Below are positions 1 through 64,000 of a DNA stretch of 64,000 nucleotides, one piece after another; position 1 is the stretch's first letter; every line of letters starts with the position of its first letter. The notes under the pieces are model-generated. The model searched no databases and was not told the origin of the DNA. It was given only the letters and a program-made list of their open reading frames with translations. Both the position numbers and the translations under genes were made by a program. Source of the DNA: a virus; UHGV virus genome UHGV-1451962; one strand, 5' to 3'.

Positions 1-482
1 TTGATAAACCAAATTTAAGTTTAAATATTTTATTACCTAAAAATGAACAAACTTTATTTGCTTTTGATAGATATTCAGAATTTTTATTTGCTGGAAAATG
101 CTGGCAAGTACAAGCCCCAGATTCGATTTCAATGAAGAATATTATTGAAGTTAATGCCGAAGAATATTATATTAATAAGGAAACAGATGATAAAATAGAA
201 GAAATTAAAAATGGTTTAGTTATAGAGCCTGTTGATCCTTCTCCTGATACAACTATAAAGGGAGAAACTTTTATTAAGCCTAATATTGCTGAAATATATG
301 AAGCCCCAGATGTGGGAGGAAAATGGAAAGTTGTTGAAAATTATCCAGTTTGTTTAATTCCTATTGATGATTTGCGGGTTAAAGTGATTTGGCAAAAATC
401 GGTTAGTGGACAATTTACTTTAGAATGGTATAAAGACCATATTGTAGAAACAAAAACAATAGTGGTAGAATCATTATTCTAA
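1..482 (+). CDS. hypothetical virion-module protein; 5' end lies outside the window
   Basis: Frame 3 is open from base 3 to the stop at 480-482. I translated 3..131 as DKPNLSLNILLPKNEQTLFAFDRYSEFLFAGKCWQVQAPDSIS with no stop, so track entry 132..482 is only the distal part of a longer gene. Confidence 0.5.
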   Translation, partial: DKPNLSLNILLPKNEQTLFAFDRYSEFLFAGKCWQVQAPDSISMKNIIEVNAEEYYINKETDDKIEEIKNGLVIEPVDPSPDTTIKGETFIKPNIAEIYEAPDVGGKWKVVENYPVCLIPIDDLRVKVIWQKSVSGQFTLEWYKDHIVETKTIVVESLF

Positions 483-501
483 AGTTAAAGGAGAAAAAGG
501 A

Positions 502-1038
502 ATGAAAAAAAATTTATATGAATTTCCAAAGTCTAGTTTTTTGGGTATGGCCAAAGATACAGCTTTGATTATAAATAAAATTTTAACCAATAAAAATATT
601 TTAAAATTAATTTATTATACTTCTAAAGATTGGAAAGATAAACCTGATTTAAATAGTCAACAAATAAAAGAATTATTTGAAAATAAACAAATATCTAATA
701 TACCTAAGATTACTGTTTTTCCAGATAAAGCTACTTATCTGAGAATTAGTTATGATGATTTTGTTCCGAATGATACTAATCCTTATTATAGAAATCATAT
801 GATAGATATTAAAATTATTTGCCATTATGATTCATGGGATTTAGGAGATTTTGAGTTAAGACCTTATCGCATAGCTGGGGAGTTAGATTCTATTTTAGAT
901 GGACAACATTTAACTGGAATTGGAGAATTACAGTTTCTTAGTGCAGAACAAATTCTCATAGATAATGAATTTGCAGGAATTAATTTAAGATATTGGGCCG
1001 TTAGAGGTAATGAAGATAAGGTTAATCCTTTGAATTAA
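502..1038 (+). CDS. hypothetical virion-module protein
   Basis: 178-aa ORF. The ATG is preceded by the AAAGGAGAAAAAGG SD. It is tightly packed with its + strand neighbours. No motif recognised. Confidence 0.55.
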   Translation: MKKNLYEFPKSSFLGMAKDTALIINKILTNKNILKLIYYTSKDWKDKPDLNSQQIKELFENKQISNIPKITVFPDKATYLRISYDDFVPNDTNPYYRNHMIDIKIICHYDSWDLGDFELRPYRIAGELDSILDGQHLTGIGELQFLSAEQILIDNEFAGINLRYWAVRGNEDKVNPLN

Positions 1039-1039
1039 T

Positions 1040-1774
1040 ATGGATATTAAATTAGCATTAATGGCAGGTGTAGATATTCCTATACCTGAGTTACAAGCAA
1101 TTATTCATCAACCGCAATTAAAAGAAATTGCGAGGATGGGTGAACAAAATTTTTTTATGGCAATTCATTATTTATGTTTAAATAAAGAAGCTTTGTTAGA
1201 GGACGAAAGTCTTTTACAGAGTTTAACAAATTTTCAAGTATTGATGAAAGTTATTGAACAATCAGAAGATGCTGAGAAGAAAATAGCTTTAATAACTTTA
1301 CTTTCTCTTTTGTTTCCAGGATTTAAACCAATAATTACTCCAAAGAGCATTATTCTTAATAATTTGCAAACAAAACAAAGCATTTTGATAGATGATAATA
1401 ATTATGTTTTTTTACAAGAAATATTAAAACAAATGTTTTGTATAAGTAGTATTTTTCAGGGAGATAATGTTGTTTATAATCCTGCGAATGAAGCTGCAAA
1501 AAAAATTGCCGATAAATTAATGAAAGGCAGAAAAAGAGTTGCAGAATTAAAGGGAAAAAATCAAGAAAGCGTGTTAAGCAGATATGTTTCTATTTTAACG
1601 ATAGGGATTTCCTCTATGTCTTTAGAAAATTGTCTGGCTTTAACAATATATCAACTATTTGATTTAGTTGAAAGATATAATCTGTTTATTGAATGGGATT
1701 TAAATTTGCGGGTTAAACTTGCAGGTGGAGACCCCAAGCAAGATGCGGAAAATTGGATGAAAAACATTCATTAA
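1040..1774 (+). CDS. hypothetical virion-module protein
   Basis: 244-aa ORF whose ATG abuts the previous stop (TAATATG), suggesting translational coupling. No motif recognised. Confidence 0.55.
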   Translation: MDIKLALMAGVDIPIPELQAIIHQPQLKEIARMGEQNFFMAIHYLCLNKEALLEDESLLQSLTNFQVLMKVIEQSEDAEKKIALITLLSLLFPGFKPIITPKSIILNNLQTKQSILIDDNNYVFLQEILKQMFCISSIFQGDNVVYNPANEAAKKIADKLMKGRKRVAELKGKNQESVLSRYVSILTIGISSMSLENCLALTIYQLFDLVERYNLFIEWDLNLRVKLAGGDPKQDAENWMKNIH

Positions 1775-1795
1775 TTTATAAGGAGGAAATTAAAC

Positions 1796-2737
1796 ATGAG
1801 ATTTGGTGTACGCGAAATCTGTGATGTTGTGTTGCGTGCTAAAGCAAGACAAACTCTAGGTACTCGTACTTTTTATAAGAATGAGCCTGTTCTTTATTTT
1901 GATACTTTAAAGACTTCTAGCCTAGAAGGTCAAGCTACCACAGTTTATGCTCAAGGCGGACGTGGTAACTCTAGATTAATTGCCTGGGAAGGCGAGAAGA
2001 CTCTTACATTTACAATGGAAGATGCACTGCTTTCTCCTGAAAGTTTTGCAATTCTTTCCGGTGCTGGTTTGATGGATGCTTCTGCGGAAGCCCCTATTTA
2101 TGTTCATACTACTTCTCAAGTGCAGGTTGATGCTCAAGGCAAGTTTACTGTGGATGGTAAAATTTGTTGGAATGGCGGTCGTGCACAAGAAGGAAATAAA
2201 GAAGGAACAAATTATGACTACCATAAAGAAGCAGATGTTTTCTGCATGGCTCTTGATGATGCTGGAGAGGTTAAAGTCGAGCCTTGTGTTCCTGCTTCCA
2301 TGACTTATGATGATACTAAGAAGAAAACTACTATTGTTTGTTATGCTGATGCTGAAGGTGTTGAGAAATTAGCTGAAGGTTCTGTTGTTCTTGTTGATTA
2401 TTATGTTAAGAAGATCGGCAATGCTAAGATGATTGAGATTACTCCTGATGAATTTGCTGGTAGTTATTACCTAGAAGGTTCTACTTTATTCCGTAGAGAG
2501 TCCGATGGTGTTGACATGCCTGCTGAGTTCATCATTCCTAATGGTAAGATTCAGTCTAACTTTACTTTCTCTATGGCAAGTTCTGGCGATCCTTCTACCT
2601 TTACCTTTACTATGGATGCTTTCCCTGGATATACTAAGTTTGATCCTACTAAAAAGGTTCTTGCTGCTATTCAGGTAATTGAAGATAGCACTGGTGAAGA
2701 TACCGCTTACCGCGAGAATTGTAAGGCGACTTTTTAA
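1796..2737 (+). CDS. putative major tail (tube) protein
   Basis: 313-aa ORF with a strong SD (AAGGAGGAAATTAAAC-ATG) and locally GC-enriched, biased codon usage typical of abundant virion proteins. A strong terminator closes the unit. It lies upstream of the chaperone-like and tape-measure genes. The N-terminal pattern (..LEGQATTVYAQGGRGNSRLIAWEGEKTLTFTMED..) recalls tail-tube family proteins; this is from memory, not searched. Confidence 0.55.
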   Translation: MRFGVREICDVVLRAKARQTLGTRTFYKNEPVLYFDTLKTSSLEGQATTVYAQGGRGNSRLIAWEGEKTLTFTMEDALLSPESFAILSGAGLMDASAEAPIYVHTTSQVQVDAQGKFTVDGKICWNGGRAQEGNKEGTNYDYHKEADVFCMALDDAGEVKVEPCVPASMTYDDTKKKTTIVCYADAEGVEKLAEGSVVLVDYYVKKIGNAKMIEITPDEFAGSYYLEGSTLFRRESDGVDMPAEFIIPNGKIQSNFTFSMASSGDPSTFTFTMDAFPGYTKFDPTKKVLAAIQVIEDSTGEDTAYRENCKATF

Positions 2738-3126
2738 TTACCCCAAATAGTAACGTTAAAATTAGTCAGCTAGGGAATACCTATTCTTTAGTTGGCACTG
2801 TAGATAAAACTGATATTCCCGTAGAATATCAAGGGCTATTTGGGGATATAGCAACAGAAGATACTTTAAATAAGTATGTGCTTGTTAGATTAAATAATAT
2901 TATTCCTAAAAATGGTGCTACTATTATTCAAAAGAATGAAGCTTTAAAATATTATTATAATAAAGGTGATGTTAATATCACTGAAGTTGGTGGCATTTAT
3001 ACCAAGACTAAGGAATATGATGGAACTGATTCTGATTATGCTTTGTTAATTAAGATTGGTTCTACTGCGGAAGTTACTATTAATGATACTAAATATATTA
3101 TTGATGGTTCTAAATTAACTAATTAA
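2725..3126 (+). CDS. -1-frame ORF continuing from the major tail gene; probable frameshift-generated C-terminal extension (track lists only 2878..3126 from a GTG)
   Basis: Frame 1 is open from 2725 (after the frame-1 stop at 2722-2724) to the stop at 3124-3126. It therefore overlaps the last codons of the frame-2 tail gene (..ACT TTT TAA at 2729-2737). A T5 run lies at 2731-2735. No SD precedes the GTG at 2878, unlike nearly every other gene here. Confidence 0.4.
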   Translation, partial: GDFLITPNSNVKISQLGNTYSLVGTVDKTDIPVEYQGLFGDIATEDTLNKYVLVRLNNIIPKNGATIIQKNEALKYYYNKGDVNITEVGGIYTKTKEYDGTDSDYALLIKIGSTAEVTINDTKYIIDGSKLTN

Positions 3127-3131
3127 TAAAA

Positions 3132-3166
3132 ATAGGGAAGAGTTTTACTCTTCCCTATTTTTTGTT
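3132..3166 (+). terminator. intrinsic terminator after the major-tail unit
   Basis: ATAGGGAAGAG (3132-3142) pairs with CTCTTCCCTAT (3148-3158) around a 5-nt loop, followed by TTTTTTGTTTT. Confidence 0.8.
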
Positions 3167-3179
3167 TTAAGGAGAAAAT

Positions 3180-4586
3180 ATGAGTAGTGATTTTGTTTTT
3201 GAATATGATGGAACTAGTTATCCTAATATTCATAGTAAACCTGAACATTATATAGGAGGAACTTTAATTCCTTATGCTCAAACAACAAATAAAATGGCAG
3301 CTATCAAAACAAGATACTTAAATATGATGAAAGCGCAACTCGCCAGCCAACAAACAGATGCTAAAAAGAAAGCTTTTATAGAAGGTATGGAATTAGCAAA
3401 ATTTGAAAAAATGGAAAAACAAATAGAAAATAAAATTGTTGAAGAATATAATAAAGCTGCGAGCAAATTAGGAGGAAATATTGGTGGATATAATATGGGA
3501 GTTGATGGATATGTTGCAGCTTTAAAATCAGGAGATAAAGATGGAGCAATAAAATCATTAGCTCAAATAATAGCTGTTTTTCACCAAAATAAAGATGCTG
3601 TTGCTTTATATGAAATGTTAAAAGATAATCCTCAACAAATTTATTCTGATATTTCTATAAACGAATTAATTAATGTTCAAGCTTTTATGAAAGTTATTGA
3701 AGCTGCTATGAATGGAGAAAATTATCGGAATACTCTAAATTCAATTTTAACTAAACCTTCAGAAGCTTTAGCAGCTTTAATAGGAACATATGCTGAAGCA
3801 AAAAGTGATACAGAAGTAAAAGATTTATTACTTGGTACTCAATCACAAAATATTAGAGTAAGTTTTAGTGGAGAATTTAAAGAAATTCAATCTAAATCCG
3901 CGGATATTAGTTTAGGAAATTCATATTTTTCTTATAATATGGGTGGTTCACAAGGCAGTCAAGGTATTGAGCTTTATGACACTTTTGATGTAGAAACTTT
4001 TGCTACTGTAAAGACTTATAGAACCGCGGGAGGTTTGTCTTTAACAAGTTATTCTGGAAAAAATTCTTTCTTAATTCCAGCTTTACATCAATTGTATGGT
4101 GGTGGAAACTCAATTGATTATCAAATATATAATACTTTAGCTTTTAGTGCAGGGCAAGAATCAGGAGCATTGGATACTAACTTTAGAATTATTCGGCAGG
4201 ATTTAATTGCTAAATTTGCGGAAAACTTTTTAATTGGTTTTAATACGGCTGAAGCACAAAGAGTATTAGTATATAATTTTAGAGCATATCCAGTATTAAC
4301 TATATTAGCTGATATAGTTAATGATGCTAAAAATGCGGTTAGAGAAGGAAATTTATATGGTTCTTTAAGTAGTGGTGATTTATTTAGTATTTCTTTGACT
4401 AAAAGTGCTGTTGATAATAGTTGGGTTGGTCAAAAAGATATAACAAATAAAGCAAATAAAGCTGTTCGTGTAAAAAGAGCTTATAATCAAATTAATAGTA
4501 TTGCAATGCAAGGTCATATTAGTGGTAGATATGTTAGTTCTAATTTAAGAAAATATTTAACAGCGGCGAATGGAATACCTATTTAA
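3180..4586 (+). CDS. hypothetical structural protein (468 aa)
   Basis: Long ORF with SD AAGGAGAAAATA-ATG, lying between the tail-tube-like gene and the chaperone-like gene. No motif recognised. Confidence 0.55.
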   Translation: MSSDFVFEYDGTSYPNIHSKPEHYIGGTLIPYAQTTNKMAAIKTRYLNMMKAQLASQQTDAKKKAFIEGMELAKFEKMEKQIENKIVEEYNKAASKLGGNIGGYNMGVDGYVAALKSGDKDGAIKSLAQIIAVFHQNKDAVALYEMLKDNPQQIYSDISINELINVQAFMKVIEAAMNGENYRNTLNSILTKPSEALAALIGTYAEAKSDTEVKDLLLGTQSQNIRVSFSGEFKEIQSKSADISLGNSYFSYNMGGSQGSQGIELYDTFDVETFATVKTYRTAGGLSLTSYSGKNSFLIPALHQLYGGGNSIDYQIYNTLAFSAGQESGALDTNFRIIRQDLIAKFAENFLIGFNTAEAQRVLVYNFRAYPVLTILADIVNDAKNAVREGNLYGSLSSGDLFSISLTKSAVDNSWVGQKDITNKANKAVRVKRAYNQINSIAMQGHISGRYVSSNLRKYLTAANGIPI

Positions 4587-4589
4587 AAT

Positions 4590-4618
4590 TTGCTTTTTTG
4601 TTAAATAAGTAGTATAAT
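4590..4618 (+). promoter_or_regulatory. sigma-A/sigma-70-type promoter
   Basis: TTGCTT (4590-4595), a 17-nt spacer, then TATAAT (4613-4618), about 30 nt upstream of the 4651 start. Confidence 0.55.
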
Positions 4619-4650
4619 AAAAATAGAAATGATAAAAAGGAGATTTAAAA

Positions 4651-5199
4651 ATGTCTAAAGTTACTTTTAGTAAAATAAATATGAAAATGAAGATGAAAGA
4701 TGAATATGCGACTATTTATCTTAATCCAGAACTTGATGAGGAATTTAAAGTAGAAGTGCGTCAATATTTACCAATTGAGCAAAAGGCAGCTTTAATTACT
4801 TTTATTGCAGAAAACGCGATTGATGAAAAGACTGGTTGCTTTAGTGAAATTAGAATTGAGACTTATTTTGCTCTTGCTATTGCTAAGTATTATGCAGGAA
4901 TTGCTTTTACTGACAAGCAAATTGAAAATGCTGCTAAAATTTATGATGTATTAGAGAGTAATGGAGTTTTTACTAGAATTATGAGTGCTATTCCTGAATC
5001 TGAGTTTAACTTTTTAACTAATGCCGTTAGTAAAACTATTGCCGATATTGCAAGATTTAATAATTCTTTTGCCGGAATGTTGAATATGATCTCTGATAAT
5101 GCGGGCGGCATGGATGAACAGTTTACTGAAATTTTAGAGAAGATTAAGAATGGTGAAGGTTTAGAGACTCTTTCTGAAATTAAGAATATTGTTGGCTAA
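4651..5199 (+). CDS. putative tail assembly chaperone (by position)
   Basis: 182-aa acidic ORF with SD AAAAGGAGATTTAAAA-ATG, immediately upstream of the tape-measure gene. The assignment is positional only. Confidence 0.35.
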   Translation: MSKVTFSKINMKMKMKDEYATIYLNPELDEEFKVEVRQYLPIEQKAALITFIAENAIDEKTGCFSEIRIETYFALAIAKYYAGIAFTDKQIENAAKIYDVLESNGVFTRIMSAIPESEFNFLTNAVSKTIADIARFNNSFAGMLNMISDNAGGMDEQFTEILEKIKNGEGLETLSEIKNIVG

Positions 5200-5250
5200 A
5201 TTAAGATAATATATTTCTAATAAATATTAAAATTTTATAGAGAATTTTTT

Positions 5251-5286
5251 AAAGCTCTGAGAAATTTCTCAGAGCTTTAATTTTTT
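5251..5286 (+). terminator. intrinsic terminator
   Basis: AAAGCTCTGAGA (5251-5262) pairs with TCTCAGAGCTTT (5267-5278) around a 4-nt loop, then AATTTTTT. Confidence 0.75.
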
Positions 5287-5316
5287 ATATGCACAAAGAG
5301 TGAAAGGAGATTAATT

Positions 5317-8300
5317 ATGGCTAAAAGACTTAATTATGAAGTAGGCTTTACTGGCGATACTTCACAATTAAAAGCGTCTTTAAATGATGCTGTAAAAGCT
5401 TTACAAAAATTAGGTACTTCTTCAACTACTCAAATGACTCAGGGTATGCGGGAAGCATCTAAATCTGCATTAGAATTAGCTAATAATTTAAAAACTGCTA
5501 CTAATCAAGAAACAGGAAAATTAGATTTAGTAACTTTTAATAGAAATTTAGCTAATAGTAAGATGACCATTAGTGATTATGCTAAGCAATTATCTCAATT
5601 AGGCCCTACTGGTCAGCAAGCTTTTATGAAAGTTGCGCAAGCAGTTACTTCTGCGGAATTACCAATGAGACGTACTAATAAAGTATTGGATGAATTGTGG
5701 ACAACAATGAAAAATACTGCTCGTTGGCAATTAACCTCAAGTGCGTTGCATGGATTTATGGGAGCTTTAAATACTTGTGTTGGATATTCTAAAGCTTTAG
5801 ATAAATCTTTAAATTCTATCAGAATTGTTACTGAACAATCAGCTGAACAAATGGCTGATTTTGCAGTTCAAGCTAATAGTGCTGCAAAAAATTTAAGTAC
5901 AACAACAACAGATTATACGGATGCAGCATTGATATATTATCAACAAGGTTTAAATGACAAAGAAGTTCTTGATAGAACTGATATTACTATTAAAATGGCC
6001 AATGCCGCAAATGAAAGTGCTCAAGTAGTTTCTGACCAATTAACTGCGGTTTGGAATAACTTTTATGATGGTTCACAATCATTAGAGCATTATGCTGATG
6101 CGATGGTGGCGTTAGGTGCTGCTACTGCTTCTAGTTCAGATGAAATTGCTGGCGGCTTAGAGAAGTTTGCATCAATCGCAGACATGATTGGGTTAAGCTT
6201 TGATTATGCTGCTTCTGCTTTAGCAACAATTACTGCTACAACTCGTCAAAGCGAAGATGTTGTTGGTACTGCTTTGAAAACTATTTTTGCTCGTATTCAA
6301 GGTTTGAATTTAGGAGAGACCCTTGAAGATGGCACTGATTTAAATAAATATTCAGAAGCTTTGAGCAAAGTTGGTGTTTCAATTAAAGATTCTAATGGCG
6401 ATTTGCGTAATATGGATGCTATCTTAGATGATATAGGCGCAAAATGGGGTACTTTAACAAAAGACCAACAAGTAGCATTAGCGCAAACAGTAGCCGGCGT
6501 TCGTCAATACAACCAGTTAGTTTCTTTAATGGATAATTGGGATTTCTTTGAAGATAATTTAAAGATTGCCCAAAATTCTGAAGGTGAATTAAATAAGCAG
6601 GCTGATATTTATGCAGAATCTTGGGAGGCCGCGAGAAAAAGAGTTAAAGCTGCGGCAGAAGATATTTATGATAGCATTTTGAATCCTGAGAGCATTGTTG
6701 CTATTGATGATGTTTTAACTCCATTTTTAAGTGGAATAGCGCAAGTTGTTAATGCTTTAGGTGGATTAAAAGGTATTGCTTTAGTTGTTGGTTCTGTCCT
6801 TACTTCTGTTTATAGTGGTAAATTGGTAAATGGTTTACAAAATTTTGCTACTAATATTCAGATTATGACTGGACTTCAAGGAAAATTAACAAGAAGCTTA
6901 CAAGAACAAACCGTAACTGAAGCAGAAAATCTTGATATTATAATTGGTGGTAATCGTGCTTTAGAAACTGAAATTTCTTTGATGCGAGAAAAAGTTCAGT
7001 TACAAGGTATGATTAATAAATATACCAAGAATTATGACCAAAGTCAAATGTTACAAGTCAATCAGCGAGTAGGCGTTATTGATGCTTTGCGTCAACAAAT
7101 TATGGCTTCTGCTCAAAAACAAACTGCTTTGTTGGGTGAAGCTGAAGAATTTAAAACAACTATATTGTTAGATATAGAGCCAAAACCTGGTTGGGAAGAA
7201 AGATTTAGACAGAAAATTTTACAATTTAATACTAATATGGTTAATGGGCCATTAAAAAATCTTAATTCTGTCTTTTTATTTGATGAAAAAGATGATATAA
7301 CAAGAACTACTGAAAAAGTTACAGCAAGTATGCAAAAGTTAGCTTCTCAAGCTAGTTCTATAGAAGCAGTAAGACGAGCTTATAGCAATTTAAATATAGA
7401 TCAAAAAGAAAGTGCCGTTGTTTTACAAGAATTAATTCAAAAGACTGGTTTATGGAAAGCAGAAATGCAAAATTGGTCTACTCCTAAATTACAAGAATTT
7501 TTGAATAACTTAGGTACTCAATCAATAGAAGCTTCTAAAGGGATGCAACTTTTAAAACAAGCTTTAATGGAATTAAGTTATTCTCCTGAAGCTATTGATC
7601 AATTTATTAATTCGATAAGAAGATTAGCCGCTGAAGAACATAGTGCCGCAGAATATACAAGATTAATTAATGAAGAAATAAAAAAATTTACGAACAGTTT
7701 GCAAACTGGTAGTATTCAAAGTGAATCGGGTTGGGCAAAAACTGTTGTAAGCATGTCTAATCATCTTATGAATTTCGGAATGACTCTTTCCGCAGTTAGT
7801 AATATGGGTAAAGTTTTCAAAGAATCTATGGAAGGAAATATTACTGCGGGAGAAGCTTTCATTCAAATTATGACTAATTTGGGTATGATTTTGATGAGTG
7901 GCAGTAGCCTTTTCATGGCTTTGTCAAAATCAATGGGTGCTCTTGTTTCAGTTTATACTGGTGTAAATACTTCAGTAGCAGCTCTTACTTTTGTTACAAA
8001 ATTAAATACTGCGGCTGAAGAAGGAAATATAGCTGCAAAAATAGCTAATGTTGCAATTACAAAATTGCTTACTGTTTCAGAAGGTAGTTTAGCTGCTGCT
8101 ATGGGTATAACTATTGGCGTTTTAGCTCTTTTTGCGGCTGGAATTGTGTTTGCTGTAAAAATAATTGATGGTTTAATTGTAACTCAAAAAGAAGCCAGTC
8201 AAGCTATTGCGGATGCTACTCAAAATTATACTGATCAAAAGAGCAAATTAGATGAGTTAAATAGTTCTTTAGAGCAAACTAGACAAAAGATAGAAGAATT

Positions 8301-11300
8301 AGAATCTAAAGATTCTTTATCTCTTGTTGAACAAGATGAGCTAGCTAATTTAAAACAGCAAGAAGCTTCTTTAGAGAGACAAGCTGATCTAAGAGAGCGT
8401 ATAGTTAAAGCTAAACAAGCAGAAATGGCTTATGCTATTGCAGATAATTTTGACAAAAAATATGACAAGACTTATAAGGTAGAGCCAAAAGGTAGAACTG
8501 GTGCTGACACTTCTAATTTTAAAACACAAGAAGATTTAGATAAATGGTATAATAGTTTAAATTCTGACCAACAGGCAAAAGCATTAGACCAATATCAGAA
8601 TTGGACGCAACAGATAGCAGAAGCTACTGCTCAAATGACTTCTGAAGTAGGAGAAGATTTAGCTGAATTAGAACAAGACTATGCTAATTATTTAGGTGCT
8701 GTTGATTCTGGAGCAATTGTGGCCGATCCGTCTAAGATTGCAGATATGCAGGATAAATTAGCAGAATTAAGAAAATTAATATATCCTACTGATAATCAGT
8801 ATTATGAAATGGTTATCCGTCCGGTATTAGATGATGAATCTTTTGATGAAGTAAGAGATAAGATTTTTAGAGCTTTATCTTCTGGAGATATTAAAGGTGC
8901 TGGATTAGCCTTAACAGATGAAATGCGTTCTGCCATTGAAGCTGCTGGAATTTCTGTTGATGATTTATTTAATCAAATTGCAGAAAGAATGTCTCAGGCC
9001 AGAGAGACCATTAAATCTGAAATGGGCGGTACCGAAGAGCAATTAAATAAATTAACTGCCGAAGATTGGGATATTATTCTTACCTTGGATTTAGAAAACA
9101 TTGGTTCTTTTAGAGAATTAATGAAAGCTATTGAAAATGCTAAAAATACAGACCTTAAAGTTAAAGTAGATACTTCTGAGTTAGATGCAGCAAAAGATAA
9201 AATAGAAAGTTTAAATACTAATGAAGAGCCATTGGAAAAAGCCTTGATGTCTTATAAAGAACAAGGTTATCTTACTATGGATCAGACTTATGAATTAATT
9301 AAAGCTAACGAAGAATATGCTCAATATATTAAAAAAGTTGGAGATGAGTATGTTTTAACTACTCAATCTTTAACTGACTTTACTGAAATGGAAAAAGCTG
9401 AGAAATTGGCTTTAGACCAAGCTATTGAAGCTATGCAAAACAAAGGTAAAGTTGATAGAGATTATGCTCAGCAGTATGTTGATCTTTATAGTAGTTTAAT
9501 TGAAAGTAGTAAAAATTGGTCTGACCAAGAACGTGCAGATAGCGGAGAAAATTTTGATAAAAATACTGAAGCACTTAGAAGACAAGCTCAAGCGTTCCAA
9601 GAAGGAAAGATTAGCGCAAGTGAATATTTTGATGCAATAAATCAAAGAGTTAGTGAAACTGGGGATAATTTTGCAAAATTAAGTGATGGTATAGATGGTC
9701 TTAAAGAATCTGATTATGCAAAAACTATGATTTCCTCTACTACTGCTTTGGCTGATGGTTTTAAAGATTTAATCAGTGAAGTTGAAGCTGGCGGTACTAA
9801 TATGCAAGAGTATTATGCTGGTGCAGTTAAAGGTACTAAAGCTTTAATGAATATCACTGCTAAATCTAATAAATATATCACCAAAACAGCAGATGGTTAT
9901 AAAGTTGTTACTGATAATATTGATGATGCAACTAAAGCTACACAAGACTACAAAGATGCTCAGAAAAAAGTTCAAAATTTAAATACTTGGGAAAAACAAG
10001 TTGATCAAGCTGAAGGATTTAAAAAAGCAATAGATGATATTACTTCTTATTATGATTATTTAAAAAATTATTTAAATGATAATAATTGGCTTGAGTTACC
10101 TGATAATTTTGATACAACAACAACCAAATTTAAAAATATGTGCGATACTATGGCTGCTGATATTTGGTCTTTAAAAGATACAAATGCTGAAGCTTTTAGT
10201 GCGATTATGGCTCACATGGAAACTGAAAATGCTGGTTTTGATTCTAGTTTAATTACTTCTCAAAGTCAATTAGCTAGTGCTATGCAAGGAAATGCAACAA
10301 TAGCTTCTTCTGCTATTAATGGTCTAGCTGCTCAAAGTCAGATTAGTATTGGTACTTTATGTCAAATTGGTGGACAGTTATTACAATCTTTGGCAAGTGC
10401 TATTAGCAGTTTTAGTTATACTATTCAGGCGACTGGTGTTGTTGATAATCCTGGTGGTATTGGTTTAGGCGGAGGATTAGTCGATAAAATTGGTGCTTTA
10501 CTTACAACAGGAGGGAAAATTCCTTTTGAATGGGATATGCCTTCTGCCCATATTGATTTAACAGGTTCTGGTTCTGGTGGTTCACCTATGTTTAGCACTA
10601 CTGGTTCTGCAAGAGCGCAAAAAGTTAATGGCTCTGGTAAATCAAATTATATTCGTTCAAAAGACACTGGTGCTGCTAGCAAAGGTGAGTCATCAGGACT
10701 TTTAGAAAATATTTCTAAATTTGGTACTGCATTAGAAGAATATGGTAAACAATCTGTATTGTCTCAAGGTTTAAAAGCATTTGCCCCTTCAGGAGGAGGA
10801 ACTGGTGGTAGAACTCTTAACCCTAGTGGTATTTCTACTGATAACAATCGTCCTTCTGGTGGAGGAGGAGGAAAAGGCAAAGGTGGTAAAGGAAAAGGCG
10901 GAGGTGGTAAAGGAAAGGGAGGAAAAGGAAAAGGCGGAGGTGGTGGCTCCGGCTCAGATGATTCTCCTGAAATCGAAGATGAAGAAATTTTTGATGATAG
11001 ATACCACGATATTAATAATAGACTAGAAGAACAAAGTCAGCTACTAGATAAGATTGATACTGCTAAAGATAGAGCTTTTGGTGTTAAGAAATTAGAAAAA
11101 TATAAAGAAAAAATTGAAGCAATTAATAAAGAACAAGAATTATATAAAGAAAAATTAAAAAAGACTGAGGAATATTTAAAAGAAGATTTAACTGATTTAC
11201 AAAAGAACTTTTCTGGTGTTAAATTAAATATAGACTCTGATAGTAAAGCTTTATTAAATTATGAAGATTTAGAAAAATGGGCAATAGAAGAATATAATAA

Positions 11301-13932
11301 AGTAGTAAGAAAATATAATGCTTTAGGTTCTAAGACCGCGCAGGAATCTTTTAAAGATACTCTTGATGCTGCAAAGAAAACACTTGATTTAAGAAAAGAA
11401 ATTCTAGAGCAGTATGAAAATGATCAAAAGCAAAGAGTTGAACTTTTAGAAAATATTGCTGAAGAGGCTAGAAAGAAATTTAATGAAAAATTAAGTAGTA
11501 TTAATGCTGTTATAGAAGTTAAATTAAAGATTAAAGATTTTAAAGATACTAATAGAGAAATAGGTAAAAATGTTGTTGAAGCTTTTGGCGATGCTGTTAA
11601 TTGGGGCAAAAAACCTGGACAAATTGATTTCTTTGGTATGCAAGATAACTTAGCTAAAGCTAAAGACTTAGAAGAACATATGAATCAAATATTTAATCTT
11701 ATGTCTGAGTCTGAAGATAGTGCTGATTTTGAAAGTGTTATAGATTCTTTAGAAGATTTACATGGTAATATTGCTGATACTGTTTCTGATTTAAAAGATT
11801 GGTTAGAAAATCTTAGAGAGTATTTAACTGATGTTATTGATGCAGCAGCTGACAGATTTGCACAATTTACTGATCAATTAGACCATAATGGTACTGTATT
11901 AGATTCAGTAAAAGAATTATTAGATTTACAAGGAATAACTTATAAAACTGGTAAGAATTTTGAACTTTTACAGAAAACTATTCAAGGAAGATTGGAAACA
12001 GCTACTTCTACTGCCAAATTACAAAAGCAATGGATGGAAAAAGCTGCGGAACAATTAGCGGAAGCAGAAAAAGCTTTGGCAGGAGTTACTGAAGAAGATG
12101 CAGCTTATGATACTCTTAAAAATAATCGTGATGCTTTATTAAAACAATTTAATGAATCTCAAGAAGCTATGTTAGATGCAGCTAAAGAAGCTATGGAAAC
12201 GGCAAGAGAGTATTATACTAATGCTATTGAGAAAGCTGCTTATGATTTTGAGCAAGCTATTAGTGGCGGAATGGGTTTAGAATTATTGCAGCAAAAATAT
12301 GATAATTTAATTAGTAAAGAAGAAAGATATTTAGATAAAGTTAATGAAACATATGAAGTAAGTAAATGGAATAGACAACTTCAAAAAGCAATAGATGAAG
12401 AAACTAATGAAGCTTCTAAGAATAGATTAAAAACATTACAAAAAGAAATTGAAGTAAGACGTGAAGGTAATAAATTATCTAAATATGATTTGGATATTTT
12501 AGAAGCAAAATATCAAATGACTCTTGCTCAAAATGCTTTGGATGAAGCTCAAAATGCTAAAAATTCAGTGCGGTTAGTCCGCAATGAATCCGGCAACTGG
12601 GATTATCAATTTACAGCTGATCAGTCTAAAATTGATGAAGCTACACAAAAGTATGAAGATGCGGCAAATAACTATTACAATATAGCAAAAGACCAAGTTA
12701 AAAATATGATGGATGAAATTCTGCGATTAAAACAAGATACTTTAGACCAAATTAAAGATGTTTATGAAGATGAAAGTTTAACTGAGGAAGAACGTGGAGA
12801 AAAGATTGCAGAAATTCGTAGAAATGCAAATGATAAAATCCTTTATATTCAGCAAGAATATCAAGTATCTTTAGAAGATATGACAGATGCAGGTGGAGAG
12901 ATAATTACAGAATATGGAAATACTTATAATGATGTAATGAAAATTATGGAAATGGGTACTTCTGACTTTACTGCATATTTTGAAACTGCTCTTGATGAAA
13001 TGGAAAATGCTGCTGATAATTACAATAGCACTATGGAAGAAGTCACTGGGACTACTGGTTCAAATGTAGATGCTTTAAAACAAATTATTGATGATACTAC
13101 CAAATCTACTCAAGATTTAACTACTGCGGGTACTCAAGCCGCAGATGCTGTTTGGAAGAAAATTGAAGAAGTTCGCCAAGCTTCAGAGCAATGGTCTAAT
13201 TATGCAGCGTGTGTACGTCAAGCATTAGATACTTTGTATGAAATGTCTAACTTTGTAACTACTAGAACAGTTGCCGCTTCTGTTGGTGATATGAAAGGGT
13301 ATAATTCTAATATTGACTATTCTTCTGTTATGAATGATTATTTAAGCCAAGGTGGACAAGTTGGAGATGAAATATTTAAGAGTTTAGAATATCAAAGATA
13401 TTTGAAAATTCTTGGAGAAAATTTTGAACAAGGTAAACAGTATATTTATTCTAATGAAGATTATTATAATAAGCAAAATGATCCAGAGTTTCAGAAATGG
13501 CTAAAAGATAATGGCGGAACTGGCAAATATGAGGATTTTGTTAAGAGTCATACAATAGGTTACGCAACAGGAGGCTATACTGGTTCTTTTGATAATGAAG
13601 ATGGTAAATTAGCATTTTTACATGAGAAAGAATTAGTTTTAAATCAAGAGGATACTGAAAATATTCTTTCTGCGGTTTCCGCGGTTAGAACATTAGGGCC
13701 TAATTTGTTTAAACAAATAGAAAGAATTTTGGATAATAATATAATGGCAGGGCAAAATTTATTAAATGCTCGTATGGCTAGTTCTACTACTGTTTCTAGT
13801 GATGGGCAAATAGTTGAACAGATAGTGCATATTCAAGCTGATTTCCCTGGTGTATCCAGTGCAGCAGAAATCGAAGCAGCTCTTAATAATATTGTTAATG
13901 ATGCGGCTCAATATGCTAGTATTAGAAAATAA
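5317..13932 (+). CDS. tail tape-measure protein (2871 aa)
   Basis: Giant ORF. The N-terminal third shows the TP901-type tape-measure core pattern (..TTDYTDAALIYYQQGL.., ..GTALKTIFARIQGL..). There is a central hydrophobic stretch (..FMALSKSMGALVSVYTG..GITIGVLALFAAGIVFAVKII..) and long E/K/Q-rich helical segments. It lies between the chaperone-like gene and the distal tail genes. Confidence 0.9.
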   Translation: MAKRLNYEVGFTGDTSQLKASLNDAVKALQKLGTSSTTQMTQGMREASKSALELANNLKTATNQETGKLDLVTFNRNLANSKMTISDYAKQLSQLGPTGQQAFMKVAQAVTSAELPMRRTNKVLDELWTTMKNTARWQLTSSALHGFMGALNTCVGYSKALDKSLNSIRIVTEQSAEQMADFAVQANSAAKNLSTTTTDYTDAALIYYQQGLNDKEVLDRTDITIKMANAANESAQVVSDQLTAVWNNFYDGSQSLEHYADAMVALGAATASSSDEIAGGLEKFASIADMIGLSFDYAASALATITATTRQSEDVVGTALKTIFARIQGLNLGETLEDGTDLNKYSEALSKVGVSIKDSNGDLRNMDAILDDIGAKWGTLTKDQQVALAQTVAGVRQYNQLVSLMDNWDFFEDNLKIAQNSEGELNKQADIYAESWEAARKRVKAAAEDIYDSILNPESIVAIDDVLTPFLSGIAQVVNALGGLKGIALVVGSVLTSVYSGKLVNGLQNFATNIQIMTGLQGKLTRSLQEQTVTEAENLDIIIGGNRALETEISLMREKVQLQGMINKYTKNYDQSQMLQVNQRVGVIDALRQQIMASAQKQTALLGEAEEFKTTILLDIEPKPGWEERFRQKILQFNTNMVNGPLKNLNSVFLFDEKDDITRTTEKVTASMQKLASQASSIEAVRRAYSNLNIDQKESAVVLQELIQKTGLWKAEMQNWSTPKLQEFLNNLGTQSIEASKGMQLLKQALMELSYSPEAIDQFINSIRRLAAEEHSAAEYTRLINEEIKKFTNSLQTGSIQSESGWAKTVVSMSNHLMNFGMTLSAVSNMGKVFKESMEGNITAGEAFIQIMTNLGMILMSGSSLFMALSKSMGALVSVYTGVNTSVAALTFVTKLNTAAEEGNIAAKIANVAITKLLTVSEGSLAAAMGITIGVLALFAAGIVFAVKIIDGLIVTQKEASQAIADATQNYTDQKSKLDELNSSLEQTRQKIEELESKDSLSLVEQDELANLKQQEASLERQADLRERIVKAKQAEMAYAIADNFDKKYDKTYKVEPKGRTGADTSNFKTQEDLDKWYNSLNSDQQAKALDQYQNWTQQIAEATAQMTSEVGEDLAELEQDYANYLGAVDSGAIVADPSKIADMQDKLAELRKLIYPTDNQYYEMVIRPVLDDESFDEVRDKIFRALSSGDIKGAGLALTDEMRSAIEAAGISVDDLFNQIAERMSQARETIKSEMGGTEEQLNKLTAEDWDIILTLDLENIGSFRELMKAIENAKNTDLKVKVDTSELDAAKDKIESLNTNEEPLEKALMSYKEQGYLTMDQTYELIKANEEYAQYIKKVGDEYVLTTQSLTDFTEMEKAEKLALDQAIEAMQNKGKVDRDYAQQYVDLYSSLIESSKNWSDQERADSGENFDKNTEALRRQAQAFQEGKISASEYFDAINQRVSETGDNFAKLSDGIDGLKESDYAKTMISSTTALADGFKDLISEVEAGGTNMQEYYAGAVKGTKALMNITAKSNKYITKTADGYKVVTDNIDDATKATQDYKDAQKKVQNLNTWEKQVDQAEGFKKAIDDITSYYDYLKNYLNDNNWLELPDNFDTTTTKFKNMCDTMAADIWSLKDTNAEAFSAIMAHMETENAGFDSSLITSQSQLASAMQGNATIASSAINGLAAQSQISIGTLCQIGGQLLQSLASAISSFSYTIQATGVVDNPGGIGLGGGLVDKIGALLTTGGKIPFEWDMPSAHIDLTGSGSGGSPMFSTTGSARAQKVNGSGKSNYIRSKDTGAASKGESSGLLENISKFGTALEEYGKQSVLSQGLKAFAPSGGGTGGRTLNPSGISTDNNRPSGGGGGKGKGGKGKGGGGKGKGGKGKGGGGGSGSDDSPEIEDEEIFDDRYHDINNRLEEQSQLLDKIDTAKDRAFGVKKLEKYKEKIEAINKEQELYKEKLKKTEEYLKEDLTDLQKNFSGVKLNIDSDSKALLNYEDLEKWAIEEYNKVVRKYNALGSKTAQESFKDTLDAAKKTLDLRKEILEQYENDQKQRVELLENIAEEARKKFNEKLSSINAVIEVKLKIKDFKDTNREIGKNVVEAFGDAVNWGKKPGQIDFFGMQDNLAKAKDLEEHMNQIFNLMSESEDSADFESVIDSLEDLHGNIADTVSDLKDWLENLREYLTDVIDAAADRFAQFTDQLDHNGTVLDSVKELLDLQGITYKTGKNFELLQKTIQGRLETATSTAKLQKQWMEKAAEQLAEAEKALAGVTEEDAAYDTLKNNRDALLKQFNESQEAMLDAAKEAMETAREYYTNAIEKAAYDFEQAISGGMGLELLQQKYDNLISKEERYLDKVNETYEVSKWNRQLQKAIDEETNEASKNRLKTLQKEIEVRREGNKLSKYDLDILEAKYQMTLAQNALDEAQNAKNSVRLVRNESGNWDYQFTADQSKIDEATQKYEDAANNYYNIAKDQVKNMMDEILRLKQDTLDQIKDVYEDESLTEEERGEKIAEIRRNANDKILYIQQEYQVSLEDMTDAGGEIITEYGNTYNDVMKIMEMGTSDFTAYFETALDEMENAADNYNSTMEEVTGTTGSNVDALKQIIDDTTKSTQDLTTAGTQAADAVWKKIEEVRQASEQWSNYAACVRQALDTLYEMSNFVTTRTVAASVGDMKGYNSNIDYSSVMNDYLSQGGQVGDEIFKSLEYQRYLKILGENFEQGKQYIYSNEDYYNKQNDPEFQKWLKDNGGTGKYEDFVKSHTIGYATGGYTGSFDNEDGKLAFLHEKELVLNQEDTENILSAVSAVRTLGPNLFKQIERILDNNIMAGQNLLNARMASSTTVSSDGQIVEQIVHIQADFPGVSSAAEIEAALNNIVNDAAQYASIRK
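10858..10956 (+). repeat. Gly/Lys low-complexity tandem repeat inside the tape measure
   Basis: Encodes GGGGGKGKGGKGKGGGGKGKGGKGKGGGGGSGS, which is two imperfect 36-nt units (GGGGKGKGGKGK). It is followed by an acidic run (DDSPEIEDEEIFDD). Confidence 0.9.
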
Positions 13933-13935
13933 TTT

Positions 13936-13968
13936 AAAGGGGAGAATTTTTCTCCCCTTTATTTTTTT
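13936..13968 (+). terminator. intrinsic terminator after the tape-measure gene
   Basis: AAAGGGGAGA (13936-13945) pairs with TCTCCCCTTT (13951-13960), then ATTTTTTT. The next gene starts only 19 nt later. Confidence 0.8.
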
Positions 13969-13986
13969 GAGAGAAAGGAGTTTATA

Positions 13987-16900
13987 ATGAATAATATATC
14001 AGAGCAAATTCTTCAAGCAGCTGATATTTTAGCGCAAAAAAGATTATCCGAATTAAAATATGATATAACAGTTCAAGGCACTGTTGAGTCTTTAGTTAAT
14101 TTAAATACTGGTGAATATAAAGTTAAATATAATGGTAATATATTTTCTGCTTTTAGTAATGATTTAAAAACTACTTATAGAATTGGAGATAATATTTATA
14201 TAAAAATTCCAGAAGGAGATTTTTCTAATAAAAAATTAATTGAAAATAAAGTTACTGATAAGTCTTTAACTGAAAATAATTTAAATGAGCTAGAAAATTC
14301 TGTTTCTCCTGTTGGGCCTACTTTTGATGTTTTTTATAATTATGACAAAATAAAAGAATATGGGGTAGTTGCAGGAGCACCCAAAGATGATAAATTGTCT
14401 ATTACAGAGATTTTCAACAGAGAAACTGTAAGTAATTTTTCCGATATTCCTTTTTTACAATATGCTAATAAATATGAATATATTAAAATTCAGGCCGATT
14501 TTTTAACACTCTTTAGTGATATTCATTCTGAGGGAAATTATGGCTTAGAATTGGCATTTTCATCTAATGGAGAAGATGTTTTTTATAGACTTGATGTTTC
14601 AAATTTTAATGGTAGTCCTTATTCTTTTAATACTTATAGCACGCAATCAGTTACTGTAAAAATACAAACAAAATTTTTAACTGGTTTAAAAAGTATTAAG
14701 TTATTTGAAGAAGGATTTCAATACGATAAATATTTATCTAATGGTGAATATATTTATTTAGATAAAGCAACAGGCAAAGAATTAATACATGATAATGAAA
14801 CCAATGAATATTATTATTTAAATGATAATAATGAAAAAATAATTGTAAATCAAGAGAATAGAATAGAAAAAATAAATGATAAATCACCGAATATTTTTGT
14901 TAAAAATATTCAAGTACAGTATGTAGAAGTAAAAAATTTAATAGACAATCTATATTATTTAAGAATTAAAACACCTAATGGTCAAATGTTTACAGACCAA
15001 ATAGATGAAATTACTTTACAAGGACAATTAATTTACAATGGCAATTCAGTTTTAACAGAAAAGAATAGTACCTGTTATTGGTATGAAAGAGATTATTCTG
15101 TGATGATAGGTGATGAGGCCTATGATAAAAATGTTGGTTTTGGATGGCGACCAATTTCCGCAAATTTTGATACTCTTGTTTTAAAAGATGAAGATGTGGT
15201 ATATAAAAAAGTATTAAAATTAATGGTAGTTTATTCTGATAATGTTGTAATGTCTGAAGAGATAGTTATTAGTAATTATAATACTGATTATAATTGTTGG
15301 CTAGAGCAATTAACTGTTGGAGATACTATTGATTTACATATTAAAAATAATAGAGATGAAGATGAATTAGTCGGTGATTGGTATTTATCTTTACCTGATG
15401 GAAGTTATCAAGAGGTACCTAATGGTAAACAAAAATCTGAAATAGAAGTTAAGCAATATCTTTTATATTCTGCTGTAACTTTTTATTGTAGTATTTATGA
15501 TAAAGATAGAAAAAATATTATTGCCACTGAAGAATATACAATCACTAATACTGAATCACAAGAAGATTTAAGTATAAAGTATATTGGAGAAGATTCTTTT
15601 AGATATGATTCTAATGGTGATATTACTATTGAGGATTCTGAAAAAGAACGTACTATTGAATGTCAATTTGCCTGGAAAGATGGAGTCGGCACTTCTTATG
15701 ATATGACATGGTATAGTCCAGATGGGAGTTTATTAACAACAGGTGAAAGAGTTAATCCTGTTGATTCAATGATAGAAAATCTCTGGGTTGACAAATATAA
15801 TATTTTGCATTATACTATTAAACAGAAGTATAAAATAAATTTTAACAATAATACTATTCAAATTAAAGTTACTACTTTAGACCAAAAGGAATATATTTTT
15901 AATAAAGAAATTCTTTTTGTTAAAGATGGTGATCAAGGTACTAATGGTACTACTTATATCGCAGCTATTCGTCCTTGTGATGATAATGGTATTAAATTAA
16001 GTGGTTTACAGCCTTTGGTTTTTAATCCTTTAACCAAAGAGCTTTTAGATGAACAAGAAAGGATTAGAAATGATAATACTCTTTCTAATGAAGAAAAAAT
16101 AAAACAAATTTTAGAAGTTAGAAAAAGAGGATGGAATACTTTAAAGTTAAGAGTGTATGTTTATAAAGATGGAGAATTAATCAATAATTTAAATGGTAAT
16201 AAATATACTATTAAATATGAATGGTCTGGGACAAATATAAAATTACCTGAAGCAGAAACTGATGATGAATATATTAGCATTTCCGGCAATAGTGATCCAG
16301 TTATAAACTTTTATTCTACTTCTGATAAATATGAATTTTATATAAAAATTAAAATAACTGTTAGAGAAAAAGCAGGAGATTCTACTGTTTATCTTTATTC
16401 TATTTATCCTATTGATGTTGCAGTTAATGGTTTTGAATATAATAGAGTTGACATAAATGAAATTCCTTCTTATATTAAATATAATTCTTCTGGTTTAAAT
16501 CCTTCTTTTTATAGTAATGCTTTAAAATATACTTTTGATGAAATAGATCAAACTAAATTAGTAGAATCATTAAATAAAGATATTTTAGTAATTGAAGATA
16601 AACAACAAAAGGAATCTGAAATTATAGATAGATATTTAGTACCTTCTTCTAATTTTATTTTTGAAAGAGATTCAGATAAAAATAATAGTAGTATTGGTAT
16701 TTTAAAATGCCCCGACCCGCAATATAATACTAGATATTTATTACACTCTATTGTTATGTATCTTGATACATATGGCAATGAAGCTATTAATGGCTGGGAT
16801 GGAACACAGTTAGATATAGATAACAAAGGCCAATATGTTTTTGCCCCGCAGGTTGGTGCAGGTACTAAAAATGAACAAAATCAATTTACCGGCGTTGTTA

Positions 16901-18306
16901 TGGGTAAAGATAGCGGGCAGAAAAAAATTGGTTTATATGGTTATCAAAATGGTATTACTACTTTTGGTTTAATGCAAGATGGTTCTGCATTTTTTGGTGC
17001 TTCTACTAGCGGAAGAATTAATATTGATGGAACAAAAGCAAATATTTATGGCGGTTTAACAGAAAATGGCGCAAATAGTATGAAATTAACTTTATCTGAT
17101 ATGCGGATGACTGGTAGTACAAAAGCTATTAATATTAATGATTCAAAAGGTGAATCTGCTTTTTATGTAACTTATAATGGTTATATGTATGCTAATAATG
17201 TTAAAATAAAAGGTAATGTTGAAGCAACCACTTTAACAGCAACTAAAAGCGGCAAGATAGCTGATTTTACTATTGATTCAACTGGATTAAGAGGAGGTTC
17301 AATTACTTGTAGAAATTTAGTTGCTAACACTGATGGAGAAATTGCTGGTTGGAAAATTACTGGGCAAAGTTTAAAAAGTCCTAACGCTTCAGTAAATCAG
17401 CCTTCTGAGGCGGGAGGAGTGCCAACTTGGACAGGCACTACTTTAAATAGTAGTGGACAAATTTATACTCAGAAATTATATGCAAGTGGTGGAGATATTG
17501 GTGGCTGGCAGATTAATTCTACTAATTTATACGGAAGTGCTGAAGGAAAATTTCAAAGTATTACTTATGATGATGAAGGTAATATGAGTGTATCTGAAAT
17601 AACAGGTATTAAATTTACTGAATTACAAAAAGGCGGCCAGATTAAAACCAATACAGTACAAATTTTTAGTGATCCACAAGCTGAAGGACAAATAGGGAAT
17701 TATATTGGATATATGGGTCTTGTCTACGGAAGCACTACCAGTAAAGATACTACATATAACATAGGTATATATAGTCTTACTGGTGCTCGTCTTGAAGCTA
17801 AAGGAGATATAGCAATAGCCGCAGGAAAAGGTAGTATTTGGATGCATGGTAATATAATGGCGAGAAAAGGTTTTTATTGTGGAAATAGTTCTAATATTGA
17901 TAATTTAGATAAAAAATTTCTTGTTGAAAATAGAATTATTAGACTGGGTGCAGAGACAGATGCTGACCAATTGTATATTAGAAGTTCTTGGTTAGTTTTA
18001 AAAGATGATGGAATGTCTATTAAAAAGCCTACAACAATTACAAAAGATGTAACAATTTCTGCTAATCAAAAATTAAGTTTGTCTGGAAATGGTTATATTT
18101 CAACTCCAACTATACAGACTGATAAAATTCAACCAGTGGGTAAAGAGACTGGTACAATAACAGTGAGTGGAACTATGAGCGGTAGTTTTAAGGGTAGTCT
18201 TTCTACATCAAGTGGTTATTATTATAATAGTAGTGGAGCTTACACAAAACTTTTAGCAGGTAGTATAATAGATGATAGTATTAAAGTTTTTGCTAAATTT
18301 TCGTGA
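13987..18306 (+). CDS. large tail-tip / central-fibre structural protein (1439 aa)
   Basis: SD AAAGGAGTTTATA-ATG, directly downstream of the tape measure. The C-terminal region has repeated ..GEIAGWKITGQSL.. / ..GDIGGWQINSTNLYG.. motifs of the kind seen in phage fibre and tail proteins (from memory). Confidence 0.6.
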   Translation: MNNISEQILQAADILAQKRLSELKYDITVQGTVESLVNLNTGEYKVKYNGNIFSAFSNDLKTTYRIGDNIYIKIPEGDFSNKKLIENKVTDKSLTENNLNELENSVSPVGPTFDVFYNYDKIKEYGVVAGAPKDDKLSITEIFNRETVSNFSDIPFLQYANKYEYIKIQADFLTLFSDIHSEGNYGLELAFSSNGEDVFYRLDVSNFNGSPYSFNTYSTQSVTVKIQTKFLTGLKSIKLFEEGFQYDKYLSNGEYIYLDKATGKELIHDNETNEYYYLNDNNEKIIVNQENRIEKINDKSPNIFVKNIQVQYVEVKNLIDNLYYLRIKTPNGQMFTDQIDEITLQGQLIYNGNSVLTEKNSTCYWYERDYSVMIGDEAYDKNVGFGWRPISANFDTLVLKDEDVVYKKVLKLMVVYSDNVVMSEEIVISNYNTDYNCWLEQLTVGDTIDLHIKNNRDEDELVGDWYLSLPDGSYQEVPNGKQKSEIEVKQYLLYSAVTFYCSIYDKDRKNIIATEEYTITNTESQEDLSIKYIGEDSFRYDSNGDITIEDSEKERTIECQFAWKDGVGTSYDMTWYSPDGSLLTTGERVNPVDSMIENLWVDKYNILHYTIKQKYKINFNNNTIQIKVTTLDQKEYIFNKEILFVKDGDQGTNGTTYIAAIRPCDDNGIKLSGLQPLVFNPLTKELLDEQERIRNDNTLSNEEKIKQILEVRKRGWNTLKLRVYVYKDGELINNLNGNKYTIKYEWSGTNIKLPEAETDDEYISISGNSDPVINFYSTSDKYEFYIKIKITVREKAGDSTVYLYSIYPIDVAVNGFEYNRVDINEIPSYIKYNSSGLNPSFYSNALKYTFDEIDQTKLVESLNKDILVIEDKQQKESEIIDRYLVPSSNFIFERDSDKNNSSIGILKCPDPQYNTRYLLHSIVMYLDTYGNEAINGWDGTQLDIDNKGQYVFAPQVGAGTKNEQNQFTGVVMGKDSGQKKIGLYGYQNGITTFGLMQDGSAFFGASTSGRINIDGTKANIYGGLTENGANSMKLTLSDMRMTGSTKAININDSKGESAFYVTYNGYMYANNVKIKGNVEATTLTATKSGKIADFTIDSTGLRGGSITCRNLVANTDGEIAGWKITGQSLKSPNASVNQPSEAGGVPTWTGTTLNSSGQIYTQKLYASGGDIGGWQINSTNLYGSAEGKFQSITYDDEGNMSVSEITGIKFTELQKGGQIKTNTVQIFSDPQAEGQIGNYIGYMGLVYGSTTSKDTTYNIGIYSLTGARLEAKGDIAIAAGKGSIWMHGNIMARKGFYCGNSSNIDNLDKKFLVENRIIRLGAETDADQLYIRSSWLVLKDDGMSIKKPTTITKDVTISANQKLSLSGNGYISTPTIQTDKIQPVGKETGTITVSGTMSGSFKGSLSTSSGYYYNSSGAYTKLLAGSIIDDSIKVFAKFS

Positions 18307-18324
18307 GAAAAAGGAGATAATAAA

Positions 18325-18684
18325 ATGACATTATTAAATGATGAAATTTATGGTTTATATGAAGCATTATATGAATTAAAAGAAAAAAATGAAATTTCTT
18401 TACCAGTTACTTTAGCTTATCAATTAGTTAGAAATATGCAAAAGTTAGAACCTTTGTATATGGCTATTGAAGAAGCTAGAAGAAATTTATTTAAAGTTTA
18501 TGTAGATGAAAATGATATTATACCAACTAATAAAATGAATGAAGTAAATCAAAAGCTTAGAGAATTAGGAATGATAAAAGAAGAGCTTGATTTATATATG
18601 GTTAGATTAAAGGATATATCATATATTAATTTACCTATTGATATTGTAAGAAAATTAATGCCAATTATTAAAGAGGACGATTAA
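18325..18684 (+). CDS. hypothetical protein (119 aa)
   Basis: SD AAAAGGAGATAATAAA-ATG. The stop lies inside the terminator hairpin loop. Confidence 0.55.
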   Translation: MTLLNDEIYGLYEALYELKEKNEISLPVTLAYQLVRNMQKLEPLYMAIEEARRNLFKVYVDENDIIPTNKMNEVNQKLRELGMIKEELDLYMVRLKDISYINLPIDIVRKLMPIIKEDD

Positions 18685-18706
18685 TCGTCCTCTTTTTCTT
18701 TTTATT
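18671..18706 (+). terminator. intrinsic terminator
   Basis: AAGAGGACGA (18671-18680) pairs with TCGTCCTCTT (18685-18694) around a TTAA loop, then TTTCTTTTTATT. Confidence 0.8.
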
Positions 18707-18779
18707 GGACAAGGATAGTTCATATTTTAAATTAAAAAATTAAAATAAATAGATAAATGAGATAAAGGAGTGTGATTTT

Positions 18780-21506
18780 TTGGCAACTGGTATTTTTCCT
18801 CCATTGATAAATAGTTCGCAGCCTGCTTTTACTTATGATGTTTCTGACTATATTATTTATTTTACATTACCTGATTTGATGTCTTTAAGTAGTATAAAAC
18901 ATATTCAAATTAGATTAGTAAAACAAACTAATAACAGAACAATAGTAAATACTTCTATTTATCCAGATGGAATTATTTATAAATCGAAAGATGAAATTGG
19001 TCAAAAAGGCTCACAATATACTATTTCTATAAATTTACAAGATTTAGAATCTGGGTGGAGTGCTGGAGAATTATATAAGGTACAATTACGTTTTGGAATA
19101 AATACACTTTATAATTCAATATCAGATTTTGCTAATTGGAAAAAACAGCAAATAGAAAAAAGTGCATTTTCTGAATGGTCAACAGTTATGGCAATAAAGG
19201 CTATTAATGAACCAGTAATTGAAATAAAAAATGCTACTTCTGTGAAAGAAAGCGTTCAATCAGCAAAAAATCTTGAAACTTCTTTAACGCCACTGATTAT
19301 AGGAGCTTGCAATTTTGTTACAAGTAATAGAGAATCAGTAGATAAATATAAATTTATTTTATATAATTCACATGGTAATAAAATTGAAGATAGTGGTTGG
19401 TTACAACATAATGCTTCCGCAGATAATACAGATTCACATCGTTTTTCTACTGTTTTAGAAAATGGACAAGATTATAGTGTTATTTATCAAATTGTTTCAA
19501 TAAATGGCTATGAAATTAGTTCTGCACGATATAATTTTCAGGTAAGAGAGACATATTTAAGTCAATTAGTTGGAGTAACCCTTAATGTTGATGATTCAGA
19601 TATTTCATGTATAGAAAATGCTTGTTTAAAGATATATATAAATTCTGATTCTCCTTTAAGTGGTAACTATGTATTAATTAGAACTTCTGAAAAAAGTAAT
19701 TATACAATATGGGAAGATTTAAGTTATTTCTTATATTCTAACCATACTTTTGTTAATGAATTAATTTATACTGATTATACTATTGAAAATGGCATTAAAT
19801 ATAAATATGCTTTTCAACAAGAAAATAGTGCAAGATTGCGGACTTCTCCTTTATTTGAAATTGATAAGCCTGCCAGAGGAATTAATTTTGAACATAGTTA
19901 TTTATATAAAGATGGAGTTCAATTAAAATTAGAATATAACTTTGAGTTATCTAGTTTTAAACATAGTGTCTTAGAGTCAAAGAGTGATACATTGGGTTCT
20001 AAATATCCTACTATTTTCCGCAATGGTCATGCTTATTATGCAGAATTTCCTGTTTCAGGATTAATTTCTTTTCACATGGATGATGATAATACTTTTTTTG
20101 AACTTAAAAGAGATGGGTATTATTATAAAAATAAGTTGATTATTCCTTTTGATAATATTGAAGATACAAAAATAGATACTAATCTAACACATAGTAATAT
20201 TTTTATTGAAAAAATTTTTAGAGATAAAGTAGAAGAATTTTTAAATGATGGAAGTAGTAAATTATATAAATCTGCGACAGAAGGAAATATTATTATAAAT
20301 TTAATGAATATTTCTTTAAGTCCTGAAAAAACATTAAGTAGAATGATTTACAAATTTTCTGCTACTGCTTATGAAGTTGCGGATTTTAATTTAAGTAATT
20401 TAAATAATTTAAATATTATTGATATAGGTAATTTTGAAGAATTTTCTGCTGAAGAAACTGTAGATTTATTTGGTCAATTAAGTGGAATGTATATTGGCAC
20501 TTTAAGTTTAAATAATAACTTAAATACTGATAGACCCACAAGTATTATAAATAACAATACTAAAGAAAATCTTTTAGAAAAAATAAAAGAACAAGTTGAA
20601 TATAATGTTGGCGGTGGTTATAGATATAAATTTAATAATTTAACTTCAATTTGGGTAGAACAATATCCTGTATTAACTTTTGAAGCTGAATTAAGAGAAT
20701 TAAATGCGGAACGCGCAGATTTGGCGCATCAAGGATTATCAACAAAAGAAGTTGATGAAAAAATCGCTGAATATAATAAGTTAATTAATTTTATAACTAC
20801 TGAACAAACTTATCCTTTAATTACATTAGTTATTAATGGTAAAGATTTTTCTTTAGGCAAGAATAAAGTTTTTGTTTTACAAGATGTTTTTGATAATTTA
20901 TCTAATATCTATTTAAAATACAGTGGCCCTATTATTATAAATTATACTTGTAAAGTTACACAAGTGGAAGATATTTCTAAAACAGTTCAAGCTATTGAAA
21001 CTTCTTTAGTATGGGGTCAATTAGCTGGAATTTTTACTTCTACTGATAAAACTTTATTGAGTTATAACTTTAGATATAATGATATAAAGCAATATCAAAT
21101 TCCTGATATAAATGGGGATTATGATAATATTAATTTTGATTTATTTAAATCTGAGAATATTTTTGATATTGTTAAAGAAAAAAGTAGATTCCAAATAGAA
21201 GAAATTTATGATATAGAAAATGGTTTTTCTAATTATGATAAAGATACTGATACTTGGGATAATGGAACTATTTTTTATAATTTTACTGATATATTATCTA
21301 TGGAAATTGAAGCAGACCAAGGTAGTGTATTATTACTTGATAATAATGATGGTTCAACTACTCAAATTACGATTGGTACAACTGAAAAATATGTTTTGAA
21401 CCCTTCTGATACTTTAATAAAAGGTATTCGCTTTGAAAAACCTACTTATGCAATTATAAATTATAAATGTGCTACAATGCAAACTACTAAAAATGTTGGT
21501 GGATAA
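18780..21506 (+). CDS. virion structural protein, tail-tip/baseplate region (908 aa)
   Basis: TTG start preceded by the AAAGGAGTG SD. Large ORF in the tail module. No motif recognised. Confidence 0.55.
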   Translation: MATGIFPPLINSSQPAFTYDVSDYIIYFTLPDLMSLSSIKHIQIRLVKQTNNRTIVNTSIYPDGIIYKSKDEIGQKGSQYTISINLQDLESGWSAGELYKVQLRFGINTLYNSISDFANWKKQQIEKSAFSEWSTVMAIKAINEPVIEIKNATSVKESVQSAKNLETSLTPLIIGACNFVTSNRESVDKYKFILYNSHGNKIEDSGWLQHNASADNTDSHRFSTVLENGQDYSVIYQIVSINGYEISSARYNFQVRETYLSQLVGVTLNVDDSDISCIENACLKIYINSDSPLSGNYVLIRTSEKSNYTIWEDLSYFLYSNHTFVNELIYTDYTIENGIKYKYAFQQENSARLRTSPLFEIDKPARGINFEHSYLYKDGVQLKLEYNFELSSFKHSVLESKSDTLGSKYPTIFRNGHAYYAEFPVSGLISFHMDDDNTFFELKRDGYYYKNKLIIPFDNIEDTKIDTNLTHSNIFIEKIFRDKVEEFLNDGSSKLYKSATEGNIIINLMNISLSPEKTLSRMIYKFSATAYEVADFNLSNLNNLNIIDIGNFEEFSAEETVDLFGQLSGMYIGTLSLNNNLNTDRPTSIINNNTKENLLEKIKEQVEYNVGGGYRYKFNNLTSIWVEQYPVLTFEAELRELNAERADLAHQGLSTKEVDEKIAEYNKLINFITTEQTYPLITLVINGKDFSLGKNKVFVLQDVFDNLSNIYLKYSGPIIINYTCKVTQVEDISKTVQAIETSLVWGQLAGIFTSTDKTLLSYNFRYNDIKQYQIPDINGDYDNINFDLFKSENIFDIVKEKSRFQIEEIYDIENGFSNYDKDTDTWDNGTIFYNFTDILSMEIEADQGSVLLLDNNDGSTTQITIGTTEKYVLNPSDTLIKGIRFEKPTYAIINYKCATMQTTKNVGG

Positions 21507-21520
21507 AGAGGAGGAAGAAT

Positions 21521-23416
21521 ATGTTTGAATATCTTAAAGACTATGATTTTTTAAACAAGTTAGATAAATTGCGAGTTCGCGTTCAATATGCGAAACTTAT
21601 TCTTCTTTCTTTTGATGAAAAACCTATTAAAGAAATTCAAGGTAATATTACTGCCGGTTCATTGTCAATTAATGGTTCTTCCGCAATTAGAAGAACTATT
21701 AGCTTAACTATGTTAGCTAATTTAAATAATAATGATTTAACAAATTTAGATAATGATATTTCTTTAAATAAAAAAATTAAAATTTTAATTGGATATAATA
21801 ATCCTTTAAGAGAATATCAAAAATATGGAGAAATTATTTGGTTTCCTTGCGGGGTTTTTTTGGTTTCTACTGCTAGTATTACTAGAGCAACTGGTGGTTG
21901 GACTATCAGTATTTCTGGTAAAGATAAAATGGTAATGTTAGATGGCAGTGTAGGTGGAATGCTACCTGCTTCTGTTACTTTCCATGAATCATATGTGTAT
22001 AATAAGGATAAAACAGAAGCAGTAGTTAATTATCCTACTATTTACCAAATTATTCAAGAAACAGTTAATCATTGGGGAGAAGAGCCAATAAATAATATTT
22101 TTATTACAGATTTAGAGGAAACCGCAAAACTTTTAGTAAAATATATTGGAGAGCAACCTATATATCTAAGTAATAATTATTCTAGTTTAAGTTATACTCC
22201 TGGAGATACTTATCCTTATATGTTTATAAATGGGCAAGATATTGGATATAAAGAAACAGATTTTACTTATCCTGGAGAATTGATTTTAAAAGCTGGCGAT
22301 AGTGTAGTTACTTTATTAAATAAGATTTGCGATACTTTAGGTAATTTTGAATTTTTTTATGATATAGATGGACGTTTTATTTTTCAAGAAAAGAAAAATT
22401 ATTTAAATACTGGAAGTCCGCTATTAGATTTAAATATTGAAGATTATGTACAGAATTATTCAAATACAAAATATGCTTATAGTTTAACTGATTTAGATAA
22501 TATTACTTCTCTTGCTATTGCTCCAAAATATGATGAAATTAAAAATGATTTTATTGTATGGGGAAAAAGAAAAACAACAGATGGTGCAGAAATAGATATT
22601 CGTTATCATTTAGCTATTGATGCTAAACCAATTCTTAATTATTGTTTACAATATATGTGGGCTATTTATGAAAATGAAGTTTTATTAAGATACGAATTTA
22701 CTTATATAAATAATCCTCCTGTTAATGGTAAATTAATAGCTAGTCCTTGTAAAGAATGGCGAGAAGAATTATATAGACAAGCTTTAATTGCTTCCTTAAA
22801 TAATTTAACAAATAGTAATTATGATATGGAACTATTAGCTGAATGGCGTAATTTATATGACCCTGAAAATGCAGATTGGAAAGTAACAGATAATTGGAAT
22901 CCAAAAGTTTATTCTGACCCTAGAAATTTAAATTATTGGCTAGATTTTATAGATACTGGTACAGCAATTGGTAAATACTCAGTCAATATGATTGGACGTC
23001 GCACAAAAGTTATTAATAGTTCTGAAGTAACTTGTATATATAATACAGAAGTTCCTGATGTTATTTTTATGACCCAAGAACAATGGGAAAATGTAGAAAA
23101 AAGAAAATATTATGATTCTATTGGTCAAAAATATTTTAGAATTACTGATAATTATAAATCTATTTTTGCTAGTAGTTCTACTGGTTCTAGTGCTTTTGAT
23201 CAAATTCGAGAATTATTATATCAAAATTTAAGTTATAATACTCAAGTCACTATACAAGGAGTACCCAAGTATTATTTAGAACCAAATAATATTATTTATA
23301 TAGAAGATATGGAAAGTAATATTATAGGAAATTATGCGATTTCTCAAATTACTTTACCTTTAACTTATTCAGGCACAATGTCAATTACAGCTACAGAAGT
23401 GCTAACTAGAGTATAA
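21521..23416 (+). CDS. virion structural protein, tail-tip/baseplate region (631 aa)
   Basis: SD AGAGGAGGAAGAAT-ATG. The N-terminal ..GNITAGSLSINGSSAIRRTISLTM.. pattern recalls phage tail or baseplate component families (from memory). Confidence 0.55.
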   Translation: MFEYLKDYDFLNKLDKLRVRVQYAKLILLSFDEKPIKEIQGNITAGSLSINGSSAIRRTISLTMLANLNNNDLTNLDNDISLNKKIKILIGYNNPLREYQKYGEIIWFPCGVFLVSTASITRATGGWTISISGKDKMVMLDGSVGGMLPASVTFHESYVYNKDKTEAVVNYPTIYQIIQETVNHWGEEPINNIFITDLEETAKLLVKYIGEQPIYLSNNYSSLSYTPGDTYPYMFINGQDIGYKETDFTYPGELILKAGDSVVTLLNKICDTLGNFEFFYDIDGRFIFQEKKNYLNTGSPLLDLNIEDYVQNYSNTKYAYSLTDLDNITSLAIAPKYDEIKNDFIVWGKRKTTDGAEIDIRYHLAIDAKPILNYCLQYMWAIYENEVLLRYEFTYINNPPVNGKLIASPCKEWREELYRQALIASLNNLTNSNYDMELLAEWRNLYDPENADWKVTDNWNPKVYSDPRNLNYWLDFIDTGTAIGKYSVNMIGRRTKVINSSEVTCIYNTEVPDVIFMTQEQWENVEKRKYYDSIGQKYFRITDNYKSIFASSSTGSSAFDQIRELLYQNLSYNTQVTIQGVPKYYLEPNNIIYIEDMESNIIGNYAISQITLPLTYSGTMSITATEVLTRV

Positions 23417-23431
23417 GGAGGAATAAATTAA

Positions 23432-24040
23432 ATGGCGAATGTTGGTCAGATAATTTATAATTTAGAAGATTATAATTCTAGTGGCGGATATATTTCTACA
23501 GCTAATGGCAATACTACTCAAACTATTACTTCTGCTACTGATCCAGATTATGAAACTAATAAAATAGATATTTTTACTCGTAATCTAGTAGAAATTTATG
23601 CAAGTAAACAATTTTCTAAAGTAGGAATACAGGCTCCTCCTGGTACTAAATTAGTAATGAATACTAATAAAAATATTATGATAGGCCGCACAGGAGTTTA
23701 TGAGTTGGATGAAGATATTGCTATTACTGGATTATATTTTCTTCGCCCTAAAAATTACATATTAGATACTGAAACAACAGAAAAAAATCTTTCAGATGGT
23801 AAGAAAAAATTAGAAGCTGCGGAAACAGCTCGAAAAGTTTCTATGGCAGAGCTTGAAAAAAAATATCCTGAACATAATAATGCTTATTGGGCTGAATATA
23901 ATCAGATTCAGGCTGTGTATGATGAAGCTTACCGAGTGGCATTAGCGCAATATAATACTGGTATTAATGGTGTGTATAAACTTGACGCAGAAAATCCATA
24001 TAAAGATTTATATAATGTAATTATAGATTTTATTTATTAA
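23432..24040 (+). CDS. hypothetical tail-module protein (202 aa)
   Basis: SD AAGGAGGAATAAATTAA-ATG, tightly packed between tail genes. Confidence 0.55.
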   Translation: MANVGQIIYNLEDYNSSGGYISTANGNTTQTITSATDPDYETNKIDIFTRNLVEIYASKQFSKVGIQAPPGTKLVMNTNKNIMIGRTGVYELDEDIAITGLYFLRPKNYILDTETTEKNLSDGKKKLEAAETARKVSMAELEKKYPEHNNAYWAEYNQIQAVYDEAYRVALAQYNTGINGVYKLDAENPYKDLYNVIIDFIY

Positions 24041-24053
24041 GGAGGTGCTATAA

Positions 24054-26243
24054 TTGTTTAGTTTTTATGGTGGACAGCAAGGAAAAAACTTTGAGATAAA
24101 ACAAATATTTAAAAATAAAGTTGCTATGGTAGCCGATTTAGACAAAAGATGGCAATCTCCTATTGGAGTTGGAGAAATTGTAATGATTTCTTATGGCCTA
24201 CCTGGTGGAACTCCTGAACAACGAGCAATTTATGATGCTAATAAAAATGTAGATACCGCAAAATATAAAAGAGCTTATAACTCTACTCTTTGGCAAAAAA
24301 TTTTTACTGAAGAAGAACATGCGGGAGAAGAACCAATTAGAGGGATAGAAATTTTATATTTGTCAGACAAAAATTATGGTCTTGGTTATAAATTAATTAC
24401 TTCTTTAACTGGTGAAACTCCTAGAATTAAAATTATTTTGCCATCTACTGTTCTTAATGCAGACCAAGAACCAACAGTAGATGTAGATAATAACGATACA
24501 GATTTCCCTTCGGTTTTATTCAGTTTGCCACAAAGTCAAGTAATGGTTATGGCAGATTTAATTACCAAAAAACCTGGCGAAACTGTTATTCCTACATTAA
24601 ATTATAATGAAGATGATATTAATCATCCTATTATTACTTTTACTTTACCAGAGATGTGGGAATTTGAAATTGGAAATATTGAATATATTTCTGCGGATTC
24701 TGAGCCAAGGGCAACGATTACTTTGGACGAAGATAAACAAACAAAAAAATTGAATATGTGGTTGCCTAAAGGTTATGATTTTGCTCCTATTGATTTTAGC
24801 ACTTTAGAACCAGGTCAAACACCTGAATGTTCTTTGACCTATGATAATGACCACATAGTAACAATTCATTTAAAGATTCCACGCTCACAAAAATTCCGCA
24901 CTGATGTTATTACTAATCATTTAGCTCCTGCGGAATTACCAACAGTTGAAATCTCTGCTGATCCCGATAATCCGCAGTTTACTTTTAATTTGCCAGAATC
25001 AGCAGAATTTTTTTATGGAGATTTATTAGGACAATCAAAAGATATAACTTATTCTTTAGGTACTATTGTTCCTAACGCGAAGGTAGGAGATTATTATATA
25101 AATAAAGATACTGGTTTTATTTATTATATTAGTCAGATTACTGAAACTTCTACTACTTTTGTTTATTGTGCTTGTTTGGCTGGTAAAACTCCTGAAGTAC
25201 AAACTGATATAAAAGATCCGTTTACTGAATCAGGAGAAAGAGTAGACGTTAGTGTTGAGTCTAGTTATAAAGACCCTATTGAAAAAACTGGCCCTATTCA
25301 TAAATTTATTTTTCCAACAATTCCAAATATTACTTCTACTTATGAAGATGTTGGTTCCGCGGATCAAGGAACAGTAGAAAAAAGTATTGTTGGTACTGAT
25401 ACTATTAATTTTAAATTTATACTACCTAGCGGCGCACGTTGGTTTGTCGGCGATGAAGTGAATGATAATAAATTAAATACTGTTATTGAAGGCGCTCAAA
25501 ATGGAGACTATTACCTTTATTCTGTTGATGATATGACAGATGATTTTAGAGGTAATATATATTTATTTAATGGTACAGCTTGGACTAAAACCGATAAAAA
25601 CATAGAAGGCCCAGTTGGTAAAGCTCTTAATATTAAAAATTCATATACTTTCACTGAAGCAGATGGTGTTGATACACTTGAAAATATTGGAAATAAATTA
25701 AAAGCTTATTATCCTAATGGTATAAGTTCAGATGAAATTTTACAAGTGACTTATTCTTCTGTTGAAAATGGTGATACTGCATATTGGTATTATTATACAA
25801 ATAATACTTGGGGAAGAGCGCAATTAACTGGTGGTGTAGCCAGCTTATTACAAGATAAGTATGATATAGATAATAGCACTAATAAAACATATACAGCTAA
25901 TTATATTAATAATTTAATTGTTAATGAAATTTTAGCCGCGGATTTAGAGCGAAAAACCTATACCGCAAAAGCTATTAATGAGAAAAATGAAGCATTACAA
26001 ACAAAAATAAATGAAGTTGCAGCTTTAATCAGTGATGAACCTGCTGATAAAACAAAAGGTACTTACACTGCTAAAGTAATAGATAATTTAATTACTACTG
26101 TCGGCAATAGAATTAATTCCAATCCAGTAGATAAAGATAAAGAAACATATAATGCTAAAACTTTGGATACAAAAATAGAAGAAATTATTACCCAAATTAA
26201 TAGTATTAATACATGGGGTAGAATTTCAGATTTATTAAACTAA
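24054..26243 (+). CDS. tail fibre/spike-like protein (729 aa)
   Basis: TTG start with SD AAGGAGGTGCTATAA. The C-terminal 120 aa carry four spaced copies of a (K/G/E)TY(T/N)A(K/N) motif in helical context. A terminator follows. Confidence 0.5.
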   Translation: MFSFYGGQQGKNFEIKQIFKNKVAMVADLDKRWQSPIGVGEIVMISYGLPGGTPEQRAIYDANKNVDTAKYKRAYNSTLWQKIFTEEEHAGEEPIRGIEILYLSDKNYGLGYKLITSLTGETPRIKIILPSTVLNADQEPTVDVDNNDTDFPSVLFSLPQSQVMVMADLITKKPGETVIPTLNYNEDDINHPIITFTLPEMWEFEIGNIEYISADSEPRATITLDEDKQTKKLNMWLPKGYDFAPIDFSTLEPGQTPECSLTYDNDHIVTIHLKIPRSQKFRTDVITNHLAPAELPTVEISADPDNPQFTFNLPESAEFFYGDLLGQSKDITYSLGTIVPNAKVGDYYINKDTGFIYYISQITETSTTFVYCACLAGKTPEVQTDIKDPFTESGERVDVSVESSYKDPIEKTGPIHKFIFPTIPNITSTYEDVGSADQGTVEKSIVGTDTINFKFILPSGARWFVGDEVNDNKLNTVIEGAQNGDYYLYSVDDMTDDFRGNIYLFNGTAWTKTDKNIEGPVGKALNIKNSYTFTEADGVDTLENIGNKLKAYYPNGISSDEILQVTYSSVENGDTAYWYYYTNNTWGRAQLTGGVASLLQDKYDIDNSTNKTYTANYINNLIVNEILAADLERKTYTAKAINEKNEALQTKINEVAALISDEPADKTKGTYTAKVIDNLITTVGNRINSNPVDKDKETYNAKTLDTKIEEIITQINSINTWGRISDLLN

Positions 26244-26262
26244 AGAATAAGATATTCTTTTC

Positions 26263-26298
26263 TAAGGGGAAGATTTTATTCTTCCCCTTATGTTTTAT
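26263..26298 (+). terminator. intrinsic terminator
   Basis: TAAGGGGAAG (26263-26272) pairs with CTTCCCCTTA (26281-26290), then TGTTTTAT. Confidence 0.7.
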
Positions 26299-26313
26299 AT
26301 AAGGAGGAAAATT

Positions 26314-26916
26314 ATGGCTTTATTTAAAGTTTTTTATGGAACAGAAGCTGAGATGAATCAAGTCGCAGTAAAAGAGTCTTATGCTTATATCCTAGAAGAG
26401 AATGATTGTATGTATGTCGATTTTAATAATGCTAGACATAAATTAAATGCGGGATATGCAGAAAAACTTCGGAAATTTAATGCGGCTGGAGCAGTTGAAA
26501 TAGAAATTGATCCAGAAGAATTGGTTTTAAATTCTGATATTATTGATATAGAACATGGTGGCACTGGTGGCAAAACTGCGGCTGAAGCAAGAACTAATTT
26601 AGATGTTTATAGTAAAACAGAAGTAAGCGATAATATTAAAACTGCTACTGATAAGGTCACTTCTAAGGCTTATCCTGCTACATTGTCCGTAGGAGCTTGG
26701 ACATTAGATGGAGAAGTTTATAAAATGTCTTATTTAATTGAAACTTTGAAGTGTGGTGCTGATGGTACGGTTCCGCCAATTATTACTTACACCAACAATT
26801 TAGAAGAATATTCTAAAATTGAAAAGGCTACTGCTACTCCTGGTTTTGGAGTTACTTTCGAGATAAAAGAAAAACCTACTGATAGTATAGGTATTATTAT
26901 TGTAGATAATTGTTAA
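26314..26916 (+). CDS. short tail-fibre-like protein (start revised to the SD-proximal ATG)
   Basis: AAGGAGGAAAATT-ATG at 26314; the track start at 26290 has no SD. It contains ..IEHGGTGGKTAAEARTNLDVYSK.., a motif common near the N-termini of phage tail-fibre proteins (from memory). Confidence 0.55.
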   Translation: MALFKVFYGTEAEMNQVAVKESYAYILEENDCMYVDFNNARHKLNAGYAEKLRKFNAAGAVEIEIDPEELVLNSDIIDIEHGGTGGKTAAEARTNLDVYSKTEVSDNIKTATDKVTSKAYPATLSVGAWTLDGEVYKMSYLIETLKCGADGTVPPIITYTNNLEEYSKIEKATATPGFGVTFEIKEKPTDSIGIIIVDNC

Positions 26917-26926
26917 TAAAAATAAA

Positions 26927-26962
26927 ATGGGTAAGAGCTAAATGCTCTTACCCATTTTTTTG
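26927..26962. terminator. bidirectional intrinsic terminator between convergent units
   Basis: ATGGGTAAGAGC (26927-26938) pairs with GCTCTTACCCAT (26944-26955). It is flanked by an A-run on the left and a T-run on the right, so it can terminate both the + strand fibre gene and the - strand DGR-side operon. Confidence 0.8.
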
Positions 26963-26964
26963 TT

Positions 26965-27402
26965 TTATATAATATGATAATAAGGTTTTTCTTCATCAAA
27001 GATTTTCCATCTAAGAAAATCATCTAAAATAATTCCTATTAGACCTAGAATAAACCAAAGACAACTAAAAGATAAACATATTTGTCCTTTATAATTAAAA
27101 GGTAAATGTGAATAATCCCAAATATTAAGTTGTAATTGAATGTTTAAAATATATCCAAATAAAAATTCTAAACTTGTTATAATTGCGGTTCCAATTAATC
27201 CTTGAGCCAATAAAGACCAATTCCAAGGAATATTTTCATTTAAGCTACCTAAAATTAAAAAAGATAAACCGCCTAAGATAAACATTGACCAATGAGTATT
27301 TCCTGAATGTATATATGTTTTGTAAACAAATTCAATTAACCAGTAAATACTTCCGCCAATCAAAAATAATATAGAATTTCTAAAAAAAGAATTAATTTTC
27401 AT
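26965..27402 (-). CDS. polytopic membrane protein (about 4 TM helices), last gene of the DGR-side operon
   Basis: 145 aa with four long hydrophobic stretches: SILFLIGGSIYWLIEFVY, WSMFILGGLSFLILGSL, LLAQGLIGTAIITSLEFLFGYIL and ICLSFSCLWFILGLIGIIL. Its start overlaps the end of the upstream gene by 11 nt. Confidence 0.6.
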   Translation of the reverse strand: MKINSFFRNSILFLIGGSIYWLIEFVYKTYIHSGNTHWSMFILGGLSFLILGSLNENIPWNWSLLAQGLIGTAIITSLEFLFGYILNIQLQLNIWDYSHLPFNYKGQICLSFSCLWFILGLIGIILDDFLRWKIFDEEKPYYHII

Positions 27403-28051
27403 ATTTTAATTCTATGGCTTTAATTTCCTTATAATTTTTAGCAGTATAAATTTGTGTTTTATATTGTTGCATTTTTTTATAATAAGGATAAACAAAATCA
27501 GAAATAGCTAAAGCTAAAGCAGTCAAATTTTCAACTGTCCAAGATGTACATTCTTCTTGGCGAGCATGCCATTCTAATCTAGGATTCTCTGCTCCAGCCT
27601 GAACTGCCATAGAATATTGATTCATATTTAGGCTAATTTCTGATTGATCTTCTTCTGTAACTCCATATTGCTTTCCATCAATCCAAGTCAAAGGATTATT
27701 AATGAGGAAATTAGCGAAAGCTTTTTTATTTTCTTCTTGTTTCATTTTTTGATATTCTTCTAAAGAATAGTAATATGTTAATTCATTTTTTTCATTATCA
27801 TATTTATAAAAATTAGGTTCATAATCTTCTGGAATATTACCATCAAAAGATAAGATTCTTACTGCATCAATAGAACCTGTCATATCTGAATTAGCCAAAA
27901 TGAAATGGCTATTGCAATCTGAGCCTATTACTCCTGTAGCTTCACCTTCCGAGCAAGCAATGACAATACTTGGGTTGGATTGTAATTTGATGTAGCGGAT
28001 TTCCGCAAGGATATCGACTACTATATTTTCTCTATTGATTAATAAATACAT
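27392..28051 (-). CDS. hypothetical protein; C-terminus resembles DUF4376-type phage (fibre-associated) domains
   Basis: 219 aa. Its ATG overlaps the RT stop (TAATG). The C-terminal ..TWIDGKQYGVTEEDQSEISLNMNQYS..WTVENLTALALAISDFVYPYYKKMQQYKTQIYTAKNYKEIKAIEL pattern recalls DUF4376 (from memory). Confidence 0.4.
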   Translation of the reverse strand: MYLLINRENIVVDILAEIRYIKLQSNPSIVIACSEGEATGVIGSDCNSHFILANSDMTGSIDAVRILSFDGNIPEDYEPNFYKYDNEKNELTYYYSLEEYQKMKQEENKKAFANFLINNPLTWIDGKQYGVTEEDQSEISLNMNQYSMAVQAGAENPRLEWHARQEECTSWTVENLTALALAISDFVYPYYKKMQQYKTQIYTAKNYKEIKAIELKYEN

Positions 28052-29307
28052 TATAATATTTCAACTCCTTTAAATAATGAATGGAAATAATTATCAAGAT
28101 TTTGTATAATATAAAAAGTAGTACCTTTATTTATATGTTCTCTAAAACCTCGATATGATTCTTGAATTTCTATATCAGTTATTTTACCTTGTAGCCAAAG
28201 TTGGTGCATTTTTCTCATTTTTCTATATTGTCGCTTTATTTTCTTTTTAAATGGAGTTTGAATAATTTTATTCGTATTAGTTAAATAAAAATCCCATTTT
28301 AAATATTTAAATGGATTATGTTTATCCGAACGTCTTTTATGAGGATAATTATTTTTATCTAGTTTTATTGGACTAATTTTAATTATTTTAGTTTTTCTTT
28401 TGTTACATTTTAAATGTATTTTATTTAATTCATTTTCAATTTTATTAAGACATTCTTTTAAATAATCTTTGTCATTATGCAAAATATAAATATCGTCCAT
28501 ATAACGTCCATAATATTTTAAATGCAAATGCTCTTTTGCATAATGGTCAATTCCATTTAATGCCAATAAAGCTAATAATTGAGATGCTTGACTACCTAAA
28601 CCTAAACTTTTATGATTAAATTCATAATAAGTACAATTTTTATAAAATTGTTTAGGATAAATTATCTTATATTTTTGTTTTTTGATGATATAGTATTGTT
28701 TATTAGGAATAGGAACTGTATCTTTTGTGACTGAAAAACAAAAGGTATCAATAATATAATCAATTAATTTAAATACTCGTTTTTCTTTAATATAATGTTT
28801 TGCCATTTGCTTTAAAGAATTATGGTCTATTGAATCAAAAAATTTTTGAATATCAATTCTTAAACCATAAAAAGATTTTCCTAAACCATATGTTCTGTGC
28901 GCTGCTTGTAAATGTTTACGCACTTCTAGCAAAGCAAAATCAATTCCTTTTCCTTTTAATGTAGCACAATTATCATAAATAAATTTTGGAGTTAGTTCTG
29001 GAATAAGAACTTGCGAACATAATGTATTTTGTGCCAATCTGTCATAAATATGGCACGCTCTTATATCTCTGGGTTTGCCCCGCTCAATTATACTAAAACT
29101 GTTAAAAACTAATTGTTCATAACTGTCATTTTCTAATTGTTCTTTAAGCGTTAAGATGTTATTTAATCTATTTTCTTCAAAATTAACTGTACTATCTTTC
29201 CATCTTACGTTTCGGCAAATAGAATAAGAAGAATCATAAAAAGCGTCAAAATTACAAAAACGCTGGAAAAGATTTTCTTCTATAAAAAATTCTCCTTTTT
29301 TTATCAT
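28051..29307 (-). CDS. DGR-type reverse transcriptase
   Basis: 418 aa with the YMDD catalytic box (..YGRYMDDIYILHND..) and the SLGLGSQASQLL segment matching the G-x-x-x-S-Q signature of DGR RTs. RT motifs 1-2 are present (..ERGKPRDIRACHIYDRLAQ..). It lies 282 nt downstream of a TR that matches a VR. Confidence 0.9.
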   Translation of the reverse strand: MIKKGEFFIEENLFQRFCNFDAFYDSSYSICRNVRWKDSTVNFEENRLNNILTLKEQLENDSYEQLVFNSFSIIERGKPRDIRACHIYDRLAQNTLCSQVLIPELTPKFIYDNCATLKGKGIDFALLEVRKHLQAAHRTYGLGKSFYGLRIDIQKFFDSIDHNSLKQMAKHYIKEKRVFKLIDYIIDTFCFSVTKDTVPIPNKQYYIIKKQKYKIIYPKQFYKNCTYYEFNHKSLGLGSQASQLLALLALNGIDHYAKEHLHLKYYGRYMDDIYILHNDKDYLKECLNKIENELNKIHLKCNKRKTKIIKISPIKLDKNNYPHKRRSDKHNPFKYLKWDFYLTNTNKIIQTPFKKKIKRQYRKMRKMHQLWLQGKITDIEIQESYRGFREHINKGTTFYIIQNLDNYFHSLFKGVEIL

Positions 29308-29589
29308 GCGGTGCTAGATTGTGTGCTCTGACACGCACATCCGCAATCTTAATTAATTATCTGTATAGATAAAAGGTTAAATTCTCCTTAAATGAAAGCT
29401 ATCTATTATAATCTAAGTCTTTTATTTAATATTTCCTCTCCTTCTTGGTTTTAAAACCAATGCGTCCAGAAAATACCAAAATAGATGAGTTATAACATAG
29501 GTTATAATTTTCTGGGGTAACACTTAGTCGTCTCAGTCGATGTCGCCTGCGGCTCCATCACCAGAGACAGTTAGAGTTCTCATCTAATC
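29308..29589 (-). ncRNA. TR-RT spacer; probable structured part of the DGR RNA
   Basis: No ORF. It contains a GC-rich segment next to the TR with GTCTC(29530-34)/GAGAC(29564-68) and GATG/CATC pairings. It also contains nested stems CCAGAAAAT(29466-74)/ATTTTCTGG(29507-15) and TTATAAC(29490-96)/GTTATAA(29501-07), a 16-nt perfect palindrome at 29445-60, and a GC-rich element (29308-29345) abutting the RT ATG. Confidence 0.5.
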
Positions 29590-29693
29590 GGGCGCGAGGT
29601 AATTGTTGTTGTTGTAGTTGGTATTGTTCGCATTACCATCAGAGTTGACATTGCACACATTGTTCGTGTTGTTCGAGTTGTAGTAGCGAGACC
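29590..29693 (-). repeat. DGR template repeat (TR)
   Basis: 104-nt match to 30388..30491 with 83 identities. On the coding (-) strand it reads as about 15 AAY codons (..TAC AAC TCG AAC AAC ACG AAC AAT GTG TGC AAT GTC AAC..). It is non-coding and lies between the Avd-like ORF and the RT. Confidence 0.9.
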
Positions 29694-29726
29694 CGCGATA
29701 TTTTAGAATTTAACCAAATAAAAAAA

Positions 29727-30191
29727 TTATTTGTATCGCTGAGAATAAATTAGATTATCTCTATTTATTCTATCAAGAAGATTTTGTTTTAATTTGTAAG
29801 TAAGTTTAGCAACATATTTGAAAGATTTATTTTTCTTTTTATTATTTAACCCATATTCATAAATACATAAATCTAATTGCCTTAAAATTGAATCACAATA
29901 TCTTATTGATTTATTAAAGTAATCTGCTCTTTCAACTAAAGTTTTTTTATTTTTTAGATTGATTAAACTAGCAGAGAAAGCATATCCATGTGCGTTTTTG
30001 GCACATTTTAAAATATCTGCACCAAAAGCTGAATAATAGTATGGATTACCAAGAATACCTGGTTTAATATGAGAACCATCATCTAATTCTTGATATGGAC
30101 GAACTAAAATTAATACTTGATGGACTAACTTTCTTGCATCATTTAAATAATCATTTTTAGATTGATGCCTATCTTTTTTTCTTACTGACAA
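29727..30191 (-). CDS. avd: Avd-like DGR accessory protein (by position, size and basic helical composition)
   Basis: 154-aa K/R-rich ORF with a TTG start 7 nt after AAAGGAGG. It occupies the canonical slot between target gene and TR. No sequence motif verified. Confidence 0.5.
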   Translation of the reverse strand: MSVRKKDRHQSKNDYLNDARKLVHQVLILVRPYQELDDGSHIKPGILGNPYYYSAFGADILKCAKNAHGYAFSASLINLKNKKTLVERADYFNKSIRYCDSILRQLDLCIYEYGLNNKKKNKSFKYVAKLTYKLKQNLLDRINRDNLIYSQRYK

Positions 30192-30225
30192 ATTAAAAAC
30201 CTCCTTTAAATAACGTACAAGAAAT

Positions 30226-30254
30226 ATTATACCAGAAAATTTTTAAAAAGTCAA
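30226..30254 (-). promoter_or_regulatory. consensus promoter for avd-TR-RT
   Basis: On the - strand: TTGACT (30254-30249), a 17-nt spacer ending in TGG, then TATAAT (30231-30226), about 35 nt upstream of the avd start. Confidence 0.65.
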
Positions 30255-30315
30255 AGAAAAAAAATTTTTAGAAAAAATTTTTTTCCCAGAAAAGGTGAAA
30301 GCATTTTTATACTAT

Positions 30316-30341
30316 GGCATTGGCCCTTTTGGGCCAATGCC
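30316..30341. promoter_or_regulatory. perfect GC-rich hairpin/cruciform just 3' of the VR
   Basis: GGCATTGGCCC (30316-30326), TTTT loop, GGGCCAATGCC (30331-30341). It lies 29 nt beyond the target stop codon. No U-tract follows on either strand. Confidence 0.6.
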
Positions 30342-30369
30342 AATATAACCTTACTGTATAACTTTACAG

Positions 30370-32133
30370 TTATCCAATAACGAAAGCGGGCGCGAGGTAA
30401 CGGTAGTTGGCGTAGTAGGTAAAGTCCGCACCACCATCAGAGTCGACACGGCACACATAGCCCGTGTAGTCCGAGTAGTAGTTGCGAGACCGCTCCCAAT
30501 ACCATTTGGAATCTCCTGAACTGTTACCATTAGCATCTTGAATGTTTTTTATACGGGAGCTGTCACTTGTGTAATAATCATAAGCAGCATTATATCCTTT
30601 AGTACATTCTGCATTGGAAACAGTAGAATTAGCAGTGCTGATTGGAGAATAACTATCTAATCCCATTTCTCTCTCAGAAGGAATCCAAACAGTTTCGTTA
30701 TTATAACTAACATTAGCACTTCTATTATCATCCCAATTATCGCAAGTACCTTTAGATACTGTTTTTATAGATGCTTTAGCAGCACAAGCATTATAAAAAT
30801 TTTGACAATAACTTCTAGCATTAGAACCAATCCATTGTGCGCTATTATCACCAAAAGTAGTCATATTCGGCAAGAGATAAACACTATGAAAAGCTAAAGT
30901 TTTATCTCCATCTTTGTCATAGCCAATACAACGCATTGTAACAGCATTTGCTCCTAAAACATTAGTAGATAAATTCATCTTTTTAGTTTTACCAACTAAA
31001 GCTTGACGTTCTGAAGCAGAAGAATTGTTAAGCCAAGACTTTAAGCCAGCCCACCAAGAAGCATCTCCCGCAGCACTCTCATTTCCCCAAGTCCAATATG
31101 TAGCAGTAGCAGTAATTTTTTTATTCGCGGGAGTTGTATAATTGGTACTGGCTGCTATTGATACAGTAATAGTAGCAGTTCCCGCGGTTGTACCATTGCC
31201 TTTAATGGTAATTGTTTTACCGCTTACTGTTGCTGAAGCCACATTAGAATTAGTAGAAGTTACAGAAATTGTACCAGTAGAATTAGTGGTCACAGTAACT
31301 TTTACACCAGTAGAATAATTAGATGCGTCAATAGAAACAGTAGAAGTGCTTAGACTTAATGTTCCTGTTGCTTTTTGAATAGACCAATCAACATTTTTCG
31401 CGGTTGTTGTCTTATCAGGCCATCTGTAATTATTTTTAGGAGTAAAAGTAGCTGTATATTTTCCTGCATTAATTCCCGATGTAGTTCCTCCAATAGTCAT
31501 GTAACTTGTATTATAATTTGACCAATTTGGACTTTGCGAATTGGCGTTATAAGTTAAAGTTCCAGTTTGAGAAGGAATAGGAACTGTTTTTCTTTCTACT
31601 GTTACAGAAAAAGTAGTAGTTTTAGTAATACTATTTTCTGTATAAGAAACAGTAATTGTTTGAGTACCAACTGTATTTAAAACAGAAGGTGAAGTTGTCC
31701 AACCAGAAACAGTAGCGGTTTTACCATCAGAATAAGTGGCAGTAACAGACATTCCGGCAGATTCAAATGTCTCGCCATATTCATAAATTGTCTTAGTTGG
31801 TTTTGTGCTTGTGATGCTGGTTAGTGCATGGATAACAGTAACTGCTTGCTCGGCGGTACAAGTAACTCCTCCTTCAGAGTAAGTAATAGTAACTTTAGTT
31901 ACTCCATCAGTTAAAGGAGAAGGTGTTACAGTATATCCAGTTACCGCAGTAGAAGAAACAACAATATTATCAATGGCATAATTGGCAGTTATAACCATTC
32001 CTGTTGTTTCAAATTCTTGTCCAGCAACGTAAGATGTACGGTTTGGTGGAGTAGTAACTTCAATAGAGTGGAGTGCTATTGAGCTTCCGCCACCTTTTCC
32101 GCCTTGTTCAGTTAAAATGCATTTAACAGGCAA
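30370..32133 (-). CDS. DGR target protein: Ig-like repeats plus a C-terminal lectin-fold-like variable domain (putative receptor-binding or fibre protein)
   Basis: The track ORF 30370..32154 begins inside its own SD (TTG ATA AGG AGG). The more likely start is the TTG at 32133, 9 nt after GGAGG. There are repeated ~90-aa segments (..VTGYTVTPSPLTDGVTKVTITYSEGGVTCTAEQAVTV.. / ..VSGWTTSPSVLNTVGTQTITVSYTENSITKTTTFSVTV..). The C-terminus ..WYWERSRNYYSDYTGYVCRVDSDGGADFTYYANYRYLAPAFVIG is the VR. Confidence 0.85.
   Translation of the reverse strand: MPVKCILTEQGGKGGGSSIALHSIEVTTPPNRTSYVAGQEFETTGMVITANYAIDNIVVSSTAVTGYTVTPSPLTDGVTKVTITYSEGGVTCTAEQAVTVIHALTSITSTKPTKTIYEYGETFESAGMSVTATYSDGKTATVSGWTTSPSVLNTVGTQTITVSYTENSITKTTTFSVTVERKTVPIPSQTGTLTYNANSQSPNWSNYNTSYMTIGGTTSGINAGKYTATFTPKNNYRWPDKTTTAKNVDWSIQKATGTLSLSTSTVSIDASNYSTGVKVTVTTNSTGTISVTSTNSNVASATVSGKTITIKGNGTTAGTATITVSIAASTNYTTPANKKITATATYWTWGNESAAGDASWWAGLKSWLNNSSASERQALVGKTKKMNLSTNVLGANAVTMRCIGYDKDGDKTLAFHSVYLLPNMTTFGDNSAQWIGSNARSYCQNFYNACAAKASIKTVSKGTCDNWDDNRSANVSYNNETVWIPSEREMGLDSYSPISTANSTVSNAECTKGYNAAYDYYTSDSSRIKNIQDANGNSSGDSKWYWERSRNYYSDYTGYVCRVDSDGGADFTYYANYRYLAPAFVIG
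30388..30491 (-). repeat. DGR variable repeat (VR), encoding the last ~35 codons of the target protein
   Basis: Pairs with the TR. There are 21 differences; 20 are at positions where the TR coding strand has A, and 14 of 15 TR AAY codons differ. The shared GC-rich 3' end CCTCGCGCCCG is IMH-like. Confidence 0.9.
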
Positions 32134-32199
32134 GGTATAAGACCTCCTTATCAAGAATTATTATTAGAGTTTTAAAACTCCATCATTATTTATAGAATA

Positions 32200-32211
32200 A
32201 AGTACACCTTT
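32200..32211. repeat. left arm of a perfect 12-bp inverted repeat (AAAGTACACCTT)
   Basis: Reverse complement of 32384..32395. Together the arms bound a 196-bp segment in the divergent intergenic region. Confidence 0.9.
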
Positions 32212-32239
32212 TAGATTAATTGGGAACGTACTTTCCATA

Positions 32240-32287
32240 AAAAATGTAAAATTGGGAAAAGGATATAAAAATATCCTTTTCCCAATA
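32240..32287 (-). terminator. perfect 16-bp-stem hairpin that acts as a terminator only for leftward transcription
   Basis: ATTGGGAAAAGGATAT (32252-32267), AAAA loop, ATATCCTTTTCCCAAT (32272-32287). Read on the - strand it is followed by TTTACATTTTTT. Read on the + strand it is followed by ATAAAAATAT, with no U-tract. Confidence 0.5.
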
Positions 32288-32308
32288 TAAAAATATATTC
32301 TAAAAGTT

Positions 32309-32337
32309 TGGATATCTTATCCTTTTCATCTATACTT
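32309..32337 (+). promoter_or_regulatory. promoter directed at the 32425 fibre gene
   Basis: TTGGAT (32309-32314), a 17-nt spacer, then TATACT (32332-32337). It lies inside the IR-bounded segment. Confidence 0.5.
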
Positions 32338-32383
32338 AAAGATTATTTTAATTAATTTTCCTTAGATTGACCAATGTTTCATA

Positions 32384-32395
32384 AGGTGTACTTTT
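32384..32395. repeat. right arm of the 12-bp inverted repeat (AAGGTGTACTTT)
   Basis: Perfect reverse complement of 32200..32211. Confidence 0.9.
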
Positions 32396-32424
32396 TAAAC
32401 TTATATTTTGAAAGGAGTTTTTAA

Positions 32425-34170
32425 ATGGCTGTTCAATGTGTACTTGTCGGAAAAGGCAAGGATGATGTATTTACTGCTGTTTATGGCGAAACTACATTTG
32501 ATAAAGTGTTAAAAGCTTATAATGAAAATAAAGTAGTTCAAGTGATTTATCAAAATCGTATTTATTATTTAGATAATACTACTGTTGTAGATTCTCCTGA
32601 AGCATTTTCTTTTATTTCTGCTTTTAGTAATCAAAATGATGAAGCTGGTGAAATAAAGCATTATGTAATAAGTTTAATGACAGGAGATAGTTGGTCTGGG
32701 CCTTTCTTACAGAAATCTACTCCAGCAACTCACGCGAATACTCATAGTAAAAATGGTGATGATCCACTTACCCCCGCAGATATTGGAGCTATGGAATTAT
32801 CAGAAAATGTTCTTAAACAATCAAATGAAGATATTACTTCTCAAGTAGCGCAAGCTTTATTTGGGGATTTAGTTCCTTTTAGCGGTGGAACCATGACTGG
32901 TTTGTTAAATGTTCTTACTCCTGTTAGAGATAGTAATGCTACTACTAAAAAGTATGTAGATGATGCTTTGAGTGAGAAAATTGGAATGGATGGCATTGGC
33001 GATTTGCATGTATGGAAGAAGACTATAATAACAAAACAGGAGATTCCAGCAAGTTTTACTTTAGGTGATGTACACTCTGGTTCGTTTCGTTTTGTTAGTG
33101 GTGAAACTAATGTGTTGTTAGTAGGTACTCCTAAAGTTAATGAGAGTGGTGTCGTTACCTTAACAAACTCTGCGCAGTATAATTTTAATTATAATTCTTC
33201 ATCTCCTAGTATATCTGATCTGCGAGGACAGTATTGCATGTTTACCATGATAGCCGATCAATTTTCTAGTTTTACTGCCAATAAAGTTTTTTATATACCC
33301 ACTGATGCAAACTATATTTCTTTATCAAGTTCTAAAAATATTACTAAATATCAAGATGTTAATGGTACACCTAAAATTCCTGCCGAAGTAACTACTACCT
33401 ATCCCGCATCTACTAATCCCAATGCGTATCAAGAGGGGAGCGATGCAAAACCAGCAGGATATGTACTTGGTAATGTGATAACAGGTTCATTTTGTATTGG
33501 TAATACAACAGCACCTACGAGAGCTGCTTATTATGTCGCATCTGATATTTCTGTATCTGATAATGGTGTTTTATCTATTTCAACACAAACAAATATAACT
33601 ATTGGTGGTAATTTTTTTGTATCTAGCCGTGATTTAATTGCTGGTAAATTTATACAAATTTATAATAAAGGGTCTATGTCTTCTGTTTTATCTGAACCAT
33701 TCACAACAGTACCAGGCCCAATTATTTATATTCCGAATGATGTAAACTTAACGTCTGGCGGTGATGGAAATTTAAATTTATATATTGATCGCTACCAACC
33801 TATTACTGGCTACGCTGCTATCCCCGCAGGCACCACTATTGAATATCTGGGGAAGTTGGGAGATAAGACTAGGGTAATAATTGGCTCGTATATTGGGACA
33901 GGGGTCTGCGGGGCAGAGAATCCGACCAAAATAAAAACGAGTTTTTTACCGAAACTTGTAGCAATAAATGGAGTAGGAAATACCGGCAGTACGGGCATTA
34001 TTCTGTTTTTTCGAGATATGAACTATGCGTTCTCAGAAATCGGCTCAAGTACCAACTTTAACTTTACTAATATAACCTGGTTATCAGACGGAGTACATTG
34101 GTATTCTAGCAAAGTCCTTATGCAGGGGAATAAGCAGGGGGCAATTTATAAATACATTGTTATCGGTTAA
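32425..34170 (+). CDS. tail fibre protein (581 aa)
   Basis: SD GAAAGGAGTTTTTAA-ATG. It contains ..THANTHSKNGDDPLTPADIGA.. and ..FSGGTMTGLLNVLTPVRDSNATTKKYVDDAL.., motifs typical of phage tail fibres (from memory). The C-terminal ~125 aa have a distinct, GC-richer composition. Confidence 0.7.
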   Translation: MAVQCVLVGKGKDDVFTAVYGETTFDKVLKAYNENKVVQVIYQNRIYYLDNTTVVDSPEAFSFISAFSNQNDEAGEIKHYVISLMTGDSWSGPFLQKSTPATHANTHSKNGDDPLTPADIGAMELSENVLKQSNEDITSQVAQALFGDLVPFSGGTMTGLLNVLTPVRDSNATTKKYVDDALSEKIGMDGIGDLHVWKKTIITKQEIPASFTLGDVHSGSFRFVSGETNVLLVGTPKVNESGVVTLTNSAQYNFNYNSSSPSISDLRGQYCMFTMIADQFSSFTANKVFYIPTDANYISLSSSKNITKYQDVNGTPKIPAEVTTTYPASTNPNAYQEGSDAKPAGYVLGNVITGSFCIGNTTAPTRAAYYVASDISVSDNGVLSISTQTNITIGGNFFVSSRDLIAGKFIQIYNKGSMSSVLSEPFTTVPGPIIYIPNDVNLTSGGDGNLNLYIDRYQPITGYAAIPAGTTIEYLGKLGDKTRVIIGSYIGTGVCGAENPTKIKTSFLPKLVAINGVGNTGSTGIILFFRDMNYAFSEIGSSTNFNFTNITWLSDGVHWYSSKVLMQGNKQGAIYKYIVIG

Positions 34171-34222
34171 AAAAAGAATTTTAATGTACTACATCAACAA
34201 CCAAAAGGAGGAAATAAATTAA

Positions 34223-34534
34223 ATGTTTTATATTAATTCAATAAAACAAAATAATAATTATGGTAATCCTATGGGTCAATATTTTAAAGACTCAATACAA
34301 TTACCAGATGAATTATTAAACAATTATCTTGAAACAAAAGGATTTTGTAATTTTGAAATTCAAGATAATATTATTACAAAAATAATTGTAAATCAAAATG
34401 ATTTAGATGATTATAATAATAACCATCTAGAGGTTAAACCAGAACCATCAGCAGAGCAAGATATAAATGCAATGTTAGTAGACCAAGAATATAGAATAAC
34501 ATTACTAGAATTAGGTATGAAAGGAGATTCCTAA
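34223..34534 (+). CDS. XkdW-like small fibre-associated protein
   Basis: 103 aa with SD AAAAGGAGGAAATAAATTAA-ATG. The size and the C-terminal ..DINAMLVDQEYRITLLELG.. resemble PBSX XkdW-type proteins that follow fibre genes (from memory). Confidence 0.35.
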   Translation: MFYINSIKQNNNYGNPMGQYFKDSIQLPDELLNNYLETKGFCNFEIQDNIITKIIVNQNDLDDYNNNHLEVKPEPSAEQDINAMLVDQEYRITLLELGMKGDS

Positions 34535-34668
34535 TGTTATATAGAGTTTTAAAAAGAATGATTGAAGCAGGTCAAACAGAAGGCCTGCAAGAAAAAATAG
34601 ATATTTTCTTTGCGGCTGGCCGCATTACCGCAGACCAATACACTGAACTCACTAAATTATTATCATAA
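34534..34668 (+). CDS. XkdX-like small protein (44 aa; absent from the ORF track)
   Basis: The ATG overlaps the previous stop (TAATG). My translation is MLYRVLKRMIEAGQTEGLQEKIDIFFAAGRITADQYTELTKLLS. The ..G.IT..QY.ELT.. pattern and the position after the fibre and XkdW-like genes match XkdX-family proteins (from memory). Confidence 0.45.
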   Translation: MLYRVLKRMIEAGQTEGLQEKIDIFFAAGRITADQYTELTKLLS

Positions 34669-34689
34669 TTCCCAAAATTTTTGGGAATT
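34667..34689 (+). terminator. hairpin at the end of the fibre operon, just upstream of the recombinase gene
   Basis: AATTCCCAAAA (34667-34677), T, TTTTGGGAATT (34679-34689): perfect 11-bp arms. The stem is AT-rich and the U-tract is weak (TTTAG), so it could equally be an operator. Confidence 0.35.
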
Positions 34690-34730
34690 TTAGATTAATC
34701 GTCTACTAATAATTTTCTTATATAGTAGAG

Positions 34731-35357
34731 GTGAAAAAGGTGTTATATGGTTATGCAAGAGTTTCTTCCCGCGACCAAAATATAGATAGACAAATAATTG
34801 CATTAAAAGAGGTCGGCGTAGAAGAAGAAAATATCTTCATAGATAAACAATCAGGTAAAGATTTTAATAGACCTTCTTATCAAGAATTATTAGAAACAAT
34901 TAAAACAGGAGATATGGTAATTATAAAATCCATAGATAGATTAGGTCGAAATTATTCAGAAATTTTAGAACAGTGGAGAATTATTACTAAAGTTCTGAAT
35001 GTAGATATTAAAGTTATTGATATGCCGTTACTCGATACCTCCTACGGGGATGGTACATTAAATAACTTTATAGCTGATTTAGTTTTACAAATTCTCTCTT
35101 TTCAGGCAGAACAAGAGAGAATTTGTATTAAACAGCGACAAGCAGAAGGAATAGCTGCTGCAAAACAAAAAGGAGTTAAATTTGGCCGACCCCGCAAACA
35201 GCTTCCTTCTAATTTTGAAGATTTATATTATAGATATTTAAATAATGAACCAGTGGATAGATTATCAAAAGATTGTAAAGGATTATCTAAATCTACTTTG
35301 CGGTTGCGACTACAAGAACGTCATTCTAAAGATAAAGCATTGGGTGTAATTATTTAA
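34731..35357 (+). CDS. small serine recombinase (resolvase/invertase family)
   Basis: 208 aa with a GTG start after SD GAGGTGAAAAAG. The N-terminal catalytic region is VLYGYARVSSRDQNIDRQ...DRLGRN, and there is a C-terminal HTH-like region after ..GVKFGRPRK... The size and layout match the Hin/Gin/resolvase type, not a large serine integrase. Confidence 0.85.
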   Translation: MKKVLYGYARVSSRDQNIDRQIIALKEVGVEEENIFIDKQSGKDFNRPSYQELLETIKTGDMVIIKSIDRLGRNYSEILEQWRIITKVLNVDIKVIDMPLLDTSYGDGTLNNFIADLVLQILSFQAEQERICIKQRQAEGIAAAKQKGVKFGRPRKQLPSNFEDLYYRYLNNEPVDRLSKDCKGLSKSTLRLRLQERHSKDKALGVII

Positions 35358-35414
35358 TCTTTCTATTGTTTATTTTAATTATAATGAAACTAATATAGAA
35401 AGTAGGTCTATAAT

Positions 35415-35819
35415 ATGAATTATTATGAATTATGGACACAAATTTGGCAGATTTGTTTAGTCCCCTTATTTGCGGCTTTAACTGCTTTTGTTGTTAAATA
35501 TTTAAATGCTAAAAGTCAAGAAGTTTCTAAAAATATAAATAATGCAACTGCTGAAAAATATATAGAAATGATTAATAATACTGTTACAAAATGTGTTATT
35601 GCTACAAATCAAACTTATGTTAATAGTCTTAAAGAGCAAGGTAAGTTTGATGTAGAAGCTCAAAAGAAAGCTTTTAAACAAACTTATGAAGCAGTTATAA
35701 GTATTTTAAGTGAAGATGCAAAACAATATATTAAAGAAACAACCAATGATTTAAATACGTATTTAACACAGTTAATAGAAGCAGAGGTAAATAAACGTAG
35801 ATTAGAACCAGAAAAATAA
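35415..35819 (+). CDS. putative holin (LL-H-like: one N-terminal TM plus a long helical tail)
   Basis: 134 aa. N-terminal hydrophobic helix ICLVPLFAALTAFVVKYL followed by a charged helical region. It sits in the canonical position after the fibre genes. The family assignment is from memory. Confidence 0.45.
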   Translation: MNYYELWTQIWQICLVPLFAALTAFVVKYLNAKSQEVSKNINNATAEKYIEMINNTVTKCVIATNQTYVNSLKEQGKFDVEAQKKAFKQTYEAVISILSEDAKQYIKETTNDLNTYLTQLIEAEVNKRRLEPEK

Positions 35820-35822
35820 TTA

Positions 35823-35862
35823 AAGGCTCCCTTAGTTTTTCGCTAAGGGAGCCTTTTTTTTT
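35823..35862 (+). terminator. intrinsic terminator
   Basis: AAGGCTCCCTTAG (35823-35835) pairs with CTAAGGGAGCCTT (35843-35855), then a T-run. Confidence 0.85.
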
Positions 35863-35972
35863 GTCAAAATTTTTTCCAAATTTTTTGACAAAATTGGGAA
35901 ATCGTATGGGAATAAAATTTATATATGTATGGAAGGTAAAGGAAATAAAAAAATTTTTAGAAAGGAAAAATT

Positions 35973-36410
35973 ATGTATCCATACAATAACAATAATTATT
36001 ACCCACAGCAAACAATGCGTCAGCCGCAAACATATATCAATCCAACTCCGCAGATAATGGCGCCTCCGGGGTTGAAAGGACGTATGGTTTCTTCATTAGA
36101 AGAAGCAAGGGCAACAAGTATTGATTTTGATGGCTCTGTTTTTTATTTTCCAGATTTAGCGAATAAGAAAATTTATACAAAGCAAATTAATATGGATGGT
36201 ACTGCTACATTAAATATGTATGAGTTAAAAGAAGGCCCAACTTCTAATAATTCTACTTATGTAACAAGAGAAGAATTTAATAATGCTTTGAATAAAATTC
36301 AAATGAACTTTAATTTGTTAAATAATCAGCAAGAACCACCTGTGGCGCAAGTTCCTCCTCCTGAACCTGCTCCAGAAGAAACGCAAAATGCGCCTACATA
36401 TAAATTTTAA
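35973..36410 (+). CDS. hypothetical N/Q/P-rich protein (145 aa)
   Basis: SD AAAGGAAAAATT-ATG. The termini are low-complexity (MYPYNNNNYYPQQTMRQPQ.. and ..EPPVAQVPPPEPAPEE..) and flank a conserved-looking core (..KGRMVSSLEEARATSIDFDGSVFYFPDLANKKIYTKQINMDGTATL..). Confidence 0.55.
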   Translation: MYPYNNNNYYPQQTMRQPQTYINPTPQIMAPPGLKGRMVSSLEEARATSIDFDGSVFYFPDLANKKIYTKQINMDGTATLNMYELKEGPTSNNSTYVTREEFNNALNKIQMNFNLLNNQQEPPVAQVPPPEPAPEETQNAPTYKF

Positions 36411-36421
36411 GGAGGAAAATA

Positions 36422-36664
36422 ATGCAAGCAAATCCAATGCAAATTTTATCAATGATTAAAGGAGGTAAAAATCCTCAACAATTAGTGATGAATATTTTAG
36501 AGCAGCAAGCACAAAATAATCCTATGGGTGCTAACTTATTACAGCTAGTTAAAGATAATAAGACTGCGGATATTGAACAAATTGTTAGAAATTATGCCAA
36601 AGGTCAAGGCATAGATTTCGACAAAGAATTTAATGCTTTTAAACAAATGTTAGGCATTAAATAA
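36422..36664 (+). CDS. hypothetical protein (80 aa)
   Basis: SD AAGGAGGAAAATA-ATG. No motif recognised. Confidence 0.5.
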   Translation: MQANPMQILSMIKGGKNPQQLVMNILEQQAQNNPMGANLLQLVKDNKTADIEQIVRNYAKGQGIDFDKEFNAFKQMLGIK

Positions 36665-36692
36665 TTTTATAAAACAAAAGGAGAATAAAAAA

Positions 36693-37529
36693 ATGTTTAA
36701 TACTGCAAATTCTAGCTATTCTTTAGCTGATATCGCCGCAGCTACCGGCGGTAATCGTTGTAATGATGATGGTTTTGGTGGAGGCAATGGCTGGTGGGTC
36801 ATCCTTCTGTTCTTATTCATGATGAATGGATGGGGCTGGGGTGAAAACGGCTATGGTCGTAGCGTGTCACCAATGGGAGGTACAACTACCCGTGAAGAAA
36901 TTGCATATGGCTTTGATATGAATGGCTTGGAGAACTCTGTTCGTGGTATTCAAAATGGCCTATGTGATGGTTTTTATGCTCTTAACAATAGTCTTTTAAC
37001 CGGTTTTGGCAATCAAGCTTTGAATACTCAGCAAGGTTTTGCTAGTACCGATAATGCTATTTGTACTCTTGGTTATCAGACTGCTCAGTTGGCTAATGGT
37101 ATCACTTCTGATATGAACCAGAATACTAATACTATTACTCTTGGTATGAATAATGGTTTTAATGGTGTTACTGCTGGTTTAACTGCTTTGGGTACACAGT
37201 TACAGTCTTGTTGCTGTGAAACCGGGCGTGCTATTGAGCGTGGTTTTAGTGACTTAAACTATAACTTAGCTACTCAGTCTTGCGACACTCGTAGAGCTGT
37301 TCAAGATAGCACTCGTGAAATCTTAGATTTCTTAACTCAGGATAAGATTGCTTCCTTACAGTCCGAGAATCAGACTTTGAAATTTGCGGCTTCTCAGCAA
37401 GCCCAAAATGCTTATCTGGTTAGCGAACTTGGTCAGAAAGCTCCTATCCCCGCTTATGTAGTGGCTAATCCTTATTGCAACTGCGGTTCCGCAAATTCTT
37501 GCAATAGCTGCTGCTCTAGCATTTATTAA
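36693..37529 (+). CDS. hypothetical membrane-anchored, Cys-rich protein (278 aa)
   Basis: SD AAAAGGAGAATAAAAAA-ATG. It has a Trp/Gly-flanked hydrophobic helix (GNGWWVILLFLFMMNGWGWG), an internal CCC, and a C-terminal CNCGSANSCNSCCSSIY. GC is markedly elevated relative to its neighbours. Confidence 0.55.
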   Translation: MFNTANSSYSLADIAAATGGNRCNDDGFGGGNGWWVILLFLFMMNGWGWGENGYGRSVSPMGGTTTREEIAYGFDMNGLENSVRGIQNGLCDGFYALNNSLLTGFGNQALNTQQGFASTDNAICTLGYQTAQLANGITSDMNQNTNTITLGMNNGFNGVTAGLTALGTQLQSCCCETGRAIERGFSDLNYNLATQSCDTRRAVQDSTREILDFLTQDKIASLQSENQTLKFAASQQAQNAYLVSELGQKAPIPAYVVANPYCNCGSANSCNSCCSSIY

Positions 37530-37553
37530 TTAAATTTGGAGGATAACTAATTT

Positions 37554-37976
37554 ATGGAAATTACAGCCAATGCTGCTCAATCAGTTGCAGCCAATCAAAA
37601 TGTTCTTATGACTGATACAGTAGTTGGTGGAAGTTGTTCAATGGTTCATCGTAATGGTAGTGGATTAGTTACTTTGCGCGGCCTGGCTAGCACCCAGTGC
37701 CGCGCTCGTTTTAGAGTAACTTTTGGCGCTAATATAGCTGTTCCTACTGGTGGAACCGCAGGTGCTATTTCTTTAGCTATTGCTATTAACGGCGAACCTG
37801 TTGCTACAACAACCATGACAACTACTCCAGCCGCAGTCGATCAGTACAATAACGTGTTTAGTAGTATCTTTTTAGATGTTCCTAAAGGTTGTTGTTCTCA
37901 GATTAGTATAAAAAATATTAGCACTCAAACAGTTAGCGTTCAAAATGCTAATCTAATTGTTGAACGTGTTGCTTAA
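37554..37976 (+). CDS. hypothetical beta-rich protein; ending resembles the BclA C-terminal (TNF/C1q-like) domain
   Basis: 140 aa with SD TTGGAGGATAACTAATTT-ATG. The ending ..SVQNANLIVERVA resembles my recollection of the Bacillus BclA C-terminal domain ending ..SASIIIEKVA. One line (37681-37740) has 53% GC by hand count. Confidence 0.35.
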   Translation: MEITANAAQSVAANQNVLMTDTVVGGSCSMVHRNGSGLVTLRGLASTQCRARFRVTFGANIAVPTGGTAGAISLAIAINGEPVATTTMTTTPAAVDQYNNVFSSIFLDVPKGCCSQISIKNISTQTVSVQNANLIVERVA

Positions 37977-37990
37977 TTTGGAGGTACAGT

Positions 37991-38545
37991 ATGGAAAGAC
38001 TAAAAAATATGAGAAATTGTTTAATGGCTTGTGTTGAAGGGGAATTGGCCCATCTTGATACTGTTGATGCTCATGAATTAGGTGAAGCAGTAGATATGAT
38101 AAAAGATTGTGAAGAAGCGATGTATTATCATACTATTAGAAAAGCTATGGAAGAGTCTGATTATAATATTAATAATAGAGATATGGATAAACATCATGGT
38201 AGAATGTATTATCCTACTCCTAGAATGTATTATACGATTGATCCTAAAATGAAGAAACATATAAAAGATGAGGATGATTATGTATATTATGATGATATGT
38301 ACATGATGCCTTATAAGCCTTTAGAAAAAATGCGGGATAAGCGTGAAGGTCGTAGTCCTATAAGCCGCAAAACTTATATGGAATCAAAAGAAATGCACAA
38401 AGATAAGCCCACTCAGCTAAAAGAGTTAGAACACTATATGCAGGAATTAGCTAGTGATATAGTGGAAATGATAGAAGGTGCATCTCCCGAAGAAAAACAA
38501 ATGATACAACAACGCATTAATTCTATTTCCGCTAAAATACAATAA
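37991..38545 (+). CDS. hypothetical protein (184 aa), Y/M/D/K-rich middle
   Basis: SD TTTGGAGGTACAGT-ATG. No motif recognised. Confidence 0.5.
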   Translation: MERLKNMRNCLMACVEGELAHLDTVDAHELGEAVDMIKDCEEAMYYHTIRKAMEESDYNINNRDMDKHHGRMYYPTPRMYYTIDPKMKKHIKDEDDYVYYDDMYMMPYKPLEKMRDKREGRSPISRKTYMESKEMHKDKPTQLKELEHYMQELASDIVEMIEGASPEEKQMIQQRINSISAKIQ

Positions 38546-38877
38546 TGTATACAGTAAATGTAAATGGTGAAACATGGACAATAGAATTTGTTTCTTCTTC
38601 TAATTATAATTTAATGAGAAGTGATGGAACTTATACTATTGGAGTTTGTGATGATGAAACTAAAACCATTTATATAGATAAAAATTTAAATAATAGTTAT
38701 TTGCAAAAAGTTTTGTGCCATGAGATAACCCATGCTGCAATGTTTAGCTATGATATAAATTTATCCCTTGAACAAGAAGAATTATTAGCTGATTTATTAG
38801 CAACATATGGAGAAGAAGTAGTACAAAAAGCAAATATATTATTTAAACGTATAAAAGAAAATAGGGGAAGCTATTAA
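38545..38877 (+). CDS. small HExxH metallopeptidase-like protein (SprT-like size class)
   Basis: 110 aa. The ATG overlaps the previous stop (TAATG). It contains ..VLCHEITHAAMF.. (an HExxH motif). Confidence 0.45.
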   Translation: MYTVNVNGETWTIEFVSSSNYNLMRSDGTYTIGVCDDETKTIYIDKNLNNSYLQKVLCHEITHAAMFSYDINLSLEQEELLADLLATYGEEVVQKANILFKRIKENRGSY

Positions 38878-38898
38878 ATTAGCTTCCCCTATTTTTTA
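38861..38898. terminator. shared bidirectional terminator at the convergence of the late (+) and replication (-) arms
   Basis: ATAGGGGAAGCT (38861-38872) pairs with AGCTTCCCCTAT (38881-38892). It is A-rich to the left and T-rich to the right. Confidence 0.75.
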
Positions 38899-39308
38899 CT
38901 TTCTATATCACGAATCGGCAATTCACAAACTCGTTCATAAAAATCCTGTCCTCGACCATTGCCTTTTAATCCTTCATGGTAAGTTTTCCACATAGCAGTA
39001 AGTGCAGAAAATTCATCAGACGTCAAATAACCTCTTTCTAAGTATTCTCGACAAAGATTTATTAGTCTTTCACTATAATCTTCTTTTAACGCTTCAAATT
39101 TCTTATTCTCTATATCAATCTGTTCTTGAAGAGGATTCAATTTTTCTTCTATTGTTTCATCTAATTTATTTTCATTTAATTTTTCAAATGCTTCTTTATA
39201 CTGCTGAAATTTTTTATCTAAATTTCTAAAATAAGCTAATAAACCAGCAGAAATCAAACCAAAAATAATTTCAAACCAATGTTCGACAAAGAAGGCGCCT
39301 GTTATCAT
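38889..39308 (-). CDS. hypothetical membrane protein (N-terminal TM plus coiled coil); start revised
   Basis: TTAAGGAGGTTGAAAAATCTT-ATG at 39308; the track start at 39395 lacks an SD and overlaps ruvC. It has the hydrophobic helix WFEIIFGLISAGLLAYF followed by an E/K-rich coiled region. Confidence 0.5.
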   Translation of the reverse strand: MITGAFFVEHWFEIIFGLISAGLLAYFRNLDKKFQQYKEAFEKLNENKLDETIEEKLNPLQEQIDIENKKFEALKEDYSERLINLCREYLERGYLTSDEFSALTAMWKTYHEGLKGNGRGQDFYERVCELPIRDIESKK

Positions 39309-39381
39309 AAGATTTTTCAACCTCCTTAAATTGTTCATTACATTTAAAAATAGTTTGAAATTAATTAATATATTTTGTCCT

Positions 39382-39891
39382 TTAAGACCAATCAAATCCT
39401 CTATTTAAAGCATGATAACCAATACAAATTGCATCAGCTTCATCTTGCGTAGGTTTTATTTTGTATTTATTAATTACAAAAGCCTGCGCGTTTTTTTTCT
39501 GCTCATTTCTAATTTTCCCAGTTACACCGCAAGTTTTTTTCCAAGCAGAAGAAGAAACAACATCATATTTAATGTTTTCTTTTTCCAATAAACTTAATAA
39601 TGCTCCTTGTACATGGGCAAGTTTTTTATAAGTAACTACTCCAAAATCTTTCGCTTTTATCTTTTTGCCATTTGGTTCATATTCTTGTAGTTGTATATCT
39701 TCAATAATAACTTCTACATCCCCATTTAGAGTATCAATTATATTCTCTAACCAATCTCTTAATTTAGAAATTCTTAGCATATATTCTCCTTCTGGATGAA
39801 TATGACCATAAGTAATTAACTCTTGGCCTTTAAATACAGCATATCCAGTAATGGCTGTACTTTGATCTAAGGCCAAGAGAAATTTAGACAT
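39382..39891 (-). CDS. ruvC: RuvC-like Holliday junction resolvase
   Basis: N-terminal ..LALDQSTAITGYAVF.. and C-terminal ..TQDEADAICIGYHAL.. acidic catalytic motifs. 169 aa. Confidence 0.75.
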   Translation of the reverse strand: MSKFLLALDQSTAITGYAVFKGQELITYGHIHPEGEYMLRISKLRDWLENIIDTLNGDVEVIIEDIQLQEYEPNGKKIKAKDFGVVTYKKLAHVQGALLSLLEKENIKYDVVSSSAWKKTCGVTGKIRNEQKKNAQAFVINKYKIKPTQDEADAICIGYHALNRGFDWS

Positions 39892-40433
39892 TATCTACCA
39901 GTTGAACCGTATCCACCAATGCGTTCATTTTCACTTTTATCATCATCTGTTACAGAATAATTATGAATTACACCTTGGCCAATACGATCACCTTTTTTTA
40001 ATTCAATAGCAAAAGGACTTAAATTAATCATTTGAAAGAAAATTTCTCCATCATTTTCAGGATTACCTGCGTAGTCAGCATCTACAATACCCGGCGCATT
40101 GCCTTGAATCAACCAGTATTTAAGAGGAGTTGAGCTACGAACCGCCAACTGCAAATACTGATTAGGTTCCATATAACATTTTACACCAGTAGAAACAAGA
40201 GTAGGTTTAGCTTTCGTGGCTTTTGTAATCTTTTCCATCTGTTCTAAAGTAATAATATTATCATCAGAAACTTGAACAGAATTCTTCAAAAGATTCATTG
40301 TATGAGTTTCAAGTGGTGGAATTATAATATTTTCCGCAACATACATATCATAACCTGCGGAATACTTGGTACCTCTCTTCGGCATTTGAATATCTACATT
40401 TTCAAAACGCTTTACTTTTTCAAACTTAATCAA
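39891..40433 (-). CDS. dut: trimeric dUTPase with a ~30-aa insertion
   Basis: Motifs AGYD, RSS, GIVDADY, GDRIGQ and C-terminal RIGGYGSTGR. The spacing between motifs I and II is about 70 aa versus about 40 in E. coli Dut (hand count). Confidence 0.85.
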   Translation of the reverse strand: MIKFEKVKRFENVDIQMPKRGTKYSAGYDMYVAENIIIPPLETHTMNLLKNSVQVSDDNIITLEQMEKITKATKAKPTLVSTGVKCYMEPNQYLQLAVRSSTPLKYWLIQGNAPGIVDADYAGNPENDGEIFFQMINLSPFAIELKKGDRIGQGVIHNYSVTDDDKSENERIGGYGSTGR

Positions 40434-40683
40434 TATCTACATCCTCCTTATAGCCATAAAAAGCATCAACATTACTTTCAGGATTCTTTTCATCATTAAA
40501 ACTTATTGTAGCTTTAACAACTTGATATTCTTCATCTGTTGCTTTAACGTATTTAGTAGTATAGCTAAAGCTAGTTAATTCACCATAATTATTTTTAGAA
40601 AGCTCCTCACGCAAAGCAAGAGCATCATAAACAGTAGGAACTCTATAAACATTAGTGACTTTAATTAAATTTTTATTAATCAT
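40426..40683 (-). CDS. hypothetical protein (85 aa)
   Basis: ORF in an operon-like array with overlapping start and stop. No motif recognised. Confidence 0.45.
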   Translation of the reverse strand: MINKNLIKVTNVYRVPTVYDALALREELSKNNYGELTSFSYTTKYVKATDEEYQVVKATISFNDEKNPESNVDAFYGYKEDVDID

Positions 40684-40685
40684 TT

Positions 40686-40946
40686 TTAAACATCCTCAAT
40701 CACAATATTTTTATTCATATATTCATTATTTGAATTAATATAATTTTTTACCTCTGAAGCAATAGCGTAAGGAGCATGAATTTTAACATTATAAATCTGC
40801 TCTGCTTCAACAATGCTCATAATTTGATCTGCCATATCTTTAGGGTTAGAACTCACTCTAAATTTTTTGCTAGTATTAGTAATAAAAACTTCAGAATTAA
40901 TTACGCCAGGATCATAAACAACAAAAATATCTTTTTTAATACTCAA
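40686..40946 (-). CDS. hypothetical protein (86 aa)
   Basis: ORF in the array. No motif recognised. Confidence 0.45.
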   Translation of the reverse strand: MSIKKDIFVVYDPGVINSEVFITNTSKKFRVSSNPKDMADQIMSIVEAEQIYNVKIHAPYAIASEVKNYINSNNEYMNKNIVIEDV

Positions 40947-41293
40947 ATTTCAACTACTCCTTTCGCATAATCAAAGAAATAAAAAACTTTAATACCATTA
41001 TAATCAATCCAAAATTCTAGTGCATTTCCATCTTCTGCTGTTTCAATAGATTTAACTGGGCCTAAAGCCTTTACAATATCAATAATTTCATCTGTCATTG
41101 TCTTAAACAAATAACTATCTGTAAAAGTATACAAAGTATAGTATCGAGATTCATTATTTAACATCATATAATAAGAAGAAGGATGGGTTTTTAAAAAATT
41201 ACAAATAAACTTTTTAGAGTTTTCAAGCTCTTCATCTGTCATATTAGGAAGAGAGTTATATCCCATTTTTTCAAAATCATATTTATCAATCAT
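40943..41293 (-). CDS. hypothetical protein (116 aa)
   Basis: ORF in the array with a 4-nt overlap with the next gene. No motif recognised. Confidence 0.45.
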   Translation of the reverse strand: MIDKYDFEKMGYNSLPNMTDEELENSKKFICNFLKTHPSSYYMMLNNESRYYTLYTFTDSYLFKTMTDEIIDIVKALGPVKSIETAEDGNALEFWIDYNGIKVFYFFDYAKGVVEI

Positions 41294-41341
41294 TTAAGAA
41301 CTCCTTAATTTATTTCTTTAAATAATTATAACATATATTAT

Positions 41342-41815
41342 TTATTTTTTCAAGTAAATAATATTTTGATTGCGGGAACCTCGCCATTTTAAAGTAATAT
41401 CTCTTTGCGAATTAATGTAAGGCCCATCCACCAATATATCTAAATAAGGAAAAATTTCTTCTTTTATTTCCTTATTTTTAACTAATTCATCATAATAATA
41501 ACCAGACCATAAATAAATTTTAGTTTCTGGATATTTTTCTTTTACTTGTTGAATAATATATTTAGTAATAGGAATATTTTCTGGACAGAGCGGTTCTCCG
41601 CCCAGAATACTTAAATTTCTATTTATTCCATTTGCTTTTAATGCTTTAAAAAGATTATTTAATGTATCTTTTGTAAATTCTTTACCGCCAGTAAATGACC
41701 AAGTTTCAGGATTTTGACAATCTTTACAATGATTTTTACAACCTTGTACCCAAAAAGAAACATTTACTCCTGGGCCATTTGCAATGTCATTTTCTTTTAT
41801 AGCTGCATATCTCAT
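41342..41815 (-). CDS. nrdG: anaerobic ribonucleotide reductase activating enzyme (radical SAM); start revised
   Basis: GGGAGATAATGAA-ATG at 41815. It has ..DIANGPGVNVSFWVQGCKNHCKDCQNPETW.. (a CxxxCxxC cluster). Confidence 0.85.
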   Translation of the reverse strand: MRYAAIKENDIANGPGVNVSFWVQGCKNHCKDCQNPETWSFTGGKEFTKDTLNNLFKALKANGINRNLSILGGEPLCPENIPITKYIIQQVKEKYPETKIYLWSGYYYDELVKNKEIKEEIFPYLDILVDGPYINSQRDITLKWRGSRNQNIIYLKK

Positions 41816-42159
41816 TTCATTATCTCCCAAGAACAACAATAATTAGCACAGCAAGGAAGTATTATTATTTTTAAAACTTCATAATTGTTATAGTTTTTAG
41901 ATATTTTAACTTTATAAAATCTATAACCTCTAAAACCTTCTGACATTGGATGCCATATCCAATGTTCATTATTTTCTTGCCATTCTATAAAATTTTTTTG
42001 CATTTTAGCAATAGAAAGATTATTTTTATTTAAATAATTAATTACTTCTTGCTTATCTTCTGTAATATATACACATGTAACAATTTGGTTACTAACTGGA
42101 TATCTTCGGCCTTCTTGTTTATTAAAATAACAAGCATATTTTTTTAATAAATTGTTCAT
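41812..42159 (-). CDS. hypothetical protein (115 aa)
   Basis: ORF between nrdD-side genes and nrdG. No motif recognised. Confidence 0.45.
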   Translation of the reverse strand: MNNLLKKYACYFNKQEGRRYPVSNQIVTCVYITEDKQEVINYLNKNNLSIAKMQKNFIEWQENNEHWIWHPMSEGFRGYRFYKVKISKNYNNYEVLKIIILPCCANYCCSWEIMK

Positions 42160-42172
42160 ACTCTTCTAACCT

Positions 42173-42523
42173 TTATACTGTGATTGTATGCTCATTGAAC
42201 TCAAGTATAATATTTTTAGAAAAATAGTCTTGTAAATGTTCCATCTCATTTTCTTTCACAATGATACAATCAGCATTATCAGATGCATGTCCCCAAATAT
42301 AGTTACAATTTTTTCCATGTATAGTATAGTAAGCAGAACTAATATTATCTAATTTAACTAAGTAATTGAAAGCATCACTACTTTCTTTATTAGAATCACT
42401 GCCTTCTTTAGTAAGAGCGTAGCCACCCCTTGCTCTTACTTTACCAACAACAGTACCGCATGCCCTATCTACAACATATGTATTTGAAATGCGAACTCTG
42501 TCTCCATAATAAAACTTAGACAT
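42173..42523 (-). CDS. hypothetical protein; start revised to the SD-proximal ATG
   Basis: CAAAAGGAGAAAATAT-ATG at 42523 (protein begins MSKFYYGD..). No motif recognised. Confidence 0.45.
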   Translation of the reverse strand: MSKFYYGDRVRISNTYVVDRACGTVVGKVRARGGYALTKEGSDSNKESSDAFNYLVKLDNISSAYYTIHGKNCNYIWGHASDNADCIIVKENEMEHLQDYFSKNIILEFNEHTITV

Positions 42524-42717
42524 ATATTTTCTCCTTTTGCTACTGATTATCAAATATTTTTGTCTTATTTGCCATTTTAGAAATCTATTCTTCTCCAGTA
42601 CAAACTTTTGCCTCAGCAGTTAAGCGCTTTGTGCTCGCATCAACTAAAATTTGCTTAAATCTTTTAATCAAAAAAACATACCACACATTTTCCACATAAA
42701 TGTTTGCCTTATATAGT

Positions 42718-44973
42718 TTATAAATGTTTTACTCTCATAGAGACTTCTTGCTGTTTACCTAGATTAAATGCAGTTTTATAATCTCCTGTTAAATAACCGG
42801 TTACTCTTCTTAATTGTTGAATATGACTACTGCCACATTCAGGACAATTATCATTAAATTCATCACAATATCCGCACTCTAAACAAGTATCATTAGGTAC
42901 ATTAATTGCAAAATAAGGGATATCTTTATCCATAGCATAATTTACTATAATTTCTAATGCTTCTAAATTATTTTTTACTGTTGAATCTAATTCAATATAT
43001 GTAATACAACCAGCACTTGAATATCCTGTTAATTGAGATTCTATATCAATTTTTTCAAAAGGAGACATTTCCTTCCAAACAGGAACATGTATGCTATTTG
43101 TAAAGAAATCTTTATCTGAAACATTAGGAATAATACCATATTTTTCTTTAAATTTTTCCATTGCTGTATAAGCTAAATTTTCTGCGGGAGTGTAGTAAAC
43201 ACCAAAATTTAACTTATAATATTCTTTAAATTCTGCACAACGCTTTTTAAATAAAGATTCAATTTTTTTTGCTAATTCCATTCCTTCTGGAGTGGTGTGA
43301 TCCTGCCCAATTAGAATTTGAAGAGTTTCAGCAAGACCAATTTGACCCAAAGCTAAAGTCCCATGCTTCAGAGCACTACGGATACCTTCTTCTGGAATAT
43401 ATCCTGCCATAACATTATTTTCATACATGAATTTAGCTGACTCAGGAGATTGAGAACAAATCCATTCAAAGCGTTCAATTAACATATCTTTTGCTTCATT
43501 AATTTTTTGATCTAATTTATAAATAAATCTATCAATTAAAATTTGATTGCTATCGAAAGAATGATGATTTCTTACATCTTCCTCAAAATTAATTTTACAT
43601 TCCATCGCCAAAGTAGGCATAATAATAGTTACAGGACAAATATTTCCACGTCCATCTTTACGTTGTCCTAGGCCATTAATGTCCCATCCATTAGCCGTTC
43701 TACACCCCATCGTCGAGAAATATGTACACGGATCGTCTGGATTATAACCTTCATTTCCACTCCAATCAACATTTGCGTAATTAGGATATAATCTTTGAGC
43801 GGTTGATTTCAATGCTAATTGATATAAATCATAATTTGGATCTCCAGGTTTACGATTTATATTTTTCATCATTTGGAAAATTCCGCAAGGGAAAATACTT
43901 GTTTTATGTAATTTTCCAATTCCTTTTATTGAAACATCAAGAAGAGCTTTAGTTACTAAACGTCCTTCTGGCAGTACACAAGTGCCATAGTTAATTGATG
44001 TAAAAGGTAATTGATTCCCAGAGCGTGATTGTAGTGTATTAAGATTGTGGTACATTCCTTCAACAGCTTGATAGATTTCTTTTATTGTCATATCCATAGC
44101 ATATTTATATGGTCTATTTCCAATTCCTATCTGTGTTAAAAATTCAATATTATTTATAGAACAATTTTCTTTTAAAAGATTTATTTTCATTTCTGCGCAG
44201 CTACTATCAGACCAATCGCAAAAATATTTTAATCCATCACAATAATGTTTATAAAAACTTTTTCTTACATAAGGTACCATTGTCCAATCTAAGTGAGTTG
44301 CGCTCACGCCGCCAAACTGCTGCAAAGATTGTAGCTGAAAAATAACTGCGACAAGTTGAAAGGCGGTATTAACACTTTGAGCTGGTCTTACATCTGTTTG
44401 GCGTGTATTAAAACCATTAGCAAGCAAATCGTCAAAAGGAATAGATAAACAATTATGACTACCTACATAATAACTACCCAAATCATGAATATAAATTTCA
44501 TTATTTAAATGATTTTTTCTTGCCATAGGCGAAACAATATAATCCAAAGCTAATTGTTTTGTAACTATATCACTTGCTTCTCCAGTTCTTCCACCAAAAG
44601 AAGATTCATCAACATTTGCATTTTGATTTTGAATATTGGAAGCATCAAGTTTTTCTCTAATAGCATTAATAAAATCATTTTTCTTTTCTCTTGCTACTTC
44701 TTTTTTATATCTAAAACGAATATAAGCTCTAGCTACATCTCTTCGATAAGATTGCATTAAAAAATCTTCAACCCAATCTTGAATATCTTCAACGCCAATA
44801 CTACCATCAGGATAATGCTGCATTTTTTTTTCAATTTCATTTGCTATATCTTTTGCGGTATCATCCTCATATAATTGTCCATCTACTTCAATGAAAGCTT
44901 TATTAATTGCATTAATAATTTTATTTTTATTAAAAACCGCGATTGAACCATCGCGTTTAATTAAGTCAAACAT
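42718..44973 (-). CDS. nrdD: anaerobic (class III) ribonucleoside-triphosphate reductase
   Basis: 751 aa with an N-terminal ATP-cone-like segment (..IKRDGSIAVFNKNKIINAINKAF..), a C-terminal Zn ribbon (CLECGYCDEFNDNCPECGS) and the glycyl-radical motif ..RRVTGYL... Confidence 0.9.
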   Translation of the reverse strand: MFDLIKRDGSIAVFNKNKIINAINKAFIEVDGQLYEDDTAKDIANEIEKKMQHYPDGSIGVEDIQDWVEDFLMQSYRRDVARAYIRFRYKKEVAREKKNDFINAIREKLDASNIQNQNANVDESSFGGRTGEASDIVTKQLALDYIVSPMARKNHLNNEIYIHDLGSYYVGSHNCLSIPFDDLLANGFNTRQTDVRPAQSVNTAFQLVAVIFQLQSLQQFGGVSATHLDWTMVPYVRKSFYKHYCDGLKYFCDWSDSSCAEMKINLLKENCSINNIEFLTQIGIGNRPYKYAMDMTIKEIYQAVEGMYHNLNTLQSRSGNQLPFTSINYGTCVLPEGRLVTKALLDVSIKGIGKLHKTSIFPCGIFQMMKNINRKPGDPNYDLYQLALKSTAQRLYPNYANVDWSGNEGYNPDDPCTYFSTMGCRTANGWDINGLGQRKDGRGNICPVTIIMPTLAMECKINFEEDVRNHHSFDSNQILIDRFIYKLDQKINEAKDMLIERFEWICSQSPESAKFMYENNVMAGYIPEEGIRSALKHGTLALGQIGLAETLQILIGQDHTTPEGMELAKKIESLFKKRCAEFKEYYKLNFGVYYTPAENLAYTAMEKFKEKYGIIPNVSDKDFFTNSIHVPVWKEMSPFEKIDIESQLTGYSSAGCITYIELDSTVKNNLEALEIIVNYAMDKDIPYFAINVPNDTCLECGYCDEFNDNCPECGSSHIQQLRRVTGYLTGDYKTAFNLGKQQEVSMRVKHL

Positions 44974-45035
44974 TATTACACCTCTATATATATTTTATTG
45001 ATACATATTATATATACAAATTGTAGTATTTTTAT

Positions 45036-45596
45036 TTAAAAGATTTGTCCAGCAATACGTTGCACGCTAGTTGTAAAATCTTTTCTAGTTAAATTTTTTA
45101 AAACTTCACAATTAAATTCTGAAACAAAACTTCTAAAATCTTTTTCATCTGTCTCATATCTACGGATAATTTCTTCAATATTAGGTTCTTTTTCTCTATT
45201 GAGTTGTCTTATCAATCTCTCCTTATTTGATACATCTATATAAAAAATCTTTAAAATAATATTTGGATTATCTTTCAAAATTTCTAAACCTTCTGGATTA
45301 AAAACCCCAATATTAATTTTATCTGTATCAAGAGTAGAATAAGAAGTTCCATAACACCACCCGTTAAATGAAGTAGCTTCTAGCATGTCTCCATTTAAAA
45401 GTTTAACCGCAAATTCTTCATTGGTAAGATAATGATAATCTTTTCCTTCTGTTTCATTATCTCTTTTAGGTCTAGTAGTACAAGAAATAATTGGATTTAA
45501 TTGCGGATTAAGCTTAATGGCGGAGGAAAGAATAGAATCTTTCCCCGCACCACTTTTTCCTGCAATTGCAATAATTTTAATCTTCTTCATCTTCAA
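45036..45596 (-). CDS. guanylate-kinase-like (d)NMP kinase
   Basis: P-loop AIAGKSGAGKDS and ..SCTTRPKRDNETEGKDYHYLTNEEF.. (guanylate kinase signature region). Confidence 0.7.
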   Translation of the reverse strand: MKMKKIKIIAIAGKSGAGKDSILSSAIKLNPQLNPIISCTTRPKRDNETEGKDYHYLTNEEFAVKLLNGDMLEATSFNGWCYGTSYSTLDTDKINIGVFNPEGLEILKDNPNIILKIFYIDVSNKERLIRQLNREKEPNIEEIIRRYETDEKDFRSFVSEFNCEVLKNLTRKDFTTSVQRIAGQIF

Positions 45597-48500
45597 TATC
45601 TCCCTGAAGTCTTGTATGTCTTAAAATTAAATCTCCATGTTCATCAATATTATCAATATGATATAATCGATGAGAAATACTAGAAGCATATTTTTTACTA
45701 ACAAATTCGTCCCCCCGACGAATACCCTGAATTAAAATCATATTACCTCTATTAAACCAACTCTTTTCAATCACTTTCTTAGTTCCATCTGATTGACGTT
45801 CAGAAATTTGTTTATCAAAAACAGCGAAATGTTCCTTTCTTAACTTTACTGGTACTACTCCAGTAGTAGTTAAAAGATAAACAATTCCTTTTGGTTTATT
45901 TTTTGCAATACAAGTTCCGCAAATTTTATGCAGTTTATAAATAGGAATTTGAATAGCACCTTTTTTGAAAAACTTTTCTACTTCTGGTTCAGCAGGTAAT
46001 TGCTCAAAATCAACAATACCATATTTGTTCTTATTAACATTAATCAATTCATGCGGATGATAATAAAAACATAAAGCTTCCATTTCCCAAGAAGATAAAT
46101 TACCAGAAGCATATTTTTCCCAATCTTTCATAAAAATACTTGTATTTAACTTATTTAAAATATTTTGTTTATCTTGATTAATCCAATTTCTAAAAACATC
46201 CATCCAAGTTTGATAAATGTTTTTATCCCAAATTTTCTTATTTAAGAAATAATTATTTTCAATCCAATGTCCATAATCCATTTCATAAATAAAATTTAAA
46301 GCTCTTTCATCAAGTTTATAATATTCATTGTCATATTTACATTCATTTTTTAAATATCTGTTAAATTCATAAATTTTTCTTGCGGTTATTTGTTCTTCTG
46401 TTTCTTCTGGCAAAATTTTATGTCTAATTAATCCTGGAAGATTCTGTAAAGTTAATCTTGATTTTTTATCACAAGTAAGCCACAAATAAGTAATCATTGT
46501 GTCATATCTAGGAGACAAATTATCAAAAGCACCGCCTTTAATCAAAGTAATCATTGCTTGTTTATTAGGTCTAACTCGATTGTAAAAATCTATCATAGAA
46601 TTATAAGGACGTTTAGCAATAATATCTTTAATTAAATCATCTCCGACATTAAGCAAACTTTTTAAACCCATCCAAATTAAATTCTGTTTTTCATCAGGAA
46701 CAAAATTATATTGTGAATTATTAATATCTACAAGAGAAATTTTAATATTTGCTTTTTGCATTTTTCCTAAAGCAGTAGCAATTTTGTTATAATCAGTGCT
46801 TCCATCTTCTCCACCTGCATCATTAATAAGACAAGCGCAATTCCAATAAACAATAGGAAATTTAAAAGCTAAATTCATTTCTTGAACAGCAATGATAGAA
46901 TAGGCAAGCGTATGAGATAGATTAAATCCATATCCTCGACTAGTTGCAATTAACACATTCCAAACATAATTACAAAGATTTTGACTTAAACTTTTTTCTT
47001 TTACTTCTGTAAAATACTTTTTAGTAAGTTCATCATATGCAGCAGGATTTTTCTTTGCAATAGCTTTTCGCAAACTATCAGCAAAAGTCAAATCAAAACC
47101 ACCGCACTCTGGAATTTGAACTAATTGCATAAATCCTTCCTGACTCTCACATATACCATAACTACCAGAAAGATATGGTTTAAGTAATTCTTGCTCTTGT
47201 TGAGTTAATCCATAGTTTTCCATTTCTTGATACCACAAATTAATATTTGCTTTAAAGCGAGCATATTTATTTAAAGGTTGTTCTCCACCTTTTTCCTGAG
47301 CCATTAATCGAATAATTGAATTTAAGTGGGCTAAATCTTCAACTGATTTAGGGTGAGTTAATGCAATGCCTTGTATTCCACTTTGTTTTTCCATTTGGAA
47401 TAAAGATTGAATTTCATGGTTATTAACCATTTTCCACATTTCAGAATCATTGCGTTCAATATTATATACACCTAAAATTTCTTCATAAGTTTCTCTTAAA
47501 GAACCTTTATCTTGAATTTTATTTGCTGCAAGTAAAAGATCGAGACAATTATGCATTTTATCCATAGCTTCAACGGATAATAGATCATACTTGATAAGAC
47601 TTACATCTTCAGCCCGATGTAGATCATAACCTGTTACTATTGTTCCATCAGGAGCACGCATTAAAGAAGCGGACTCAGTAAAAGGTTCATCCACAAAAAT
47701 AACTCCGCCTGCATGAATACCAGAACGACAAATCAAACCTTCAATTTTATGAGCTACATCCCACAATTCAGGATATTCTTTCATTTTATCAACAAAAGGT
47801 CTAATGATAGGATAACCATTTTCTTTATCACCATAATAACATTGAGATAAAGTGCGAATTAATCCTCTATCTGCGGGAATAAGAGACGCAATATATTGAG
47901 CTTCATCTACATCAATACCTAAACCTCTACAAGCTGTTAAAATAGCACTTTTAGAAGTTTCTTTACCAAAAGTGATAACATTTGCAACTCTATCTTCACC
48001 ATAAACTTCTCTTAGGTGAGAAAGAACTTGCGCTCTTTTAGATCCTTCAATATCTACATCTACATCCAAAACAGAAACTCGACTAGGGTTAAGAAATCTC
48101 CAACTAAAAGTTTGAACAGTTTCTCGCAAAGGATTAATTTGCGTTATATCTAAAAGATATAACAAAATAAAACCAACACCTGAACCACGACCTGGGCCAA
48201 CTAAACTGCCAGCCTCCCAACAGCAATCAATAATTTTTTGAAGATTTAAATAATAAGCACTCCAATGAGTTTTATTTACTATTGATGATTCCCAAGTTTT
48301 ATCCAAACAATCATTAATTGCTTCATAAGTCTTTTGATTTCTTAAAGTTTCATCTTTTTCTAATCGTTCAATAATAGCTTTAGCCAATTCTACATCACCA
48401 ATATAATCAGATTCAATAAATTCCTTCAAAAGAGGAATATCATTTACCCAATCATATAAATTACTTTTTGGATTAAAAATTTTCCAAGGCAATTGTGGAA

Positions 48501-49416
48501 TTTTTAGAGATTTCCGCAAATCATAATCTTCACATTGCGAAGCAATATAATTAATATTTTTATATGCTTCATCAAGAGAAAAATCAAAATGAGATTCAAG
48601 TTCTTCAGTAGTCATCATATAAGTTGTAGCATAAAAAGCATCAACTTCTCTCTCACCATCTTGAGAATTAAGATATGCTTTATGAATTGGTCGATCTTCT
48701 AATCGAGCATAATGTGAATCTGTAGTTACAATCCAAGGAATATTTAATTCTTTTGCAATTTTTAATAGCTGTTGATTAGCTAAGTATTGTTCATTATCTT
48801 TTTTCTCAGGTGGCTGCAATTCAATATAAAAATTACCTTCTCCAAATAATTTTACCATTGATTTACACCATTTAATAAGATGATTTTTTCTTTCTTCATC
48901 TGGATTTTCAACTAACTTTAAACATTCTGAGGACAAAAAACCACCCAAACAAGCGCTTGATGCAATAAGATGACCTTTATTATTATCAATAATATCAATT
49001 AAATCTTGATAATAAGTGGGGACTCTTCGCATTTTACCTGTTTTATAACTTCTTAACCATGCGCGAGTAGAAATTTCTCTAAGTTGTTTATGACCTTCTT
49101 TATCTTTTGCTAATAAGATAAAATGATAATAACTATCTTCTCCTGAAATAAAATTATCTTGATTTAATCCATTTCGACAAAGATAAATCTCATTACCTAA
49201 AATTAGTTTAAAATCAGGATTATCTTTTTTAATCTTTTCATAATAAGATAAGGCAGATAAATGTCCTGATAAACAATCATGGTCAGTAATAGCTAATACT
49301 TTATGCCCCAAAGAAACAGCTGTATCAATTAAATTTTCTACTTTTATGATACAATCGCGTAGACGAATATTACTGAACTCCGAGTGATTATGTACACTAC
49401 CTGGAAATTTCAACAA
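45577..49416 (-). CDS. dnaE: DNA polymerase III alpha subunit (DnaE-type) with N-terminal PHP domain
   Basis: 1279 aa with a TTG start. PHP motifs are present (..GSVHNHSEFSNIRLRD.., ..AITDHDCLSGH..), along with the polymerase core (..GRGSGVGFILLYLLDITQINPL.., ..SVLDVDVDIEG.., ..GIHAGGVIF..). Confidence 0.9.
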   Translation of the reverse strand: MLKFPGSVHNHSEFSNIRLRDCIIKVENLIDTAVSLGHKVLAITDHDCLSGHLSALSYYEKIKKDNPDFKLILGNEIYLCRNGLNQDNFISGEDSYYHFILLAKDKEGHKQLREISTRAWLRSYKTGKMRRVPTYYQDLIDIIDNNKGHLIASSACLGGFLSSECLKLVENPDEERKNHLIKWCKSMVKLFGEGNFYIELQPPEKKDNEQYLANQQLLKIAKELNIPWIVTTDSHYARLEDRPIHKAYLNSQDGEREVDAFYATTYMMTTEELESHFDFSLDEAYKNINYIASQCEDYDLRKSLKIPQLPWKIFNPKSNLYDWVNDIPLLKEFIESDYIGDVELAKAIIERLEKDETLRNQKTYEAINDCLDKTWESSIVNKTHWSAYYLNLQKIIDCCWEAGSLVGPGRGSGVGFILLYLLDITQINPLRETVQTFSWRFLNPSRVSVLDVDVDIEGSKRAQVLSHLREVYGEDRVANVITFGKETSKSAILTACRGLGIDVDEAQYIASLIPADRGLIRTLSQCYYGDKENGYPIIRPFVDKMKEYPELWDVAHKIEGLICRSGIHAGGVIFVDEPFTESASLMRAPDGTIVTGYDLHRAEDVSLIKYDLLSVEAMDKMHNCLDLLLAANKIQDKGSLRETYEEILGVYNIERNDSEMWKMVNNHEIQSLFQMEKQSGIQGIALTHPKSVEDLAHLNSIIRLMAQEKGGEQPLNKYARFKANINLWYQEMENYGLTQQEQELLKPYLSGSYGICESQEGFMQLVQIPECGGFDLTFADSLRKAIAKKNPAAYDELTKKYFTEVKEKSLSQNLCNYVWNVLIATSRGYGFNLSHTLAYSIIAVQEMNLAFKFPIVYWNCACLINDAGGEDGSTDYNKIATALGKMQKANIKISLVDINNSQYNFVPDEKQNLIWMGLKSLLNVGDDLIKDIIAKRPYNSMIDFYNRVRPNKQAMITLIKGGAFDNLSPRYDTMITYLWLTCDKKSRLTLQNLPGLIRHKILPEETEEQITARKIYEFNRYLKNECKYDNEYYKLDERALNFIYEMDYGHWIENNYFLNKKIWDKNIYQTWMDVFRNWINQDKQNILNKLNTSIFMKDWEKYASGNLSSWEMEALCFYYHPHELINVNKNKYGIVDFEQLPAEPEVEKFFKKGAIQIPIYKLHKICGTCIAKNKPKGIVYLLTTTGVVPVKLRKEHFAVFDKQISERQSDGTKKVIEKSWFNRGNMILIQGIRRGDEFVSKKYASSISHRLYHIDNIDEHGDLILRHTRLQGDIEDEED

Positions 49417-49454
49417 ATTATCACACCTTTCTTATTATATTATATCATATTTTT

Positions 49455-50624
49455 TTAATTTTTTAAAACAAGAGTAAGTTTTTCAGATGCACGAGTCACT
49501 AAAGTATATAAATATCTTTTATGTTCTTCTTGTTTAAAAGGAAAGTTTTCTTCAATACCTAATACCTTTTGATATTCGCTGCCTTGTGCTTTCCAACAAG
49601 TAATTGCATAACCATAGTCAAAACTTTGAAGTTTGTAATTTTTAGGTAAAAGATAATAATTATCTTGAGTAACACTTGGCGTATGATTTACTAATTGATT
49701 ATAATCTACATTATTCATAGAAAATAATCCTAAAAGATTTTCATCATCGTATTCTTCTGGCATAAAATCTAATTTAAGAATATTATCTTTTAAATTTTTA
49801 TCATATAAAACCTTATAATTTTTGATAGTTCCAATTGCACCATTAATAAGTGGGTCTTCCAAAGAATTTAATTTTTTCCAATCATTATGCAGACAAATAA
49901 TTTTATCTCCAACAACAGGAAGAGCACCTGAATCAACGCCCCAGAATAATTTGCGGCAAACATCATTTAAGTAATATCTAGTATCATTTTTAGCACAGAT
50001 AATCTGATCTGCCCAAGCTAGCATACCTTGATTTAAATCAGAAGCACAAACTACATTTACCTCTTTTCCTTTAAAAGGTTTAATAAGTTTGCCATTTCTA
50101 ATATCCATGCTTAACCTAATAATTTCACTTTCTTGCGCTTGTCGCATAATTTCATCAAGAAAAACATGTGGATTATTTAGAATATCTGTTCCTTCTGTTA
50201 AAGCAGGTAACTGACCAGGGTCACCAGTTGCTAGAACAGGAATGTGATGGGAGAGAAGAAGTTCCCACATTTTTTTAGGTAACATGGAAATTTCATCTAC
50301 CACAATAAGTTTATAATCATCAATAGTCAATTTAGGATAAAATCTATATGTTCCATTAGGATTTTTTACAGCTTTATAAAGTAACTTATGAGCAGTCATT
50401 GCATTTTTATTACCTTTTGATTTTAAAACTTTAGCGGCTTTACCTGTATAAGCAATAAAAGCTACATCATTTTCTTTATCTAAATTTAAAGCATCAATAA
50501 TAAAACCTACTAATGTGCTTTTGCCAGCTCCAGCGTATCCCGAAATTACAGTATATGGTTCTTTAGATCTATATCTTTGTACTGCAATCTGCAATCCTTG
50601 GTATTGTTTATCAGTTAGAGTCAT
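49455..50624 (-). CDS. SF1 helicase, RecD/Dda-like; start revised
   Basis: TTGGAGGATAAAA-ATG at 50624. Walker A GYAGAGKST, Walker B VVDEISML, and C-terminal ..YAITCWKAQGSEY.. / ..LVTRASEKLTLV... Confidence 0.8.
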   Translation of the reverse strand: MTLTDKQYQGLQIAVQRYRSKEPYTVISGYAGAGKSTLVGFIIDALNLDKENDVAFIAYTGKAAKVLKSKGNKNAMTAHKLLYKAVKNPNGTYRFYPKLTIDDYKLIVVDEISMLPKKMWELLLSHHIPVLATGDPGQLPALTEGTDILNNPHVFLDEIMRQAQESEIIRLSMDIRNGKLIKPFKGKEVNVVCASDLNQGMLAWADQIICAKNDTRYYLNDVCRKLFWGVDSGALPVVGDKIICLHNDWKKLNSLEDPLINGAIGTIKNYKVLYDKNLKDNILKLDFMPEEYDDENLLGLFSMNNVDYNQLVNHTPSVTQDNYYLLPKNYKLQSFDYGYAITCWKAQGSEYQKVLGIEENFPFKQEEHKRYLYTLVTRASEKLTLVLKN

Positions 50625-50847
50625 TTTTATCCTCCAAAAGGTTTTCTCTAAGAATATCAAAGAAACGTAAACAATCTCTTCTCGCTAAATTCATTCGTGT
50701 TTCAAATTCTTGGCCATTTTTAACTTCATAAATAGCTAACATCATTCTTGCGTATTTATATCTTAAACACAAACTGTCAAAAACATATTCTTTAATTTTC
50801 ATATCTTTTTCTTCAAAAACTTCTTGCAACTTATAAATATCATCCAT
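50611..50847 (-). CDS. hypothetical protein (78 aa)
   Basis: SD AATAGGAGAAAAATTAAA-ATG. No motif recognised. Confidence 0.45.
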   Translation of the reverse strand: MDDIYKLQEVFEEKDMKIKEYVFDSLCLRYKYARMMLAIYEVKNGQEFETRMNLARRDCLRFFDILRENLLEDKNDSN

Positions 50848-50941
50848 TTTAATTTTTCTCCTATTTACTTTAAAAATTACTAAACTCCATTTTAATTCAT
50901 CGTCTCCGCGCCGATGAGCTTCCAGCTAAAACTTTCAAAAA

Positions 50942-52678
50942 TCAAAAGAAATAATCTTGATGAGATACAATTTCATAATCTTGAATAATTAATTGCGGAT
51001 TAATGTTCCCGCAATATTCATTTATCTCACACTTACAAAGAATATCTATAATTACACAACCTTGTTCAGTATATAAGTTATTATATTCTTCTTCTCCTGA
51101 TTTAAACTTAATTGCTTTTATATTATCTTTTAAATCAATTTTTAATGTAGGATTTCTATCTTTTGCCATAAGGTGAAGATTATTTGCAGTTACTCGAATT
51201 CCTTTTATAACTATCAAAGCTTCTTCTACGTCTTTTCCCCAAAGATGTTTTAAATTACCAATATCTAAAATGTTTTTAGCCAAAATATCAGAATATTGCC
51301 ATATAAAATCTACTCTATAATCAGGAGTAAATTCCACATTTTTTAATTCTTGATTGCAATAATCTATAAATTTCGATAAATTTTCATCTGAAATAGATAA
51401 ACCATGAGCATTAGCATGTCCTTGCGCCCAATTAATTAAATTAGATTTTTGTTCAAAGGTTTGTAAATCTTTTAATTGAGATTTTTCATACCCTCTTGCT
51501 GAACCTTCCCAAATTATTTTATTGTCTATATTATATTCATTTAAAATAATAACAGGACGCTGGTACTCTGAAACCAGTCGATTTGCAATTAATCCAGAAA
51601 TAGATCTATTAATTGGCTCTTCTGGAGTTGATTGAATTATTAAAATTTTATTTTTTAATAAATCTTTTTCTTCAATTTGATTACTAATAATCTCAATGTT
51701 TTCATCTCTAATTTTATTTTGATGATTTTTAATATTATTACTCATTCTAACCGCTTGAGTAACAATTGCTTCCATTTGTCCTTTGCATCCTCGTTTAGTA
51801 GAAGGAATTTGATTTAAAGCTTTCCAATTAAGCATTGCTTCAAATAATATTTTCTTTTCTTCTTTTGTCCCCAATCTAGCAACTGCATTAATATAAGGTA
51901 CAATATAAAAAGCAACTCCTATGGATGTAATATTGGTACCTAATTGATAACTATTTTTTTCTACCATTTCTCGCATAAAAGGATTTTGAATATTTTCTAA
52001 TCCTTTTCTAGTTAAATAAGATGTTTCTAAATCTCTTAAACTCATAACGTCTCCTGTTAAACCAAGAGACACTAAATCAAGAAAATTATCTGCGTAATCG
52101 AAGTTAAGTAAATTATCAATATACTTACAAAATTTATATACCATACCTGCACCGGATAATGATTTAGTTGGATAATCACAGAGTTGATTGTTTATCACAC
52201 AGGCGAAAGGACTAACTTTATCTGCTTTATGATGGTCAATTACTAAAACATCAATTCCTTTATTGGATAATTGTTCATGTATATCATACTCATTACTACT
52301 AGAGTCTAAAGCTATAACCAATTTAGTTTCTTGCGGAATTTGGTCTAACCAAATACCATGAGCTTTATGCGGGTGAAAATCATAAATAATATTTGCTTCT
52401 ACTATTGATGGAACAATTTTATATAAATAATTTAAAAAAATAGCAGCAGAAGTAAATCCATCATCATCATCATCTACAATTAAATAAATTAAATCTTTTC
52501 CTAAGTGACGAAAAAGCATTTCTACTCCTTGCTGCATATTATTTATTAAATTTGGATTATAAATAACAGAATCATTTGGATTCAAATAAGTTTGTATATC
52601 TTGAATCCCTCTGTTATTTAAAATTTGTTCCACTATTGATTTATTTGAATCAATAGGATTAATTAATTTATAGTTCAT
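50942..52678 (-). CDS. DHH/DHHA1 phosphoesterase (RecJ-like)
   Basis: Motifs ..LIVDDDDDGFTSAAI.., ..VLVIDHHKAD.. (DHH) and ..AQGHANAHG.. (DHHA1). Confidence 0.8.
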   Translation of the reverse strand: MNYKLINPIDSNKSIVEQILNNRGIQDIQTYLNPNDSVIYNPNLINNMQQGVEMLFRHLGKDLIYLIVDDDDDGFTSAAIFLNYLYKIVPSIVEANIIYDFHPHKAHGIWLDQIPQETKLVIALDSSSNEYDIHEQLSNKGIDVLVIDHHKADKVSPFACVINNQLCDYPTKSLSGAGMVYKFCKYIDNLLNFDYADNFLDLVSLGLTGDVMSLRDLETSYLTRKGLENIQNPFMREMVEKNSYQLGTNITSIGVAFYIVPYINAVARLGTKEEKKILFEAMLNWKALNQIPSTKRGCKGQMEAIVTQAVRMSNNIKNHQNKIRDENIEIISNQIEEKDLLKNKILIIQSTPEEPINRSISGLIANRLVSEYQRPVIILNEYNIDNKIIWEGSARGYEKSQLKDLQTFEQKSNLINWAQGHANAHGLSISDENLSKFIDYCNQELKNVEFTPDYRVDFIWQYSDILAKNILDIGNLKHLWGKDVEEALIVIKGIRVTANNLHLMAKDRNPTLKIDLKDNIKAIKFKSGEEEYNNLYTEQGCVIIDILCKCEINEYCGNINPQLIIQDYEIVSHQDYFF

Positions 52679-52715
52679 AGTGTTAATCTCCTTTCATGCG
52701 GAGATCACCACTACT

Positions 52716-53813
52716 TTATTTTGGAATAATTCTTTCAGATAATAATTTTTCAAATATGTCCCTCCCCATATCACTTGGACTAGATTTATAAGGAGTAATC
52801 ATATTTTTATCAAAAATTGCTGTTATCTGAATTAAATTTCCATATTTTCTATTTAAATTAATTAATTTATTCTTTAATCTTTGAAATTCATTATCACCTA
52901 TTTCTTTAAACTGCCTATCAAAAGCAATGATAATTTCCTTTACCCCTAATTTTTCTAATAAATATATTTGGTAGCTTGAAATATTACTACCACAACACGC
53001 TACTGAAATATTATTTTCAAAGCCATAAAAAGTTTGTAATTGAAGAGTGCTTTTTTCAGATTCAAAAATAATTGCGGTCTTACTAGCTTTAATATTTTCT
53101 TTACTATTGTTTAAATTATATAAATTCATACTTAAAGGATGACTATATATAATATTATTAATTTGCAGAGGTCTGTATTTGCCAAATCTCTCTGCATTTT
53201 CTTGAATTAAAGCTCTACCTCTAATTCCAATTAATCTATTGTTTATATCGAAATGCGGAATTGTTATTTGTTCTCCTGCTGGAAAATAACCAATTAAATT
53301 TTTTAAATTAATTTGATGTGAAATTCCTTCTTGCTCCCAATCAAAAATTCTTGGATAAGAAAAATTCTCTAAAATTTTTGGATTATATTCTTTTAAAATT
53401 GGATTTTGTTTTAAAGAAGGTAATGAAAAATCATGTCTCTTAAAAACTACCCATTGTTCAGAATTGTTATTTTGGTTTGGGCGTTCCGCTTCTCCCAAAC
53501 CAAAATAACTAGCAATATAAACCATTGCATCATATAATTCCCATTCATAACCTTTTTGAATTTTCATAGCTTTAATTACTAATTCAAAAACATCAAAAGT
53601 AGAATCACAATCTGTGAAACATTTAAACAAATGAGAATTTTGATAATAGTATAATTTTCTGGAACCTTCACCTGGATAATTATGACAAATAGTCTGCGAA
53701 ATAAGTCCAGTCTCTACATATTCTGGTTCTCCTCCTAGTTCTGCGACTAAATCATAAATATTTTCTAAATCTAGCTGTTCTTTTAGAGAATCTTTATTGT
53801 AATAACCGGCCAT
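52716..53813 (-). CDS. dnaG: DnaG-like primase
   Basis: CHC2-type zinc finger region (..TICHNYPGEGSRKLYYYQNSHLFKCFTDC..) and a TOPRIM-like region (..AIIFESEKST.., ..IIIAFDRQ..). Confidence 0.65.
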   Translation of the reverse strand: MAGYYNKDSLKEQLDLENIYDLVAELGGEPEYVETGLISQTICHNYPGEGSRKLYYYQNSHLFKCFTDCDSTFDVFELVIKAMKIQKGYEWELYDAMVYIASYFGLGEAERPNQNNNSEQWVVFKRHDFSLPSLKQNPILKEYNPKILENFSYPRIFDWEQEGISHQINLKNLIGYFPAGEQITIPHFDINNRLIGIRGRALIQENAERFGKYRPLQINNIIYSHPLSMNLYNLNNSKENIKASKTAIIFESEKSTLQLQTFYGFENNISVACCGSNISSYQIYLLEKLGVKEIIIAFDRQFKEIGDNEFQRLKNKLINLNRKYGNLIQITAIFDKNMITPYKSSPSDMGRDIFEKLLSERIIPK

Positions 53814-53815
53814 AA

Positions 53816-54022
53816 TTAATATGTAATTACATTAACAACTTTACCTCTCAGACCAAATTCATTATTAACAATTTTAGTAACATATTCATAAGGATTCATT
53901 CGCTTCTCTTCCTTATTGCGAGTCTTCAATAAACCCTCAAACATAGAGATAGGCATCTTATAATCAATTTTCTTTTCATTCTTCACCGCGGGCATATGAG
54001 AGTTAGCATAATAAATAGTCAT
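53816..54022 (-). CDS. hypothetical protein (68 aa)
   Basis: SD AAAAGGAGAATATTA-ATG. No motif recognised. Confidence 0.45.
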   Translation of the reverse strand: MTIYYANSHMPAVKNEKKIDYKMPISMFEGLLKTRNKEEKRMNPYEYVTKIVNNEFGLRGKVVNVITY

Positions 54023-54036
54023 TAATATTCTCCTTT

Positions 54037-55566
54037 TTAAAATGCGGAAGGTTCATCTTCCATAATAATTTTTATATCTTCAATAGGAACTAAATCGTAG
54101 TTCCATTTTGTAACAAATTGTGGTTGAATTCTACAAATACCTAAATCAGAAGCACACCATAAATAAACCCCTTTATAAGAACCTCTTCTGTTTTTATAAA
54201 CTGAAATCTTTTTATCAGGAATTTGAAAATTATTTGTAGACAAAATTGGCTTTAATGTTTCTAAATCCTCTTCTGTTACATCCAAAATAATTTCACCTAT
54301 ATCCACCTTATCTGCTAAGCTTTTTGCACCTCTTAGCAAACTTTGGTCAGGAGTATCAGTATTGCGGAAATCACCTGAAAGCTGTGTTGCAGTAATAAGA
54401 AAAATGCCATACTCATTACAAATATCTTTAAGTCTAACGCTTAACATAAAAAGAATATTGTCTTCTCTTAATCTTACTCCACCACTTCGTCTTGTAACTT
54501 CCTCAAGAATCTTCATTGTACTTTGAATGTAGTCGAAACAAACATAAGCTATATCATGTTCTCTGATATTTCTTTTAACAGTATTCTCTACATCCATTAA
54601 AGAATAATCAGGCAATAATTCTACCCAAATAGGTGATTCAGATAAAATCTTTCCTGCTTCAATAACTCGTTCTTCTTCTCCTGCTTTGTATTCACCTCTA
54701 AGAATATGGTCTTCATTTACCGCAGAAAGAAAAGCCAGCATCATAGTTTGAATTTCTTCTTTATCTTGTTCAGTACCAATAAATAAAGTTGGTAAAGAAG
54801 CTCCATTTTTAATCCACATACCAAAATTAGTATCATAAATTTTATTACAAGCAAAATTACAAGCATCTGCAATTAAAGCTCTAGTTTTACCTGCACCAGT
54901 AGCAGCGGATCTAAGATATAATTTTCTAAGTCTTGCACCTCTAGTAACGGTATTAACCAGTCTCCCATAAAGTGGAGCACCAACTTCAGGATTCTTTTTA
55001 AAATTTTCAATTAATTCTAAAATTCCTTCTCCTGCTTGATATCCTCCAATAACATTATTATCAATATATTTGACTTTAATATCATCAATTCGTTTGTCAA
55101 TAATATCAGCTATTTCAATAAGAGAAGTAGAATCCAGCCAGTCTTCTTGCTTTTGTTTCTTTTTTAAATCTAAAATATTATTAGTATCATATAGAAAAGA
55201 AACATCTACTCCAAATTTATCATAAGCTCTTAATAAAGTAAATTTTTTTAATCGACTATAATAATATTTAAAAGTATCTCTAGTGGCTAATTCTGCGGCT
55301 TTAGTTACATACTCTAAACCACCATTTGCTTTAAACACAGCTTCATATTTGGGTCTAACTGCCAAATAATCAACAATAGTATCTAAAGTAATTGCTGATT
55401 TTGCTTCATGTATATTGTACATAGACCCAAAAATAATTTTGTGAACTTCTTCTGTAAAATCTTCTTCAAAAATAGGAAATTCATCAGGTGCATCTAAAAT
55501 TGAATTATCATTAAAAACACAACCAATAACTTGGGCTACTGCCGTTAAATCTATATATTTACTCAT
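54037..55566 (-). CDS. dnaB: DnaB-like replicative helicase
   Basis: N-terminal DnaB-like region (..AVAQVIGCVFNDNSIL..), Walker A AATGAGKT, ..VCFDYIQS.., and a RecA-like C-terminal half. Confidence 0.8.
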   Translation of the reverse strand: MSKYIDLTAVAQVIGCVFNDNSILDAPDEFPIFEEDFTEEVHKIIFGSMYNIHEAKSAITLDTIVDYLAVRPKYEAVFKANGGLEYVTKAAELATRDTFKYYYSRLKKFTLLRAYDKFGVDVSFLYDTNNILDLKKKQKQEDWLDSTSLIEIADIIDKRIDDIKVKYIDNNVIGGYQAGEGILELIENFKKNPEVGAPLYGRLVNTVTRGARLRKLYLRSAATGAGKTRALIADACNFACNKIYDTNFGMWIKNGASLPTLFIGTEQDKEEIQTMMLAFLSAVNEDHILRGEYKAGEEERVIEAGKILSESPIWVELLPDYSLMDVENTVKRNIREHDIAYVCFDYIQSTMKILEEVTRRSGGVRLREDNILFMLSVRLKDICNEYGIFLITATQLSGDFRNTDTPDQSLLRGAKSLADKVDIGEIILDVTEEDLETLKPILSTNNFQIPDKKISVYKNRRGSYKGVYLWCASDLGICRIQPQFVTKWNYDLVPIEDIKIIMEDEPSAF

Positions 55567-56098
55567 TCATATCTTCCTCCAAAAAAGTAAAAAATCTTTT
55601 CCTTTTTCTCATTGGCTCTCTTGTTTTAGGGGGAGTGATATGAATTTCTTCTGTAGGCAGAATAAAATTTTCTATTTCTTTATTTTCATTTCTTTGCTGA
55701 TTTTCCCAAATTGTATAATAATAATTTCTAGCATTTTCATACTGATAAGGGACAATTCCAATTCTGCCTTGAGCCTTTCCTAAATCTCCACCTTTTACTT
55801 CAAAATGATATTTTAAAGTTTTTAAAATACCAGAATAAGTATAATGATTTTCATTTACATAGTCTTTAATTTGTTTATAAACTACTTTAGGAATTATATC
55901 ATAATTAAAAAGTTGTTTAATATATTCTTCTAAAGCAATCCGGTTTTTTTCTTCTTCTGCAATATTTTGACTATATCTTTCATAACATAACTTATGTGCA
56001 TATCTTCTTTTATTAGGAATTGGTATACATTCTTCTTTGTCTCGGTCAAATGTACTTCCGCACACAAAACATTTTACTTTATGTGCAATTTTTATCAC
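55559..56098 (-). CDS. Zn-ribbon protein of unknown function (replication module); start uncertain
   Basis: ..KCFVCGSTF..AHKLCYERY.. The track ATG at 56140 lies upstream of the -10 box of the promoter mapped here. In-frame candidates downstream are a GTG at 56098 or an ATT 9 nt later, after AGGAAGTGA. Confidence 0.45.
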   Translation of the reverse strand: MIKIAHKVKCFVCGSTFDRDKEECIPIPNKRRYAHKLCYERYSQNIAEEEKNRIALEEYIKQLFNYDIIPKVVYKQIKDYVNENHYTYSGILKTLKYHFEVKGGDLGKAQGRIGIVPYQYENARNYYYTIWENQQRNENKEIENFILPTEEIHITPPKTREPMRKRKRFFTFLEEDMNE

Positions 56099-56111
56099 TT
56101 CCTTTTTTAAT

Positions 56112-56140
56112 ATTATAACATATATTTGAACAAAAGTCAA
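56112..56140 (-). promoter_or_regulatory. consensus promoter overlapping the preceding terminator
   Basis: On the - strand: TTGACT (56140-56135), 17 nt, TATAAT (56117-56112). Confidence 0.6.
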
Positions 56141-56162
56141 GAGGATTATCCTCTTGACTTTT
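56132..56162 (-). terminator. intrinsic terminator after the AAA_24-like gene
   Basis: Perfect stem AAGTCAAGAGGA / TCCTCTTGACTT around a 4-nt loop (56134-56160), followed on the - strand by TTGTTC. The stem's 3' arm supplies the -35 box of the next promoter. Confidence 0.6.
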
Positions 56163-56178
56163 GTTATTATTGCTATAA

Positions 56179-57150
56179 TTAATTCATTAAATCTTTCAAA
56201 TCATGTACAATCAAATCCAACTGTTCAGACTGATCAGGAGTACATTCACCGACTTTCTTACCCTTACCCAAATACTTATCAGTAATTGCGGTAATCTTAA
56301 CTGCATTTGTTTGATTGCTAGACATCAACTGTCCAACCAAATCCTGAAACTCATTCATCAAACCATCAAAATCATATTCAGTATCCTTAGAAACAACCTG
56401 TGTAGGTTTATCTGTAATATATTGACCATTTGTTTGCTGAGACTGCTTATCAATAGCTTCAGCAATAGCATTTACTAGATTATCATAACTGAAATTAATA
56501 TAATCAGGAATATAAGCAAATCGACTACCTGCAACAAATCTAGGAGTACCTCTCATATACAAACGAGTTTTAACTCCATCTTCTGTATTCACAGCAGTAG
56601 AATAACCAATAATATCACAAGTTCTTTCACAAATCAAGCGGCCTCTCTTATCAAGAGTAGGAACAATCTGATTAAATTCTGCTCCCGATTCATCCTTAAA
56701 GACTTTATCTGTGGCATGAGAAATAAGGACAAGACCATAATTTAGCTGTAAAATCTTTCTAATAGACTCATCAAATTCATTGCCAACCATTGCATATCCC
56801 TTGCCGTATGCAAGATCAGCAATTGTATCTACACCTTCACGACTACAGATATAACGCTCACAATAACTATAAGCAATATCCGCTGTATCAATTACAATAG
56901 TTGAAAACTTTTCCTGCACTTCAGAATTTTTTAATTCCTGCAAAGTTTTCTTAAACTCACCCCAAGAATTAATGGGCTGGGCGTAAACACCAGGCAATGC
57001 ATTATAACCTTTCTCGAAAGCTAACAAAAGTGAACCTGGGAATCTAGAAGCGACAGTCGTTTTACCACTCTTAGGTGCTCCGTAGAAAAGAACTGAATAT
57101 CCCCGCAGATCTCTCGAAACTTCATGCGGCTTAATATCAAGCAAACCCAT
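56179..57150 (-). CDS. AAA_24 / Sak4-like RecA-fold ATPase
   Basis: Walker A ..LFYGAPKSGKTT.., ..STIVIDTADIAY.., ..LVLISHATDK... The pattern matches the phage Sak4-type recombination ATPase (from memory). Confidence 0.65.
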   Translation of the reverse strand: MGLLDIKPHEVSRDLRGYSVLFYGAPKSGKTTVASRFPGSLLLAFEKGYNALPGVYAQPINSWGEFKKTLQELKNSEVQEKFSTIVIDTADIAYSYCERYICSREGVDTIADLAYGKGYAMVGNEFDESIRKILQLNYGLVLISHATDKVFKDESGAEFNQIVPTLDKRGRLICERTCDIIGYSTAVNTEDGVKTRLYMRGTPRFVAGSRFAYIPDYINFSYDNLVNAIAEAIDKQSQQTNGQYITDKPTQVVSKDTEYDFDGLMNEFQDLVGQLMSSNQTNAVKITAITDKYLGKGKKVGECTPDQSEQLDLIVHDLKDLMN

Positions 57151-57232
57151 AAAACAATCTCCTTTTTAAATAAAATAATTTTAAAGAAAAATATGAATGA
57201 GCTTTTTAAAGCTCATTCATATAAAATTTTAA

Positions 57233-58189
57233 TTAAAAATCATAATCATTCTTACTAGAATTAACTGTAACTCCAGTTCCGCCACTAATAGCATTATTAT
57301 TTGCTTTATTCTGATAATCAAGCTGATTCTTCTTAATAGTTGCAAGAGCAATCTCTCGTGCTGCAACATAATCCTGAAGCTCAGAAGCAAGAATAGTATC
57401 TTCACTATCCCATTCATAAGGAGTTTGCTGCGCCCAATTAACTACATAATCCTTATAAGACTGAGGGGTTTCTCTTACAATTGCTTCGCCAAAAGCAGAC
57501 TCTTCCTCAATCTTCTTTACCACAGTCTGAGAAATAATCTTACCCTGAATACGAGTAAAAACTGGATTCTTAGGACTTGCTTCCAGTCCCTCAAAATAAT
57601 CCATCGCCGCAGGATTTACAGCAGTAAATTCAACAGGAAGCAATGCCTTACGGAAATCAAAAACTGCGCCCTTAATAACAACACGCTCAGGCTTACCTCT
57701 CTCATCATCTGCCTCATAATGCACACAATTATTAATCACAATATCTTCATTGAAGGTTGCACTCTTAGATTCATCAATTCCCTCTTCGGGACAAACCTCA
57801 AGATGAATAAAACCACCTTCAAGACGTCGATTACTTACCAGCTTTTCCATATCATTCTTATCATAAAATTCATTCAAAGCAATAGCAGTATCAATTCTTA
57901 CATACGCTGCATTGTCCTTGCCATTATCCATGACATTACCCAGATCATTATTCAAAATTCGCTCAAGAATATTATAAGTATCATTAGTACCACGAGCAGT
58001 AACCGCAGTCACATATCTAAAATGAACAGTAACAACATTCAAACACTTATTATCTGTTGCAATATTAACGTCACCGCGAATATACTCAGTACCAGGATTC
58101 TTAGAAGCACTGCCAGAAACCTTCTTTTCAAGCTTGTGACTATGAACAAAACCATTCAAATGTACTGCATTAATAAACTTCTTACTCAT
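57233..58189 (-). CDS. putative single-stranded DNA-binding protein
   Basis: 318 aa next to the Sak4-like gene, with GC-enriched codon usage suggesting an abundant protein. The C-terminal tail ..SSKNDYDF ends acidic then Phe, as in SSB and T7 gp2.5-type tails. Confidence 0.4.
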   Translation of the reverse strand: MSKKFINAVHLNGFVHSHKLEKKVSGSASKNPGTEYIRGDVNIATDNKCLNVVTVHFRYVTAVTARGTNDTYNILERILNNDLGNVMDNGKDNAAYVRIDTAIALNEFYDKNDMEKLVSNRRLEGGFIHLEVCPEEGIDESKSATFNEDIVINNCVHYEADDERGKPERVVIKGAVFDFRKALLPVEFTAVNPAAMDYFEGLEASPKNPVFTRIQGKIISQTVVKKIEEESAFGEAIVRETPQSYKDYVVNWAQQTPYEWDSEDTILASELQDYVAAREIALATIKKNQLDYQNKANNNAISGGTGVTVNSSKNDYDF

Positions 58190-58281
58190 TATTTTCTCCT
58201 TTTGATTTAATTATTTTTTATTGCCACTTCTGAAAAGAGGCTTTTCTTTTTATTTTCTATAAATATTGTATAATATTTTTT

Positions 58282-58941
58282 TTAATTTTTCAATTTACCG
58301 CAAGAATGCTTCTCGGTACATTTGCCGAAATATTGACATTTAGGAATAAATAAGTGATCTACCAAATATTTCCATTCTTCTGAGTAAATAGCAAGTGCTT
58401 TTTTTATATCCTGCATAACATTTTGATATTCCCAATAAGCACGTTTACACATTCTTTGATGGGACATATCAACTAAATTCCGCAAATTAGTTCTTACTAC
58501 TACTTTTGTTTCCATACCAAGAGGAAGTAAAAGACTAGCATCTTCAATTGGCATCCCCATATCAACTAATACTTTATAATTCTGAGCAATCGACTGCATA
58601 CTTTCTTCATATTTTTGTTTCATTTCTTTAGAAGTAAAAGAAGGAGAAACAAAAGAAAAAGAATCATAGTTGATATAGCGAGTTGATGCCTGTAGTCGTG
58701 TGGGGCCACCTGAAATATGAGTATAAAATTCTCTTAAAGTTTTTGCGCTATATCCTTCAAGGATCATATAAACTTGTGGAAATTCCATAACTCTTCCATG
58801 CCCAGATTCAATACATTCTTTAGCTCTTTTGATATTATTATATTTATTTGTGATTTTTGCGTTCCAACATACTCCAGCTTCAACGCCGATAAGATGAAGA
58901 GGATTCTTAGTAGTTGCAGATTGGATAATAACTTTGCCCAA
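58282..58941 (-). CDS. thyX: ThyX-like (flavin-dependent thymidylate synthase fold) protein with non-canonical substrate motif
   Basis: TTG start after AAAGAGGTG. ..SGHGRVMEFPQ.., ..REFYTHISGGPTRLQASTRY.. and ..EDASLLLPLGMETKVVVRTNLRNLVDMSHQRMCKRAYWEYQ.. align to my recollection of ThyX blocks, but the RHR triad reads THI. Confidence 0.55.
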   Translation of the reverse strand: MGKVIIQSATTKNPLHLIGVEAGVCWNAKITNKYNNIKRAKECIESGHGRVMEFPQVYMILEGYSAKTLREFYTHISGGPTRLQASTRYINYDSFSFVSPSFTSKEMKQKYEESMQSIAQNYKVLVDMGMPIEDASLLLPLGMETKVVVRTNLRNLVDMSHQRMCKRAYWEYQNVMQDIKKALAIYSEEWKYLVDHLFIPKCQYFGKCTEKHSCGKLKN

Positions 58942-58960
58942 TTTTATTACACCTCTTTAA

Positions 58961-58992
58961 GAGAAATAAAAGGAGGACAAAAGCCCTCCTTT
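58961..58992 (-). terminator. intrinsic terminator after the 88-aa gene
   Basis: On the + strand, AAAGGAGG (58969-58976) pairs with CCTCCTTT (58985-58992). On the - strand the hairpin is followed by TTTATTTCTC. Confidence 0.6.
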
Positions 58993-59003
58993 TACATTAA
59001 TTA

Positions 59004-59270
59004 TCAATCATCAATATCGTCAGGGGTAAAGTTCATACCTTCCTCGGTCAACTGAAGCAGTTTAATAGCCTTATGAGTACCATCAGGTAGCTCAACCTCA
59101 GCGGGAACACGAATGCCATAACCCTTACGCTGAATAGCGGAAGTAAAAATACCATCGACCTGACGCTTCTCCAAACCTAGTGCGCCAGCCACATCAGCAC
59201 TTGTCATATCAGTACCAGCGTTATTCTTCAAATACTCAAAAACCTTCTTAGAATTGTCGGACATTGCCAT
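59004..59270 (-). CDS. small winged-helix-like DNA-binding protein (88 aa), probably abundant
   Basis: ..DMTSADVAGALGLEKRQVDGIFTSAIQRKGYG.. looks HTH-like. It has GC-enriched codons, its own consensus promoter and its own terminator. Confidence 0.4.
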   Translation of the reverse strand: MAMSDNSKKVFEYLKNNAGTDMTSADVAGALGLEKRQVDGIFTSAIQRKGYGIRVPAEVELPDGTHKAIKLLQLTEEGMNFTPDDIDD

Positions 59271-59367
59271 AATTAATTATCTCCTTTTATTTAAATATTT
59301 TTTTTAATTTATATAATAATCTATGAGTATTATTTCTTTCATAGTTATTAACTTAATTTATGTATAT

Positions 59368-59396
59368 ATTATATCAAAAAAATTTTAATTTTTCAA
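59368..59396 (-). promoter_or_regulatory. promoter with extended -10
   Basis: On the - strand: TTGAAA (59396-59391), a 17-nt spacer ending in TGA, then TATAAT (59373-59368). Confidence 0.6.
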
Positions 59397-59594
59397 ATTC
59401 TTTTGAATAATTTCATCAATTTCTGCCATAACTTCAAAGCCTTGACCATGCGGCAACCGCATAATCATTTCTGTTAATTGCATAATACGCTTTTCAGCCT
59501 TAGCAATTTGATCTTGACTACTGTCTCCATCATTATGGATTTTTTCTAATGCAGTCATTTCAGATGCAATTTTTTTAATTTGTTTTTTTGTCAT
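59385..59594 (-). CDS. hypothetical helical protein (69 aa)
   Basis: SD AAGGAAAAAATA-ATG. No motif recognised. Confidence 0.45.
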   Translation of the reverse strand: MTKKQIKKIASEMTALEKIHNDGDSSQDQIAKAEKRIMQLTEMIMRLPHGQGFEVMAEIDEIIQKNLKN

Positions 59595-59649
59595 TATTTT
59601 TTCCTTAACCTTTATTGTATTTATATTATATTATATTTTTTTAAAAAAA

Positions 59650-60747
59650 TCAAGAAAAAATTTCTTCTATTAAACAATCTTTTGCTGGTTTATCTTCTCT
59701 GATTTTAATAAAATGAGGATGCCGCAGAGTGTGTTCATTTTTATCAATTTGCATACAATCAATACTGACAACATGATTTAAAAATTCTTCTGGATTTTTA
59801 AGAATTAGATTTTTATCTTCATCTGTTAAGCCAGAAGAAACTGTTCCAATTTTAACTAATTTTCCTGTATTGTCATAGGCTCCTACCTCTAGTGCAGTTT
59901 TCCAACCAAAAAAATAAGGTTTAGTAATAGGAGTATAGTTGTCTTTATCTTTAATCCAGTTTATATAATAACGTCCTTCTTGCAAACCATCAGGAGTTTC
60001 CCAATACTCCCATGTCTCTAAATCTTTTCCTGTATATTTTTTGGTAGCAGGACAAAAACCAATACAGACTAAATCCACACTATCTGTACGTTTAATTTTA
60101 ATAGTAGACCAAGCAGGACGTTTATCAGGATAATACGGCAAATTTTTCTTTTTTAAAACAAGTCCTTCTCCGCCCACTTTTAAAATAATATCAAGACGTT
60201 CTTGAATTTTTGTATCAAAAGCAAAAGCCAATTTAAGAAAATTAAACTGACCTAAATAATGTTTATCCCAAATTGCTTTTAAAATTTTATACCTATCCCA
60301 AGCAGGACAATTAACTAAATTACATCCATCATATTGAATAATATCATGGATATAATAATGAATAAGGTTATTCTTTTGTCTTTTGATTGCGGTAGCTGGT
60401 AAACACCCCATAATAGTTGTTACTTCTTTTGAAGTTTTTCCTGGATAAAAAATTTCTCCAATTAAAGTAGTGTTAGGAGGAAGACAACTATCTAAAGCCT
60501 TCATAATATGAGGTACATTTTCACCCTTTTCAGAATAATATCCAGTTGTTTTAGAAATATTTCTACTAAAAAGATAGGAATAATGTTCTGTTTTTTCATA
60601 CTGATACCAATAACCATCAATTTTTTCTTCAGCAAAATACTCTTTAGAATTTAAAATTTCTGGAAGTTTATATGCTTCCATATCAGAAGGAATTTTCCAG
60701 ATTTTCATTGGCGGAATCATTTTAGCTTCTGGATACAATAATATCAC
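59650..60747 (-). CDS. ATP-dependent DNA ligase
   Basis: Adenylation motif I ..AEEKIDGYW.., ..LIGEIFY.., ..GEGLVLKK.. and ..WSTIKIKR... The start overlaps the upstream gene by 4 nt. Confidence 0.85.
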   Translation of the reverse strand: MILLYPEAKMIPPMKIWKIPSDMEAYKLPEILNSKEYFAEEKIDGYWYQYEKTEHYSYLFSRNISKTTGYYSEKGENVPHIMKALDSCLPPNTTLIGEIFYPGKTSKEVTTIMGCLPATAIKRQKNNLIHYYIHDIIQYDGCNLVNCPAWDRYKILKAIWDKHYLGQFNFLKLAFAFDTKIQERLDIILKVGGEGLVLKKKNLPYYPDKRPAWSTIKIKRTDSVDLVCIGFCPATKKYTGKDLETWEYWETPDGLQEGRYYINWIKDKDNYTPITKPYFFGWKTALEVGAYDNTGKLVKIGTVSSGLTDEDKNLILKNPEEFLNHVVSIDCMQIDKNEHTLRHPHFIKIREDKPAKDCLIEEIFS

Positions 60748-63119
60748 TCCTCAATTTTAGATACCGAATTTATTTTATTATTATTCTTAATAATTTTTAC
60801 CCCTTGTGCAACTTTACTTCCTAATGTCAATTCTTTTGCTGAAATTTTAATAGTAGATTTATCTCCCACAATCAATAAATTATTACTATTATTAATTAAA
60901 CAACAGCCCGCAATAATTCCTCGATAGCCATAAGTACCTCTTCCACCTCTTTTTTGCAATACAAATTCTTTTAATAAAACTTGTTTGCCATTGCCATCTT
61001 CGCTAATAAAAGCTAGATTATTTTTATTATTTGTAACTGGTAAACAGGTAAATACACTATCTCCTTCGCGCAAATTAATTCCTTTTACTCCTTGCGCAAT
61101 CCGAGAAGAAATTGGCATATCTTTTGAATCAAAATGTAAAACAGTACCATTCTTGGTAATTAATAGCATTGTCTCTTCTTCAATAAAAGTTACAGCTCTA
61201 AGTGCATCATTTTCTTTTAAAGAGATTGCTACAACGCCCGTATTTCTTTTAGTATTATTAAATTCCTCTAAAGCAACCTTTTTAATAATACCATTCTTAG
61301 TTACAAAAAAAACATACTTTGCATTTGTTCCTTGATGTAAAGAAGCAAAAGCCATAGGAAATTCATTTTTATCAAACTTAATTAAAGTATTTAAATTACT
61401 TCCTTTGGAAGAGTTAGTCCCTTCTGGGATATTGTTCACCAGCAAACGATACATTTTCCCCTTAGAAGAAAAAACCATTAAAGTATCAATAGTATTAGTA
61501 TCACAAATATAAGAAATAATATCATCATTATTTTTAATACCTACACCATTGCGCTTTTGTGTTTTATAATTTTTGTTAGGAATGCGTTTAATATTACCAG
61601 ATTTAGTAATAGATACAACGCAATTTTCAGGAACAATATCAGGAACTATTGCTTCAATATTATTATCTTCTAAATTTAATAGTTTAGTTCTTCTCTTATC
61701 TCCATATTTATCTTTTAATTCAGTAATAATATTAATTAAAGTATTATCGCGAATTTCTTTATTGGTTAAAATACCAATACAATATTCAATAAACTTCTTT
61801 TTATCTTCCAATTCTTGAATTAATTCATTTTTGTTAATTTTACTTAATTTGCCGAGTTTCATGTCTAAAACTGCATTTGCCTGAACTTCATCAATAGAAA
61901 GAAAAGCCATCAAACTTTCTTTTGCCATTTGATTATTTTCAGATTGCTTAATAATTTTAATTACTTCATCAATTTTATCTACCGCGGTAATAAGACCTTC
62001 CAAAATATGAACTCTAGCTTCTGCTTTCTCTTTGTCAAAAGTAGTAGAATTAATTAACATGTTTTCTTGATGTAAAACATAATTCTTAATTAAATCTAAC
62101 ATAGAACAAAGTTTAGGAGTACCATTAACAATAAAGTTCATATTATAAGAAAGGGTAGTCTGCAAATCAGTTAATTTAAATAATCTATTTAAAGCAATTT
62201 GTGGATTTACATTTTTCTTAACGTAAAAGATTAACTTATTTTGTCCAACATTGGATTCATCATCAAAATCCTCAATTACTTCTGCCAAAACATCTACATT
62301 TTTTTCAATCTGTTCTTTAATTTTATTTCGATAGGTTCTATAAGGAATGGTCGTAAAGATAATTTTATTATCTTTAATCTCATAATCTCCTTGAATCTTT
62401 AAAGAAACAGAGGAATGACCAGTATTAAAAGCAGTATAAATATCTTTGATATTAATAATAGTACCGCCTAATGGAAAATCTGGCCCAGGTAAATATTTAA
62501 GCAGATCGTTAGTATTGGAAATTTTTTTCTGAATAAACGCGATTACAGTTTCACATACTTCTGTTAGATTATGTGGGCTACTATTATGGCTCATAGATAC
62601 ACCAATAGCCTGTCTACCATTGCAAATTGCGTTAGGAAAAAGTGAAGGAAGAATAACTGGTTCCATAAATTCACCATTATATGTCTCTTTTGTTGGGACA
62701 ATATTCTTTTTAAAATCCTTCATCATCAAATCTGCATAAATACTAGGTTTAGCTTCTGTATATCTAGCAGAAGCCACCATATCATTATTCTCTTGCGTAC
62801 CCAATGAACCCTGTCCCGCAATTAGAGGATACCGCATAAGATAATCCTGAGACATTTTACATAAAACTCCATAGCAACTAACATCACCATGAAAATAGCT
62901 AGTTGCTAATGTACTTCCCACAATAGCGTTACACTTTTTTGTTTTACTTTTGTTATTCATTTTAAGATAATCTTCCATAGTCCAAAGAATTTTTCTTTGT
63001 GCGGAAAGAAGACCATCTTCAATTGAAGGAATAGCTCTATCTGTCAAAACTTCCGAACTGTAAGTTAAAAAGTTTTCTTTGGCTTCATCAAGAATATCAA
63101 CTTCTGTAATTAAACTCAT
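60744..63119 (-). CDS. type IIA topoisomerase subunit A (GyrA/ParC-like)
   Basis: ..RAIPSIEDGLLSAQRKILWTM.. and the catalytic Tyr region ..MVASARYTEAK... 791 aa. Confidence 0.9.
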   Translation of the reverse strand: MSLITEVDILDEAKENFLTYSSEVLTDRAIPSIEDGLLSAQRKILWTMEDYLKMNNKSKTKKCNAIVGSTLATSYFHGDVSCYGVLCKMSQDYLMRYPLIAGQGSLGTQENNDMVASARYTEAKPSIYADLMMKDFKKNIVPTKETYNGEFMEPVILPSLFPNAICNGRQAIGVSMSHNSSPHNLTEVCETVIAFIQKKISNTNDLLKYLPGPDFPLGGTIINIKDIYTAFNTGHSSVSLKIQGDYEIKDNKIIFTTIPYRTYRNKIKEQIEKNVDVLAEVIEDFDDESNVGQNKLIFYVKKNVNPQIALNRLFKLTDLQTTLSYNMNFIVNGTPKLCSMLDLIKNYVLHQENMLINSTTFDKEKAEARVHILEGLITAVDKIDEVIKIIKQSENNQMAKESLMAFLSIDEVQANAVLDMKLGKLSKINKNELIQELEDKKKFIEYCIGILTNKEIRDNTLINIITELKDKYGDKRRTKLLNLEDNNIEAIVPDIVPENCVVSITKSGNIKRIPNKNYKTQKRNGVGIKNNDDIISYICDTNTIDTLMVFSSKGKMYRLLVNNIPEGTNSSKGSNLNTLIKFDKNEFPMAFASLHQGTNAKYVFFVTKNGIIKKVALEEFNNTKRNTGVVAISLKENDALRAVTFIEEETMLLITKNGTVLHFDSKDMPISSRIAQGVKGINLREGDSVFTCLPVTNNKNNLAFISEDGNGKQVLLKEFVLQKRGGRGTYGYRGIIAGCCLINNSNNLLIVGDKSTIKISAKELTLGSKVAQGVKIIKNNNKINSVSKIEE

Positions 63120-63131
63120 TCTTTTCCTCCT

Positions 63132-64000
63132 TTAATCAAAAGTAAAACCAAGCTCGGTAGCATTTTCATAAATATATTGTTTGCGGGGTTCTACTTTAAC
63201 TCCCATTAAAATTTCAAGTAATTCATCTGCTTTTTCTGCATCACTAATAGTAATTCTTTTATAGCGTTCTTGCTCAAAACAAACTTTCTGAAGATCACGT
63301 GCGTTTAACTCGCCCAAACCTTTCGCTCTCACTAGCTCATAAGTGCCTTGATGCTGAGTTTTCCACTCTTCAAGTTCTTCATCAGTATAAGCATAGTATT
63401 CATTATTCTTCTGACGAATAATGTACAAAGGAGTAACTGCTCTATAAAGTTTTCCTGCTTCGACTAAAGGCCGCATATAAGTAAAAAAGAATGTAGTTAA
63501 AAGTAATTCAATACTAGCTCCATCAGAATCTGCATCCGAAGTAATTACGATTTTATCAAATTGCATTTTATCTACATCAAAAGTTTTATCAAAACCTCCA
63601 CCAATTACTTTAATAATATCAGAAATTTCTTGATTAGCAAGAATTTTTTCAACAGATTGTTTTCTAGGGCTAATAGTTTTACCTTTTAACATATAAATAC
63701 AATCTGTTTTGGGATTCCGTGCTTCAACGGCAGATGATCCTGCGCTTAAACCCTCGACTAGCAGTAGATTACGCTGGCTTGGATTCTTATTTGTGCAATC
63801 AATAAATTTATTACTTAGGGCGATTTTGGCTTTAAGACCAGTTTCTTTTTTACCCTTATCCCTAACAGCTTCTCTAGCTTTTCGAGCTGCTTCTCTAGCT
63901 TTTCGAGCATTGATCGCCTTATCTGCGATTTTCTTTATTTCTTTTTCATTTGCTTCAAACCAATATTGTAATTCTTGTGCAATGATTCCTGCAAAAGGGT
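63132..64000 (-). CDS. type IIA topoisomerase subunit B (GyrB/ParE-like), 5' end outside the window
   Basis: The track lists only 63132..63692 from an internal Met. The same frame stays open to base 64000. My upstream translation reads ..FAGIIAQELQYWFEANEKEIKKIADKAINARKAREAARKAREAVRDKGKKETGLKAKIALSNKFIDCTNKNPSQRNLLLVEGLSAGSSAVEARNPKTDCIYMLKGK.., which includes the TOPRIM E-G-x-S-A-G block. ..TSDADSDGASIELLLTTFF.. lies downstream. Confidence 0.85.
   Translation of the reverse strand, partial: PFAGIIAQELQYWFEANEKEIKKIADKAINARKAREAARKAREAVRDKGKKETGLKAKIALSNKFIDCTNKNPSQRNLLLVEGLSAGSSAVEARNPKTDCIYMLKGKTISPRKQSVEKILANQEISDIIKVIGGGFDKTFDVDKMQFDKIVITSDADSDGASIELLLTTFFFTYMRPLVEAGKLYRAVTPLYIIRQKNNEYYAYTDEELEEWKTQHQGTYELVRAKGLGELNARDLQKVCFEQERYKRITISDAEKADELLEILMGVKVEPRKQYIYENATELGFTFD

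Follow-up and report, generated by a model that had tools for sequence, protein, structure and literature searches.

The window analyzed here is a 64,000-nucleotide stretch of the virus genome UHGV-1451962. The locus of interest is a cassette of six + strand ORFs spanning positions 35973-38877, whose products, termed p1 to p6 below, are 145, 80, 278, 140, 184, and 110 residues long. All six genes were found at the coordinates given in the original prediction, and the features of the region are listed below.

35415..35819, + strand: LL-H-type single-TM "holin", the upstream context of the cassette, matching phrog_13712 "holin" at 2.9e-32
35822..35856, + strand: intrinsic terminator dividing holin and cassette, with a 15-pair stem including 7 GC pairs and then a T-run
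35859..35893, no strand assigned: palindrome TTTTGTCAAAATTTTT / AAATTTTTTGACAAAA, an inverted repeat with 16-nt arms that are 88% complementary
35973..36410, + strand: p1, whose N-terminus is rich in N/Q/P/Y; a conserved beta-rich core of ~60 aa follows, then a short helix and a tail rich in Pro
36422..36664, + strand: p2, an 80-aa Q/N-rich helical protein
36693..37529, + strand: p3, a membrane-anchored, Cys-rich, long-helix protein matching phrog_16490 at 1.3e-38
37554..37976, + strand: p4, a C1q/TNF-fold beta jelly roll encoded on its own, in which C49 and C113-C114 are invariant
37991..38545, + strand: p5, with helical N- and C-terminal parts and a variable Y/M/D/K/R-rich low-complexity middle
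38545..38877, + strand: p6, a predicted 110-aa minimal HExxH metallopeptidase (HEITH), coupled to p5 by translation
38856..38897, both strands: bidirectional terminator with a 16-18-pair stem on both strands and a perfect 16-nt inverted repeat

Organization and composition of the cassette

The cassette had been described as a self-contained late-strand block, and with a terminator at each end it does form a unit of its own. The upstream terminator starts directly 3' of the holin ORF, and the downstream one, at the end of p6, is common to the convergent - strand unit encoding RuvC, dUTPase, and other proteins. The holin, whose hydropathy peaks at residues 13-27, had no Pfam match; it is co-conserved with the cassette in large relatives and was syntenic in 13 loci. 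The palindrome sits within the 116-nt spacer preceding p1 and is a candidate promoter or operator. No canonical sigma-70 promoter stood out, and the palindrome half-site was not enriched elsewhere in the window. A search of positions 34000-39600 with Rfam returned no RNA family. Strong ribosome-binding sites, predicted for the whole block, precede p2 through p5 (GGAGG or AGGAG), but that of p1 is weaker (GAAAGGA) and p6 has none. The start of p6 overlaps the stop of p5, which indicates translational coupling. The N-termini of p1, p2, p4, p5, and p6 are without signal-peptide-like features.

The odd protein chemistry noted earlier was borne out by residue counts for p1, p3, and p5 and by the HEITH motif of p6. 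The p1 protein contains 18 Asn, 17 Pro, and 11 Gln residues and is related to phrog_21718 (1.8e-8). A profile search with p1 retrieved 28 loci, small phages among them. Neither Pfam nor the PDB yielded a match to p1, and a scan of 21 p1 homologues produced noise only. The p2 protein is 40-61% identical across large relatives. Small phages encode ~75-aa proteins (phrog_22984) in the same position, for which hhalign detected no significant homology to p2. The p5 protein (21 Glu, 19 Met, 18 Lys, 16 Asp, and 14 Tyr) has 1,500 homologues, all without a name, and belongs to no Pfam or PHROG family; its large-phage and small-phage versions were likewise not significantly related by hhalign. Therefore, only p1, p3, and p4 are shown to be common to phages of both sizes.

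Judged by its motif and profile matches, p6 is a conserved HExxH peptidase, as the original prediction had suggested. It scored above the cut-off for Pfam DUF6782 (2.4e-6; 27.4 bits against 27.0) and just under that for Peptidase_M78 (1.7e-4; 21.8 against 22), and matched phrog_1233 at 7.4e-19. The HExxH and downstream acidic ligand motif were present in 20/20 homologues. Among PDB sequences the best match was the minigluzincin MJ1213, which was not significant (E 0.3). Small phages encode a 125-aa Cys/His protein.

No named function was found for p1 through p5 in Pfam, PHROGs, NCBIfam, or PADLOC. Together with the PDB-sequence searches, this agrees with the earlier statement that the cassette encodes no standard virion, lysis, or replication function, the peptidase p6 being the exception. 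Single-sequence or profile searches of p1, p3, p4, and p6 against solved structures gave nothing significant. Literature searches turned up neither virion proteomics nor functional work on these proteins, and no papers on the PHROG and DUF identifiers of the cassette.

The hand counts of GC that first drew attention to the region were exact, with 32 of 60 nucleotides at 37681-37740 and 13 of 60 at 38581-38640. The span 36693-37976 has a GC content of 41.0% compared to 30.3% for the whole window, and p3 (0.417) and p4 (0.407) are the GC-richest two among 50 ORFs (mean 0.30, sd 0.044). Composition of amino acids by itself would give 0.362 and 0.383, respectively; the residual due to codon choice is +0.057 in p3 (z 2.9, exceeding every other residual in the window) and +0.027 in p4 (z 1.3). 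The GC spike is thus mostly a consequence of Ala/Gly/Thr/Ser/Cys-rich protein composition. Other positive outliers in codon residual were a virion structural gene (1796-2737), whose codon bias that of p3 resembles, and 56179-58189. The proposal that higher GC marks abundant proteins is consequently plausible for p3 with its virion-structural-like codon bias, but does not account for most of the spike.

The p3 and p4 proteins

From the N-terminus, p3 comprises a conserved peptide, a Gly-rich linker, a hydrophobic anchor, a second Gly-rich linker, a long helix, a P-x-P-A-Y motif, and a Cys-rich tail. The anchor, WWVILLFLFMM at residues 34-44, is short and Trp-flanked, and the hydrophobic segment spans only 11-16 residues. 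The long helix covers residues 79-246 (~170 residues) and carries an invariant CCC at 173-175; W34 and W35 are likewise invariant in the p3 alignment. The AF2 model had a pLDDT of 64 overall and of 80-85 in the helix, and placed helices at 34-44 and 79-246. The protein contains 12 Cys among its 278 residues, with 33 Gly and 30 Asn. Over 60 homologues, the N-terminal tail averaged +0.93 / -2.98 in charge and the C-side flank was neutral; this acidic tail weakly suggests an N-out, C-in topology. The helix showed no heptad periodicity, so that an oligomeric coiled coil is an assumption. A hendecad reading was also dropped, as power at 3.6-3.67 was only weak. More than 7,700 homologues of p3 were found, none of them named, and p3 had no Pfam, NCBIfam, or PDB-sequence match.

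The p4 protein, the most conserved product of the cassette, stands alone as a jelly roll with the C1q/TNF fold, of the BclA-CTD/ExsF type. Its best structural matches were the F-BclA CTD (15.9), the BclA CTD (14.8), and ExsFA (14.0). By sequence, no Pfam family was detected at E <= 1, and phmmer against PDB sequences gave no BclA match. The protein has 140 residues and no repeats. Among the best 150 of 797 representative relatives, lengths ranged from 71 to 196 aa and no fusion of p4 to a stalk or shaft was seen.

Occurrence of the module and the readings it bears on

No match to the cassette came from a megablast search of 50,697 phage records. Co-occurrence across genomes, which the original prediction had proposed as a check, nonetheless revealed the six genes in the same order in related phages of ~120-175 kb, and a p1-(p2)-p3-p4 core in small temperate phages. 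Wherever a locus offers enough sequence, p4 comes immediately after p3, and a small beta-rich Cys-containing protein always directly follows p3. Butyrivibrio virus Ceridwen, a phage of Butyrivibrio fibrisolvens, carries the p1-p3-p4 core, and p3 relatives were found in C. perfringens, Bacteroides, and crAss-like phages. The Gly-hydrophobic-Gly anchor and the P-x-P-A-Y...CGC tail recur in the Clostridium, Bacteroides, and crAss-like phage relatives. The p4 profile had no homology by hhalign to the proteins following p3 in CPD1, Bacteroides, and crAss-like phages, and the slot after p3 is taken by unrelated beta-rich families. Neither the tail type of p3 nor its N-terminal motif co-varied with the family in this slot. 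One slot family with a Cys-rich N-terminus may recall Ena subunits, a likeness that received no support from Pfam or the PDB; sequence searches of the alternative slot family against solved structures gave nothing significant.

The original prediction had speculated that a BclA-like protein next to a Cys-rich protein recalling CdeC/CdeM implied remodeling of the exosporium or spore surface. In its favor, p4 finds its top structural matches among exosporium or endospore-appendage proteins, and ExsF is likewise a stand-alone C1q-like trimer (PMC12357932). The Cys-, Tyr-, and Gln-rich partners lack signal peptides, and such proteins recall the chemistry of spore-coat proteins. Of the traits that characterize BclA, p4 has the C1q/TNF-fold trimerization domain type, but it falls outside Pfam BclA_C and has neither collagen repeats nor a GXX collagen-like stalk N-terminal to the head, and its relatives are all short. 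NCBIfam detected the exosporium leader (TIGR03720) in none of the six proteins and no other sporulation family, and p3 matched nothing named, CdeC/CdeM-like families included. Nor is the module restricted to exosporium-bearing spore-forming hosts: its core occurs in the Butyrivibrio fibrisolvens phage, p3 relatives occur in phages of non-sporulating hosts (the Bacteroides and crAss-like phages), and the 31/31 genome matches were phage-like contigs in MAG bins and not sporulation loci. The presence of the core module in phages whose hosts do not sporulate means that it does not serve as a spore-surface kit, and we consider the exosporium reading extremely improbable.

The position of the module varies among genomes, indicating that it is a portable accessory module. 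It follows the lysis genes in the window, the large relatives, Ceridwen, Dulem virus 33, and Bajarodcaudo virus 5, and adjoins a "pholin" in the crAss-like cr1_1. In Dulem virus 35 and Bajarodcaudo virus 2, portal or minor capsid genes flank it on one side and major capsid genes on the other; in Dulem virus 36 it comes right behind the receptor-binding protein, and elsewhere it follows an integrase or lies among recombination genes. Of about 12 annotated genomes, 3 have structural genes next to it. Among relatives with TAG recoding, in-frame TAG codons occur in the cassette as well as in fiber and holin genes, whereas NrdD-type genes have almost none, and this shared pattern indicates late-class behavior of the cassette. 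The cassette reads best as a portable late accessory module of gut phages, not as a core virion, lysis-enzyme, or replication function, and it is not spore-specific.

The main rival to the membrane assembly proposed below would have the products borne on the virion. In this case, p3 and p4 would make up a fiber of the head or tail, with a C1q-like knob, or would be internal or ejection proteins, assembled onto particles in the cytoplasm; the cysteines would lend extracellular stability, with the hydrophobic segment serving as a socket or a membrane-insertion element at infection. The proximity to portal, capsid, and receptor-binding genes in the Dulem and Bajarodcaudo viruses just named is in keeping with this, as are the late-class behavior, the abundance-like codon bias, and the lack of signal peptides. 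Relatives of p3 carry the labels "viral fiber" or "spike" from other annotators, phage fibers commonly bear C1q/TNF knobs, and the slot after p3 is exchanged among unrelated beta-rich families, as is often seen with fiber tips. However, the module crosses sipho-, myo-, and podo-labeled and crAss-like genomes without a shared attachment partner, lies outside the structural block in most genomes, and is its own transcription unit in the window. Moreover, p4 exceeds the other cassette genes in conservation, which sets it apart from receptor-binding tips, and it is unfused to a shaft in the relatives surveyed; a Trp-flanked hydrophobic anchor is also unusual in fibers. On balance, we regard a place on the virion as rather unlikely.

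The frequent position directly behind holin or endolysin genes, or next to the "pholin" of cr1_1, also raises an accessory role in lysis. By analogy with i-spanins or XhlA-type proteins, p3 might act with the holin at the membrane, completing envelope disruption or timing lysis. Lambda Rz combines an N-terminal anchor with a long helix and conserved cysteines, and the AF2 model and Cys columns of p3 reveal the same features; in addition, no endolysin family match was found near the holin of the window. A constant linkage to holin and endolysin genes was not observed, however, the module being far from lysis genes in several phages. Most hosts are monoderm, no lipoprotein partner was seen, and no cassette protein has a lipobox. 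The p3 protein matched no PHROG lysis family, and the match of p1 to the PHROG "spanin" had an E of 0.079. A C1q-fold partner and three low-complexity proteins fit no known lysis scheme, and we think a lysis role decidedly unlikely.

Superinfection exclusion or receptor masking would have an anchored stalk and knob bar other phages or stop the loss of progeny on debris. The membrane anchor, the module's own terminators, its portability across phage types, and its moron-like place between lysis genes and integrase in temperate carriers are consistent with such a role. Against it, none of p1 to p6 matched a PADLOC defence model at E <= 0.1, the module is also present in apparently virulent large and crAss-like phages, and its behavior is that of a late gene set. 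Five to seven genes with abundance-like codon use would be atypical of an exclusion system, and p4 has no export signal. We consider exclusion quite improbable.

A proposed membrane assembly and its comparison with known systems

The reading we favor, tentatively and as a real possibility that falls short of probable, is that the cassette encodes a late-made, hydrophobically anchored stalk-plus-knob assembly at the membrane of the infected cell. All six proteins, none with a signal peptide, would be abundantly synthesized in the cytoplasm during the late phase of infection. The p3 protein would enter the cytoplasmic membrane via its anchor, perhaps in the weakly indicated N-out, C-in orientation, and might then oligomerize into a stalk of ~25 nm. 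The p4 protein would trimerize, as C1q/TNF domains do, and join the p3 stalk. The low-complexity proteins p1, p2, and p5 could serve as assembly or matrix partners, with p6 trimming one of them, and the many cysteines might bind metal or cross-link upon opening of the cell. The outcome would be a layer of stalks and knobs on the membrane of the cell as it lyses. The very high conservation of p4 counts against this membrane stalk-and-knob reading, which does not account for it. Also counting against it are the shortness of the hydrophobic segment, the weak topology signal, the missing heptad periodicity, the failure of the p3 tail and N-terminal motif to co-vary with the downstream family, and the two phages in which the module sits within the head-gene cluster.

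A further possibility, which we hold to be very improbable, is a gut-specific, host-independent kit of phages of Bacillota and Bacteroidota, and possibly of gut-methanogen viruses, in which a Cys-cross-linked stalk would bear a C1q/TNF head targeting the intestinal surroundings instead of the microbial host, namely mucus glycans or animal C1q- or TNF-receptor-like molecules. If true, this would constitute a direct phage-animal interface, and the conservation of p4 would mirror a conserved animal ligand.

Whichever the site of action, public metagenomes contain more than 7,700 distinct relatives of p3, and likewise more than 7,700 of p4, none with a name, a Pfam domain, or a paper, and the two travel together between very different gut phages. 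Their core module is present in gut phage genomes by the thousands. A module so common and conserved probably confers a general fitness advantage in the gut. Siting it on the virion, the lysing cell, or elsewhere would functionally place a large part of phage dark matter. Carriers in culture are Butyrivibrio virus Ceridwen, C. perfringens phage CPD1, and Bacteroides phage C3_41T2LP; the module products concerned are QHJ73766, QHJ73768, and QHJ73769 in Ceridwen, CPD1_036 to CPD1_040 in CPD1, and genes 00036 and 00035 in C3_41T2LP.

Several known systems share parts of this architecture. The minimal HExxH peptidases (DUF6782, Peptidase_M78/ImmA-IrrE, and the minigluzincins) are like p6 in size, in the HExxH motif, and in the downstream acidic motif. 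Lambda Rz-type i-spanins are half the size of p3 and have no sequence or PHROG kinship with it. The cysteine-rich proteins CdeC and CdeM share with p3 their Cys-richness alone (12/278 in p3), with no sequence kinship. In fibers with TNF-like knobs, such as the tail fibers of cyanophages A4 and A-1(L), PRD1 P5, and the Sf6 needle knob, the knob is fused to the shaft and variable, whereas p4 is unfused and highly conserved and p3 has a membrane-type anchor. The CTDs of BclA and F-BclA, found in the exosporium nap and at the F-ENA tip (PDB 1wck, 9h38), are only 14-16% identical to p4, which is phage-encoded, always stand-alone, and found also in phages of non-sporulating hosts. ExsFA/BxpB (PDB 7r1m), 15% identical to p4, is likewise a stand-alone C1q-like protein of ~140-170 aa. 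In its trimeric form it serves as the docking site for the N-terminal leaders of BclA and F-Anchor, the leader peptides of these fibrous partners binding in the trimer clefts (PMC12357932). In contrast to such leader docking, the N-terminal motif of p3 does not co-vary with the presence of p4. The TNF-superfamily type II membrane ligands, exemplified by EDA-A1 (PDB 1rj7), offer an analogy only: in the cassette, stalk and head are encoded by separate genes, the stalk is predicted to be alpha-helical and not collagenous, and the head has no evident export route.

Operon layout and GC content

The self-contained six-gene block of the original prediction was borne out: six closely spaced plus-strand ORFs (p1-p6, numbered 5' to 3') form a real, cleanly delimited operon at 35973-38877.

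Features of the cassette and its boundaries
35822-35856: terminator (15-bp stem and T-run), directly 3' of the single-TM 'holin' gene
35859-35893: palindrome, TTTTGTCAAAATTTTT / AAATTTTTTGACAAAA
35973-36410, +: p1, 145 aa
36422-36664, +: p2, 80 aa
36693-37529, +: p3, 278 aa, Cys-rich candidate helical stalk
37554-37976, +: p4, 140 aa, stand-alone C1q/TNF-fold protein
37991-38545, +: p5, 184 aa
38545-38877, +: p6, 110 aa
38856-38897: perfect bidirectional hairpin, closing the block; the RuvC, dUTPase, and NrdD genes beyond it are convergent

The ribosome-binding sites of p2-p5 are of the GGAGG or AGGAG type and that of p1 is weaker; p6, which overlaps the p5 stop, has none. The amino-acid biases listed in the original prediction, such as the N/Q/P-rich p1, are correct. 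Neither an Rfam RNA family nor an antisense ORF of notable size was found at the cassette. Situated 3' of the holin terminator and 5' of p1, the palindrome is a possible operator or promoter element; its half-site showed no enrichment in the rest of the window. The upstream 'holin' matches phrog_13712 (2.9e-32) and has no Pfam match, its label resting solely on the PHROG annotation. No ORF scanned around it (23432-39395) matched an endolysin family.

The hand counts behind the proposed GC spike (32/60 and 13/60) were exact on recount. The GC content of 36693-37976 is 41.0%, versus 30.3% for the window, and p3 and p4 are the GC-richest two among 50 ORFs. Expected GC was computed for each ORF from its amino-acid composition with the window's own codon usage. 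Composition alone predicted 0.362 for p3 and 0.383 for p4, and most of the excess is thus due to proteins rich in Ala, Gly, Thr, Ser, and Cys. Codon choice left a residual of +0.057 for p3, more than for any other ORF in the window, and of +0.027 for p4; a virion structural gene (phrog_2729, 1796-2737) and 56179-58189 had similarly positive residuals. The suggestion that high GC marks abundant proteins is thus plausible for p3, yet it accounts for the smaller share of the spike.

Other features of the window, from a phage genome probably ~137 kb in length
5317-13932 and 13987-18306, +: very large late-strand ORFs (2,871 and 1,439 aa)
28051-29307, -: reverse transcriptase (phrog_1423, 3.4e-75)
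30370-32154, -: adjoining 594-aa ORF (phrog_37900)
34731-35357, +: serine DNA invertase (Pfam Resolvase 3e-30; phrog_125 7.5e-51)

The reverse transcriptase and the 594-aa ORF, whose second-position GC is very high (0.536), resemble a diversity-generating retroelement and the gene it targets. The invertase gene lies between the holin and a 581-aa gene that is fibre-like, and a 24-nt direct repeat (96% identical; 32140-32163 and 34869-34892) connects the invertase gene with the beginning of ORF 30370-32154.

Relatives, genomic position, and recoding

The proteins p3 and p4 each gave more than 7,700 matches among 8,000 scored candidates, none carrying a name or a Pfam domain, and p5 gave 1,500. 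A p4 profile run against 1.84 billion representatives returned 797 clusters; the best 150 of these measure 71-196 aa, and p4 is thus without a stalk fusion among them. All 31 matches in species-representative genomes lie in phage-like contigs inside MAG bins. Related contigs of ~120-175 kb retain the order holin-p1-p2-p3-p4-p5-p6 followed by convergent RuvC, and p4 is by far their most conserved gene (51-84% identity to the window protein, versus 31-57% for p3 and 28-43% for RuvC).

In profile searches, p1, p3, and p4 were common to small phages of ~35-60 kb, including Dulem virus 33 and the cultured Butyrivibrio virus Ceridwen. These carry a Q-rich ~75-aa protein at the p2 position and a p5-like protein after p4, without significant homology to the large-phage versions. 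Directly upstream of p1, small temperate carriers encode a 125-aa protein (phrog_3754; L001 3984-4361, L002 3337-3717, L015 2242-2631, L038 4042-4422, and others) with conserved 'GDCTVRA' and 'GHVV', which looks like a papain-type Cys/His enzyme. Large phages instead have the HExxH protein p6 at the opposite end of the module.

Relatives of p3 that share its anchor and tail are found in C. perfringens phages, Bacteroides phage C3_41T2LP, and many crAss-like Suoliviridae. The position directly after p3 is occupied by one of three families, all small, beta-rich, and Cys-containing, mutually without detectable sequence similarity; one has a Cys-rich N-terminus starting M-x-C.

Genes at the position after p3 in relatives
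L040 5505-5882; L043 5860-6279; L049 5720-6103; L050 5857-6261
L041 4599-5141; L042 5795-6205; L052 5735-6148

Pfam DUF7841 proteins lie beside p3 relatives in the Bacteroides phage (L041 5994-6395, 5e-16) and in crAss-like cr1_1 (L042 4060-4803, 2e-39). A weak p3-family match (E 1.7e-4; depositors' label phrog_16490) was found in virus vir335 (L051), whose host is given as Methanomassiliicoccales, and clear p4 loci (L016, L028) in contigs from Methanobrevibacter MAG bins; these could reflect archaeal hosts or mis-binning.

In the window and its large relatives the module comes after lysis genes, as it does in Ceridwen, Dulem virus 33, Bajarodcaudo virus 5, and cr1_1. In Dulem virus 35 and Bajarodcaudo virus 2 it is flanked by portal or minor capsid genes on one side and major capsid genes on the other; in Dulem virus 36 it comes after the receptor-binding protein gene, and in Dulem virus 39, which has all six genes, after an integrase gene. 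In Bacteroides phage C3_41T2LP it sits among RecT and resolvase genes. These varied positions, together with its own terminators, identify the cassette as a portable accessory module. Its head-module locations and matches to fibre knobs support a virion fibre or decoration, the leading rival reading, which we nevertheless consider rather unlikely. An accessory role of the cassette in lysis appears improbable, and so does superinfection exclusion, for which PADLOC gave no match.

In relatives of the window phage (loci L005, L010-L014, L016, L019, L020, and L022), p3 and p4 carry in-frame TAG codons at positions occupied by Gln. Nine p4 genes contain 11 internal stops, every one of them TAG, and the genes end in TAA, indicating that TAG is read as Gln in these relatives; the window phage is not recoded. 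In the ORF-by-ORF listings of L011 and L013, in-frame TAGs are present in the fibre, holin, and cassette ORFs and almost absent from NrdD-type ORFs. Recoded stops have been proposed as a mark of late genes in recoded gut phages, and if this holds, the cassette counts among the late genes.

A putative membrane-anchored assembly

The p3 model, of low overall confidence, predicts at pLDDT 80-85 a short helix at 34-44 (WWVILLFLFMM) and a single long helix at 79-246, the latter lacking a heptad signal. Conserved in 60 homologues are W34, W35, a CCC triplet (173-175), additional Cys columns, and a P-x-P-A-Y motif preceding the Cys-rich tail. Their N-tail is acidic (mean +0.93 / -2.98) and the C-side flank neutral, which hints weakly at an N-out, C-in orientation. 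The remaining five proteins lack a signal-peptide-like N-terminus. p1, p2, and p5 contain low-complexity regions and had no named relatives in database searches; p6 is a minimal HExxH peptidase (DUF6782 at gathering score; phrog_1233 at 7e-19; motif in 20/20 homologues).

The guess of a BclA-C-terminal-domain-like fold for p4 was right, and the spore-surface role built upon it failed every test except fold. p4 has no BclA_C membership, collagen stalk, or exosporium leader, p3 matched no named Cys-rich spore family, and carriers include phages of non-sporulating hosts; spore-surface remodelling is thus most improbable. We tentatively favor p3 as an anchored stalk with p4 as its C1q-fold partner, the two assembling late at the cytoplasmic membrane with possible help from p1, p2, and p5, and p6 trimming the assembly. 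The downstream family shows no co-variation with the tail or the N-terminal motif of p3, which counts against specific p3-p4 docking.

The cassette encodes a very widespread, unnamed module of recognisable architecture and putative function, beyond a chance collection of orphan genes and short of a demonstrated new system, and three cultured carrier phages make decisive experiments feasible. A concrete model for partner binding by p4 may, by analogy, come from ExsF, a C1q-like trimer that stands alone and clamps the leader peptides of fibrous partners (PMC12357932).
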